Shown: positions 1 to 64,000 of the stretch, piece by piece
Layout of the letters: each line of letters begins with the position of its first letter
How positions within the stretch are numbered: the stretch's first letter is position 1
DNA from: Syncephalis fuscata S228
Taxonomy: Eukaryota > Fungi > Zoopagomycota
Assembly: GCA_025786725.1 (NCBI GenBank)
Contig: JAHLTZ010000015.1
Span: 496,001 to 560,000 of the forward strand
DNA length: 64,000 nucleotides
Direction of reading: 5' to 3'
Notes under the pieces: generated by a model
The model's database searches: none
Seen by the model: the letters and a program-made list of their open reading frames with translations, nothing else
What the model was told of the DNA's origin: nothing
Translations under genes and position numbers: made by a program

Positions 1-1577
1 TAATATATATATATATATAATTCACATATTGTATTACTGACCCAAAGTGCTGATGCTGATTCGAGTGAGGCCATACTACACGCATAATCAAGCTGAAGTA
101 AGCTTTTACACAAAAACTCTTTGGCCTAAATCAATTATTTAGTTAGCCTATTTCTATCAAACTACCATTACGCACCTCAGCTGGACTGGGTAAAGTAATT
201 GGACGTGGTGGTGCTTGACAATTCAATTGTCGATGAATATGCGAGTCAAAGGCTAGATTATTTACAACCATTAGTATCATTCTCGGTGTACTTATTGTAG
301 TTGCTGTATTTACCAAATGAAACATCTTCATCAGTGGATAATGGCTGTACTCGTTCCAATGCTTGGTGGGCTAGTTGTAACTCACGCTGAATAGATTCAT
401 ATCTAATACCAGCTCGGGATATCATATCCAATTGAGCTAGACTTGCTAGAAAGTGCTAGAAAATATAGTTAATTACATAATCCATATTAATACATTTAAT
501 TATTTACTTGTCTAAACTGTAATCTATTCAATACTCCATTAATTAAATCCAGTTCTGCATTTGAGGTCGTTTCTGTTTCCTCGTATTTACTAATAATCAA
601 TTTCCAATTATGTCCTGCCTTTTCCAATAATTGAATTCCTTTGAATGGTGCTGCGTCATGTTGAAATGACACACCAAAACTGCTACAACTAAAATCTTCC
701 TCCTATTCTACATTAACACCATACTTTTTATAATCCGTACTATTATACTTACTTCATATATATTGCCTTGTGACATTTCTCGTAAAATCAATCGATAACA
801 CTCAATAAGACCCATCACATAAGTAATTAGTGTTTGATGAGCATGCAATATTCTTTCCGATGTAGGTATCGATGGCCATGCACCATGAACATCATAGTTG
901 GTCTCGCTAAAAGGTTCTTTTAGACTATTCGTATGCATTACATACAAGCTAGTAAATAGAGTTTGTGCTAGCGTATTACCCGATAACCAACTCGTCTATG
1001 ATAAACATATTATTAGTTTATACTTGTATCAATTAAATACACTTGTACTTACCTCCAGCACCATTAAATGATCCAACACTGCTATCAATTGAGATAAATC
1101 ACCTGATAACAATGGTGTATTGATATCAAATATAGGAGACGTATCTGTTGTTGTTGTCTCTATAGCTGTTGTATTCAACGCCATTCCCGTGTCCATCTTG
1201 GGATTCATAATCTTTTCATAATATTTGTATTATTAATCGCTTCTTATTTCATATTAATTACGATCTACTTACCACTACAGTACTCATAATATCCCATAGT
1301 GACAATCCCTTTTCAATGATCAATTCACCAATATCAAGTTCTATATACTCAGTTTAATAATGACGCGATATTAATTCATTTACTTTATTACCTTTTGTAG
1401 CTGTAGACAATAGGTCCGTAACATCTTATATGTATCGTTTGATAGAGCCACGGTGGCTGCTTCATTCTTTGATATTGAAGATGGTCCCGCGACTATCTCT
1501 TTATCTGTCCCTACTGAAAGTTGCTCTAAATTCAATTCTTCTACATTAAATGTTGGACGGTTCGGTGTTTCTGCCAT
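1..1577 (-). CDS. MAK10: NatC N-terminal acetyltransferase auxiliary subunit Mak10/NAA35 (multi-exon; 3' part runs off the window)
   Basis: Manual splicing gives GELIIEKGLSLWDIMSTVV|IMNPKMDTGM ... WLSGNTLAQTLFTSLY ... IYE|EEDF, matching the Mak10 motifs (MDPKMD, WLxGxxLAQT, EEEDF). ATG at 1577. Confidence 0.85.
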
Positions 1578-1843
1578 TCTAGTTATACTATTCTTCACAG
1601 TCCACAGGTAACTGTATCGTAATTGTACAAGTGGTTGGAAATAAAGACGAGACAAGAAAAGCAAAATCTATTCTATGTCGAAAGGAGCGTATCATTTTCC
1701 TATCTCTCCCTCGCCTTCTTTCACTTTACCTCATTCGTTACTCTTAACTCTTGTGCCATTATTTGTCATTGTTTATACTGCTATTAATAGTAAGGGCAAT
1801 ACTGCGACAATAGTTTTATTAGAATATTGTAAATATTTAAGGG

Positions 1844-2761
1844 ATGGCGCGTTCTATTGATCCCACTTCTACTACGACTACTACCACAATAGACCACAAG
1901 CTATTAGATGCCCATTTGGACTTCAGTGTACGAACAGCATCCCATACCGCTCGAGAATACGTAGTTACTTCAAAAGCACCATTTATAGGTATTGTTGATG
2001 TATCAATAATTACAATATTAGTGTTATTATGGAGTGTTTTCAATCGAGTAGGTTATTATACTATCTTATTAAATATAACTAATAAACAAAACAACTAGTT
2101 ACCATCTAGCATCCCTAGTATAGTTTTATTAGCTATATTTATTCTATGGGCCAATTCAAAACGCAATACTATACGAGAAGGTAATCAATCAACGCCTTTA
2201 TCTATATCATTCAACTGATATGAATGTCATAACTGTGTCATCATTAGAGTCATTGCTAGTTGTACGTGATTTTGGTCTACAAGTAAAGACAACCTATGTA
2301 GGAGGCCGTAATGTTACCCGAATGATTGATATAGCATGTGTTAAAGACATTGTTATTAATGAAGGCATTACCATGTTTCAAGTAAGTAGCAATAAATCAT
2401 TATATTTGGTATTAAATTCATATATTATAGGTCAAGTTCTACTTGGCCATCCTGGTTGATAAACAAGATAAAATGGTTATTATATTTGAAGTAATTACTA
2501 TAACGCACTTATACTTTTAGATATTAATTACATGCCATTTAGCATTTATTACCATCACTCAAAATATTACTAAAAGTCTACCGAGGAACACGAGCACTCA
2601 TGTATTCGGAAGAAGAGGATGTAGATGAAGAGAAAGAGGCGAAACACGATGGTACTACTTACAAAGGAAAGGAGAGACGAGATATGACGGATGATCATCT
2701 ATTTGAACATAATATGGATAAAGAAGAATACGAAGAATACGAAGAAGAAATAAAAACATAA
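1844..2761 (+). CDS. PIGH: GPI-GlcNAc transferase subunit PIG-H/Gpi15 (multi-exon)
   Basis: ESLLVVRDFGLQVKT ... DIVINEGITMFQV|KFYLAILV ... HLLPSLKILLKVYRG is the PIG-H domain. Hydrophobic N-terminal segments. TAA at 2759-2761. Confidence 0.8.
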
Positions 2762-2770
2762 CTTATTTAT

Positions 2771-4028
2771 TTACAACTCTACGATAACAGGTGCATCTTC
2801 ACCTTCTTCAAGTTCTTCTTCTTCTTCAAAAGGTGGTACCCATCCAAATTTATCTTGTAAAAATAATCTGAATTCTGTAATCTGTTCTATTAAATTGTTC
2901 ATATTGGATGGATATTCATTAGATGTAGTGTCTCGTTGTTGTGCCACATTACTAAATAATGTCTATAGTTGTTAAATATTAATTAGTTAGTAATAACAAT
3001 AATATATAGACATCTTACTTTTAATAGTACAGATATGAAATTATCTGATGAAAGCAAATCGTAAAAGAAATCATGAGGACATTCTTGTAATTGATGCTGT
3101 AACACCTCTATAATATTTAATAGATGATTAATTAATATAACTGTATTATAATAAACATTAAACACTTACGAAGGAAATCTACATAAAGTGTATTTCCCAT
3201 ACTTGACAACGCTTGTTCACTACCACATATTAAATGAGTAATACGTTTCCATTGTTCTAATCCTGAATAGTTGTGAGCGAGTAACAGTAATATAAATGCC
3301 AATTGCATCTCTCCTAGTAGACCCTTGTAGTCATCTAATAGATGTAAGCTAGTTATATATATACATATATATATGATAATTACCATTAAAGTGCTGTTTA
3401 ATAATCGATTGAAGTAACCACGTTTTATCCAACATGTTACGCGTTAATTCAGATCCAGTTGTTCCTTCACGATAGGATCGACGCACTTCAATAGGCGTGA
3501 ATCCTTTAAGTGTTGTTGTATCAGCACTACTATCCGGCAATTCGATGCCATGTTCATCTGGCTGAGTAATATCAAGTATACGTTGATTTGACGGTAGAAT
3601 ACGACGTGCAAGGTCAGGTGAAATATAATTACTTAATTGTCGCCATATAGTATACGTTTTAGATTCGAGTGGATACGGTGCAAGGTTAGGATCATAATTA
3701 CGAAGTTGATCCCGGTAATGAATAGATACATCGCCTTTAATCGCGTCAATAGGTTCAAAATCTTCAGTATCCAAATTCCAACGCCGTACAGTATTTCTTG
3801 TTCGTCAAAACTATGTAGAAACCCGTTACGTAAACCACTCTGACCGACTTTATCGGTCACGCTATAATAGATCAGATGGATACCAGGTGGTATCATTTTG
3901 ACACCTTGAAAGCGTGGACCTATAGTCCAACTGTTGTAATCAATACCGAATTCAAGTCCATCTGGTGCATCAAGCAGTAATAATACTGCATACCGATAAA
4001 ACAATTGCTGTGCCGTTTCTTGATCCAT
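2771..4028 (-). CDS. AAR2: U5 snRNP assembly factor Aar2 (multi-exon; apparent 1-nt frameshift near 3790)
   Basis: EFGIDYNSWTIGPRFQGVKMIPPGIH, LAPYP, LLGEMQLAF ... SGLEQWK, C-terminal EEGEDAPVIVEL. Confidence 0.9.
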
Positions 4029-4214
4029 ATTAACTAATGACGATAATAGTAAATAGTGTAAATAGAGTATGTTTATATATATATATACTATATACTATAT
4101 ACTATATACTATGACAGTAAAAAAAGAAACAGTGTCGCTTATTTTTCTTCTTTTTTCACCTCTTAGCTTTTCTTTTATTTCAACGACATCGACATCGTCG
4201 TTTCAGTTCACATA

Positions 4215-6962
4215 ATGAATCACTCAAGCGATATCACCGATAACTTTGAAGCCTATACCAATAGTCTATTTGGCTCTTTGGTACAGGCGGTCCAACAGGC
4301 CAATACAATACCTAGCAGTGAAGACTTGTCATTTTATCGTATGCTTAATCGACCACTAGGCACGACACTAGATACTTGTAGTGGAGATATTCTTGATATG
4401 TGCAATAGTCTGCTTCAATATGTAGGTCGACCACCATCAGATCCATTTGAAGAGGCCGACGATGTTAGAGAACGGTTTGGTGATGTTGTTGATGCTGTTG
4501 ATAGTCTACTGGAAAGAACTGTAAGTAGAGGATATACATATACAGCAATAAGTAACTTTTAATAATTATACTATCCACAACGTCTATAGGATGTTTGTCT
4601 AGATGAAATGACTGGTAAAACCAATGAACGTTCAGTAATTACACAAAGTGCTCCTTCATTAGTTAAAATGTCTCAGGTAATAATAACTAGTTAATTAAAC
4701 AAATGGCCTGTTAATCTAATTGTAATATAGCCCAATTTAGACTATCATCTTATTCATGCCCAAAATATTGTACGGCCACAAATTAGATTTGCTGATAAAA
4801 TTGATAATACAAATCATATCCCATTTGTGCCCAAGATTAAAACAAAGCCTAATGCAAAAGTACCACTAGGCTATGGTGAGTAATAGTGAATACAGGTGTT
4901 TAACAATATTTGTAATATAAGAATCATAGGAATGCCAACATTACAAAAAGCCATTGATGATGAAATAACCGAAACAGCAGATCATCTACAGACTCATATG
5001 CAATCATTAGGTATTGCCGAAGGAATGATGAGGTAATAGTTGATAGGTTAATAGTTATAGAATAGATTTAATAATTATATTTAGTGCACCGCATCCGTAT
5101 GAATATGAATTGAAGCATATTGAATATCCAACCTGGTTGTTTAAACCAGTGACAGAAACACCATATACACTATTTGATGATACAGATGCTATCTGGGTGG
5201 ATACACCACAAGGATTACAGAATATGATCAATATTCTAAGTAACGTAACAGAAATTGCTGTGGATTTAGAAGTATGTAATGTTATATGATATGACAAATA
5301 ATTAAATATTAATTTAATTTAATTTAATTTAATTAGGCCCATGATTATCGATCTTTTCAAGGATTTACTTGTTTAATGCAATTAAGTACAAGAGAACAAG
5401 ATTTTATCGTGGATACATTGGTGCTTCGTGAAGAATTACACGCCATTAATGTTATATTTAGTAATCCTAACATTATTAAAGTAAGTATATACTAGTATAT
5501 ATATATATATGTATGTATGTATATATATGTATGTATAGAGCTATAATGACATTATAAATAGGTATTCCATGGTGCAGATAGTGATATTGTATGGCTACAA
5601 CGAGATTTTGGTGTTTATGTCATAGGTCTATTTGATACATATCAAGCATCACGTATATTAGGTAGAGTATATATATATATATATATATATAGTTGATTAC
5701 GTAAATAGTTTAATAATTGATAACTGATGGTTGATAATAGAGTTTGAACGACTTTCATTGGCATATTTATTGCAAAAGTATGCTAATGTTAATCCTGATA
5801 AAAGATATCAATTGGCTGATTGGCGTATACGGTTAGTAATTAATACTATTTATTAAATGAATATTTATATATCTTTATATATAATTGTATTAATATATTG
5901 ATATTAGACCTTTACCCAAGGAAATGCTATTATATGCTCGTTCAGATACACACTATCTATTATATATATTTGATCGACTTCATCAAGAGTTGATGGCTAA
6001 ATCAAATCCCGAAACGCTTAATTTATTACATGCTGTATTGGATCGTTCTCAAGAAACAGCTCTAAAGCGATATGAGAAAGAAATGTACGATGAAGAACAT
6101 GGTGAAGGACCAGGTGGCTGGCGTACACTTATTGCTAAATGGAACTATTCACTTAATACAGTACAGGTGAGTAGGAAGCATAATGAATAGATTTGATGAA
6201 TTAATGATACATTATTCTACTAGTTGGCTGTATTCCGTGCATTACATGCCTGGAGAGATCGTACAGCCCGTATAGAAGATGAAAGTACACGGTAAGTATT
6301 AATAATAAGAATAGTAACGCCGATGATAGTGGTATTAAGTTAGTTATTACCATCTTATAGGTATATATTGCCCAATCCAATGTTATTCTCATTGGCACAG
6401 AAGATGCCTACTGAAGCAGCTGGGGTCATTGGTTGTTGTACACCAGTGCCACCTCTTGTTCGTATGAATGCCACAGATCTTGCCTATGAGATTCAAAATG
6501 CCCGATCTGCGGCAGAACAGCAACAAGCAGAACGAGCAGCAAAAGTACGAGCCATGATTCAATCAACCGATGATACATCAATGAAAGCAGAGCATATTCG
6601 CTTTGACACCATGCGTAAGTATTCATTTAATTCTATATTAATATATTAATGTATTAATATTATATATATATATACTAAATAACTGGTTTAGAAGTGGATC
6701 AGCACAATGATACCTTAATGGATCGTGAATTACCCGATGTTTCCACCTTATTAGTAGAACATTCACAGCTTTTTGGTCATCATGCTATTGTATGGGTAAG
6801 ATAATGGATATGATTATTACAACTTATTAATATTGATTGATCTAGAAATCGACATCTATTAAAGCTATTGATGAATCGACTGAAGTTGCACAACATTTAC
6901 CAGAATTCAGTTTTATTCCTCTCGATCAAAATATCAATGAATGGACAGTTGTTCATCATTAG
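4215..6962 (+). CDS. RRP6: Exosome 3'-5' exonuclease Rrp6/EXOSC10 (many introns)
   Basis: PMC2NT-like N-terminus, [26 protein letters not shown]|[30 protein letters not shown], and an HRDC region. Confidence 0.93.
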
Positions 6963-7118
6963 ATACGATTAATGATTAAGCACTAATATGTTAATAATGG
7001 ACTTTTTAAAAATAAACATTATTTCCTTACAACAACAACATTTGTGTGTATTTATTAATGATTACGAAAATGAATCGATTCCCCCAACACTCAAGGCCAT
7101 CGAATCATTTATGGCTTG

Positions 7119-8637
<1,519 letters not shown>

Positions 8638-9301
8638 TGTTGTAGTGGATGTAGATGTGCTAATTTAAAACAATAGAGTGGTGTTGGTGTAGTGATAAGA
8701 GAAGGTAAAGAAGGCAATTTTATCATTAGAGAAATTTAGATGATGTCAGTATTATAATCCATATTACTTGATACAGCGCCATCTACAAGTTACTATTTAT
8801 AGACTACAATTACAATATACTCTTAAATAATAAGTTATTAGTGTTTAAATGATCGTTATTACATGTATTGAATAGAATAAAGGAATAATTAGCTATTAGT
8901 CTACTAGAGATATTGAATTATTAATTATTAAAGTAATGCATTATTATGTATATTCAAATATGAATAGATATTGATTCCATGTTTATCGTAATGTTCATGT
9001 TATTACTAAAATGGTTATATTTACACATTCAATATTAGTTGTGTAATATAAGAATAGTACTATTTTGTTGCGTAAATAATCAATGTTCAGTAAAACCTTA
9101 TTAAATTAACTATTCTACTCATATTATTATATATTTAGCTACATTATTTAATACTAGAAATGAAAAGATTTATTCAAGAAAATTAAAGCATTGACTTTTG
9201 CTTTTACAACGGATGTGAATTAGCAAATGACTCAGTCATAAGAGACATCATTTTAGTGACAGTCGATGTATTGGATGGCAATACTGCTGACGATACTGCT
9301 G

Positions 9302-12177
9302 CTACTGCTGATGATGATGATGTGGTGGTGGTGCAGGTATTTGGGATAGCATAACATGTTGTGCACGAGTAGTAGCACGATCCCGTCGACGACGTTCAGT
9401 AACAGCGGCTAATGCGTCAACAATAGCCATACGTTCTCGTAGTATATGTTCAAGTTGATTAAGATAGACATCTTGATCAACACGATTAAATCGGGCTGCT
9501 TGCCATAATCGATAGGAGTTATCGTGTGTTTGAGCTTGACGATCCAACGCCCAACGATGACAACCTAATACGAAATTCCACGAAGGATCATCGGTAGGCA
9601 GGGCTGAATCTAATAGTAAATCTTCATCGGCATCAATATACTCTTGGAATAGAACACCACCACCACCCGCGGCGATAATATCATCACCAGGCAGTAGCGT
9701 ATTCATGCCTAATTCCTGCCAATTAATTTCCCTTGGTGGTAATATTTCTTCAGGCTGTGTGGAAACACTATCCGTCCTTGCATGATCGCCAAATAGCGAG
9801 TCACCGGCAATACTTTCATTAGCTACACTGCCAACATCATCAAGATCAAGCAAATCAACATCGGCATCCGGATCGTCGTCGTCATCGTCGTCGTCCTCTT
9901 CAATGTAGTCACCCTCTTCATCGTCGTCATCGTCCACTTCGACTTCAACTTCCATCTCAATAAGCTCTTCTTCGTTGTTAGCATTAAGTTGTCGCACCAT
10001 ACGACGTACAGTTCGGTGGCGAATACGTCTATTACGACGCACGCGGATTGTTTTAACGCGGCGAGCATAGCGCAGTGTGTTGGAAGTGTGTTCAACACTG
10101 CCTGAGGCCGGAGTCACACAAGCAATGACGGCTGTATGTGCTTCAGGACTAATAAGCGAGTCTTTAAGCACAAGTGTAAGTTGCGATACACGGAATGGTA
10201 CATGGCCTAGTTGTGGCGTATTAAGCACTTGCCCATTGGCATTAACACCAGATGGACCGGCCATGGTTGATGTTGTTGCCACTGATATGGCCGATAAGGC
10301 CGGTGAATGTGGCGGTACACCATTCAAAGCCAATAAAGAATCATCGGCATGCTGTGTTGTTGCGGCATTAGCATCACTTGCTGGATCGACTGTCTTGCCG
10401 GGTGCCGGAATTTTAACGGCACTTAGTCGACTTAATGCACGAATACACTCTTTAAGTGCCAATAAACTGCGATTAATGCCACCACCTTCGACACGCTCCT
10501 TTTTACTGGCATTTTTTGCTTCGGCAGCCCGTTCACTACCCGCCAAATCTACTAAACTCATCTTTGCATAAATGCGGCGCTTTTTTTGTCCATCAACTAT
10601 ACGATCAAGTTCTTCGCGCAATATGACCTGCACTACAGCATGACTACGTGAAGCTGCCGCATTCAAACCAGTGCTGCCTACTGTACGATCGTTATTGCCA
10701 GCACGGATTAATTCCAAAGCTGCTTCGGGTGAATTAAGCGGTATTTCGCGTAATCCAATAACTCGATTACGTCCTTGCCGATCCGTTCGAAGCATACATC
10801 TATTACGCGACTGTAATAAATCATAAATACGATTCTGATGAATTTCAAAAAAGCACAAATAAGGCACAAGCTGAATATGACTTGACATGGTAGCCACTAA
10901 GTCGAATAAATCGCGTAATGCCATTTCATGAATACCAATAGTACGTGGTGTAGGCGATGGAGGTGCTGTATTGGCCGAATGTCCATGGCCTCGACTAGCT
11001 GAATGCGCCGAATTACGTATACCATCACTGCCAAACATAGTATGGGTTTTTCCCTATATTTAATTCATTAACATTGATTATAATTACAGTACAAATAGAT
11101 AGACTTACACTGCCTGTTTGTCCATAAGCAAATAAAGTAACACGCGCACCTGGATTCTGCATTGCTTGTATTAAAGGTTCTACCGATTTTGTATATACCT
11201 CTTCATTTGTTGAATGGCTATCGAATGAATCGTCAAATCGATAAGTTTGTGTGGCCATCGACATGCGTTTACGCTGATCAAATGTATCCAAACGCATTTT
11301 TGGCTCGTGTAAAAACATTTTAGCATAAGGATGTGTTGGTGTAGGCCGCTGTCCAACCGTAATTAATTCAAATTGATTAACGGCTGTTTCTATAGCATTT
11401 ATCAGTATTTGAGTCAATGTACTATTATTAATAGCTTACCTTTTGCATTCATTGGACGTGTACGCACAAATACTTTAATACGATGATTTTCTTCGGCTAG
11501 TGTCTCCCCATCGCCTGCACCAATACCAAGTGTTTTGGGATCGGTAGCGCCAATTGTACCACGTGCTACTCGTTCCATTAAACGAAGCTGGGCCGATTCA
11601 CGCCATTCATTAATCATTTGACGGAAGAAATGTGCATGTTCCGCTGCCGCCTCTTCCGGTGTACGATCAAGCTGGCGACGGACCTCTGCTGCACGCGCAT
11701 GTCGCTCCTCTCGATTCTGTCGTAACTTATCGGTATCAGGCCGTGACGATAAAACCGGCGATGGCAATGGAGATCGATTCGATCCGGTTGTGTGAATCGA
11801 GGTTGAAGAAATGTTAAATCGACCTGCACTATCGCCACCATAGATTGAATTACTACCAGTTTGCACCGTAATAGGCGGTAGCTCTAAGGTACGCGACCGT
11901 GCTGGTCGTCCTGCTACTGGACTATCGCCACTTCTTGTACTGCTGTTGGATATAATTGAGTCACGATGGCGTGCTTTAACGGTAGCGGCTTTCGGAGTAG
12001 GGATTGCTGTCTAGTGATTTTATTTATAGGCATAAGTAATAGTATAACTATAGACGCGAAATAGCGACAACTTGCCTCAATAGGAGTTACGCCCGACGAA
12101 GCGCGTGAAAACGTCTTACTTGGCATCCGAAGGCCAGAACGTTTTGGAGTGTCCTGAGAAGAATTATCTGCTGTCAT
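9302..12177 (-). CDS. Kinesin-13 (MCAK/KIF2-like) microtubule depolymerase with an internal motor domain
   Basis: Neck REERHAR...FRQMINEWR, IKVFVRTRP, FAYGQTGS|GKTHTM, SRSHAV, LVDLAGSER, kinesin-13 signature LLALKECIRAL, HVPFR. Confidence 0.85.
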
Positions 12178-13133
12178 GTTGAACTGTAAGCGCAATGCCT
12201 GTTGTTCTATCACGCATAGACCAGCGCAAGTCAACGAGTAGACGTTGAATTTGGCTGTATTATTACTACAACGACGCCGATTACGACAACTACTACTCTA
12301 GAAACGGTTGTAGTACAATATAGTTGCAAATTCACTAAAACAGAGGAAATCAGTCCACTAAAGTATAGAAGAAAAGAAAGACGGGAAACGTGGACAGTAA
12401 AAAGAAGCCGACAACTCAACCGTGAAAAGGGGAGTGCAGCGTAGTAGTTATCGGTTGACTTCCTGCCGTCTCAGGGGAATGTAGATAGATGGCTTTATTA
12501 GTGGGTGCGTGAACGTGTGGTGGATGAATGGTGCATGCATGTACTAATTTCTATGCATGTGGTTCTCATTCTGTGTAATTGTGTGTACTTGTGTGCGTGC
12601 GTGTGTGTACCTCATTGTGGTTATCGAGTATGAGTAGAGGGGAGGTCCATGCACATCATCATCATTGTCTGTATAACAACTATGATCAACATGCGGTGTT
12701 TACCTCGCATGTCGCTTATTTCACCCTTAATTTGAACAGACTTCATTGTAGTTATGGCTGTCTATTGTAGCATGTGTCTGGGCATGGTAATGAACCCAAA
12801 GATCAACGTGCTTATTTTAGTATTTGACAGGTGTCACATGCCGTCCATAAAAACGCAATTAACAGTACACACGCTTAACAACAAACGATAGCTCATTCGG
12901 CCTAGATGAGCAAATAATGATGCAATGGCCATGCGCTTACCCATCTCGAGCATAATGCACCGTCCTGTGCAATTAGATCAGTTTAACAATTACGTTATTT
13001 ATATGCATTATAATGAAGTATTGGCATGCAAATAAAATTATTTAATTGTAACTAAATTAATGTGTAAATCTTGGTTTTTTATTAGCCAGTTATTTAATTA
13101 TATCTAAACTAATCGCATTTATTAGTATTACTA

Positions 13134-15545
13134 TTAAAGATCATCGTGATTTATTGTTGTTGCTGATTCTTTAGCCTTGTTACTTGATTGTTCTAAAACA
13201 TTAGAGTTGCTTTTGGATTTACGTTCAAGCAGACAGTAGCGTCCCCAGTAGCGGCCATCGCCTTCTTCGCCATTAGATACAAGCCAGCTGGGCAACCAAA
13301 GTATACGTGACAACTGACGTGTGTGGTGCATCAAGATATGGCTCACAGTGTACTTCTTTCCATTCAGGGTGAATGTTATACCGTGGTTCGTGTGGGTCTT
13401 CACTCTTTACACGACTATGAGATAGTGAATTGTAGCGATGTGGAAAGTCAACGTCAATTAAATAGTTGCACTGATCTGCGTCCACCTAATTAAATAGTAT
13501 TAGCAATTGATATTCAATTCATCAACTATACCTACATATCGATCAAGCTCTTCTTGGTTTAAATCATTCATACTTGTAGGTACTGTTGAAGTACCTGGAC
13601 GCCAGCCATCTAATCTTTTAACTTGTTGGCCAGATAAGCTGGTTAATTGATGCTGTAAGGAAGTCGATTCGGCAAAGTATTTGGGTAGCAATCCACGGAA
13701 ATTTGATCGTAAGAAATAAAGTCTGGAATTTGGTGGTAATAAGTAGCTGCTAGGGAATCTAAACCATTCTTTGCCAACACAAACGCTTAAAGTAGTGTTG
13801 GATGAATTGAAATGAGCAGGCGCTGCAACATTAGATAAATACGAGTAAACAGATATGGGTGCATAATAGAACGAATAAATTCCGTGAAAGCGTAGTATGG
13901 ATATGCCACTTGTAATAACTATTAGAGCCATCGTACAACATGATAGCAATCTATTACGATAAGCCTACAGTTATTTGTTAAATAAACAACAGGTCAATAA
14001 ACCCGTACTAATACAACCTACCGATAGATGTTGAAGGTTGGTCGATACATAATCAGCTAAATGGCGGATTAAGCATAATGCAACACAAGCATTAAAGCAT
14101 ATAAGTGGATAGATTGGATAGAGGAAGCGCTCCTCTTTATGAGGCTGCATAGTAAATATCAATAGCCAAATATACATTGGCATTAAACGAATGGTAGACA
14201 TAATAATAGAGGATGTTGTTCCAGGATGACTAACTTGTAATGACTTGCCACCCATGAGTGTATTGAATATCTATTAATGCATAAATACAGTGATGAATAT
14301 TCATAGTGTTTAAATTACCAAAAGTGGGAGACTGCCTAATGCTAATAGCCATAGTAGATTAAAGTTAATTAATCCATTGGCTATATAGAACCACCAAGGC
14401 TCAGTGCCATAGAGATCAGGACCACGATCAGCACCACCTAGAACGTTGTATCGAACAATATTCCAAGGAACAATAACCCACTGACGATAGAATATAGAAT
14501 CAATGATAATCAATGGTAGCTAATATGTAATCGTTAGAAATAATGATAATAATATAAATGTTTATATACTTACTAGAACAGTAAAAAAGGCTACTACAAT
14601 ACATTTAGTAAAATGTAGCCATCGCTGTGGCATCCACTGTTGTCGTGATAATGGATCAGCTGGCGATAAATCTGATGCTGATTTATTTGCATCGTGTTTA
14701 TCTGAACGCTGTAGCACTACACGTTGATTACCACTAATAAATAGTTCTTCAAAAATAAATGGAATACCGATAGCGCCACTAAATGGCCATCCCCAGATTG
14801 CCCCAACGGCGAGACAAAGTGTAGCGCCTAAATACGCGATCCTACATGCACCACAATCGAGGGTGTGCGCAGAAAATAAGAGGCGGCCAACATACTTGTA
14901 TACATGGCAAAGGTCGATGGCAGAAAAGCTATACGACAATAGATTTATATAATAAGTAGTTTAAATAATACATAAAAATTACTTACCTGAAGCCGCTTGG
15001 GCCATACCCGCATTAAATAGTAGTGCTAAAAGTAAATAGCGTGCCACACGACGGTTGAAATGCTCAACCACGGCCGTGTAAAAGGTAGCTTCACATGCGG
15101 CACACATAATAGCCATGGCAAATCGCATGGCATAAAACACTTGTATCTTTATCGATATATTGATATGAGCATCACAGTTATCGCCGCCTATTAAATATAC
15201 ACCTACTTTATTGCTAGCTAGTAAAGTCATTGCACGACCTAGTAGCGCATGCAGACCAACATAAGCCCACGAGCGTATGGCATACTCTGGCGAATACTCC
15301 CAAGTCTGTAGCCCGTTGCCGTATTGCAAATAGTGTGCCGGTTCCCAGTAGTTATAGACTTCATCACAGTCGGGTATTGTTGCTTTTGCCGCGGTATATA
15401 GACGTACAATACAGAAGAATTTAAATGCAATGTTATGCGTTGGGCAATAGACACGGTCGTCAATATTGACTTTTGTTGTACTTTCTGAACTATCTACATG
15501 AGCTGTTTTTTGTCGGCTTGCTTGCCGTTTTGTGGTACGCGCCAT
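13134..15545 (-). CDS. ALG9: Alpha-1,2-mannosyltransferase Alg9 (GT22; apparent frameshifts near 14858 and 13320)
   Basis: DCDEVYNYWEP, QTWEYSPEYAIRSWAY, FLPSTFAM, GWPF, YGTEPWWFY, PHKEERFLYPIYP, CVGKEWFRFPSS, FRGLLP. Confidence 0.93.
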
Positions 15546-16618
15546 AACAATTACAATTAAATGAAATAGCAATAACGAGAAAGAGATATGTAAAATGTAT
15601 GTGATACAATGTTAACTGATTTAGTCTTGTTCTAACATGACCGCTAAAGATTGGTTCAATATGGTCTTACACCTTCAACTTGATTTATTCGTTTAATTAT
15701 ACTGGATATCTAGTTTAAGCAGGATATACATGCTATTATTAAATTCAAATCAAGACATAATAATAAATCCCATTAAATCCAAGAATAAATGACCTATTCA
15801 ACCATGCAAATGATAACATATTTGTGTACTTTATCAATTTGCTAACTTGCTTGCCATATAGTATGTGTTTTATAAGTTGGCATACTAATGCAACTGCTAA
15901 AATATCCAGATAAGACTAATATAAATCTATTAACGAATAAAGAACAAGTCAGCGGCAGTTATGCGTTACCCAAAGATTAGTTTTATTAATGTAGTAATAT
16001 TTTACTGTTTATTTAGTTAACAGTAGTATTAAATGACTGATCATGCAGTTCAATCGGCAATAATTGATTTTTATTATTATATTAATTTCAAGATGAATTG
16101 CAATGAATACAAGCTAATATTATTTCGGTATTATTCATAATATACTTGTAAATACAGTCGATTACAATGCTAGCATGTATTTATAAACTTCAGATTTTAA
16201 ATCGTTATTTAAATAACAATGCTATTATAATCACTTTAGTTTACATTGTTCACTAACATAGCGTATTTTTACAAGTATATTGTCAATATATTTAATCAAT
16301 TAATGTTAGTCTTTGTAAGCAAATAGAATATAAACATAGCTATAATAGCTTAATCAAACACAATTAAGATGGAACCACATGTTTATTACTACAAGTTTGC
16401 ATACTTGATTGCATACAAACAAATACAGACTTGTTGGTAATATAAGAAATCCATCGATTAAGGGTTGAATAAACCAGGGCATTGGCTGGGACTTGGTAGC
16501 TGAGTGGGCTGAGTGGTGTAGTTGTCAAATGATCTTGATTCTTGCCGAATATATACCTAAAATATATATAACTCGCAGTCCAATCATACTATCAGTGCCA
16601 ATATTTTGAATGCGCCAG

Positions 16619-18507
16619 TTATTCTATAGTCATGAGCACATATAAAATATTATATGGTTAGCGTATGAGTTAGCATTATATGATTCTACTTACAATCTAT
16701 TAATACAAGGCATCAAACACGTAAAGTGTACAGTATATATTTAATGCATCGTCAATAATATACAGTATTACTTACGAGCTATTAATACAAGTCATCAAAC
16801 ACAAAGAATATGATAGTTGTTTAACGTATAGCCAATTAATATACAATGCCACTTACATTCTATTATGTTAAGTTATTGATAAGCACAATACAAGTATATA
16901 ATTAGTGTATAGCCAGTTAATATACAATACCATAATTGTTAAGTGAAACCCCCCCCCTCCTGTTTTTTAGGTAAAACAATATGCAAGCCAGTTTAAACAA
17001 GTAGGTCCAAAAACAAGACCTTGGCCAGAATAGCCAAGGAAAAACAATTGGGATCAACTTCAAGAGAATAGTGCTGTGTAGCACCATTCAAAAAAAAGAT
17101 GGTCCCGCATGAGATCTATATGGACCGGATTTTGCGCAAAAACGTAGCAGTCCACCCGTTAAAAGTTTGGAAAAGTCCAAAAATAGTGGGAAGCAGCGCA
17201 AATGCTTTAATTATGTGCAGCGGGGGCTCACAAGCTTTTCAAAATAAAATAAAAATATAATATAATATTACTTACTGCCTATTAATAAAAGTCATCAAAC
17301 ACGCAAAATGTACGGTATGTATTTAGTGCATAGTCAATTAATATACAATAACACTTACCCTCTATTAATACAAGTCATCAAACACGTAAAGTGCACGGTA
17401 TATGCTTAGCGTATAGTCAATTAATATATAATACTACTTACGACCTATTAATACAAGCCATCAAACACACAAAATGTACAATATATGTTTAGTGCATAGT
17501 TAATCAATATATAATGCCACTTACCAACTATTAATACAAGTCATCAAACGCAAAAAGTGCACAGTATATAATTAATGCATAGTCAACTAATATACAATAC
17601 TACTTACAACCTATCAATACAAGTCACCAAACACACAAAATGTACGGCATATGTTTAGTGCATAGTCAATCAATATATAACATTACTTACCAACTATTAA
17701 TATAAGTCATCAAACACACAAAGTGCATGGTATATATTTAGTGCATAGTCGAGCAATATACAATGTCACTTACAAGCTATTAATACAAGTCATCAAACAC
17801 GCAAAGTGCACAGTATATATTTAGTGCATAGTCAATCAATGTACGATATCACTTACGAGCTATTAATACAGGTTATCGAACACACAAAGTGCACAGTATA
17901 TATTTAGTGCATAATCAATTAATTATTACTATTGCTATTTACCTCCTATTAATACGAGTAATCGAACACACAAAGTGCACAGTATATATTTAGTGCATAA
18001 TCAATTAATTATTACTATTGCTATTTACCTCCTATTAATACGAGTAATCGAACACACAAAGTGCACAGTATATATTTAGTGCATAATCAATTAATTATTC
18101 TTATTGTTATTTACCTCCTATTAGTATAGATAGGCAATGTTAGTATCAGCAATATAATTTGTTTTATATTAAACCTACTTTTAACCAATGGTGCTATTTT
18201 ATTTGTTTTACATTAAAAACAACAATTAATTATTATGCCAATAACTATGTGCAATCAACAATTACCATCTATTTGCCATGTCCATTATTTGGATAACATA
18301 CGATAAGCGCTGGAATAATGAGTCAATAATTGCGACTTACCATCTAATATTATCATTGGTTAAACATAATGTTAGCAAACATTTCAAATTTCAAATTTAT
18401 GACTACAACATACCACGACGAACCAAAGTTGGCTTAGCATCCACCATGGCTGTACTGGCTACAAGGGCCACGAGGACGGTGCAGACGACGGCAATAGAAA
18501 GCTTCAT
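16619..18507 (-). CDS. Micro-exon-encoded secreted peptide precursor, copy A (19 exons, 16 of them 3 nt): MKLSIAVVCTVLVALVASTAMVDAKPTLVRR-DDAPLVKR-GGAPFGFGQGKSH
   Basis: Exon 1 at 18507-18414. 3-nt exons at 18341 and 18266. 15-nt exon at 18179-18193. 3-nt exons starting at 18115, 18029, 17943, 17857, 17774, 17691, 17608, 17525, 17442, 17359, 17276, 16857, 16776 and 16694. Last exon from 16623 (AATAA). Every exon is bounded by AG|...|GTA. The spliced frame stays open for 52 codons, then TAA TAA. Confidence 0.8.
16640..18120 (-). repeat. Tandem array of 83-86 bp intron + 3-nt exon units
   Basis: Unit consensus (minus strand) GTAAGTRGTATTRTATATT...ATGCACTAAAYATATAC...TTTGTGTGTTTGATGACTTGTATTAATAG-NNN. 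Exact 83-bp spacing over 17276-17857 and 86-bp spacing over 17857-18115. Confidence 0.95.
16933..17255 (+). mobile_element. SINE copy lacking the tRNA-like head, inside an intron of the micro-exon array
   Basis: Aligns to the body and (TAAAA)n tail of the element at 44948-45342 but lacks its first ~70 nt. Degenerate AATATACAATAC-like flanking duplication. Confidence 0.7.
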
Positions 18508-18644
18508 GGTGAGATTGATTTGTTAAGACAAACAAGTAGAGTGAACGACAGAGTATGTCAAGTGCAAAGTAGGCAGAGTGAGTATTTGGCAGAAAGCAGA
18601 ATGTGATGATGATACTGCTGGTTAGTTGTGTGTATTTTGTGGGC

Positions 18645-18652
18645 TATTTATA
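18645..18652 (-). promoter_or_regulatory. TATA box (TATAAATA) of micro-exon peptide gene copy A
   Basis: About 140 bp upstream of the ATG at 18507. Identical context (ATATTAATATAAATAGCCCACAAAATACAC) in copy B. Confidence 0.55.
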
Positions 18653-18877
18653 TTAATATTTATTTTGAAGCACCAGCAATGTATCCTATAGAATATACCA
18701 TTGAATACAGTGTAAACCAATAAAATGTATTGATATGACGATTTAGCAGGCATGGATGAATAACTGTAGTGTGCATTCTATACGTGCAATGGTAGTCTTC
18801 AAAGGTATTCACATGATGATTTGAAGTATGCGTATAGCAATGTACTAATGACATGCTAATGTGCAACCATGCCCTTG

Positions 18878-19630
18878 ATTCAACCTGTTTGGCTTTTGCT
18901 CAGATGACGCGGCGAACCTAACCACCTGGTACATCTATGGTAGAAATTTGTGTACTATTCTTTACAATATCGTACATGGTTTGAACATGTAATGCAAACC
19001 AAATCCATTGATTCTATAGAAGCAATAATGATACGCCTTTGTGTTCTTGCTATTGCTTTTACCGAAAAATTAATCCCCAACTTGACCGTAAGATGCAAAC
19101 TGAAACAACTGGTTCTACAGAAATAATGATGCTCCGTTGTTGTTTCTTTACTTTAACCTGCTTACCATTTGCACAAAGGACCCGACAATCTCAATCATTC
19201 AGTACACCTATGGTAGAAATTCGTGTACTATTCTTTACAATATCGTACATGGTTTGACCATGCAATGCAAACCAAGTTCATTGATTCTATAGAAGCAATG
19301 ATGATACGCATTTGTGTTCTTGCTATTGCTTTTACCGAAAAATTAATCCCCAACTTGACCGTAAGACGCAAACTGAAACAATTGGTTTTACAGAAATAAT
19401 GATGCTCCGTTGTTGTTTCTTTACTTTAACCTGCTTAACATTTGCACAAAGGACCCGACAATCTCAATCATTCAGTACATCTATGGTAGAAATCCATGTA
19501 CTAATATTTACTGTACTGTGCATGATTTGACCATACAATACAAACTGAGTCTATTGGTTCTATAGAAGCAGTAGTAACACAACAATGTGTTTTGCTGTTG
19601 CTTTTACCGAAACATTTTAATCCCCAATAT
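18878..19630. repeat. ~273-bp tandem repeat (about 2.5 copies) upstream of peptide gene A
   Basis: TACAYCTATGGTAGAAAT recurs at ~18930, 19203 and 19476. The duplicated ORFs at 19039 and 19312 are 273 bp apart. Confidence 0.9.
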
Positions 19631-20139
19631 TTGCATCCTTTCAAACTGCGCATAACTCGTAAGATAGTGCATTGCCTTTGAACAAACCCCGATATAATCT
19701 TTTTGTGGAATTAGGTCTGTTTTGACACCAAACTGCATTCTCTTCATTTTATAGACGACTACAAGGTTTATTAATAGTCGGTAAATAAAAGCTATTTATT
19801 ATTATTTCAAACTGCACAACACATATACAAAAGCAACATTAATAAATTGAGTTTCTTTACATACCTATAATGTTGTGCATAAGCCAGTTACAATGATTAA
19901 ATCGTGCAATATATTGGTTGGTTCATGTGACCATTCTACTTGCCATTGCAGCTTAGCTACAAAAATTACCAATTTATTTTTAGCACTGTCTTACTAATCA
20001 TTGATACAGGCCTTATCGCTATCAGTCAATTCCTGTTATTAATTATTGGCTGCTGCGTAATGGTATTCCCGATAATGAAGCACTAAACTCGAGTATTAAT
20101 GGTATATTACTTAGTGGCAACACTGATATACAAGCAACT

Positions 20140-20640
20140 TGTTTGGTTAAACTATACTTTGACTTTTACATTTGTCCCCAAAGCACAATTCATTTCAATT
20201 AGACTCATGCCATTATTATGCACAACATAGTTATATTATTTTCTATTAAAATGTTGTTAATAAACTGATTTAAATAAATAATGTAACATGTTATTTGGTT
20301 TCTTTAAAACATTCGAGGCCGATTATTATTGTTGTTGGACATGTATAGAAAGATTAATCGAATATTAATAGAAGCCATACGATTGCAATTCCATATTGTT
20401 CTGTATTTGTTGCATCTACGTACAGCATGGATTCTTGCGTTTGAATGGTCTGTTTTATTTTCCAATCTTCTAGTATTGCATTTTGTGCATATTTAATTAC
20501 ATTATTGTATTGATAATTACACATGAATTGCTTAATGTTGGATGCAATATTATACATGTTATAGTAATAAATGGGTGTTTAATTGTATTTAAAAGTGTTG
20601 AGAGGTGAAATGGATAAATAAAAATGTAAGAGTCAAAATA
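20140..20640 (+). repeat. Diverged partial copy of the dispersed element family also at 30680-31740, 34590-34800 and 46740-48113
   Basis: Shared strings GCACAACATAGTTATATT, CATGTRTAGAAAGATT, GCATCTACGTACAGCATG and AATTACACATGAATT. Confidence 0.75.
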
Positions 20641-21002
20641 TAGTAGCTTCGTACTTAAATAACAACTTAACGAGAACTATTTAATTTATTATAATAATTA
20701 TAGTTTATTGTAGATTTACATCCCAAATTATCAAGCATTTAAGATAAAGTATATGGAGCAAGATTGCAACAATGGGACTTAATAATAGTGTTAAAGATAT
20801 TCTTAACAGATTATGAATCCATGGTAACATTTTAATATAGTCTCAAAAAATATGGCTATCTAAAAATGACCACTTTTGACACCAGATGAACAATTTGTTT
20901 TAATAACGTTTAGTTTTTTGTTAACCATTGCATTTCAGTAAACCTTTTTTATAAAAGTAAAGGTCGTCGACTATAACTACGCGATAGCTTCTCTATTTCA
21001 CA

Positions 21003-21953
21003 ATGCCTGTTTTGCTTATTACTGGTGCTTCGCGCGGAATTGGTCATGCCTGTATTGTACGGGCATTAGCACAAGCCAATGTCAATGTATTTGCCGTTGC
21101 TCGCTCACAAGAAGCATTAGAGGAACTGGCTAGCCAGTATTCAAATCGATTTGCCTATCTAAAGGCCGATTTAACCAAAAAAGAAGCTTGCGAACAAGCT
21201 GTAAATAATTGTATTGCAGAATTTGGCAGGTTAGATGCTATTGTCCACAGTGCAGGGTAAGAGTAATATGATAAATACGAGATAATATACTTACTTTTAT
21301 TTCATAGTGGTTTAGAGCCAATAGCTAAAGTAGCGATTTTGATATTGATGTATGGAAAAGGTGAGTCAATGGCTATTTAAATAGTAAGAAATTAATCACT
21401 TTATACAGCTTGTTTGATATCAACTTTTTTCAATACTCGAACTGACCAAGGCTGCACTGCCGCACCTTCGACAAACTAAAGGTGCAATGGTAATGCTTAG
21501 TTCTGGTGCTGCTTCCAATGCCTACAATGGGTGGGGTGCCTATTGCACGTAAGCAAACAACATGCTTGTCCAGCAATTGTAGCTTAAGTCTATCTAGATC
21601 CAAATCCGCCTTGAAAATGCTGACCATGGTTTTGGCCAAAGAAGAACCGGATGTTACAACAATCGATCTACTTCCTGGTCGCGCCGATACCTCGATGCAA
21701 GCTCTAATTCGAGCTAAAGGTAAGAATTAATGTATAATGCAAGTGTTGATACTTATCTTTTTACCGTTTAGGTTCGGAAGCCATGGATTCAGCGGCTTAT
21801 GATTCTTTTAAACAAGCAAAAGACGAAGGAACACTCGTACGACCTGAAGATGCTGCCAAATCCATTATTGCACTAGCACTTCATGCCCGTGGTAGTCAGT
21901 GGAATGGGCGTGCTGTTAACTGGCGTGATAATGACGTCCAACAACTGATTTAA
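21003..21953 (+). CDS. Short-chain dehydrogenase/reductase (apparent frameshift near 21335)
   Basis: LITGASRGIG Rossmann motif, RLDAIVHSAG, SSGAA, GWGAYCT|SK (YxxxK), PGRADTSMQ. Confidence 0.88.
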
Positions 21954-22106
21954 AGTGAAAAATATAGCTAGATGAGATGTATACATCGTAGATAAAGTAA
22001 ATAAAACTTATGTTTATTAATTTCTATTAGGCACCATTATGGCACATGCAGTTGAAAATTACGTAAGAACAGCAATATTTCTCCTATTATATATGCGTTT
22101 TCATTC

Positions 22107-23694
22107 TTATTCATCTAGGTCAGACATTAATTCGGCCAATTCGCGTTCTTCCTCTTCAGTTAGCAAATCGTTGTCTCGTTTGACTGGTTGCTCAGATTCT
22201 GCTGACTCTTTGAATTCATCCTCTGGTTTATTAGCAAATTTTCCTGCAACAATATCTAATAGCAAGGTCAGTTCAACCATTTAGTGCTATAACTTCATAT
22301 TAGTCTTACCAGAGATTGGCCAGCGACGAATCGTGCTGTCAAGCGAGCCTGTATATAATATACCATTATGAGCAATAATCGACATAATTTCATCGTAATG
22401 GCCTTCCATTGTAGCAATTAGCTGGCCCGACTATTGATGTATACATAAATATGCATATATATTACATTTATTAATAAATATTTATGAATAATTATATAAC
22501 ATTCGATTACTTACTGCAATATCAAATGCCCGAACATGCTCATCACGACACCCTGTCATTGCATACGGTCCAATAACACTAACACTACGTACTGCATCCG
22601 GATGTTCTAAAGCTGTATCCTCTGTGCATGTCTAAACCGTCAAATATTTAGTTATACTTCGATTATACTAAAATTACACTCACCTCTAAATCCCAACGGC
22701 GTACTGTTTTGTCAGCTGATGCCGTCCACATATCACCGGTAACACCTTCAATAGCTGATGTATGTACATCAAATATACTTGTGTCGTGGCCAGTCAACGT
22801 AGCAACACAGCGACATGTATCGATATCCCAGCAGCGTACCGTGCCATCAGTACCGGCCGTCCATAGCCATTCACGTATCGTAGTGGCAGTAGTAGTAGTA
22901 GTAGGAGTAGGAGTAGTCGAACCATCCTCCAACTTCTTCAGTGTAGGATTGGGCCCAATAGTAATTGTTACTGATTCAACCTGTCCTCGATGCTCATTTT
23001 CATAAACACCAAGACAAGCACCGGTAACCAGTGACCAGCGACGTGCCGTACCATCGGCCGACACCGAGTAGGCAGTAGTTGGATGGCCAGCCTGACTTGC
23101 CCCATCAATTAAATGATCTTTACCAATGACTACCGCTTTAATAAAATCCGAATGGCCACGTAAAGTCAATAGCGCTTCTTTTGTTTCTGCATTCCATAGG
23201 CAAAGTGTTTTATCCCATGAACCACTTAATAATAATTCTTCCTCCTTCTTTCCAGTTGTTGACTCAACGCAACGGCAAAAAGCCGCCACTGAAGTGACAG
23301 GACCGGCGTGACCTTTATACAATTTGACTGTTTTACCCGTCTAAATAAATTATTAATATTAATAATGCCACACTCAACTCTAATCTGTATTATCCAATTG
23401 ACTTACCAATAAATTGACCTTACGTGCTGTATGGTTTGAATTGCCCACGTAAGCATAGGCTGTTTGTCCATCACTACTGCTGTCCTTGCTGCTATTACTT
23501 CCAGGTGCTAATATCATACATAATATCTTAGAAGGTAGTTCAATAGGATTGCCTAGTTGTTTATCCTTCTTCTCGCGTCGTCGCAAACCATCTGCTATTT
23601 GTTGGTCTGTCTGGAATAGCGCGCTTGTTTGTGAAGCATCGGCAATTGATGGGCCTAGTGGCAATGTTGAACTTAACGACGAGCTGTTTGTCAT
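22107..23694 (-). CDS. WD40-repeat protein
   Basis: Multiple GH...WD repeats (GHAGPVTSV, SGSWDKTLCLWN, GHSDFIKAV, GHDTSIFDV, GHYDEI). Acidic C-terminus EEERELAELMSDLDE. Confidence 0.85.
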
Positions 23695-23889
23695 ATTAAA
23701 AGATAAAGAATGCGTGTATGAGATGAGAATAAGCTGTGCTGCACGGTTCCAGTTAAGAGCGCGTGAAACATTTTTACTCGCTTCTGTAATACATTGAATA
23801 AAGAATATTTTATTAATATTATTAACATTATTATTCGCCATTCTTGTATTGGATCTTGTTTTTAGTTTTGTATAGGCTTAGTTTCTACT

Positions 23890-25142
23890 ATGTCAGATCC
23901 GTATGCTCCAGTTGGTTTGCCGGAAGACACACCACCGGAGGAGATTGCTCAGCTGCGCGTGCAATCTCCTGGTACTACATTTGTTGTTGGCTCACGTAAA
24001 TCGCAGCTTGCTTTAATACAAACTGAACATGTTCGTGGAGTATTGCGTTCACTGGCGACTAAGCCTATTCAGCTGCCGCTCACTACCATGACAACAACTG
24101 GCGATCATATTCTAGATCAACCATTGGCAGCAATAGGTTCAAAGTCGCTGTTTACCAAAGAACTCGAGTTTGCTTTGATGGATGGTAGTGTGGATTTTGT
24201 CGTGCATAGCTTAAAGGATTTGCCGACAACATTACCCGATGGCCTTAATATTGGCGCAGTATTAGTAAGAGAGGATCCAAGCGATGCTATCGTCATACGC
24301 AAAGATCTAAGTGAAACAGCACTTGGTGTACAAGTAATGGCTGAAGGATTAGGCGCTCTACCCGCTGGTTCTGTTATTGGTACTAGCAGTGTGCGTCGCC
24401 GAGCTCAGCTAAAGCGCGCATATCCGCATCTTGAGTTTCGTGATGTGGTAAGTAGGCTATGTTCTGCGTTTAAGTCTTGGATAGTGTATCAATTGCTTAT
24501 GATGTTTAATAGCGAGGCAATCTCAATACTCGGTTAAAAAAATTGGATACACTACGTGAGAATGGCGATACTGAAAGCAAGCATGTCTATTCGGTTTTAA
24601 TTCTTGCTGCGGCTGGACTACATCGACTTGGATGGCAATCACGAATCAGCGGCTACCTTTCGCATAATGTCTGCTTGCATGCAGTAGGACAAGGCGCACT
24701 GGCTGTTGAATGCCGCAGCAATGATCCACGTACACTTTCGTGTCTATCCCCGCTCGAACACGCTGGTACACGTGTCCGTGTGGAGGCAGAACGAGCCGTA
24801 ATGCGTACACTTGAAGGCGGATGTAGCGTGCCGATAGGTGTATGGACGGAAATAGTTACAGCACATCAACTGCATCAGGACACAGTGATCGAAGATGCAA
24901 CAAGCAATGATACATCTGCATACGAATCGCTCATTGGGGCGCAGCTAACACTGCATGCGGTCGTTGTGGCAGTCGATGGCACAAAACAAGCCATTGGAAA
25001 GCGTCAAACGATTCTAAAAGGCAACGAGCCGGATAAATATATTGCCCATTTGCGTGAACAAGCAGCTAAACTTGGTCGTGAACTAGCACAAGATTTAAAA
25101 GATCGTGGTGCTGACGAAATACTTCAAGCGATAGCACGATAA
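23890..25142 (+). CDS. HEM3: Porphobilinogen deaminase (hydroxymethylbilane synthase), one intron
   Basis: GSRKSQLALIQT, LFTKELE, VHSLKDLPT, GTSSVRR, RGNLNTRLKKLD, AVGQGALAVE, LEGGCSVPIG. Confidence 0.95.
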
Positions 25143-27957
25143 ATAACAAGTAAATGAATAAATATTCTTTATTATAAGACCATTGAATGGCCAGAAACCG
25201 TCACCGATCACTAGCTCACACAGTGTAGATCTATGTAATTGTTGACTCAGCCTATCGTAAAACAACGCTGCCTTATTCGTTCTGATTATTTCATGCAAAT
25301 TAATTCGCCTTTTCAGCTTTTGCATTTTGTGCATGGATATGAAAGTGTCTATACTATACTGGCAGCTAATGTCATACAACGATTGGTTCATCTATTTTTA
25401 CTACAAGTCAAATAACTTTTCCGCCTTTATCTCCATTTGTCTATTCTACAACGCCAAAGGATTGCTAACAAGTATAGTATACTGCCCATGTGGTTTTTCC
25501 AACCACTTATAACGAAAATAGAGTAAGGAGCTACCATTTTAAACCACTATCTAAATGATATACGCTATTCTATTTTTAATTGTGTGTGTGAATTTATTTA
25601 TTCTTTGAGTAAATTAGTAACATATGTTTCGTGTCCATCCTAAAGTGTAATTCAGAATAGTGAGCGGACACAAAAGATGAACAGGACCCATTGCATGCGG
25701 CCATTGCTTCTATAGAATGAAAAGACAGTATCGGCTGGGTAACTGTTTGTTCTAACCTGTAATCCATTTTGGAAACAGGCACATTAGCATTATTACGTGG
25801 GCTCAGAACAAGGCCACCCGTTCAATAACTGTTTCACTTATAGATATCTGCAAATATTTCATATGCACGCTATTGATGGTAACCATTTGTTTTAAGCACT
25901 GATGAATAATGAGACATGCATGCCATGCAATGGCAGATGGTTAACACCATGCGTATCTGCGTATATTTACATGAATGGCAGTGAATGACCAGTATTACAA
26001 CAGCTACTATAGAAGTGGTACTACCATTGCGGCTATGCTTATGCTGGCTGTAATACCTTTTGATACGTAAACTATATGACTGATGGTGATTACCGAAAAT
26101 AAACATCTTTGGGAAAAGTTATTCGCAGCCTTTCCTTCCTTCACATGATGTAATTCACTATTTACAACCCGCTAGAACATAATACCCACGTGGCGTGATA
26201 CTATTGTTTTTTACGTTTGAGTGTATTCAATCTTGATAACGCAGCGTTTCTGTAACCTGTAACTTGTGTCTCCATTAGTTGAGCGCTGTTGCTAAATTCG
26301 GCCATACTTGCCGACGACTAATTTTTCAGCTGAAAAGACAATTTTACAAATGGCATGATTACATCCGCTGGCATGGCACAATGTCGCCACGTACTATCCA
26401 ATGGCATCATGCTATCGTTATCGTCATTAGTGCTACTCGTAGCAATGGCGACAATGCGTTTATATCATCATTCATACGTTTATTCAGTGTACTCCATGTA
26501 ATTAACCTACTAATAAGACATTTTGTTCGGGCCATGAGGTGGTACATGTATACAAACATGGAAAAAAGCCATGATAAACACTTGACACATGACTGGTACG
26601 CACAACAAACACATATCTGCATGCATCAGTGTCATAGGCACTAAAGGGGAGTAATGGCATGCAGACATTCTCTCGCCATAAAGGTGTGTGTGTGTGTGTG
26701 TGTGTGCTTGTTTTTGCAACATACTAAAAATTCAGTCTGGGAAACGTGAAACTGTTGTTGTTAACAAAAGGCTGACCTACAAATACTATATATAATTATA
26801 TTAATCATACATCTTGCCCACGATTGGTCATTGCCGATTGTGCTAAACAGTTCGAATACACCAGTTATAATTACACTGTGATGCTGTTCCCATCTTCCTC
26901 AGCTCCTTTTTTTTCGTTGTTTAAAATTATTAAAAACACATTGTTCTATCGGTGCAACCATTTCAAACGGTATTGTCACCTCTTTTATAAATCATCACAC
27001 CCGATCGACACTGCTCATTTCCCACTCCCACTCTTTTACTTCCTTTTTACCTCTGTTGATATCGCGTTGCTCCCGGGTCAGCTCAGTAACTGCCACTATC
27101 ATTATACTGCATAACTACATTTTCTAAGGTGTGTATCATGTGAATTTAAAACACTTTTATATTACATTATTACATTATTACACTATTATATCGAACAAGT
27201 TGTATATTAAAAAGGCGTTTATCTACCATTTAACTGTGACGCCGTTGCCGCGACGGTCGGCACAAATACTAATATCGCTAGTGCTAACAACCTTGATACT
27301 GCACTGATCCGGTTTATGCATGTAGCAGACAAAGAAAACTGTATTGTTTTTAAAAATAGCATAAACGTCTATTGAGTGTCGAATTTAATGTATCTACATA
27401 CTGCTTGCCGACACCACAAGTCTAGAGCATGATGCATATGCAATTGATCATTATAGCTGCGAGAAGTATAGATACACACATATATGCTCCTTCTCCTTGA
27501 TGCTCAAAATGTTATGTTAAAATGTACATTACAATTATTGCCCCTTTATTGCGGCTAAAATTGGATCGATCATGTTTGTTGATACTCCCTGCGCCTAATT
27601 ATGGTAGCGTTTGCCAATGTTAAACTGCTCGTTTCTTTGCATTGTCAGCTCTCCTTAGTTTGCATGGCATCATTTACTTATTAACTGTGATCGAGCGGTA
27701 TTGATGCTTCATTATATGTATGCGTATGCGTGTATTTGTTAACTTTATCCATTTGTCATTTTACAATTGGTATAGTTCCATACACATCTATAGATCATTA
27801 GCGTATTTACATTCCGATTATTTGAATGATTTAAATTTATTTTACTATAATTAACACGCGTCTTCCTTTGTCATTTAGGCAAATTCTCACTTTGTTGCCT
27901 AATTTGGGTGATTACATTTCCAAGACCGACTAGCGCTTGCTAATATTTGCGGTGATT

Positions 27958-30099
27958 ATGCCTCGACATCCTCCGCACGCCGTATGGACACCGCAACAAA
28001 CTAATGCGCTGCTGCGTATACACTCCGAAGAACATGCCAGCTGGGTTGATCGTGGCCGTCCTTGGGGCGGCTATGTGTTCAAGAACGTGGCATCGCGCCT
28101 TAATGCGATACCGAACTTGTTTCCTGAAGCACGCACTGAAATGCAATGTCGTATGAAATTGTACAGTTTAAAACGAGCCAGCGAAACGATGGCACGTCGT
28201 GTATCCGAAAAAAATGAGCGCTTTGAGCGCATCACAACTGGGAACAGCATAGTGATCAAGCTCATGACGATCAGAATAGCGACGACCATCACGACGCACA
28301 AAGCAAAGAAAATATAACAAAGTTTCGGTACGGTGATTCTGTTGATAATCATAGCGATAATATGCATAAACGATTGCGCTATAATAGCTACTCCCATGCA
28401 AGGTAAGCGGCATTGGCATTATTAAATGTAGAAAAATACATTTAGCCGTATAAAATATATATCCAGCCATTAAAAATAGCAATTATCCAAATTAGTCTAA
28501 TCTGTTTACAAATTATAGAAATATGGCCAACGGTTTTAATCCTGACAATCCTGAAATGGCGCGCTCACCGGTAAGTAGCCAATTGTAAAACTGGTGTATC
28601 TTAATGTTTGGCATTTTATGGTAGAACCATCCTTATAATCAGCATCCATCTACGGAACGCCATCCAAGCTATGAGAATATACATTTAAATTATAATAATA
28701 ATCATATGGCACCACCAATGCCGCCGCCACCTCCACCACCACAACAGCAACAGCAACAACAACAGCAACAGCAGCCACTTTCTCATCTTAGAGAATCAAA
28801 TGGCCATTTGCAGTCACAGCCATATTATCATCCTTCAGAATATCCATATCCCCATCCTCCGCCATCACAGTCACAACCAGTTCGATGGGCTTCACAATTA
28901 CCAGAAACGCCTAATCATCCTCCGCCCAACCACCCGCCACCTAGTCGCTTTATTGAAGAATACTCGGTAAATCAATCATCACAGCAAAAGTCTTTACATT
29001 ATCCATCACGAAATGATGAATCTAAAAACAATAAATATATGTCTGCCAATACGCCACAGTATCGAAATGATACTGACAACACAGCACATAGTTCACCGCC
29101 GGTATTAGGACGGTCGACATCACCTGGCGGATCATCTATGTCAAGAATTAGTCCATCAGACCATAACTCGGCTAGTCCTGGCGCTTCATCTGGAATGCCA
29201 AACAAGCCTAACACTTTATTTTCAATGCAAATCACCAACAAGCCAGCAACAAAAGCAACACCATTGATGATCAGCGATGAAGCATCTGCCATGGAAATAG
29301 GCAGTGAGCATGATAGCGTACCAGCTATAATATCACCAGCATCTGATATGGATACAGAGACGCCAACCACGTCATCTCTTAGAACATCGCCTATACCCGG
29401 TCGTACTCTAGAACACCGTTAACACGGCCTAATCGTTCAATGTCGACCAACGAATCCTACAGCTTTCCCAGTAATGCAACCTCTCCTTTTTCGACAGCCA
29501 CAGCACGCTTTTATCCAGCTGCATCCAATGGACCTCCTGGACCGCCTATGGCTTCGACAATGTCGCAGGGTGCCGTCTATTCTGTTACAACGGAACCAAT
29601 TATGAGAAACAGCCTCTATATGGAAGACCGTTGGACAGAAATGGTGCGGATGCAGCGAGAGCATGAACACGCTCAATTCGAACTACTTGAACGTAATCGG
29701 CGTGAACTTATCGCCTATGTTGAAAAACAACATGAAGTTAGTCAACTGCAAGAAGAGCGACGCTGGCAAAGAATAGTTGATTTGGATATAGCTCGCGAGA
29801 AAAAATTCTGTGAACGAGAGGAAAGATTGATAGCGACACTGGAAGCTGCTGATTCGCGACGAGAGAAACATATTATAGATATTGAAAAAAGACTACGTGA
29901 AGATGCGGATGCTCGTGAGGCACACTGGAAACAAACACTGACTGAGTTGTCTAACCAGCAAACAACATGTTACACGCATATGTGTGAATTACTTGCTTTA
30001 CGTAAACCCGACTTGACTCATAAATCTGCAATGGCCACCGCTCTTACCGTGGTGTCTACCAACGAGAATAGCAATGACGGTACCGTCTCACCATTATAG
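27958..30099 (+). CDS. Myb/SANT-like (trihelix-type) DNA-binding protein with P/Q-rich middle and C-terminal coiled coil (introns; apparent frameshifts near 28220 and 29402)
   Basis: WTPQQTNALLRI...VFKNVASRL...RTEMQCRMKLYSLKR resembles Myb_DNA-bind_4. Splice sites and +1 corrections link ORFs 27937, 28706 and 29440. Confidence 0.65.
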
Positions 30100-30679
30100 A
30101 CATTACCTCATTCAAGATGAATCGTTTTTTTTGAAATTGTGATTTTTACTTAATTTTTTCTTTACTACTTGTTTTTGCTGAAATAACGAACAATTGCCAT
30201 ACTTTAGTTTTTCTTTCTACGTTTTTTATTTCATTTCAATGAACATTACTTATGAAAACACAGCTACTACTTAAACAGCTACTATTTAAATTGTTGATGC
30301 ACACTACATTGGCACCAACAAGCAATATGATATTTTTAGTAATTATTACTCTATAACATTATCAGCTATCTGGTAATTTACCAATTTTGATATATTAAAG
30401 CATTTTTGGTATAGTGGAATTCTTAGTAATATTTGCAATTGTCCACATATTATGCATTAACATTTCAATATTAGAATAATGCTATTGTTTATTAGACGTA
30501 CTTTATATTTATATTTATATGCCATTAAAACGCGTTTTTAGACTGGATAAATCTCTGTTGTTTTAATCAAATTGGCATTTTACAATAGATTAGTAATACT
30601 GCTGATATAATTTGTTTTTATTGTTATAATGAATTATAATGATACTATAAAATAAAGTAACATTTATAAACATGGCTAA

Positions 30680-31737
30680 ACTTTACTTTGCCTTTCACGT
30701 TTTGAGTCCCCAAAGTAAAATTTGTTTCAATCAAAGTCATGCCGTTATTATGCACAACATAGTTATATTGTTTCCTATTAAAATATTGTTAATAAATTGA
30801 TTTAAATAAAAAATGTAACATACTATTTGATTTTGAAAAAAATATTTGAGATTAATTATTATTGTTATTGGCCATGTGTAGAAAGATTGATTGATATTAA
30901 TAGAAATCCTTGATTGCAATTCCATGTCATTCTGCATTTGTTGTTATTGCATCTACGTACAGCATGAATTCCTGCATCCAAATGCTTTCCTGTATATTTT
31001 AATATTCTGCTATTGCATTTTAAGCATATTTGTGATGTAAGATCAATATCAATATAATTATTATAAAAGTCGTTTATTAAACAACCACTTTTCCTATAGC
31101 CAATCTGACTAAATGAAGGACAATATATTTATATTCAAGCAATAATAAAAATAACTAATTAATCACATTGTTGTATTGACAATTACACATGAATTGATTA
31201 ATGTTAGATGCAGTATTATACATGAAATATTAATAAATAAATGTTTAGTTGTGTCTAAAGCATTAAGAAAAAGAGTGTGAAATGGGTAAATAAAGATTGC
31301 AAAAGTCAAATTACAATAGTTTACTAATATTCAATAATTGCTAAGTAGACTCATGTGATTCAGTGTCAAAAAATCAAAGCTAACATCCTTTACTTGATTG
31401 AACTACGCATTTATTGTCCTACTAGACATGGAACTGGATGGTAAGTTATATTAAGTATTTAATTATAATGCTTTGAATACTTTACAGCAACAATAACATG
31501 GATTAACATTTATTTATTTATTATATTTTATTGTAAGTAATATGAAGTACTGTAACATTTATTAACACTAACATTAGACATTAAAAATTGCGCGGGCTGG
31601 TTCAACTAATTCAATTGGAGTTGATGTGCCACTGCTTCAACAAACCTCTTCTCAGTAGTAAAAACTGATCAACAGTTTATTTGAGTTATGGATTTTTTGT
31701 CCCCAGTTTAAGGATAGGGAGTAAGACTAAAATAGCT
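30680..31737 (+). mobile_element. Non-autonomous internally deleted derivative of the Fanzor-carrying element
   Basis: 30800-31510 is nearly identical to 46750-47460. It then joins directly to the tail found downstream of the Fanzor stop (47925-48113), with no Fanzor coding remnant. Confidence 0.65.
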
Positions 31738-32159
31738 CTATAATAATATAGCTATTATTATATACAGTATGGTACTGAACAGCTTATTGTTATCATTATA
31801 ATGTAACTATTTTTATACCAACTTCATTGCATTTCAATAGACATACGTAACTGTGTAACCATCATACGTATACAATTAATAAAAGTATGCCTTGTAAACT
31901 AGGCTATTAGCGTCCAATATGGCTATTGATTTCTCGTGGAATTCAATAAAATATCGAATTATTGTGTTGTAGATATTTAAATATTAATAAAGATTCGTGA
32001 GAAAAGTATCAGCATCATAAGACTGAACAGTCTAATACATGTTCTAATTGTCATTGTGTAGCTTCAGCTTGTTTTAGACATTACAGCGCATGACCTTTCT
32101 TTCTACTTGCACTTGCTACTATCCATTCTGTCTATAGCATATCAATTGTCAGCACAACT

Positions 32160-33960
32160 ATGCATTTGGCTACGTATAATAAAGATTTTTGGCAAAACTG
32201 CGACATTTTACTGTATTTATGTCCCTTTATGGATGGCCGAGAACTAGTACTGTTTGCTAAAAGTTGTCAGTTTTTTTATAAAACAATAGAAGATCAGCCT
32301 GATTATTAGGAACAACAATATAGACATTTTATCTAGGCGATCAACATGAACGATAGTGGCTTATATGTTATAATTGGCATTTTTATGGTACAACAAAATC
32401 AAAGAAATCTAAAGCCGGTGCAAACAAGAAGTAACGAAAACGTTCATTATCCCTATCAGTACAGCTGCTGATAATGATAATAATGAATATACACCACCTA
32501 CTAAATATTTAACGTCTATTTCTAATTTTGATACTGTTAAATGGTTCTATGCCTATCGTCAGCGTCGACTGGCTGAGCCTAACTTTATGTCAAGTCGATG
32601 CAACTTGTGGGAGTGTCAGTTACCAGTTAAAGGGTTGAGGGCACTGGAACTAGCCAATGTAAATCCTTGGTATGCATTGGTATGGCACACAGAGAAATCA
32701 AGAATACGGGCAATTCAGCATAAGCTTAGGAAGAAAAATAGAAAAGGCGACAAGATATTAATATGCAAAGGACTGGCCACTTCTTTACCGCCATATTTAT
32801 CTAATGGTGAAATCCGAATCAACTCTGTCGTTGAATCAAATCAGTTTGCTATAACCTATGGTTTTATAAACGCAGCAATTAATCTAGAAAATATAAATAT
32901 TGACGGCCCAGTAGGTAAATGATAATAACTAACACTAATGACTACACCAATTGTTTATTAATATTATCGACAATAGTAAATTTAAGTAAACTGAAAACGC
33001 TGCGCATTGGAAAAGTGAATCTAAAGCTTCCAATGCTTCAGATAAACATTCTACTATGCCCTCAGCTAGTAAATATTTAAAAAAGCAAAAAAATGCGTTG
33101 GTAAAATGTAATGTTGGTATAATCTTGTGCTGGCAATTCATTACCAATATATTTGTCTCCAATCCAAAAAGTAATGTTAAAGGAGAGCAAAGCATGCCTA
33201 ATTTAATTACTATTTATAATAATTGGGTTCTTTACCGAACCCATTATATAAAAGATTTATGCCACACATTTGATTTGTTTGATTAAAAAAGTCGATGGGT
33301 AAAAGTTCAAAGTATCACAACAAATTATCAAACGCTTGTATTCAGTTTGCTTCTTTCAAGCAATACTAGTTGCTAACATGGACGGTGATACGCAACTCTG
33401 CAGAAACTAACACTGACACCGCACCATCTAATACTCAACAGTCTCAACTTACCAATAACAACAATCAGTTGATGCAAATACAATGGAAGTTACTGGATGT
33501 TCAAAAAAAAACAGCATCAATGCCAAAAAATATTATTCAATACAATCAGCGTTTCATATTGCTCAAACGCCAGAATTCGGGCTGAGACATATACAGAAAA
33601 TGTTGTTCAAAACTGTGCTACATTTGATGTACACGATGCTCGAGATGGAGATTTGTTGCGCTCCATTAAATGCTATTGCTACGAAAAACTTACACTCTTT
33701 TTTGGCCCTTTATGCGTAGCACTTAATGGAGAATTTGGCAAAAGTTGGCTTGTTAATATGTAAACAGGTCGTATTTACGATCCACCTTCTTCTATGATTC
33801 AAACGAAAGTGTATATAACTATCCTACCTCTTATCTTCCGTTGAAGCAACAACACCAATCCGCAGGTACTCTATGAAGGCCAAACCTTCCGGTTATAGTA
33901 TATCAAATGTTATTATTGGTCAACTGTCATCGTTCGATGGTGTCATATACGAAGCAATAA
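32160..33960 (+). pseudogene. Degraded F-box-like protein pseudogene
   Basis: MHLATYNKDFWQNCDILLYLCPFMDGRELVLFAKSCQFFYKTIEDQPDY*EQQY is F-box-like, followed by WFYAYRQRR. Several in-frame stops and frameshifts, broken short ORFs. The 3' limit is approximate. Confidence 0.45.
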
Positions 33961-34034
33961 GCATGATATAACTATAGTTATACTGTGATATGTCTTGCTA
34001 TTATTACTATTTACTGAACTATCTAAACAAACAA

Positions 34035-34342
34035 AGCTGTTTCACTTTATGCCTCCTAGCCTCAAACTAGACAAAAATATCCATAATTCGAATAACAAAC
34101 CGTCAACCAGTTTCTACTACTGAAAGTGTCATTTGTTGAAGCAAGGCTATATCAATTTCAATTAATCCAATCGGAGCTGAATTAATCTGCATTGTTCAAT
34201 ATCCAATATTAATAAATGTTATAGTGTTTCATGTTACTTACAATAAAATATAATAAATAGATAAATGATAGTAATAAATGACTACTAATCCATATTATTG
34301 TTGCTGTAAAGTATTCAAAGCATTATAATTAAATATTTAATG
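34035..34342 (-). repeat. Inverted copy of the Fanzor-element 3' tail (candidate omegaRNA-like sequence)
   Basis: The reverse complement matches 31450-31737 and 47400-47455 + 47925-48113 (GCTTTGAATACTTTACAGCAACAATAA, TTATTGTAAGTA, GCTTCAACAAA, TCAGTAGTA). Confidence 0.75.
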
Positions 34343-34589
34343 TCATTCACCACCCACCATCATGTTTAATAGATTGAGTGTTATTAAAAATAGCCATTTT
34401 AACCATAAATTATACTAAATGGCTAATAAATTCAATTAGATTGTATAATATTGTTAAATGACATACAATATTTATATTAATACAACAGCACTAATACAAT
34501 CAAATAGAACAATTAACCAAATAATTATTGATATCATTGCTAAAATGGTTGTAATTATAGTGAATGTAGCTCATTGTAATATGTTAATA

Positions 34590-34800
34590 TTCGATCAATC
34601 TTTCTACACATGGCTAACAACAATAACAATCGGCCTCAAATGTTTTAAAGTAGCCAAATAGTATGTTACATTTTTTATTTAAATCAATTTATTAACAATA
34701 TTTTAATAGGAAACAATATAATCATGTTGCGCATAATCGCACAACTTTAATTGGAACAAATTTTACTCTAGGGACTTAAAATAAGAAAGTCAAAGTAAAA
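34590..34800 (-). repeat. Inverted copy of the 5' part of the same element family
   Basis: The reverse complement matches 30680-30900 (AAACATTTGAGGCCGATTGTTATTGTT...TGTGTAGAAAGATTGAT). Confidence 0.75.
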
Positions 34801-36143
34801 CCCAACTAAACAAACAAATATAATAACGTATTACAATTGTTTGCATTGCTACATTGACATTCATGTTAATTATTTAATAGTAGTACCAATAGCTTATTTA
34901 GTTAATTGCCATTTTACTTTTCTATTACTTTACTTTATTCTACTATATAATAGGCATGCTATATACAAGAGCACTGCCTGTTTGTTGCTAACTCTAACAT
35001 TTTTATCGCCATGTTTTATATTGTATTCATGTTATTATATATTATAGCTTATTTAGCTTAATAAAAAAAGTTGTTTTTTATTTATACGTCCGATTCGAAT
35101 AGCGCACCATTTCTGCCATTGCTAATTTCAATTTCTTTGGCAGTTTCCAATTCTGTACAGAGACTAGAATTGATCCCCGCTGGCATTAATGTGCCTGGAT
35201 GGCCGACAGGCACTTACTTGTTTTCTGTTCTATATTGAGCCTGCACGCACATACACACACGCACGCACACGCAGGCGCTAAAACACCTCCCAGTCACAGT
35301 CTTTAAACTTATCCTACTCTTGTACAGTCGCCTTGTTGTTAGTATTGTCTCATCTCGCAACATCTCTTGACTATTGTTTGGTCTATTTATGTTATATTTC
35401 TTACTTATAAACTATTTAACTGGCAGGCTTATTGTACAGCGTCTTTATTCTTCATTATCGGTCGATTTATAGCAGCAACGTTTTGCACCAGTACCACTGT
35501 AACACCGTTATTGCAAGGCAAGTACATAGCGAATATTAGTGTGCCGAAAGAGATGGCGGTCATGGCGTAAACGTATTTTGACTTCTATATCTATTTATAC
35601 ACTGTAAACTACTGCCTCCATCACCGCTACTGCGACATAGTTCGCCCTTTAACTTGCTTACTTACCATCATTGTTCCTTTTAAGTGCATGTTGCATGAGA
35701 ACGTGTACCTGTTTCCACTCCCCGCAGCTCCTTACTCTTTCTCGCCTTTTCTTTTTTCAGCTGAACTACACAGTAAAGTGGATAATTATTATTATTATTA
35801 TTATTATTGCTGCTATTGCTGCATTTACTGCTACTGCTATTATAGCGCCTTATTTATGGCTTGAAAAACGCTACAGCAGCTCAACCTACTACCTTTGGCT
35901 GACTTTATATCTAGACTATTATACCGTTTAGCGCCAAAGTGTACTTCTTTAATAGCGACAACCTGTCTTCTTTCTATCCGTGTATGTAGGCCATTTGAAC
36001 GTACAGAGTAATACGTGTAGTCCAATTGACCTTCTCCAGCCGTACTGAGATTTTGGCCAACATCATTTACAACCAGCCGACTTCATCTCCGGCTTGTATT
36101 CGTTTTTTATTAATAACTACAATTTTATCATATTGTTTTCATC

Positions 36144-39100
36144 ATGGGGAACGTGCATGGTCATGCCGTCGATTTTAATGCCGAAGGTAAAGCAATTTGC
36201 ACCCAAAATATAACTGCACAGGTACTAATAATTTACCATGGCTGCAGCGACCTTAATGCACTTTAATCTGCTGCGAAGTGTTGGACGCGGTAGTTTCGGC
36301 AAAGTGCGTATTGTAGAGCGTAAAGATTCGAAGCAAGTATATGCGTTAAAATACATATCTAAGCGAGAATGCATTCGTATGGACGCACTCCGCAATGTAT
36401 TTCGCGAACGTAACATTCTTGAGTCTATTGATCACCATTATGTTGTCAATCTACGCTTTTCATTCCAAGATGATGACTATATGTACATGGTTACAGACTT
36501 GATGTTAGGTGGCGATTTACGGTTTCATTTATTGCGAAAACAATACATCGAAGAAGATGAAATGCGCCATTGGCTGGCGGAACTTGCGTGCGGACTTGCC
36601 TATTTGCATAGTCGCGGCATTATGCACCGCGACGTGAAGCCAGACAATATCTTACTTGATGAACACGGTCATGTCCATTTGACCGACTTTAATATCGCAA
36701 CGCATATCAATCAAGGCCGACGTATTACCTCTGAGTCAGGTACCTATGTTTATATGGCTCCAGAGATGTTTACTGGCAAAGGTTATACACAAGCAGTCGA
36801 CTGGTGGGCTCTTGGTGTGATTTTCTACGAAGCGATGTATGGACGACGACCTTTTAGCGCATCCAACAATGATATGCTAAAGCGAAAGATCCGTGACGAA
36901 CAGCCAAACTTTCCAGCCATTGGAAAACAAGGACGGGCTTTGTCGATCGACTGCATTGAAGCAATGATGATGTTCATGGAACGTGATCCTGAACGGCGCC
37001 TTTGTTGTGGTGTTGAAGGCTGGCGTGAGTTACGACGGGTTCGTTTCTTTGAGCACATCAATTGGTCGCTACTGGAACGCAAAGAACTGCCCCCAGTATT
37101 TGTGCCTGATTCGGAACGTGCCAATTTTGACGTAGCCTACGATTTAGAAGAGCTACTGATGGAGCAGGAACCATTAGAGGCACGACCACGTCGTAAGACA
37201 GATTTATCACAAATGAGCAAGGAAATGCAATTAATCGAAAAGAGATTTAAGACATTCGACTATTTGCTCTATGAACGATATACCGGTCTTGTAGATTCTG
37301 ATCGTATGTGTGTTGGTGAGCCACCTTCATGGGTAAAGTGTGTCGATCCACCACCACCACCTGGCTCGGATCGGGACAGCGGTATTGGTGATGCATCTCG
37401 TGGTAATAGCGAAGAAAATGGCCTACAAGGACAGGCACATCCTAAATCAGCCGACCAGAATCGTAGAAGGCCGAATGCAGGAAAGGGCAGCGATAACGAA
37501 TCACGTCGTAGTATTTCCAGTCTAAAACAAGCATTGTTTAGCGGAAGAAAGTGGGGGCACAAATCGCGTGATCAAAATAATAGCGCAAGTGCTATTATGG
37601 CAGGCAATACATCAACTACCAATGGTGAGCATAAATGGCAGAGTCAGTCTCGTAGTATAAATGGTGCCAATTTGGCACGTGCATCGGCCGATGGATTTGA
37701 CATTATGACTGGTGCAATGAGAAGTCCAACTGAAGCGGCCAAAAGTCCATTACGATTACATAGTATAGGCCGACAGGGACAGGCTATTATTTCAGGTGAT
37801 AGTATTGGTGATGGATCGCACGATGAATCGCCGCCACCACTTATGTTGCAAACACGTAGTAGCGGAAGTAGTCGACGGCCTGCGTCACGTCTAGGGTCGG
37901 ACGCGGCGATTAATGCCGTCTATTCAAGTCAATCAGGCACACAGTGCGAATCGCCAAAATCTGGTCCATTCATCGATACAAATCTGCCGATTATTACACA
38001 TTCGGCCAGCTTTTCGCGCGATATGCGACTACAAGACGACGATATGCTATACTTGACATCAATGGAGACCACATCCGGCATTGAGATACAATCGCTGATG
38101 CCGCAGACGACATATCCGCAAGAACTCAACACGCCTACCTTTACGGATGCTCAACCGGTCGAGCGCTTTTGGTAATCCTCTAACAGCAGAATTTGTACCG
38201 CGCTTTATTGCATGCATGTTGCGCTATTTTTTATGTCAGGCCGGCAGCTGCCAGCTGTCTTTTGCATTCCAATTCATTCCGCATTATTTTCATCATCTTA
38301 TCTATTACAGAAATCTGTATTTGCGAATTTATTTCGATTTAACATCTATATCGTATTAACGATGAGGCCGACTATACATTGTTTATGTGGGATTGTGTGC
38401 GTGTAGGAGAGGGATGTTACGGTAGCAAATAAGCAATAGATATTGCTAATATTAATCTATTACATGTTGAATAGCATTGGTATTCATAATTCATTTACTG
38501 GTTTATCCAGCTATATATATATTTATATATTTATATTTATTAACAATTGAAAGAAACTTACTAATAATCAATTGAATAATTGATCATTTGAAATGACGAT
38601 GTATCATTAATATTATATCTTTTACGTATTATAGGTCGTCCACACCACTAATTCCATCTCCATGTCAATTACTGGTGGCAGGTGCGGTTGCTGCTTATCA
38701 TGGCTGGCCTAAAAGCACTGTAACACAGGCAGGTCGACCTACTGCCGCTTGTTCACCTGCGGCCAACACCGAAGGTTGCTGGCTTAATAACGGAAGTGCA
38801 CCAATTAGTGATTATTGCAATACTCGCATTAAATCAGCCAAACCTTTAAAGCAGCAACATACGACTAATATAAATGATCAATCAATCAATAATAATGAAA
38901 CAAATCAAGCTGATTCGACTGCTAATACAACTACTGCTTCCGAATTAAATACATATTTATTAGCTAATTCGACGAAAGCGATACTTTCAAACAATTGTCC
39001 AGCTATTCGTAACAATTCGAACCGAAAGCCACGATCTTCTTCTTTAGGAGCCATTGCTCTTACAAGCCCTTTATTTTCAAGCATGTCGCGGGTTAACAAT

Positions 39101-39253
39101 AGCGAGTTGACCGAATCAACTGAGTCAACCGATCTTCATGCTGATACAACGTGTGACGGAAGTCTTATGGGCAAATTAGCTGCAGAGCGTCCATTAACGC
39201 CAGGTGCTTTCCCTTCGTCTCAAGATGCTGACTCGAAAATGTGCATGCGCTAA
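36144..39253 (+). CDS. AGC-group STK32/YANK-family Ser/Thr kinase (short first exon; probable extra terminal exon 38635-39253)
   Basis: MGNVHGHAVDFNAE|ATLMHFNLLRSVGRGSFGKV, DLMLGGDLRFHL, HRDVKPDN, LTDFNIA and ANFDVAYDLEELL are STK32 signatures. Confidence 0.88.
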
Positions 39254-39501
39254 TTAATATACTGCCCAACTATAATACCATTGTTCTTTATTTAGACTGT
39301 ATTCTAGGTACCAACAGTCAGTCATTATGTTAGCAGCTTAACTATTATAACACGTTCCAACATGCTACAATTATAATTATAAAATATAATATTTACATAT
39401 ACATACATATATATGTTTATTATATTAATGCTATTATATTATTCAAAATGAATTTATTTAATCATTTAGCTGTTTTTATAAATGAAATAACAGCCAAATA
39501 A

Positions 39502-40617
39502 CTACAGTTCTGCGTGCTCTGTATCTGCATTTTTGCCAGTTTCTTGCTTTGATTTTGGCTTCTCTGCTTTGGGTTCAACTGGAGAGCAGTTTTGAGGGAA
39601 ATAGCGGTAAAGTGCACACTTGCCAGCACCAACTAGAAAGTCAGGAAGGCCAACTTCATTTTTAGGTGGTGCCCAATCCTTTGGAATACGTTCATCAATT
39701 ACAAACGAATCGATGGATGAAGTGTGGATTTTGCCATTTCGGCCAAGAACAAGAAGTAAAGCAGAACATTCACCATGGGCCAGCTTCTGCGGATTAAGAC
39801 CAAACTCAACGTTGCGTGTATCGGCCTCGTCAGTAAGTGTTTTCTTCTCTTTAATCTGAGCCAACTCTTCATTTGATTGTATCTGTCGTAGATTACGGGC
39901 ACGTGCCACTGCATTATAATCCAAAAACCCATCTTTATCGGCAAATCCCTTTAGTTGTTCTACAAGCGTTTTATCAGCACGCCAATGACGGTCTTTTCCT
40001 AAGGCTGGCCGGTAATCTTGTCGTGTAAACGATACATCGTGCTCGATAAAACCATGACGCTGTAAATCGGACAAATCAAAGACAAGTCGTCTTCATTGGC
40101 AGTGTCTTTATCGGCACCAGATCGAGCATGCATTATCGGTTTAACACCATCGACAAGTGTATTACGTACAGTTGGCGACAAGTTGATATGGCCCAGTGCA
40201 CTATTAAGTGCCTTGCTATTGATATTTCGGCCATCTCGTGGTCTAAAACATTATTATTATTATTATTATTTATTATTATTATTATTATTATGACAAATCA
40301 TAAGTTTGTAGCTAATATAGCAATACGTGTCAATCTACTTACAAGTAACCGTGATTGGCCAATGTATTAAGCAGAGGACAAGGCGAGCGGGCACCATTTT
40401 CCGCTTTCTTGAAAGGTAATGGATGCCAGTCGGGCACACGGTTTCCGTCGTAGCGCATCGTAAGCGCATCCTTTGGCCCGTCAATCAGTGTTGACAACGA
40501 ACTATAGATTTTATAAGCAGCGAAGCCCATAGTACCAAGAACAAGGATCATAGGAAGAGTGATACTTTTGTTGGGTGCCGGCGTAACCTTTGGCGGTGGC
40601 GTATCGTTGAATTTCAT
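39502..40617 (-). CDS. Heme-thiolate peroxidase / unspecific peroxygenase (chloroperoxidase family; apparent frameshift near 40087)
   Basis: RSPCPLLNTLANHGYL|PRDG (PCP heme ligand) and IEHDVSFTR motif. Confidence 0.9.
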
Positions 40618-41290
40618 GTTGATAGATTTATGAACTTGACGTAGTAATCGCAGGCAAAAAAGGACAATAAAGAGAACAAAAACAACTGTAGCGAATGACG
40701 AATGCACGACGGTTTATTTGTTCCATTTGGTGTAACACGAGTTCAATTTGTGTCTTATGTTAATAAATAACGCTATTTGCAAATAAATGGTCCAATTCCT
40801 TAGTAATGATTAATTATCAGTTTTATTCACAACCTATTTATTATTAGATCAATAACCAATGTATATATCATTTTATAGATTGTATAATAATAGTACACTA
40901 TTCATCAAATACTGTTTATTTTATTTATTTATTAAAAGTTTATAAACTCAGCTATGTATTTTTAAATTAAATAAGCTTAAGTTATACAGTCACTGGTTTA
41001 CAATACATTTAGCGGATATCACATTTATCGCAGTGCAAATTTTTGCGTTGGCGATTTGACCAATTACAGCAAATAATTATCTACTTTTTTCTGTTTGTCA
41101 GCTCATTGCCTATTCTCATCTTATTTTAATACACATTCGCTAACCGCTTGTAGTGTGTGACGTTAACGAATATTCTATTGTACTGCATAGCCAGTCCCTG
41201 AACATAATAGGGGTGATATAGGGGGCACAGTCACTGACAGTACTATATGTCTTGCCAATTTTAAAAGTAAAAAATTGAAATCGCTAAATC

Positions 41291-42628
41291 ATGTCAGCAC
41301 CAGAAAAAAATATCATACTGACGACGGATGGTCAGCCATCCAGTCTAAGCGAGCCACCGCCAAAAGCCTCAATATGGGCATATTTTCGTTCTCCTCAGTT
41401 TATTAAAGCGCTGCTTCTTGGTCAATTGCTATCGCTCTGTATTACAGGAAGCAATACGTCCACGACCAAGTTGGCGCAAGAATATAATGTTAACGCGCCT
41501 ACCATGCAATCTTGCCTTAACTATATACTTTTGGCGCTAGTCTACAATATATGGATTCTGATAAAACACGGTGGTCGTCATGGATTAATGTTTTATATAG
41601 CCGTGGGTGGAAATGTAGACATCATAGCTAGTGACTAGTTTGAGCTAATTGTTTTTACATAACAACAATAACAACTAACTAATAATTTAGACTTAATTTT
41701 AGGAATTGTCGACGTTGAGGCCAATTATTTTGTTGTAAAAGCATACCAATATACGTCACTCACCTCGGCCATGTTGCTAGACTCCTGGGCAATTCCCTGC
41801 TGTATGATTCTTTCATACTTTTTCCTAAGTCGTCGATACCGCTGGCTTCAATATGCCGGTGTGCTGCTTTGCCTGGCTGGGGCCGGCCTTTTGTTCAAAT
41901 CGGACCTTGAGGCTGATCATGACTATCCTGCACAAGATGCACTACGAGGTGATTTATACTGTATTCTTGGTGCGACGCTTTATGGTGTATCCAATGTCCT
42001 TGAGGAGAAACTGGCCCATACATACGAGATAACCGAAATTATTGGTATGCTAGGCTTATCGGGCGCAATAGTAAGCGGTATCCAACTATCAATACTTGAG
42101 CGAAAAGAACTATCAAGTATGACATGGTCTGGACCTGTCGTGGGCTATTTGCTTATGTTTGATATCTGTCTGTTTTGCTTGTACTCGTGTGCACCGCTTT
42201 TATTCCGTTTGTCATCGGCTACATTTTTCAACATGTCGCTACTTACCTCCGACTTTTACAGCCTTATTGTCGGCTTAATTATCTTTAATGCTAAGGTAAT
42301 TTATGTGGATTACTTTGTAACTTGATACTAATACTAGCTCCAGATTAACTTTTGGTATGCAGGCGCTTTTATTGCCACTGTTGCAGGCATATTTGTCTAC
42401 AACCTACGTAATGCGGAAGAGTTATCAGCAGTTAAAAAAGCTTCTGAGTCTGAAAATGGACCGTTGGAGCCGTCCAACAGTAAAGCCAGCGACGCAATTG
42501 AATCAGAATCAAGTAATGCTAATTTAATTAATACAAGTCACGCACACGATATGTCCAGGACGCCGCCCAGCACCGAATATATTTCGCTGGCAATACAAGA
42601 TGAACCAGAGACTATACAGCAGAAATAA
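41291..42628 (+). CDS. SLC35F (DUF914) solute carrier (apparent frameshift near 41572)
   Basis: LLGQLLSLCIT, APTMQSCLNY, DVEANYFVVKAYQYTSLTSAMLLD, GATLYGVSNVLEE, SSATFFNMSLLTSDFYSL. Confidence 0.9.
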
Positions 42629-44310
42629 TGTGTTTATGACTTTAGACCGAAATGAATTGCGAGAATAGTAATATCCAGTTGTGATTAGGATAGAATGTGA
42701 TGGTTTTTATTGCATAAATGGCTGTTTTGCTTGTTGATTGCCAATGTGTTACTGTGTTGATTACATCATTACTGTCTATTAAACATTGCTTATGATCAAA
42801 CTAATTGTCTATGATTTGTTTAAATATATTTGATATATTTCGTCACAATAATCGTAGATCATAATTAATCAATTCTATTAATTTAAATTATGTGTCTAAA
42901 ATAAGTAGCATTTTTTGCTACAGATATGCATACAAATTTATTTTAGTATTTGCAAATAGCAAATACCACATAAGTAAATTTTATTAACATATTGCACATT
43001 CGTATTATTTATTTTAACAATAATATAAATATGTATAACACCAGTGACAAACAATAGATATAGTGTGTATATTAAAATGATTAATGAATAAATTCTAGTG
43101 TCTTTACATTACTTTATGATTAATCATCAACATCAATACTCGAGTCCAATGCTTCATTATTAGGAATACCATTACGCAACAGCCGATAATTAATAACAGG
43201 AATTGACTGATAGCGATAAGACCTGTATCAATGATTGGTAACACAGTGCTAAAAATAAACTGGTAATTCTTGCAGTTAAGCTGCAATGTCAAGTAGAATG
43301 ACCACATGAACCAATCAATATATTGCATGGTTCAACTATTGCAACTAGCTTATGCACAACAGTGTAGGCATGCAAAGAATTACAAGTTCAATTTATTAAT
43401 GCTGGTTTTGTATGTGTTGTGCAGTTTGAAAGAGGGATAAAGTAACTTTTATTTACCGGCTATTAATAAAACTTGTAATCATTTATAAATCAAAGAGAAT
43501 GTAGTTTGGTATCAAAACAAAACCAATTTTATAAAAGATTATATTGAGATTTATTTAAAGGCAATGCGCTATTTTGCGAGTTATGCGCAGTTTGAAAAGA
43601 TGCAGATATTGAGGATTAGAATGTTTCGGCGAAAGCAGTAGTAAAAGCATAAAGATGTACCACCACTGCTTCTGTAGAACCAATAGATTTAGTTTGTATT
43701 GCATGGTCAAATCACGCACTGCACAGTAAAGACTAGCATGTGGATTTTTATTATAGATGTACTGGATGATTGAGATTGCCGCGTCATCTGAGCAAATGCC
43801 AACAGGCTGAAGTAAAGATACAGCAATGGAGCATCATTATTTCTGTATAACCAATGGATTCAGTTTGCGTCGTACGGTCAAGTTGGGGATTAATTTTTCA
43901 GTGAAAACAGTAGCAAAAACACAAAAATGCATCGTCACTGCTTCCATAAAACCAATAGATTTGGTTTGTATTGCATGGTCAAATCACGCACAGCACAGTA
44001 AAGACTAGCATGTGGATTTCTATTATAGATGTACTGGATGATTGAGATTGCCGCGTCATCTGAGCAAAAGTCAAACAGGCTGAATTAAAGGCTTGGCTGC
44101 ACATTAGCATGTCATTAGTACATTGCTATACGCATACTTCAAATCATCATGTGAATACCTTTGAAGACTACCGTTGCACGTATAGAATGCACACTACAGC
44201 TATTCATCCATGCCTGCTAAATCGTCATATTAATGCATTTTATTGGTTTACACTGTATTCAATGGTATATTCAATAGAATACACTGCTGGCGCTTCAAAA
44301 TAAATATTAA

Positions 44311-44318
44311 TATAAATA
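44311..44318 (+). promoter_or_regulatory. TATA box of micro-exon peptide gene copy B
   Basis: TATAAATA about 140 bp upstream of the ATG at 44456, conserved with copy A. Confidence 0.55.
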
Positions 44319-44455
44319 GCCCACAAAATACACACAACTAACCAGCAGTATCATCATCACTTTCTACTTTCTGCCAACTACTCACTACTACCTACTTTAT
44401 ACTACTAAACTCTATTGTCTATTTTACTTGTTTATCTTAACAAATTAACATTACA

Positions 44456-45580
44456 ATGAAGCTTTCTATCGTCGTCGTCGTCTGCACCATTGTCGTGGCC
44501 TTTGTAGCCAGTACAGCCATGGTGGATGCTAGTCCAGCTTTGGTTCGTCGTGGTATGTTGTAGTCATAATAAATTTGAAATTTGAAATGTTTGCTAACAT
44601 TATGTTTAACCAACGATAATATTAGATGGTAAGTCGCAATTATTGACTCATTATTCCAGCGCTTATCGTATGTTATCCAAATAATGGACATGGCAAATAG
44701 TTGGTAAGTTGATTGCACATAGTTATTGGCATAATAACTGATCGTTGTTTTTAATGTAAAATAAATAAAATAGCACCATTGGCTAAAAGTAGGTTTAATA
44801 TAAAACAAATTATATTGCTGATACTAACATTGCCTATCTATTCTAATAGGAGGTAAATGACAATAAGAATACTTAATTGGCCATTTAATTAAATGCTGTT
44901 TATATTACCAAACTAGCACCACAAGATGGTAAGTAGTATTGTATATTATTTTATTTTATTTTGAAAAGCTTGTGAGCCCCCGCTGCACATAATTAAAGCA
45001 TTTGCGCTGCTTCCCACTATTTTTGGACTTTTCCAAACTTTTAACGGGTGGACTGCCACGTTTTTGTGCAAATCCGGTCCATGTAGATCTCACGCGGGGG
45101 CCATCTTCTTTTGAATAGTGCCACACTGCACTATTCTCTTGAAGTTGGTCCCAATTGATTTTTCCTCGGCTATTCTGGCCAAAGCCTTGTTTCCGGACCT
45201 ACTTATTGGGTTCTGGTTTGCAATTTGTTAACTAGAAAAAACTGGGAGGATTTCTACTTAAAGATTGATTTAAACTAAGGTTTAAACCCGGAACCTTCAA
45301 CTCGGGAAACGCTACCTTACCTACTGGGCTAGTAACGCTCCCGTAGTATTGTATATTGATTGAATATGCACTAAATATATACCGTACATTTTGTGTGTTT
45401 GATGACTTGTATTAATAGGCGGTAAGTAGTATTGTATATTGATTGACTATGCACTAAATATATACCGTACATTTTGTGTGTTTGATAATCTGTATTAATA
45501 GAAGGTAAGTAGAAGCATATAATGCCAACTCATACGCTAACCATATGATGTTTATATATGTACTCATGATTATAGAATAA
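44456..45580 (+). CDS. Micro-exon-encoded secreted peptide precursor, copy B (9 exons): MKLSIVVVVCTIVVAFVASTAMVDASPALVRR-DVAPLAKR-APQDGEE
   Basis: Exons 44456-44552, 44626-44628 (ATG), 44701-44703 (TTG), 44774-44788, 44850-44852 (GAG), 44917-44928, 45419-45421 (GCG), 45502-45504 (AAG) and 45576-45580 (AATAA). All introns are GT-AG, phase 1. Open 47-codon frame. Confidence 0.8.
44948..45342 (-). mobile_element. tRNA-derived SINE (395 bp) with a 15-bp target-site duplication
   Basis: Perfect TSD GTAGTATTGTATATT at 44933-44947 and 45343-45357. 5' head with A-box TAGCCCAGTAGG (45331-45320) and B-box-like GGTTTAAACC (~45288-45279). 3' (TAAAA)n tail. Confidence 0.8.
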
Positions 45581-46739
45581 CTGGTGCATTCAAAATATTG
45601 GCACTGATAGTATGATTGGACTGCGAGTTATATATATTTTAGGTATATATTCGGCAAGAATCAAGATCATTTGACAACTACGCCATTCAGCCCATTCATC
45701 TACCAAGTCCCAGCCAATGCCCCGGTTTATTCAACCCTTAATCGATGGATTTCTTATATTACCAACAAGTCTGTATTTGTTTGTATGCAATCAACTATAC
45801 AAACTTGTAGTAATAAACATGTGGTTCCATCTTAATTGTGCTTGATTAAGCTATTATAGCTATGTTCATATTCCATTTGCTTACAAAGATTGCAAACATT
45901 AATTGATTAATATATTAACAGTAGACTTGTAAAAATGTGCTATACTAGTGAATAATGTAAACTAAAGTGATTGTAATAGCATTGTTATTTAAATAGCAAT
46001 TAGTATTTAATTATTTACAAGCATATTATAAGTACTAAAATTATCATTAGTATGTAGTCATTATTACTTAATAAAGTCGCCATTTGATTAACACAAACCA
46101 CTACTAAATTACTGCTTATTCACGAACGATATAGATTGTATATAACAACGTTACTATATCATTTGACTTGAATGTATGCAATGTTGTGAAATAGATACTG
46201 TATCATTGAACATTGTATAATTGGCACTTTTATGTTGGCTATAATGTTATTCAATTTAGCTAGTTAAACAATTGTATATTAAATGGACTGAGTGTGCATA
46301 CTAGTCAATGATACTGCTAGAGACAAAGAATATTAAGTGGAAAAGGAAGCAAGATGGATGAAAATGAACAGTGAATGTCATTGGAATGAATGAACAACGC
46401 AAGTAGTCGAATATCACTAATCAATATGCTGTAATTAAGTATAAGAAAACGGAAACACTACATTGTAACTTCAATTAATCACTTGTGAATAAGTTCTTCC
46501 AAAGTAAATGTTAATAATTAAAGCAATCTTGTATTATTCATCAGCTCAAATAAAAATAACGAATTTTTTTAGACTGTTCAAATACATATACTATATTAAA
46601 GTAAATAATTGTATGTAAATAATTGTAATAATTTGATTGGATTAAACTGTGTTTAAATCGTTATTCATAATAAATATTAATGTAATATCATTATCATTTC
46701 CATAAAGTAGAATTAAATGTAACATGACATTGTATTAGT

Positions 46740-48113
46740 AATAATATTAAACATTTAAATAAATAATGTAACATGCCATTTGACTAATTTGAAACATTTG
46801 AGATTAATTATTATTGTTATTGGCCATGTGTAGAAAGATTGATTGATATTAATAGAAATCCTTGATTGCAATTCCATGTCATTCTGCATTTGTTGTTATT
46901 GCATCTACGTACAGCATGAATTCCTGCATCCAAATGCTTTCCTGTATATTTTAATATTCTGCTATTGCATTTTAAGCATATTTGTGATGTAAGATCAATA
47001 TCAATATAATTATTATAAAAGTCGTTTATTAAACAACCACTTTTCCTATAGCCAATCTGACTAAATGAAGGACAATATATTTATATTCAAGCAATAATAA
47101 AGATAACTATTTAATCACATTATTGTATTGATAATTACACATGAATTAATTAATATTAGTGCAATATTATACATGAAATATTAATAAATAAATGTTTAGT
47201 TGTGTCTAAAGCATTAAGAAAAAGAGTGTGAAATGGGTAAATAAAGATTGCAAAAGTCAAATTACAATAGTTTACTAATATTCAATAATTGCTAAGTAGA
47301 CTCATGTGATTCAGTGTCAAAAAATCAAGGCTAACATCCTTTACTTGATTGAACTACGCATTTATTGTCCTACTAGACATGGAACTGGATGGTAAGTTAT
47401 ATTAAATATTTAATTATAATGCTTTGAATACTTTACAGCAACAATAATATGGATTAACATTTATTAGCATATACACTAGCGCATAGTCTCTACCTATTCA
47501 ATTACTTAATAATAAAATTCCACTTATTGCTTTTGGAGCTGCTCGATTTGCCACTTCTATGAAAGGCAAGGTTGCTGGACTGGCCAATCGTTACAGAAAT
47601 GTGCTTAAAACTGCTGAGCGACAAGAACTTTTGGTGATTGCAGATATTGATGAATACAATACATCAAAAGTCTGTTCCAAATGCAAGAAAAAGGAGATGG
47701 CAGGGTTATATCTGGAATAACACAACAGCACAATGCATAGCGTACTTGTTTTTCCAAACAAAAATTGCTGTACGGTATGGCAGTGTGATGTTAATGCTAG
47801 TAGAAACATGCACAGTATATTCAGTACAATGGCCAGTGGTGCACCAAGGCCTTCTGATTTCTTACCACCTATTAGTATAAGAAATCAAACTGACACTATT
47901 GTATCAACATCATAATCAAATGTAGAGTTTTATTGTAAGTAGCATGAAATACTATTTAACATTTATTAATACTAATATTGGATATTGGAAATAGTGCAGA
48001 TTGATTAAGACACTGATTAATTCAATCGGAGTTGATGTGGCACTGCTTCAACAAACCATTTCTCAGTAGTAAAAACGGATCGACAGCTTATTGTTTGAGT
48101 TATCGACCTTTGT
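46740..48113 (+). mobile_element. Decayed Fanzor-carrying element
   Basis: Repeat-family 5' part shared with 30800-31510, a Fanzor coding remnant, and a conserved 3' tail. Confidence 0.65.
47514..47915 (+). pseudogene. Fanzor (eukaryotic TnpB-like RNA-guided nuclease) C-terminal fragment: RuvC-II, zinc finger and RuvC-III
   Basis: One frame reads KIPLIAFGAARF...IDEYNTSKVCSKC...*...HSVLVFPNKNCCTVWQCDVNASRNM...PRPSDF. This matches the Fanzor/TnpB pattern DExxTSxxCxxC...CxxxW[NQ]RDVNA. In-frame TAA at 47718. Confidence 0.8.
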
Positions 48114-51100
48114 AAATAGTTCGTGTACCAAATATATCCGAGCCAAAATATTCAGCCGCCACTGAAAAGCCATCATCGGATCGTTCAAGCTAAATACGAT
48201 GTATTAGTATGTCAAATAGCCATTTTAGAATAATACACTTACTTCTTGATAGAATTGTGTATGGCGTTTACTAAGTTCCTCATTGCGTTGATGCATTTCT
48301 TGTATACGTTCAAGTTCGGGTGCGCATTTAGGACAACGAGCATCCATACTGCCGCCAGGAAGACACCTAATTCATTCCATTAGCAAGATTTAAGTACAGT
48401 AATTGTTCACATACCGTTGATGATAAGAGTGTCGACACATAAAATGAGCCACTGGTAAATCTAATGCTCCAGAACAACCGGAGCAGCGGGTTACTTGAAA
48501 TACTCGAATACTGTTGTACATAAGAAATGAGTGCTATAATAAACTAAATACAAATTAATAGTTACCCCTCGTTTAACTCGGCCAGCTCGTTCTTCTTTCG
48601 TGTTGTCTCTTCTCGGCACCGTCTAATATATGCTTCATCCTATAATAGATTATTAATACAATGATTGTATCTTGCCCATCTACTCACCTCCTCTTGCTGA
48701 TGTTGTTCACTCTCTAATCGTGTACACAAAAACTCACGAATCATACCAACAGTGGTGGCCGAGTTACGACACAATAACTGAAGTACTTTTAACAATGGCA
48801 TTAAATTCTCTTGATCAACGCGTTTCATTACTATACGCAGCATTTCTGGATGAGCCGATAACACCGATGGATTATCCGCCAAATAGGTCAATATAAGTGT
48901 ATACAACGAAACATCCTTGGACCTAATAACATTATTTAAATATCCTTTTTGCAATATATTGCTATTTAACTTACCCGTATTGATCAAGTGCCTCCATAAT
49001 CTTCGTAACATTTTCATTACGCATCCAAAACCGCATAATCTCATCGTACATTTCACGTCGTTCGTAAATAATAACTTGGCCTTGATCAAAACCAGCCGTA
49101 CGACATAGAATCAATGCATGATCCAAATCCAATGGAATCTAAATAAAAATAACACCATTTTAGCTTAACCCATCGCTTGTTAATCGTAGTTACCGTAGGA
49201 TTATTTAGCATGTCTATGGCACGTCCAGTTCGTCGATCGTTCTCTTCTTCCACATCTTCATCAATGCGCTCACATGGTGTTAAATAAAGCTCAAGTAATG
49301 TGCCATAGATCAATCGGCGCTCATCCTCATCATCTTCCTCTCCACCAGGCCATCTTCGTGCGGCAACCCCCTCGAGGAACTTGACCAGTGCATCATTATT
49401 ACCGGCAAATGCTCCAAAGAATTGTCGAGGTGATGGTGCATGTACAGGTTGCTTTGACGGCAATGTCATAGGCGATTTGCTATTGGACTGACCACGTAAA
49501 GATGTCTGTGGCGTATTGGCCATATTTGGACTATAAACAGTCGGTAGATTAAATCCAGCTGCTCCTTGCGGCTCATCCTTCTTATCTGAAGAAGGCGAGG
49601 AGCTATTATTCTTGCTATTCTTATTATTCTTGCTATTCTTGGTTGGACTCAATTCCCCAGTACATAATTCGACTAACAATTGAATAGTTGGATCTGGTAA
49701 ATGTTCCAAGAATATTTTGGCATATTGTCTCATAAATTGATCAATCTTAAAAGAGTTAATATTAATCCATCATCATTATTGGTAATAAAAATACTTACCT
49801 CATTGGTGGGTAGAGTGTAAATATAAGCAAGTGCCTCTGAATAACGTTGCACATTATCAACCAGTATCTTTAAATGTCTAATAAATCATCTATAAGTATT
49901 ATATACTATTAATAACGAGTACTCACGTTGTATGATCATTAAACTTTTTAGTTAAATGAAGGGCCAAATCGTAGTAGCCACCTCGTCGGCAAACCCGAAT
50001 AGCTGTTTCAACATCAAATTGCACTGTATCCGATTCAGACTAGAAATAGAATAAATATGAGTCATTTATCCATATATATATATATTATATTCTGCTATAA
50101 CCTACTTTGATAAATTCGGCCAGTTTTTCCGCATCATTCAATTTGGTATAGCAATTGATTAATAGTGTTGTATGATCTGCTGTAGCATATCCACGTTTAT
50201 GCAATTCTTGAAGTAAGCAGTCAAGTGACGAATACGCTGTGCATCCAAGAACTAGATTTATTATAGATTATAATTAGCATTGTAGCCATTTATTTGTAAT
50301 AAGCTATTTACCTTGCGAACAACATAAGATGGTTCCAAATATCCAAGTGTTTTTAAATATTGAGTCATTGCGCCATCATAGTCACCTTTACTATGAAGAT
50401 GATCACCGTAACGACGTATATTTGAGCAATTGATTCTTGATTATATCCAGGTGAACGGCGAGCCAATGACACAGCCAATACATATAGATGCTGTTTAAAT
50501 AGGGCATCCATTTTAACGGATGTTTCTTGTTCTTGTAGATAATATAACTGCAAACGGATTAATAGAATATAAATATTTTAATGTTACTATTTACCTTGCC
50601 ATTATTCGAAATAAGAAATAGACCGCCTGAGGCTGTCACAGTGGCTCTTATACCGCCACGTACTTCATCTGAATATGCAATATACTTTTGTAATGGATCA
50701 AATAGTGTAACTTGTGTATTTGAACTATCATCATAAAGGATTACCAGGTAAGTACCATGCCAAATAACTGTTGTCTTTGGCCCTATATCATTATTGTTAT
50801 TATTGTTATTATTGTTATTATTGCTATTGTTAATACATATTCAAATAAAATGGATCAATAGTAAGATAAGCAGCCATACCTTCAAATGCATAACAAGGAC
50901 CACGACCCTCTGGTGTATAAGAGTAGATGGCTTCTTCTCTTCCGAGTACAAGGTCACCGCTGGCTGTATTCAATGCACCACATCCAAGTGCACAGCCATG
51001 CTCATCAATGACCTGTCGCTGTTCCTTGGCTGTTGTAGTATTGCATACGATAGTCTTTGCTAATGTAGTAACATACAAAAATATCTCACTACGACGCTCA

Positions 51101-51989
51101 TACAGAGCAACACCTAATAATTCAGTTGTATATAAGATACATAATTTACTAGAATTTATATTCTGATTACTTACCGGTAACCGGCTCTTCACTAGACCAA
51201 GCAGTGCGCTGTTTTGGACTTCTATCCTTAAGAAGCTGTCCTCGTAGCACAACTACTCGTCCATCAGCAAACCCAAGTGCAATTTGTGTCATATTCTCTA
51301 GAATATCAAATGCGGTCACCTAAATCATAAATAGTTAATATATTAGAAGAACTGCCGCTGTTACTATATAATAATTACTGGATAAGTAGTGCTGTTTCCA
51401 CTCTGCTGTACACGAATTGTTTTCAATAAAGTTGGATCACCATCTGGTAGATTTTTACGTAATTTCCATATACGAATTGTGGGCGAATTGCCCGAGCCAA
51501 TTTCTTCCTACAACGATGAATCAACATTTAATTTAATTTAATTAATTTGTATGCAACAACACTACTTACACTTAATGTTACTAATCGACCTTGTCCATCC
51601 AGTGATTTGAGATGTGTTAAACGCTCTTCATCTTCAGAATGAATGGCAAATGAACGCACATCCAATCGTCGATCTACTAAATACATCTCGCCTCGCGAAG
51701 GTATCTGATAGCAAAGAATAGCGTTAAGTATATATCAAATCATGTTGTTTATCATGTTTGTACGGTTAGTCACATAAAGGATATTGCCTAGACAAATGTA
51801 ACCTTTACATTGGACTACGCCAACCAGGTCAGTATCCTACATTAACAGCAACTGTTAGCATGAATGATAGCCATAGTAGCTATAACAATTTACGGTAAAG
51901 CAAGTGGGCGGTTCTTCTATCTCATCTCGGTCAAAGAATTGAAAATGTCTCCATTGAAATGGCCGACTAGGTACACTTGTAGTAATCAT
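48100..51989 (-). CDS. VPS11: HOPS/CORVET core subunit Vps11 (many introns; apparent frameshifts near 50415 and 50212)
   Basis: QWRHFQFFD N-terminus, YGDHLHSKGDYDGAMTQY, FLDAQRI, HTTLLINCYTKL, FDVETAIRV, and C-terminal RING CSGCSGALDLPVAHFMCRHSYHQRC...CPKC. Confidence 0.93.
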
Positions 51990-52283
51990 GATAAAGCACT
52001 TGCACTATCAACTAGAGAATAGCCACTTAATAGACAATAGCAATAGACAATAGCAAGAGTGATGAGTGTTAGTATGAATAAAGTAGTTATGGTTGTAAAG
52101 GTAAAGATGACGACAACAATGTTAGTTGAAATACGAACACAGAAATGTGTCAACAGTGGATAATTTGGTGTAATTGATATACAGTAGCATTGTCATGGGA
52201 TTTAATTGCTGATTTTTTAAACAATTCTCTATATTTTATTTTTCATTTAATTGATTGCAAGATTCATATATTATTATAGTGCT

Positions 52284-53237
52284 ATGGAGAATAACGAAAC
52301 CAATAAGACATGGCCTAGTGGTCTAATAATGGTTAAGGAGTTTATTAGTCCAGAAGAAGAGGAGGCACTTATGGCAGTTATTGATAAACAGCCGTGGTCG
52401 GGAAAAGGTATTGGGTATGTACATGGCTATGTAAATAGTGCTGCTTTATATTAACACTATTGAATAGAATTAATCCAGAAATGCGACGCCGAACACAACA
52501 CTACGGCTATGAGTTTAGCTATTCAAAACGGTAATAATAATAAAAACTGTAGCAGTAATATAATAGCTATGTATCAACGATCCATTAACGGTAGTCCAGT
52601 AAAGTAATACGATTTATTGATGATACGCCGATGCCGAGCCAGTTCTCCACCATTCTAGACCGTATTGTTAACGATCCACGACAGCTATGGCAACCAGAAT
52701 GTAGCCACTTGGAAGAAACGTGTAATAGTGAACATAATCGATGTCGACTATTTCATACTACTGGATTGCCACCAGATAGTGTTATTGTTAATGAATATGA
52801 AAAGGGGCAAGGTATTATGCCGCATACCGGTAAGTGTATACTATTCTATTCATTCATTCATTTATTCATTTGTTTGTTTGTTTGCTAATTTAATTTGTTC
52901 TAGATGGACCTAGTGCATTTGGACCGGTTGTAGCCTCGTTATCTTTATTATCTGACTGTTTATTTACATTCGATAATCCAGCCGATCCAGAATATACTTT
53001 ATCCATTAAACTACGTAAGTTGTATATGTTTATTGATTAGTACAGTTTACTAATAACCGGATTCATATAGCCCGTCGATCGTTGGTTATTATGCGTGGAT
53101 TTACACGTTACCAACTACGACATGGTATTGCCAAGAATTTAGTTGAATTCCACAACGGAGAAACAATAGACCGAGGTCGACGTGTGTCATTGACTATTCG
53201 CCGTATTGGCCATTATGGCTATAATATTACTGAATAA
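52284..53237 (+). CDS. AlkB-family 2OG-Fe(II) dioxygenase
   Basis: GLIMVKEFISPEEE, RRRTQHYGYEF, VNEYEKGQGIMPHT|D (HxD), RHGI, RRVSLTIR. Confidence 0.88.
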
Positions 53238-53521
53238 ATAATTGCATGTTTGTTATCATGAAACGCGACTACACATGTCGTGTGATCTTATCGTCATTGC
53301 TATTTTTAATTTGAGTACAGCTGAGCCTTTGCACACTTCTATAAATATTCTCTACGAACCAAGTAGTTATTGGTTTTAGTTTTAATATTTAGTCGGCGTC
53401 ACTCACTCACACGTTACCCATACGCTTTCCTTCCTTTTCTCCTTCACAATTCATTCAACTGTCTAACGAACAGTAGCAGTACTTGGTATTTTGCAAGTAA
53501 TTACCGATACCTTTTGAAGCT

Positions 53522-54720
53522 ATGGACAATCGTCCACTACCACCTGGCTGGTAAGTAATTGGTGTTGGTATAGAAGCATACTTACAGTAGAATAGGATAA
53601 GCCAATTCGATCAAGGTAGCAATCGGTATTTTTATGTTGGTAAGTACAGACATATATTCAGTATTAAAAATATAGATATTGATATGGTTATATGTGTTTA
53701 TTATGTTTAATAGATACTGCTACAGGACAGTCGTCATGGGATGATCCACGACCGGCATTCTATGCTGCTCAACCACCTTCGAGTGGTCATAGTGCCACAC
53801 CAGTAGGCAATACGCCTTCTGGTATGCCAATGAGTATGCCCAATGCTGACGATTCAGCATCACCACCACCCGCCTATCCAAATATGTCTGGTCCGGGCTA
53901 TCCACCAGCTGGACCGTCACATAGCAATACAAATGGCAATTCATCGTCGGAAAAGACGTCGTATCCTCCTGCAGGAGCTCCACTTCAAGGAGGTCCGCCA
54001 CCCATGCCTGGCTATGGTACTAGCGCTACACCAGGCTACGGCGCTCCTCCTGGATATCAAGGAGCAGGAGGAGCAGGACCGTCAGGCTATGGCACACCAC
54101 CACCACCTCCGGGCCAACAAGGCTATGGTATGCCACCAGGACAGCCAGGCTACGGTGCACCACCGCCTCCTCCGGGTCAACAAGGCTATGGTATGCCACC
54201 ACCAGGACAGCCAGGCTATGCGAGTGAGCCTCAAGCTAATGCTTATTATGGAGGTGCTCCTCCACCTGCAGGCCAGGCTGGAGCCGATGCAGATAAGATG
54301 GGCATGGGCAAGATTGCCGGATTAGCCGCTGGTGCTGGTGGCATTGGTCTTCTTGGCAGTATGCTTGCTAATAGCAATAAACCACACGGTAGCAGTGGTG
54401 GTGGTGGCTTTATGGGCAATATGATGGGTGGTGGCCATAATCAACACGGTAGCAGTGGTGGTGGCTTTATGAGCAATATGATGGGTGGTGGCCATAAGCC
54501 ACCAAAGCCGCAAAAACCTTCTAGCGGCGGTAACTCGCTAGCTATGGGTGCCATGGGTGTAGTAGGTGGCGGTGCACTTGGCTACGCGGCCGCACATATG
54601 ATGGGTGGTGGCAAGAAGCATAAAAAGCATCATAAGCACAAGGGCTGGAAAGGATTCAAAGGCAAAGGCTGGAAGGGATTCAAAGCTAAAGGCTGGAAAG
54701 GATTCAAAGGCTGGAAATAG
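53522..54720 (+). CDS. WW-domain, Gly/Pro-rich protein with a basic KGWKGF-repeat tail
   Basis: Spliced N-terminus MDNRPLPPGW|ISQFDQGSNRYFYV|DTATGQSSWDDPR is a WW domain. GYG/PPP repeats follow. Confidence 0.85.
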
Positions 54721-55605
54721 TAGTGAATTACCATTATTGTGTTATTAATCTATGTCATCGACCTGATACATAATGTTAATACATTATAGTGTGTTGTTTG
54801 TTAATAATATAATATGATATTCCACACTTAATAACAACAATTAATACAAAAACGTTGTTGATTATTGGTAATAAATTTAGTTTAATCGTTATTAGATGAC
54901 ATTATTGTGCAAAGTGTAATTTTTGATTGTCAACACCATTCATTTAATTCATTGTAGACCACAAATACATGTTTGCACACACAAAATAAAGTATAATGAT
55001 CAGTTTAACACATCCTTAATAACATCGTGGAAATGACCACAAGAGTACGACAATTAGATCCAACAAATAATGAATACAAAAGAATAGACAGAAAAAGAAT
55101 AGACATTGCCAATAAGACACAAAGTTGCTGCTATTGCTATTGCCGTGTATCGATATCGACATAGCTATACAATATGAATGCCATGTCCTATCTTTCTATC
55201 TTTCTATCAATGTTTACACTTTGATAGGCAATCATTTAATTGATCGATTGAAAGAAAAGATAAAGGATAGGATTGGACTATGACAAACATAAGTAGTAAT
55301 AGTCGTTGTCAGCGCTATCGTTGTACTGATTGCACTTGCGACATAGGCAATAGCAGCAGCAACTGTATATGGTTAGGCAACTACACACGCCATGGAAAAA
55401 ACAAGGTAAATGCGGTGGTGTTAGATTAGAGAGACGTGTACGTATAGGTATGTATATATGAATGACGTGTTCAATGTCAGTTCTTTATCTATGCTTCTTT
55501 CCGCTATTCCCGTATCGTTCTTCTAGCTGGTATCGTCGTTGTTGTCACTCTTGTGGTCACGGTAGTTGTTGTTGTTGTTCACAGTACACATGGTGTGCTG
55601 CTAGA

Positions 55606-56665
55606 TTAGCAGCAGCCACCGCCACCTTGTTGGCCGATTGTTTGGCCTGCGCCCACCTTAACCGTTGATTTGCCTGCTTGATTTGACATCGTTTGGCTGC
55701 CCATTCGGTCCTTGATCTGCTTGGCCATGGTAAGGAAAGCTTGTTCGACGTTTGTAGCATTTTTAGCCGATGTTTCAAGGAACGGAATGTTAAGCTGATC
55801 TGCGCAGTCCTTGGCCGTGGCATATTCAACCGCCTTCTTGCCTTCGAGATCGCTTTTATTGCCCACTAGAAGCTTGTTAACACCTTCACATGCATAACGA
55901 TCGATTTCTTGCAGCCACTGCTTGACATTGGTAAATGTATCGGCATCGGTAACGTCATACACGACAATGATACCATGTGCACCACGGTAATACGAACTGG
56001 TAATTGTACGGAAACGCTCCTGGCCAGCAGTATCCCACTATAGTTGTCATAAATATACGTGTTATTGTTAGTTAAATGTCCATGACAACTGCCATGTTTA
56101 CTAGCCGTTTATAATTAATCACTTACAATCTGCAATTTTACAGTCTTGCCTTCAAGTTCAATGGTACGAATTTTCTACACAATAAATGATTGATTAATAA
56201 TTAGATCTAGTCAACTCATACCACATCGACATGCTTATAGATTACACTATTCAAGCTGCTAATAACTCTGACTCATCAAACAAACTACTTGATCTATTTA
56301 CTTACAAAGTCCACACCAATGGTACTAATATAGCTCTCTGTATAAGTGTCATCGGCAAAACGAAGCAATAGACAGGATTTGCCCACACCAGAGTCACCAA
56401 TAAGCAAAAGCTTAAAGAGATAGTCGCTAAATAATAAATATATATATAAATATTAGTAAATAATCATGTAAATAACGTCTAATTTAATAGAGTAACTGTG
56501 TAAGTCAACAAGCCACTGGTCATTTCATCCAATAGCTACACTTGTACTAGTTCTATTACTAGTACAAGCATATATACAGATTATATATATGGCCATTTAT
56601 CTTAAACAGATTACTCGTATAGGCCCAGCGCATTAGACTATTTATACTTACTATTCGGGGTTCAT
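55606..56665 (-). CDS. YPT1: Rab1/Ypt1 GTPase
   Basis: MNPEY|[72 protein letters not shown]-terminal CC. Confidence 0.97.
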
Positions 56666-57914
56666 ATTGTCGTAGTGGAAGTGTTAAAGGCGGTAGACTA
56701 GCGGATACTTTTGAAAGTAGACTGTAAATAGCGGTAACACTCACTATGTTCAAAGGCAGTTGAGAAAAGTAGAAATAACAGGATGCGCACACAAACACAC
56801 AAACAAACAGCGCGTTGATAATCCAATTCAAAATGAGAATACAGTCGGTTATTGACAGCAATCGAGCGCCAAGAGTAAAAGTGATGAAGAGCGAAAGATG
56901 AACGAAGGAGAACAAAGTGTGTGTGTATGAATGTTGATGTGGATGTAAGTGGGTCGGTTGATTAGCTGCTATCTTTCCAATAGTCAGTTCCCATTATCAA
57001 TTTAGACCAATCATTGATCATTCTGGCGTCATCCATTGCACCACTCACCCACACACACACACCTACACGCCTATATGCGTACACACACTCAATTTTATCA
57101 ACGACTACTATATGGCTATATGCATATATATATTCATATAGATATATTTCTATCTATCTAATATATATATATATATTGCTACATATATATATGTGCTTAG
57201 GTAGAGAAAAAAGTGATATCTATCTACTTTTCTTACTGCTTTACTAATCGTTTACAGCATAGCTCATCATGGATATGCATATATTATACCATTTCATACC
57301 ACTTACCTAAACTGTATTTTTAATATAGATACGATTATCACGTAGAATATAGTAGTAGACAGTAAACAAATAAGCACAAGTATATCCGTATAAGTAGTCA
57401 CACTAAGATGGCAACTGTAGAAACAATAAAGATGTAAGTGATTTAGACTAGCAATCACAAAAGTTAAAGGTCAATAGAACGAGGATGAAGACGAAGAGAC
57501 AAATAGAATGAAGAGTCAAGGTAAGCAGTAGTTAAAGTAGTAGAAATAGAAGTAAAAGTAAAAGTAAAAGTAGGAGTAGAAGAAGGGAGAAAGGGTCAAT
57601 TGAGGAAATATTTATTAGTAATAGCATTAACATACAGACTATTAAATAGTTAAAGGATGATTAAATCAATAAATGTGTAATACAGCTGTGTCAGTCATTG
57701 TTACATCATACAAACGAGTGTATAAAAAGGGGACCACGTCCTTACTGTCCTTTATTTATTAAAAACAATAAATGCTAGTATGCTACTAGGAGAGAAGATA
57801 GAGAGAGTGTGTGTGTGCGTGTGTGAGTATACTAAGCTATAAAAATATCGTATTTTGCTTTTTCCATTACGTTGTTGTTATACTTGTCGTTGTCACGCCG
57901 TTAATATATTACTA

Positions 57915-58843
57915 CTACGTGCTTACAGCATGTACAAAGCCGGCCAAGGTACGCGATGCATATCGCAGTATTTCTCGTCGAAATAACACTTCAGTCGCTA
58001 CATCATCGGCCAGTTCAATGACCCATTCTGTAAGACTGGGTGATAGGCGCGGTACTGCACCAAGATTAACCGCTGAGGGACTCTGTGTTGGATCAACAAT
58101 AATTTCGGAACAGGATCGTTTAATAGCGGCAAATTCCAATTCAACACGTGAGCGATATTTATCAAAATGCTGACCGGCTTGACCAAGACAGTGGTAGAAT
58201 AGCGCGAGTTGATGCGCTACATACTTGTGATTGGGTAGTCGAAGTGAATCCTTTAGTTGCAATGAAATGGCCACCAATTGGTGCATAGTAGACATACGGG
58301 CAAAATGATCTACACACAGTTACCATTACCGTCGATAATGAGTAAATATTAAATACTGCTGATTATCATGTGACTCTCCTGCTTACCACGAATTGTTGAA
58401 GAGCGATCTTGGTCGGTTGTAGAGGACAGGTCCTCAATGCCTAACCGAGTGGCGGCTTTAGGAAATAGAGATGCTAGACCCACTTCTGTAATATAGGTCT
58501 ATATCAATAGAAAGATTGTTAGATGAATAAACTACGCTGGATGCTATTTACTTGAATAGAACGGCCTGCCTCATCATGCTGCTCTACAAGTGCACGCAAC
58601 GCGGTCGATAAACGTACTGTCTCGCGTTCTTCAACAGGTGGTTGCTCTTGGAACACCGTTTCAGCCGACTGTTTGCTAGTGATTAGCACGAGATGTCTGC
58701 CTATATACACGCATATAGCCATTTACCTGCTCTTGTTGTTCAAGTCGCATAAGTGCTAGTTCAAGATCGGTCATCAACGATAACGCTTGAAAGCCTAGAC
58801 GCTTTCTCTTAGATGCCGGTTTCACTACTAGCGGGTCTTGCAT
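57915..58843 (-). CDS. Hypothetical protein (4 exons)
   Basis: Coding-like ORF pieces joined by GT-AG introns. No family recognised. Confidence 0.55.
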
Positions 58844-59222
58844 ATGCGTTTCAACTGAAAACACCGAATGATTGGTGGAGGTTCATATGGGCAGATAGCC
58901 CACTTACCCGCTACTACATTGTCCACGACACCATGGACGCTGACTAAAGGCATACTATTTGCTAATTTACTCATCTTGCTTAATACACAAAATATTGGAG
59001 GAAATAACGAGGATAAGAGCGAGCGAGAGCGATAAAGAGAGAGAAAGAGAAAGAAAAGGAAAGGACTGTGACGTGATTTGCTGCCAAGAACTTGTTCAAA
59101 AGTGAATCATAAAACATGCTCCATAGATAGATTAAAGCGATAACGATAGATTGATAGACTGGCACTCAAGAAATAGATCACCGTGATGGTGCATAAGGTA
59201 GAGTAACCCATGGTATTAATAA

Positions 59223-61119
59223 TTAATTACTATTATTATCAGTATTATCGTCATTAATAACCGATATAGATACAACGGAGTGGGCTGTTTCTTGTGATGG
59301 TGGTGGTGGTAATGATACGGGCGGGGAAGAGGAATTATTTTGTTCTTTAAATGCTGTAATGGCTGCAGTATAGGCATCACTAGATTCAATATCTTGCGCG
59401 ATACATAATAATTGACGTAGATTTGAATTCTCTGCTTGTAATTGTGCACGTTCCAATTGTTCTTCATCATCGAGGGCATATTGCGTGTGTACAGCATATC
59501 GAACTCGATTGCCAAGTCGATCGAGTGCCGTTTTTAGCCTAGTCATTTCTTGATCCATAATCATCGTGCGTTTCTATTAATAAAATACAATTATTTGATT
59601 AGTGTTTTAATTTCATTTCATTTTATCAACTTACTTGTTCTACTAAAAGAGCACAAGTATGAGCACGTCGCATTTCACCCATAGCATGTTGAACTGTAAA
59701 CTATTCAATTGTTAGTATATATTGTTGTTAGATGAATGTATTATTTACTTACAGTTTGTGCTCTAAATCGATCCATGATTGTTTCGAGTGCTCGTTCATG
59801 TTCTTTTACAATACTAGTGAGTTCACGTGTCTCATCCTCTAGTAAACAATTTCGTTGTCGTAATCGAGTATTTTCCATTTGTAGTTGGTCTATTTAATGG
59901 ATTCATTCGTTTAATCACTAGTATATTAATTAATTTAATTATAACTTACTTATTTCGGCCGGTGTTGGTATGAAGGCTGATTCCGTATGCTGTAAGTTGT
60001 TGGCCATGACTGTAGTCTGGTTACTACCACCAACACTACCACTACCAATACTGCCATTGATATGGACTACAGATGGTTGACGAGAACGCTAGATGCAAGT
60101 TAATAAATACTATTGCTATTATGCTATAATTGTCCCCCTACCACCATGCACTGATCGGCTCTTCGTCGTAAATCGTCTAAATTACGCTGATTTCGTGATA
60201 GAAATGACGATAATTGTCCCGTAAGATGCCATATTTTATGCATATTTTTGTCATCCATTGGTTGAGTGGTTGACGTCGTTGGGATACTTTTACTACGTTC
60301 ATGGCCATTATTAGGTGATTTTGCCTCTGTCTTAGTAGATTTGGGTGGTGAATTTGTTGCCACGGCAGTTACCATCGATGCATCTGTCTTAATACTCGTA
60401 AGAGGTGCTGATGCAGTTGCTGTAATAGCCGATACTTGAGCAATAGCACTATCCAATGTCATATCTTTAGTCGGTGATGTGGATAAAGATGTACTAGTAG
60501 AGGTTGACACACTATGTTCACTAGACAATAGAGTACTATCTACACTATGTTCACTGCCACTATTGCTACTAGCATCACTATCTTCGTTAGTGGCATTATT
60601 TGTAGATAAAAGTATATTGGGTACAGTATGCATATCCATATGATCATCCGATGATGTTGGTGATGGCAGGGCAATAGCGGCCATGGTGGTTGTCGGTGTT
60701 GTTTGTGACGAGTCGTCAATAGTATGACTGTCGTCAGAAGGCGTAGAAGTAAAGAATGTCAATGTTGCTGGTTTGTTTGACGCGTCAATCGCTGTAGTTA
60801 TTCCTATTGGTACATCAGCGGTGGTAGTAGCGGTAGTAGAAGTAGGAGTAGTAGAAGTAGTAGTAGAAGCTGCTGCTGCTGCTGCTTGTGCTGCATTACG
60901 CTCATCCGCTTCTACTGCTGTCCGTACCGATAATGCAGCAGATGTTTTACTCGAAGTAGAAGGTGATATAGCACCAGCTGGTGTTGCATCGACCGCTGTC
61001 ACAGGTGCAGCAGTTGTAGTAGCAACTACAAGAGCGGGATTACGCTTTGCATTGGACCGTTTACGTCCATTCTTGCGCCGTCCCGACGATCCAGTATTTG
61101 AAGACTGAGATGAAGACAT
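59223..61119 (-). CDS. SIKE/FGFR1OP2-like coiled-coil protein (probable STRIPAK subunit) with a long S/T-rich N-terminus
   Basis: ETRELTSIVKEHERALETIMDRFRAQ and AQLQAENSNLRQLL resemble the SIKE/FGOP2 motifs ENxEL..LEEHQ.ALELIMSKYR and LxxENxxLRxxL. Confidence 0.65.
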
Positions 61120-61629
61120 GATCAATGATTACGACTAGCAAATAGATGGTAGCAACGAACAAACGTGTGAATCTAGCCGTAAGTATCGATAAGTAGCAAG
61201 AAATACGTCATATACCAAAATGTAAGTAAATAGATAAAATAATAAGGCAGTGTTATATAAATACTAAGTAGTAAATAATAACAATAATAATAATTTAGTA
61301 ATTTTATTTATTTTAAAATATTACACTATTAATTATATTCATCCTTATAAAACTAAATTTTAATAATAATAATAATAATAACTATAGCTATATAGATATA
61401 TATAGTAAATGCAAAAATAGGACAATTGAATTAATCTGCAATGATAATCACTACTAATAAATCTAATCGATTTACATTTATGCGTGTGCTTACCCCCCAC
61501 TCATCTACACTGCCCAATACAATATATAATACAAATCGTATAATACATTACTGTATTGACAATAGTAAACAATACTCAAAAGTGACCAATATCATCACTA
61601 TTAAGAGTTACCTGGTCATGTTACTTGCC

Positions 61630-61661
<32 letters not shown>

Positions 61662-61676
61662 AGAGATATACAGCGC

Positions 61677-64000
61677 CTATAATGGACCGGTCAAGTTAAA
61701 CCATAGACTATTAAGGGGCAAATAACGCTTTGCCTCATTCAACAAGCAAGTTAAATCGCTTTCACTCTTGTTACTTGTCTCCATTGTCATCGATGATCCA
61801 TTAACCTGTCGGTATTGGTGCCATTTCATATAGGCTAGACGTCTGTTTAATGAATTGATATCACACAATTAGTTCCAACATCTATACAGTTAATCATGAA
61901 ATGAGCCCACATAGTCCACAATGCCTGATCCCAAGGAAATCTTGATAGTGCACCCATTAGTTGGCGCTCTATCTTCTTTCTTTTCTTCTTTGTCTCGCCT
62001 GTATCCTCGAGGGCCATCGTATAAAGTAGTCTAGTTATTTTATCAACGATTATTCTTTGATTTACCGGTTTCTTACAATCGCCAATAATGCACATTATCT
62101 TTTAATAAATAGTGCAAATGAGGTCCAATCGTCTTCCATCCCGTGCTTAATGATAGCGATAATGAAGGCAGTGTATATTCATTTAACAGCTCATTAACAA
62201 ATGTCCAATCCTACATATATACATATAGCCGTGTATGGTCAATGAATACCCCAATTAATTCTTTTCTATTCTTTACCTTTAATGGAATAAAGTTGGCTTT
62301 TGTTACATTGCCGACTGGATTGTACAAGTGTACAAAACTATGCGTTAGTTGTGGTATAGCTTGTTCTAGTAATTTCTGTATAAATAAATTCTTATTTTCT
62401 TTATCTTGCTCTGAAATGGATCCTGTAGATCTGTGTTTAATTGCCCATTCTATAAATCTATTATATAATTAGACTATTTCTAGTATGCCAGTATCATTGT
62501 GCTTACATCTTCCAAATTACGACTAATGTACCTTCCCATTCATATTCCATTCGATTTGATGAAGATGGGGATGATTTTATGGCCGTAATCATTTCATTAA
62601 ATAGATTGACCGTTGTTTCAGTATCATTGAGTGACTGTACACCCGTCAATTGAAGAAAGAGTAAATAGTTTAGCCATAAATAAATGTCTGTTCTTGTTGA
62701 AGCAATACTAATCCCTTCTCTAGGTGATATTAGATCAATTGAAGTTGGATAGCCTAATAATTTGCGATAGAGTCGTCCTATTTGCTGTGGACTGTCACAG
62801 CTAACCGATAAAGACTGTTCATCAAAGTAACAGCGAACACAATTACCCAGTTGAACTAGTAATTCATCGCGTATTTTAGGATCATTGTCTTGATTCAGTG
62901 TTATATAGGCCATAATCCATCGATGATATAAAAAATTGGTACCCATTTGTTTAAATCTTGATTCTTTAGTCGATGTATTTAAAGACCAACATTGATGTTG
63001 TTCCAAGGTCTGTTGTTGAATCGAATCTAGTAATATATCTGTATGATGCTTCAACTATATATATATATATATATATATATTAATTAATTAGTTATTCAAA
63101 TAGTTAAATAGTTACTTACATCTGGTTCAATATCTAATCGTAATTCTATTAGTGCAGGATCTGACCATCGATTAAAAGCCACTTTTCTAACAATATCTTG
63201 TATTTCTTGATTTGATAATTCAAATGTCTTTGTTAAATGAAGGCCATTTCGAGCTGCTGCTATAAATGCCAATAGCAATTGATCCGTTCCATTAACCTTC
63301 AAGTTATCTCTATTCTTAATTGCACCAAGATGCTTTAATAAAGCAACCCATGTAAGATATACACTTCCTAAAAGTGAATTAGAACAATCGGATGACAGCT
63401 CTGATGATAAGGGCAGATTATTTAACCGATCATATCGTAATAGTAAAAGTCGATCAATCGTTACAAAGCTATTAGGTGCAGCGTAGAATAGATAATCCTG
63501 TGGAAGTTGTCGCCATAATAATAAATGAACATAAATGGTAATGACAAGTGTAAGGTGAATAGGCGTTAATAGTTTTACTAGTTTTCGACCTCCATCGATA
63601 GGTTGTATCGTTAAAGATGGTAATTTTGATAACTGTTTATCGCCAGCTATTAACAATACAAGATCTGCTTCATCTTTACATTCAAGCAGAGCATATAATG
63701 TAATAATTGCCATATCGGCACTACCTGTAGTTAGGACAAGTACTATAATCTGCATAATAATATCTAATAAACGATGTGATCGTTGTGAAATATCTAATAT
63801 ACACGTAAATATCGACATCATATTAGCCATAGTAATTAACAACTGACCTATTTCTGGTGTATTTAAAAGTAAATTCTCTGTCATCTCTTTTAATATTATT
63901 CGCTTCTTTGGCACTGTCTCTTCCCATAAATAATATCTATTATAATAGATTAGTATTTGTATATTGCATAATATATACCGCATACCTCCATCGAATACTC
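61677..64000 (-). CDS. Helical-repeat (HAT-like) protein, probably the ZFC3H1/Red1-like C-terminal half (5' part outside the window)
   Basis: SHRLLDIIMQ...TGSADMAI, YVHLLLWRQLP, YLWLNYLLF and ALSRFPWDQALW resemble the ZFC3H1 C-terminal region. Assignment is from memory of the family. Confidence 0.5.

Follow-up and report, generated by a model that had tools for sequence, protein, structure and literature searches.

An apparently undescribed gene family of Syncephalis fuscata whose coding sequence is split into tandem arrays of 3-nt exons

In conotoxins and other venom prepropeptides, which form large families, the exon for signal and propeptide is conserved, cleavage is dibasic and the mature region is hypervariable and often rich in cysteines. 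Closer in gene layout are the micro-exon genes (MEGs) of schistosomes, in which a long 5' exon coding for the signal peptide is followed by small symmetric central exons and a long 3' exon, and which are further characterized by multigene expansion, fast protein evolution, presence in the parasite secretome and transposable elements inside the genes (PMC4671649, PMC4350168). Among fungal precursors, the KEPs are defined by at least three similar motifs separated by KR, RR or KK (Le Marquer 2019; PMC6339444). Exons as small as 3 nt have been described in Coprinopsis cinerea, with a total of 27 in 26 genes (PMC12230235). A search of the literature outside subscription journals (Syncephalis, Rhizophagus kinase and consecutive 3-nt microexons) gave no description of tandem arrays of one-codon exons, in agreement with the first-pass annotation of the DNA analyzed here, which knew of no such fungal system, though isolated 3-nt exons are known in fungi.

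The sequence under study is a stretch of 64,000 nt from Syncephalis fuscata (the window), which contains on its minus strand, at positions 16619 to 18507, a gene of 19 exons: a signal and propeptide exon, sixteen exons of 3 nt, one of 15 nt and an exon with the stop (Table 1). The micro-exon unit reads, on this strand, as an acceptor AG, three bases and a donor GTAAGT or GTAAAT, and the 18 tandemly repeated introns, of about 80 nt, measure 61 to 83 nt each except for intron 15, with 416 nt. The middle of the gene was scored by Tandem Repeats Finder as an 83-nt repeat of ten copies. All 17 internal exons have either 3 or 15 nt, and each exon listed in the first-pass annotation was found at its claimed place, flanked by an AG acceptor and a GT donor. 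The micro-exons are in phase 1, so that every codon is made of one base of one exon and two of the next. Splicing with a script from the window coordinates produced a 52-aa prepropeptide with the end K-S-H-stop-stop, identical to the product read at first pass, including the 18 introns and the stop at the last junction. The hydrophobic core of exon 1, from which the signal peptide was judged by eye, is kept in 25 paralogs. A second dibasic site combines the Lys of exon 4 with an Arg codon formed across the following junction, which bears out the earlier remark that the KR site exists only across a splice junction. An alternative terminal acceptor is possible at 16590-16589 and would change the end to H-L-stop, but most paralogs keep the acceptor proposed at first pass (70 nt from the last donor, with the stop 2 nt in). 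We consider it almost certain that this gene structure is real.

Table 1. Features of the window related to the micro-exon gene and its second copy (positions in the 64,000-nt stretch).
Feature	Position	Strand	Remarks
TATA-like box upstream of the gene	18645..18652	-	Identified by sequence; also precedes the paralog at 44.3 kb; putative function
Exon 1, coding part, 94 nt: signal peptide and short propeptide to Arg-Arg, then one G	18414..18507	-	Phase-1 donor
Exons 2 and 3, 3 nt each (18343-18341, 18268-18266)	18266..18343	-	Exon 3 joined to exon 4 in record 4; contigs of paralogs run from exon 1 into these exons
Exon 4, 15 nt, second propeptide segment	18179..18193	-	Letters found between the sides of joint 17947-18266; kept in several paralogs
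Eleven consecutive 3-nt exons in an 83-nt tandem repeat (unit = intron + micro-exon)	17276..18117	-	Starts: 18117, 18031, 17945, 17859, 17776, 17693, 17610, 17527, 17444, 17361, 17278; exons 5-7 joined in run X1
5'-truncated SINE-like element inside intron 15	16963..17264	+	Antisense to the gene
Final three 3-nt exons	16694..16859	-	Starts: 16859, 16778, 16696
Terminal exon with the stop (formed across the last junction, then repeated), the 3' UTR and AATAAA at 16387-16382	16382..16623	-	Depth high over 16382-16663 in X1
273-nt tandem repeat upstream of the gene	18879..19627		Within the duplicated block 16200-20101
Second family member: same exon 1, six 3-nt exons and a 15-nt exon, full SINE-like insert	44456..45580	+	

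To see the array in transcripts, we relied on X1, the sole run found, which is public, available as contigs and presumably RNA. Summed over contigs, its depth was in the hundreds of thousands for exon 1 as well as for the last exon, approximately a hundred- to a thousandfold lower over most introns and zero past the 3' end, a pattern typical of RNA. Record 4 of this run (158 nt, depth 207) is partly spliced, with five exons joined in the predicted order. Its first part matches the end of intron 2 followed by exon 3; the next 19 letters spell exons 4 and 5 plus the opening base of exon 6, and the rest runs on through exon 7, the entire intron 7 and exon 8, with zero mismatches. As introns 3 to 6 are gone while 2 and 7 are kept, this record represents an intermediate of splicing in which three successive 3-nt exons are already joined, and it shows that introns are not removed strictly from 5' to 3'. 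X1 contigs do not distinguish this gene from a copy on C179 that is 98% identical and has the same exons. From position 18414, the end of exon 1, nine further contigs pass into micro-exon chains of paralogs, and two enter the last exon at 16588, preceded by 16 letters that match the last five micro-exons of one paralog (L041). The splicing of the micro-exons, proposed at first pass from the letters only, is thus seen in these contigs as joined 3-nt exons. Among the X1 joints listed, none connects exon 1 or exon 4 straight to the last exon, and neither of two patterns named beforehand as evidence against the gene, such a bypass of the array or a lack of expression, was seen; a fully spliced record of this exact gene was not among the X1 records listed.

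Public annotation illustrates how easily such a gene is overlooked. The deposited protein KAI9595475.1 (50 aa, hypothetical protein) can be threaded onto the locus with only one intron and then runs into the sequence of intron 2, indicating that the public model is wrong after its second exon, and the expectation that gene prediction would fail here has thus come true as a 50-aa intron read-through. The flanking open reading frames encode an Alg9-like mannosyltransferase, a kinesin, a WD40 protein and a porphobilinogen deaminase, an exon of which has its closest match in Syncephalis, together with a short-chain-dehydrogenase-like frame at 21 kb (identified by eye); none of these flanking frames is a DUF3328/UstYa or other RiPP tailoring gene.

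What had been described at first pass as a single gene does hold as a gene, but its scope was underestimated, since it is one of about 180. The pattern at the end of exon 1 had 179 matches in the genome compared to 1 for the control, and the strict unit pattern WTAATAG-NNN-GTAAGT matched 2372 times versus 3 for its reversed control, a figure that must be taken as a lower bound for the number of micro-exon units. Analysis of the paralogs covered about 190 kb of the genome, with many loci followed only to 1.5 kb. When 30 family members were parsed with exon length unconstrained, 423 of the 433 internal exons had exactly 3 nt and the remainder mostly 6, 9, 12 or 15 nt; some units had GC donors and some had lost the acceptor. 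Exon 1 is conserved: identity per column is 79%, M, K, VDA, P and RR do not vary, and in all readable copies a donor follows. The predicted mature parts, on the other hand, are unrelated between members, being Pro-rich, Cys-rich or Gly-rich, and those S. fuscata proteins in public databases that share exon 1 likewise have unrelated Cys-rich, Pro-rich or acidic mature parts, some with four to eight cysteines. The 20 matches to an exon-1 profile that we looked up were all S. fuscata proteins except for one ENA sequence. Pfam found no domain in nine of ten deposited family proteins. In the tenth, KAI9594856.1 (P0257), a single-domain von Willebrand factor type C (SVWC, PF15430), scored above the cut-off, makes up the mature part, indicating that the exon-1 cassette can front a folded domain too. 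An Atlas match for a Cys-rich member (score of 0.76) was not counted as evidence.

Some copies look decayed, with a frameshifted exon 1 (L004), 2-nt units, dead acceptors or, in the second copy of the window, a predicted mature peptide of only four residues. L004 (G000:C57 near 417.9 kb), a twin of paralog L002, seems to be frameshifted in its signal exon and could be either a pseudogene or an assembly error. At the other extreme, very long micro-exon arrays (G000:C19:4969-8208 and C24:513888-516645) show higher-order repeats of about 313 nt that comprise four units, which implies periodic tetrapeptide products.

If the array is read across its introns, stops should be avoided where two micro-exons meet. 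A phase-1 stop requires a unit with T as its last base, followed by one that starts with AA, AG or GA. Over the whole genome, these starts were found in only 5 of 534 adjacent pairs after T, compared to 317 of 1213 after A, C or G, so that about 140 were expected (26%) and the depletion is 28-fold (Fisher P = 7e-49, with paralogs that are not independent). Locally, phase 1 had no stop in 337 junctions against 5.4 expected, while the phase-2 reading had 22. The frame that spans the junctions is therefore under strong purifying selection genome-wide, in support of the coding interpretation given at first pass. At the other end of the gene, a stop in the same frame is found within two codons of the terminal exon in 11 of the paralog 3' ends read.

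Divergence was measured over ten independent collinear pairs of paralogs. Differences amounted to 1.3% in exon 1, 1.1% in the splice signals and 4.3% in the introns, compared to 20.9% (P = 4e-10) at codon position 1 and 10.9% (P = 0.003) at position 2 of the micro-exons, while the wobble position (7.3%, P = 0.15) was not significantly above the introns. Most of this excess was carried by four of the ten pairs. It could reflect exchange of whole units (shuffling) as well as point mutation under positive selection. Whole units, each formed by an intron plus 3 nt, are gained and lost between near-identical paralogs: C361 and C79 have 13 and 8 units at an intron divergence of 1.3%, and C301 differs from C84 by a two-unit duplication, such paralogs being 1.3 to 1.7% apart in their introns.

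The arrays also harbor a SINE-like element of about 400 nt, of which a full copy with a tRNA-like head is found in the second family member of the window (44945-45342). It has A- and B-box-like motifs (recognized by eye), a head that folds at a z score of -3.0, an A-rich tail and a target duplication of approximately 15 nt, is present in at least 40 copies and shows high depth in X1. Rfam and tRNA scans gave no match. Nine of the ten copies read lie 10 to 15 nt behind a micro-exon donor, in antisense and in different units of different genes, so that the element seems to target the intron unit. At a larger scale, a block of about 3.9 kb (16200-20101) with the gene, its 3' flank and the 273-nt repeat is duplicated, with 98% identity on C179 and 92% and 82% elsewhere on C57. 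Copies of the family often occur as inverted or dispersed pairs. A separate dispersed repeat of 230 to 500 nt (77 to 81% identity; 20139-20649, 30673-31322, 34584-34813 and 46745-47273) starts at the end of the duplicated block.

A metagenome scan for two adjacent units provided two true look-alikes, with intron units different from those of S. fuscata. The first, on AT-rich contigs (16 to 26% GC; L068, L070, L074, L082-L087, L092 and L096), has up to 31 variable predicted 3-nt exons in a run, in several cases upstream of a Glomeromycotina-type protein kinase exon, with the AM fungus Funneliformis geosporum as the best named relative and 1 phase-1 stop versus 7.4 expected. The second, on soil contigs (L081:6072-7190 and L076:2880-3855), consists of a predicted exon for a signal peptide and, after it, 3-nt exons in phase 0 within an unrelated repeat of about 73 nt; its predicted product is rich in Ser, Tyr and Asp, and the adjoining gene is closest to those of the ascomycetes Xylogone and Scytalidium. 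The GGA arrays also recovered (L067, L073, L079, L088, L090 and L093-L095) were discarded as CRISPR, in which the direct repeat mimics acceptor-GGA-donor. To judge from these contigs, the arrays of the AM fungus and the ascomycete suggest independent origins of the architecture, and that other fungal "minisatellites" may be coding.

Ordinary GT-AG splicing of introns of about 80 nt assembles the coding sequence in steps of three bases. We propose that signal peptidase and KEX2, cutting at RR and KR, would release a 13-aa Gly/Phe-rich peptide after the second dibasic site; secretion and KEX2 processing are predictions from the precursor sequence. The 80 nt of near-identical intron might act as a recombination handle for unequal crossing-over, conversion or slippage. 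As every unit contributes exactly 3 nt and the phase is fixed, the frame would survive any duplication, deletion, conversion or acceptor loss, each of which would alter the peptide by about one residue, and residues could be inserted, deleted or swapped singly. The mature peptides would in this way diversify into a venom-like library, with a Gly/Phe-rich member at this locus and Pro-rich or Cys-rich ones elsewhere, possibly deployed in an arms race with host fungi or competing microbes. Syncephalis parasitizes mucoralean fungi, and we infer an arsenal against hosts or competitors as the simplest reading of a large, fast-changing secreted family in a mycoparasite.

This diversification could also be incidental, that is, a self-expanding intron unit that adds 3 nt may have spread within an expanding peptide family as a tolerated by-product, unselected as a generator of diversity. 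The unrelated units of the AM-fungus kinase gene and the ascomycete gene suggest a generic mutational route of this kind, the SINE-like element targets the unit too, and splicing 18 to 40 introns for each short peptide is costly. However, the non-synonymous positions change 2.5 to 5 times faster than the introns, with wobble not significantly different, and about 180 genes retain the architecture, with strong expression, which makes a by-product rather unlikely. We also regard as unlikely that the diversity is created at the RNA level, with 3-nt exons skipped combinatorially so that one gene gives many peptides. MEGs are described as diversifying by skipping (PMC4350168), and any skip would keep the frame here, as the array exons are all multiples of 3 in the same phase. 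Yet the sole informative X1 record has its three identical-triplet exons all present in order and none skipped, and skipping would make new junction codons, whereas stop avoidance was measured on adjacent pairs. Moreover, short introns favor nearest-site pairing.

A role as signals (pheromones, self/non-self or host-recognition cues) instead of weapons is improbable: some 180 genes with unrelated mature parts, many of them Cys-rich, fit a repertoire for defense or attack better, even if the product of 13 aa is pheromone-sized and its signal peptide, dibasic sites and short acidic spacer recall alpha-factor-type precursors (PMC6339444). Finally, a non-coding minisatellite that merely mimics splice sites, as might be imagined from the 83-nt tandem repeat score and from the CRISPR repeats that the same pattern catches by chance in metagenomes, is practically impossible to reconcile with the exons joined in X1, the 28-fold depletion of stops and the conserved in-frame terminal stop.

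The reading we prefer is, in consequence, an expressed family of about 180 secreted prepropeptides diversified through intron handles and serving as a peptide arsenal, an account that as a whole we hold to be somewhat probable. A stronger version, with recombinable cassettes for each amino acid in about 180 genes, selected for an antifungal or antimicrobial library and independently arisen in at least three fungal lineages, is put forward tentatively. The gene family itself is real, expressed, under selection, spread over the genome and apparently undescribed. It has the densest exon-intron structure that we have found, with an intron in nearly every codon and thousands of copies, and offers a natural test bed for how the spliceosome copes with 3-nt exons in long succession and how introns are gained through tandem duplication, a process of which this one genome holds many recent intermediates. 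It also adds about 180 hidden secreted peptides to a mycoparasite, missed or mangled by annotation, some of which may be antifungal or antibacterial leads. If unit-wise recombination is truly a selected source of peptide diversity, this would be categorically new.

Compared with known precursors, KEPs and alpha-factor-type proteins share with the S. fuscata gene a signal peptide and the predicted release of short peptides at RR or KR. However, with only two dibasic sites and without a repeated core, its 52-aa product falls outside the KEP definition, and the repetition is found in the introns rather than in the protein. The tailoring neighbors that accompany dikaritin-type fungal RiPP precursors are missing among the flanking frames. 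The mature peptide of conotoxins lies in one exon, while that of S. fuscata is split at every codon. The 3-nt exons of Coprinopsis are also spliced in a fungus and break gene prediction as they do here, but there is about one per gene, whereas this gene has 14 consecutive ones and the S. fuscata genome at least 2372. The closest likeness is to the MEGs, with the signal peptide in a long 5' exon, symmetric microexons of less than 36 bp, a transposable element inside and family expansion. Unlike MEG exons, which are of mixed size below 36 bp, those of S. fuscata have almost all exactly 3 nt, its introns are short copies of one tandem unit, and the two groups, one fungal and the other from flatworms, have no sequence homology. 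In layout, the S. fuscata gene resembles a MEG pushed to the limit of 3-nt exons, but it does not belong to that group.

Follow-up and report, generated by a model that had tools for sequence, protein, structure and literature searches.

We analysed a 64,000-nt stretch (the window) of the genome of Syncephalis fuscata, a member of a genus of obligate mycoparasites (PMC13188720). Its minus strand carries a gene whose predicted mature coding region is split into a long array of 3-nt exons. Exon 1 (18414-18507, minus strand; 94 nt) is conserved in 20 loci and encodes a putative signal peptide and a short pro-segment that runs to Arg-Arg, a candidate Kex2-type site, followed by one further nucleotide; because this exon is 94 nt long, every array intron is in phase 1. 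The first 3-nt microexon, ATG at 18341-18343 (minus strand), has strong splice sites. It is followed by a possible second ATG microexon at 18266-18268 (minus strand), whose inclusion is uncertain as its donor is the weak GTAATT, where several paralogs carry GTAAGT. An apparent 8-nt exon at 18309-18302 was left out of the gene model since it would shift the frame.

Further along the minus strand, splice-motif calling found 14 units of the form YAG-NNN-GTAA(G/A)T, spanning 18117-16694 and located at 18117, 18031, 17945, 17859, 17776, 17693, 17610, 17527, 17444, 17361, 17278, 16859, 16778 and 16696. In order of transcription, these are three 86-bp units with the triplet GAG (17860-18117), which are 93-97% identical; eight 83-bp units, each an 80-nt intron plus a 3-nt exon, with the triplets CTC, CTT, TTG, GTT, TTG, GTC, AGG and GCA (17276-17859); and the last three microexons AAT, CTC and ATT (16694-16859). 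Ten of the triplets are distinct. The array introns measure 78-83 nt, with the sole exception of a 416-nt intron that holds an insertion. The terminal exon starts at 16623 and extends provisionally to about 16200 (minus strand); it opens with NN+TAA, which completes the last codon and adds the stop, and continues into a 3′ tail that is conserved by homology across the family.

A sequence-only reading of the window had described 14 units with ten different trinucleotides between 16694 and 18117, all in phase 1, and each of these descriptive statements was confirmed, although that span omits exon 1, the microexons at 18343-18341 and 18268-18266 and the terminal exon from 16623. Its contrast between conserved introns and variable exonic bases was likewise borne out: among the seven core units, per-column diversity is 0.81, 0.52 and 0.81 at the three exon positions, compared to a mean of 0.185 and a maximum of 0.71 for intron columns. 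The tandem units are detectable by TRF as a minisatellite, and the array introns show no conserved secondary structure (z from -0.7 to +1.6). If all exons are joined in order, the chain is predicted to read (D)DGGGAPFGFGQGKSH. The public annotation misses the microexons of this gene: model KAI9595475 takes the acceptor of the first microexon and runs on into the next intron, so that the array is left unannotated.

The insertion in the long intron, which follows the GCA exon, is a 5′-truncated SINE-like element on the plus strand (16935-17255, ends approximate). Full-length copies with 15-bp target duplications are found at ~44930-45340 of the window and at locus L041. These elements are 330-410 bp long, lie antisense to the gene and end in an (AAAAT)n tail, and the full copies have a tRNA-like head with A and B boxes; ARAGORN and Rfam gave no match. 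In four arrays (both family members in the window, L041 and L049) the element sits ~19 nt past an array-intron donor, and these four insertions at the same unit position are probably independent. The second family member (44456-45580, plus strand) has the same leader, about 6 microexons, a different peptide and a full-length SINE-like insert.

The gene lies in a duplicated cassette (16200-20101) comprising the gene, 1.6 kb upstream and 0.4 kb downstream, of which a 98.4% copy with an identical exon chain is present on the large contig C179. The upstream region duplicated along with the gene (18508-20101, minus strand) includes a 273-bp tandem repeat at 18929-19627. This repeat also occurs upstream of the second family member (43075-44090), and its copy number varies among paralogs. 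The ends of the cassette are fairly sharp; it also occurs as an inverted pair on contig C57 (at 418k and 475k), and near-identical inverted pairs are also found on C1. In Syncephalis plumigaleata, whose ortholog of a neighbouring kinase shows 76% identity, the syntenic 22 kb hold no array, but synteny is broken just at the second family member, which sits at an inversion-type break (window ~42400-60300 versus L051).

Genome-wide analysis of the assembly (29.4 Mb, 371 contigs) showed that such candidate exons are not restricted to this locus. The strict AG-NNN-GT pattern occurs at 3,593 sites with 3-nt spacing, compared to 196 sites at 4-nt spacing, 180 at 6-nt spacing and 114 for the reversed pattern. 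The ~18-fold enrichment over 4-nt and 6-nt spacing is far above chance. As the strict pattern recovers 66% of the curated units, the genome would hold ~5,000 candidate microexons, duplicated and haplotype copies included. The genome-wide search with unit and exon 1, which the sequence-only reading had proposed, returned at least 35 loci for the array query and 317 first-look candidate leaders for the exon 1 query. S. fuscata probably has hundreds of such genes. Only ~20 public models carry the family leader, versus the 317 candidates.

We read 20 of these hundreds of array loci, which hold 6 to 51 units each and for which the public protein models contain no chain matching the arrays. In 18 of the 20, exon 1 is in phase 1; the remaining two, L032 and L034, carry a stop or a 1-nt deletion within exon 1 and have intact arrays; they were left uncorrected and are either pseudogenes or long-read assembly errors. 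The NN+TAA terminal exon follows the last microexon by 69-72 nt in 18 of the 20 loci, with variable NN. Of the two loci lacking this call, one ends at a contig end and the other has a further uncalled unit. A hydrophobic leader, judged by eye to be a signal peptide, is conserved across 13 aligned loci, and Arg-Arg stands at the end of exon 1 in most loci. Additional dibasic sites inside the arrays are not enriched (5 versus 3.6 in shuffles). Searches for homologs of the leader or the C-terminal peptides outside S. fuscata found none, all leader matches being S. fuscata proteins.

Genes that have the same leader but lack introns altogether also occur. Their annotation is that of secreted peptides, Cys-rich (in several cases) or Pro-rich, and those at C240:2662-2775, C157:436190-436351, C68:511361-511483, C212:183174-183311 and C1:523643-523882 encode Cys-rich or longer peptides. 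Two of the intronless paralogs, P0139 and P0140, continue into the 3′ tail of the family. The idea that the annotated Cys-rich members are microexon models built from RNA was rejected, as each mature part is encoded in one uninterrupted genomic piece; for P0125 a contiguous match was not found, which is uninformative by itself. The intronless paralogs may either derive from spliced array mRNAs by retroposition or represent the ancestral state.

Are the triplets coding? Units were called by splice motifs alone, ignoring frame, and coding tests were carried out on 15 non-redundant genes with 343 microexons, which are 3 or 6 nt long and without exception phase 1-1 as predicted from the DNA. Read in phase 1, these contain no stop codon. 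None of the 328 adjacent in-order junctions creates a stop, compared to 8.3 expected from shuffling the exons of each gene (P about 5e-5), and removal of the largest gene still leaves 0 versus 5.0 expected (P=0.001). In addition, mutual information between the final base of one exon and the opening two bases of its successor is significant at distance 1 only (P=0.002), and T or C fills the middle base, the wobble position of a phase 1 reading, in 282 of 341 microexons, a bias whose T component could stem from splicing needs rather than codon choice. Because the paralogs are related, the P values are optimistic; the signals are nevertheless independent in kind. A phase-0 reading is also stop-free and was rejected, since it clashes with exon 1, with the NN+TAA terminal exon and with the order test. 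Neither CAG nor TAG occurs among the 341 microexons, though GAG and AAG do, which may reflect avoidance of a competing acceptor before the donor or merely of A-ending codons. Outside the family, a housekeeping kinase in the window contains a predicted 8-nt microexon (7978-7971, minus strand) that encodes part of the HRDLKPEN catalytic loop and lies between two 62-nt introns, suggesting that the S. fuscata spliceosome copes with tiny exons.

Comparison of units and paralogs revealed extensive turnover at the DNA level. In pairs of units within a gene whose flanks differ at no more than two sites, exon triplets show 0.41 differences per site. Intron triplets held out in the same way reach 0.14 per site at most, with a median of 0.03. 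Loci L046 and L031 differ at 2 of 94 leader bases and 2 of 257 tail bases, compared to 18% of array intron bases and 21 of 57 microexon bases; between the window gene and L035, one of 94 leader bases and 25 of 42 aligned microexon bases are different. Thus, in these two pairs leaders that are 98-99% identical precede microexons that differ at 37-60% of their bases. Across paralogs the ends of the arrays are conserved and the middles diverged. Whole-unit indels are found among paralogs or haplotype copies of the one assembly, in which array size ranges as given above: L043 and L044 are distinguished by a clean 162-bp indel of two units plus one lost donor, and L047 and L048 by three-unit blocks. 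Single exons also drop out through splice-site mutation, as in L033 and L032, where one acceptor is lost, and weak donors and acceptors are present.

These data support the DNA-level route to peptide diversity put forward in the sequence-only reading, given near-identical leaders in front of different arrays, the gain and loss of whole units, and a divergence of exon triplets well above that of intron triplets. Its view of the GAG units as a recent expansion also fits: the three 86-bp blocks differ pairwise at only 3, 3 and 6 positions, and the close paralogs L035 and 44456-45580 in the window have one such unit where the window gene has three, which adds two Gly. Unequal crossover was proposed to add or remove one residue at a time; whole-unit gains and losses are indeed seen among paralogs, but the steps often comprise two or three units. 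Across the arrays, 46 different triplets are in use. Judged from the DNA, the diversity appears to lie mainly between hundreds of genes, with none shown between isoforms of one gene.

The same reading had also regarded exon skipping as a source of a peptide library within each gene, and on this point the junctions argue otherwise. In such a splice-level combinatorial library, comparable to schistosome micro-exon genes (MEGs), exons would often be skipped and many peptides with deletions and hybrid codons would be made per gene, this diversity being the function. Skips would preserve the frame, as every exon is symmetric (phase 1-1); every single-exon skip in the window gene stays open and many alter a residue; weak donors and acceptors exist in the arrays, and alternative splicing is reported to be used in this way by schistosome MEGs (PMC4350168). 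If skip products were a selected output, however, skip junctions should avoid stops. Instead, 11 of 313 single-skip junctions in the 15 genes carry one (7.9 expected), and all forward non-adjacent junctions (127 of 4587) do so at a rate like that of backward pairs that can never be joined (141 of 4915; P=0.8). As stops occur here at chance rate and are purged from in-order junctions, only the full in-order product shows signs of selection. The example given of CTT followed by AAT creating TAA is correct, but this junction requires the skipping of six exons, and no single skip produces a premature stop in the window gene. Moreover, some arrays spell ordered peptides, such as the Cys-patterned L050, whose spacing would be ruined by skipping. 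We thus consider a splice-level library unlikely. A premature stop may cost little in so short a peptide, which would permit skipping as a secondary effect; skipping as the purpose of the array design would be no more than a logical possibility. We are similarly doubtful about a two-level diversifier acting at residue resolution, in which codon-wise rewriting by intron recombination would be combined with frequent skipping and hybrid codons, and the intronless paralogs would be retrocopies fixing successful products.

That the real signal exon is followed by nothing but a non-coding minisatellite or a selfish, intron-like repeat, with 3-nt "exons" as chance by-products that are never included, seems very improbable to us: such a repeat would account for the TRF-detectable units and for an annotation that reads through the introns, but not for stop avoidance that depends on exon order, the invariant AG and GT, the wobble-type bias of the middle base, the conserved NN+TAA terminal exon, or the higher variability of exon triplets than of any intron triplet. 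More difficult to separate from adaptive diversification is a non-adaptive origin, in which an intron unit prone to duplication left the arrays behind, the peptides evolve under ordinary purifying selection with none of a diversifying kind, and the exons appear hypervariable only because the introns are homogenised. Exon differences between nearest units often involve two or three bases together between near-identical introns, which would fit a reshuffling of exons between homogenised introns. A like pattern has been reported for SmPoMuc (PMC2576457), and the intronless paralogs do without arrays. On the other hand, among units that agree at codon position 2, the wobble base differs at 0.05-0.07, near the intron rate of 0.02-0.04, compared to 0.33-0.43 for codon positions 1 and 2, and very recent gene duplicates already hold different peptides. 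The roughly ten times faster change at positions 1 and 2 would fit positive selection, on small samples from one assembly in which the wobble base may itself be constrained. Diversifying selection, as proposed in the sequence-only reading, is thus one of two readings of the exon differences, the other being intron homogenisation with selection keeping old differences; as an account of the family as a whole, we regard the non-adaptive one as rather improbable.

The explanation we favour, and hold to be probable, is a family of secreted pre-pro-peptides whose in-order 3-nt exon arrays are diversified by recombination between near-identical introns, with selection acting on the full peptide. From the architecture, family size, coding signatures and unit turnover seen in the assembly, we infer splicing, processing and function as follows. 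Tandem duplication of one intron together with three exonic bases would, most likely, have produced the first microexon without a frameshift, between a conserved exon 1 with its signal peptide and Arg-Arg and a conserved terminal exon with NN+TAA and the 3′ tail; array growth by further units of ~80-nt intron plus 3-nt exon keeps the frame. Each array intron would be spliced by intron definition, and the selected mRNA would hold the exons in order. The near-identical introns would serve as recombination handles around each codon, so that unequal crossover and gene conversion could add, delete or swap one to a few residues and homogenise the introns, and splice-site mutations could remove single residues. 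Selection would purge stop junctions and keep or favour amino-acid differences. The product is probably secreted, trimmed at Arg-Arg and active on host fungi or competing microbes, its most likely role being that of peptide effectors, antifungal or antibacterial peptides, or signals at the mycoparasite-host interface.

Conserved signal and pro regions combined with a hypervariable, sometimes Cys-rich mature peptide are typical of pre-pro-peptide families of the venom type, conotoxins and spider toxins among them, and the S. fuscata family shares this division into a conserved leader and a hypervariable, sometimes Cys-rich mature part. We know of no microexon arrays in venom-type families; Atlas leads to such peptides scored 0.80 or less, below threshold, and gave no evidence of kinship. 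Schistosome MEGs are described as flatworm-restricted, with about 35 genes, exons of 3-81 bp (mostly 15 bp) and introns of 0.1-5 kb (PMC4350168; bioRxiv 10.1101/2023.06.21.545858), and alternative splicing is documented for them (PMC4350168). Like these, the S. fuscata genes belong to a parasite, encode a putative signal peptide, have a fast-evolving mature region made from very short symmetric exons and were missed by automatic annotation; in the 15 genes, the predicted mature coding region consists mostly of tiny symmetric exons, as in MEGs. In contrast to MEGs, nearly all exons are 3 nt long with every codon split over two of them, the introns (most of 76-81 nt) are homologous copies of one ~80-nt unit, and the family is fungal with probably hundreds of genes. 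We found no sequence homology to MEG proteins.

In SmPoMuc, an exon and its flanking intron are repeated in tandem, the introns being homogenised by gene conversion or unequal crossover and the exon differences kept by selection; the unit of ~1 kb has a 27-bp exon, and 6-9 genes with few exon types encode a mucin repeat (PMC2576457). Coccidioides SOWgp is cited alongside it as comparable (PMC2576457). Tandem exon-intron repeats, homogenised introns, divergent exons and variable repeat number, here among paralogs and haplotype copies of one assembly, are shared with the S. fuscata family, which differs in its ~83-bp unit, its 3-nt exon, its 46 triplets and its arbitrary, non-repetitive peptide. 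A mucin product, a 27-bp exon and homology to SmPoMuc are lacking, and no match was found outside S. fuscata. Judged by sequence, the family would work like the SmPoMuc repeats and resembles MEGs as a member of neither family. A literature search, with most subscription journals outside its coverage, found no report of microexon arrays in Syncephalis or other fungi. The array is a genuine and very unusual feature, and the family an extreme and independent form of micro-exon and exon-repeat gene.

If spliced as predicted, up to 51 consecutive 3-nt exons per gene, and about 5,000 in a 29-Mb genome, would make this an extreme gene architecture and a natural test system for a spliceosome that joins exons below the footprint needed for exon definition. 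The family would also illustrate how coding sequence can arise codon by codon through the duplication of an intron, and it brings to light a mycoparasite's large set of predicted secreted peptides, which annotation has overlooked.
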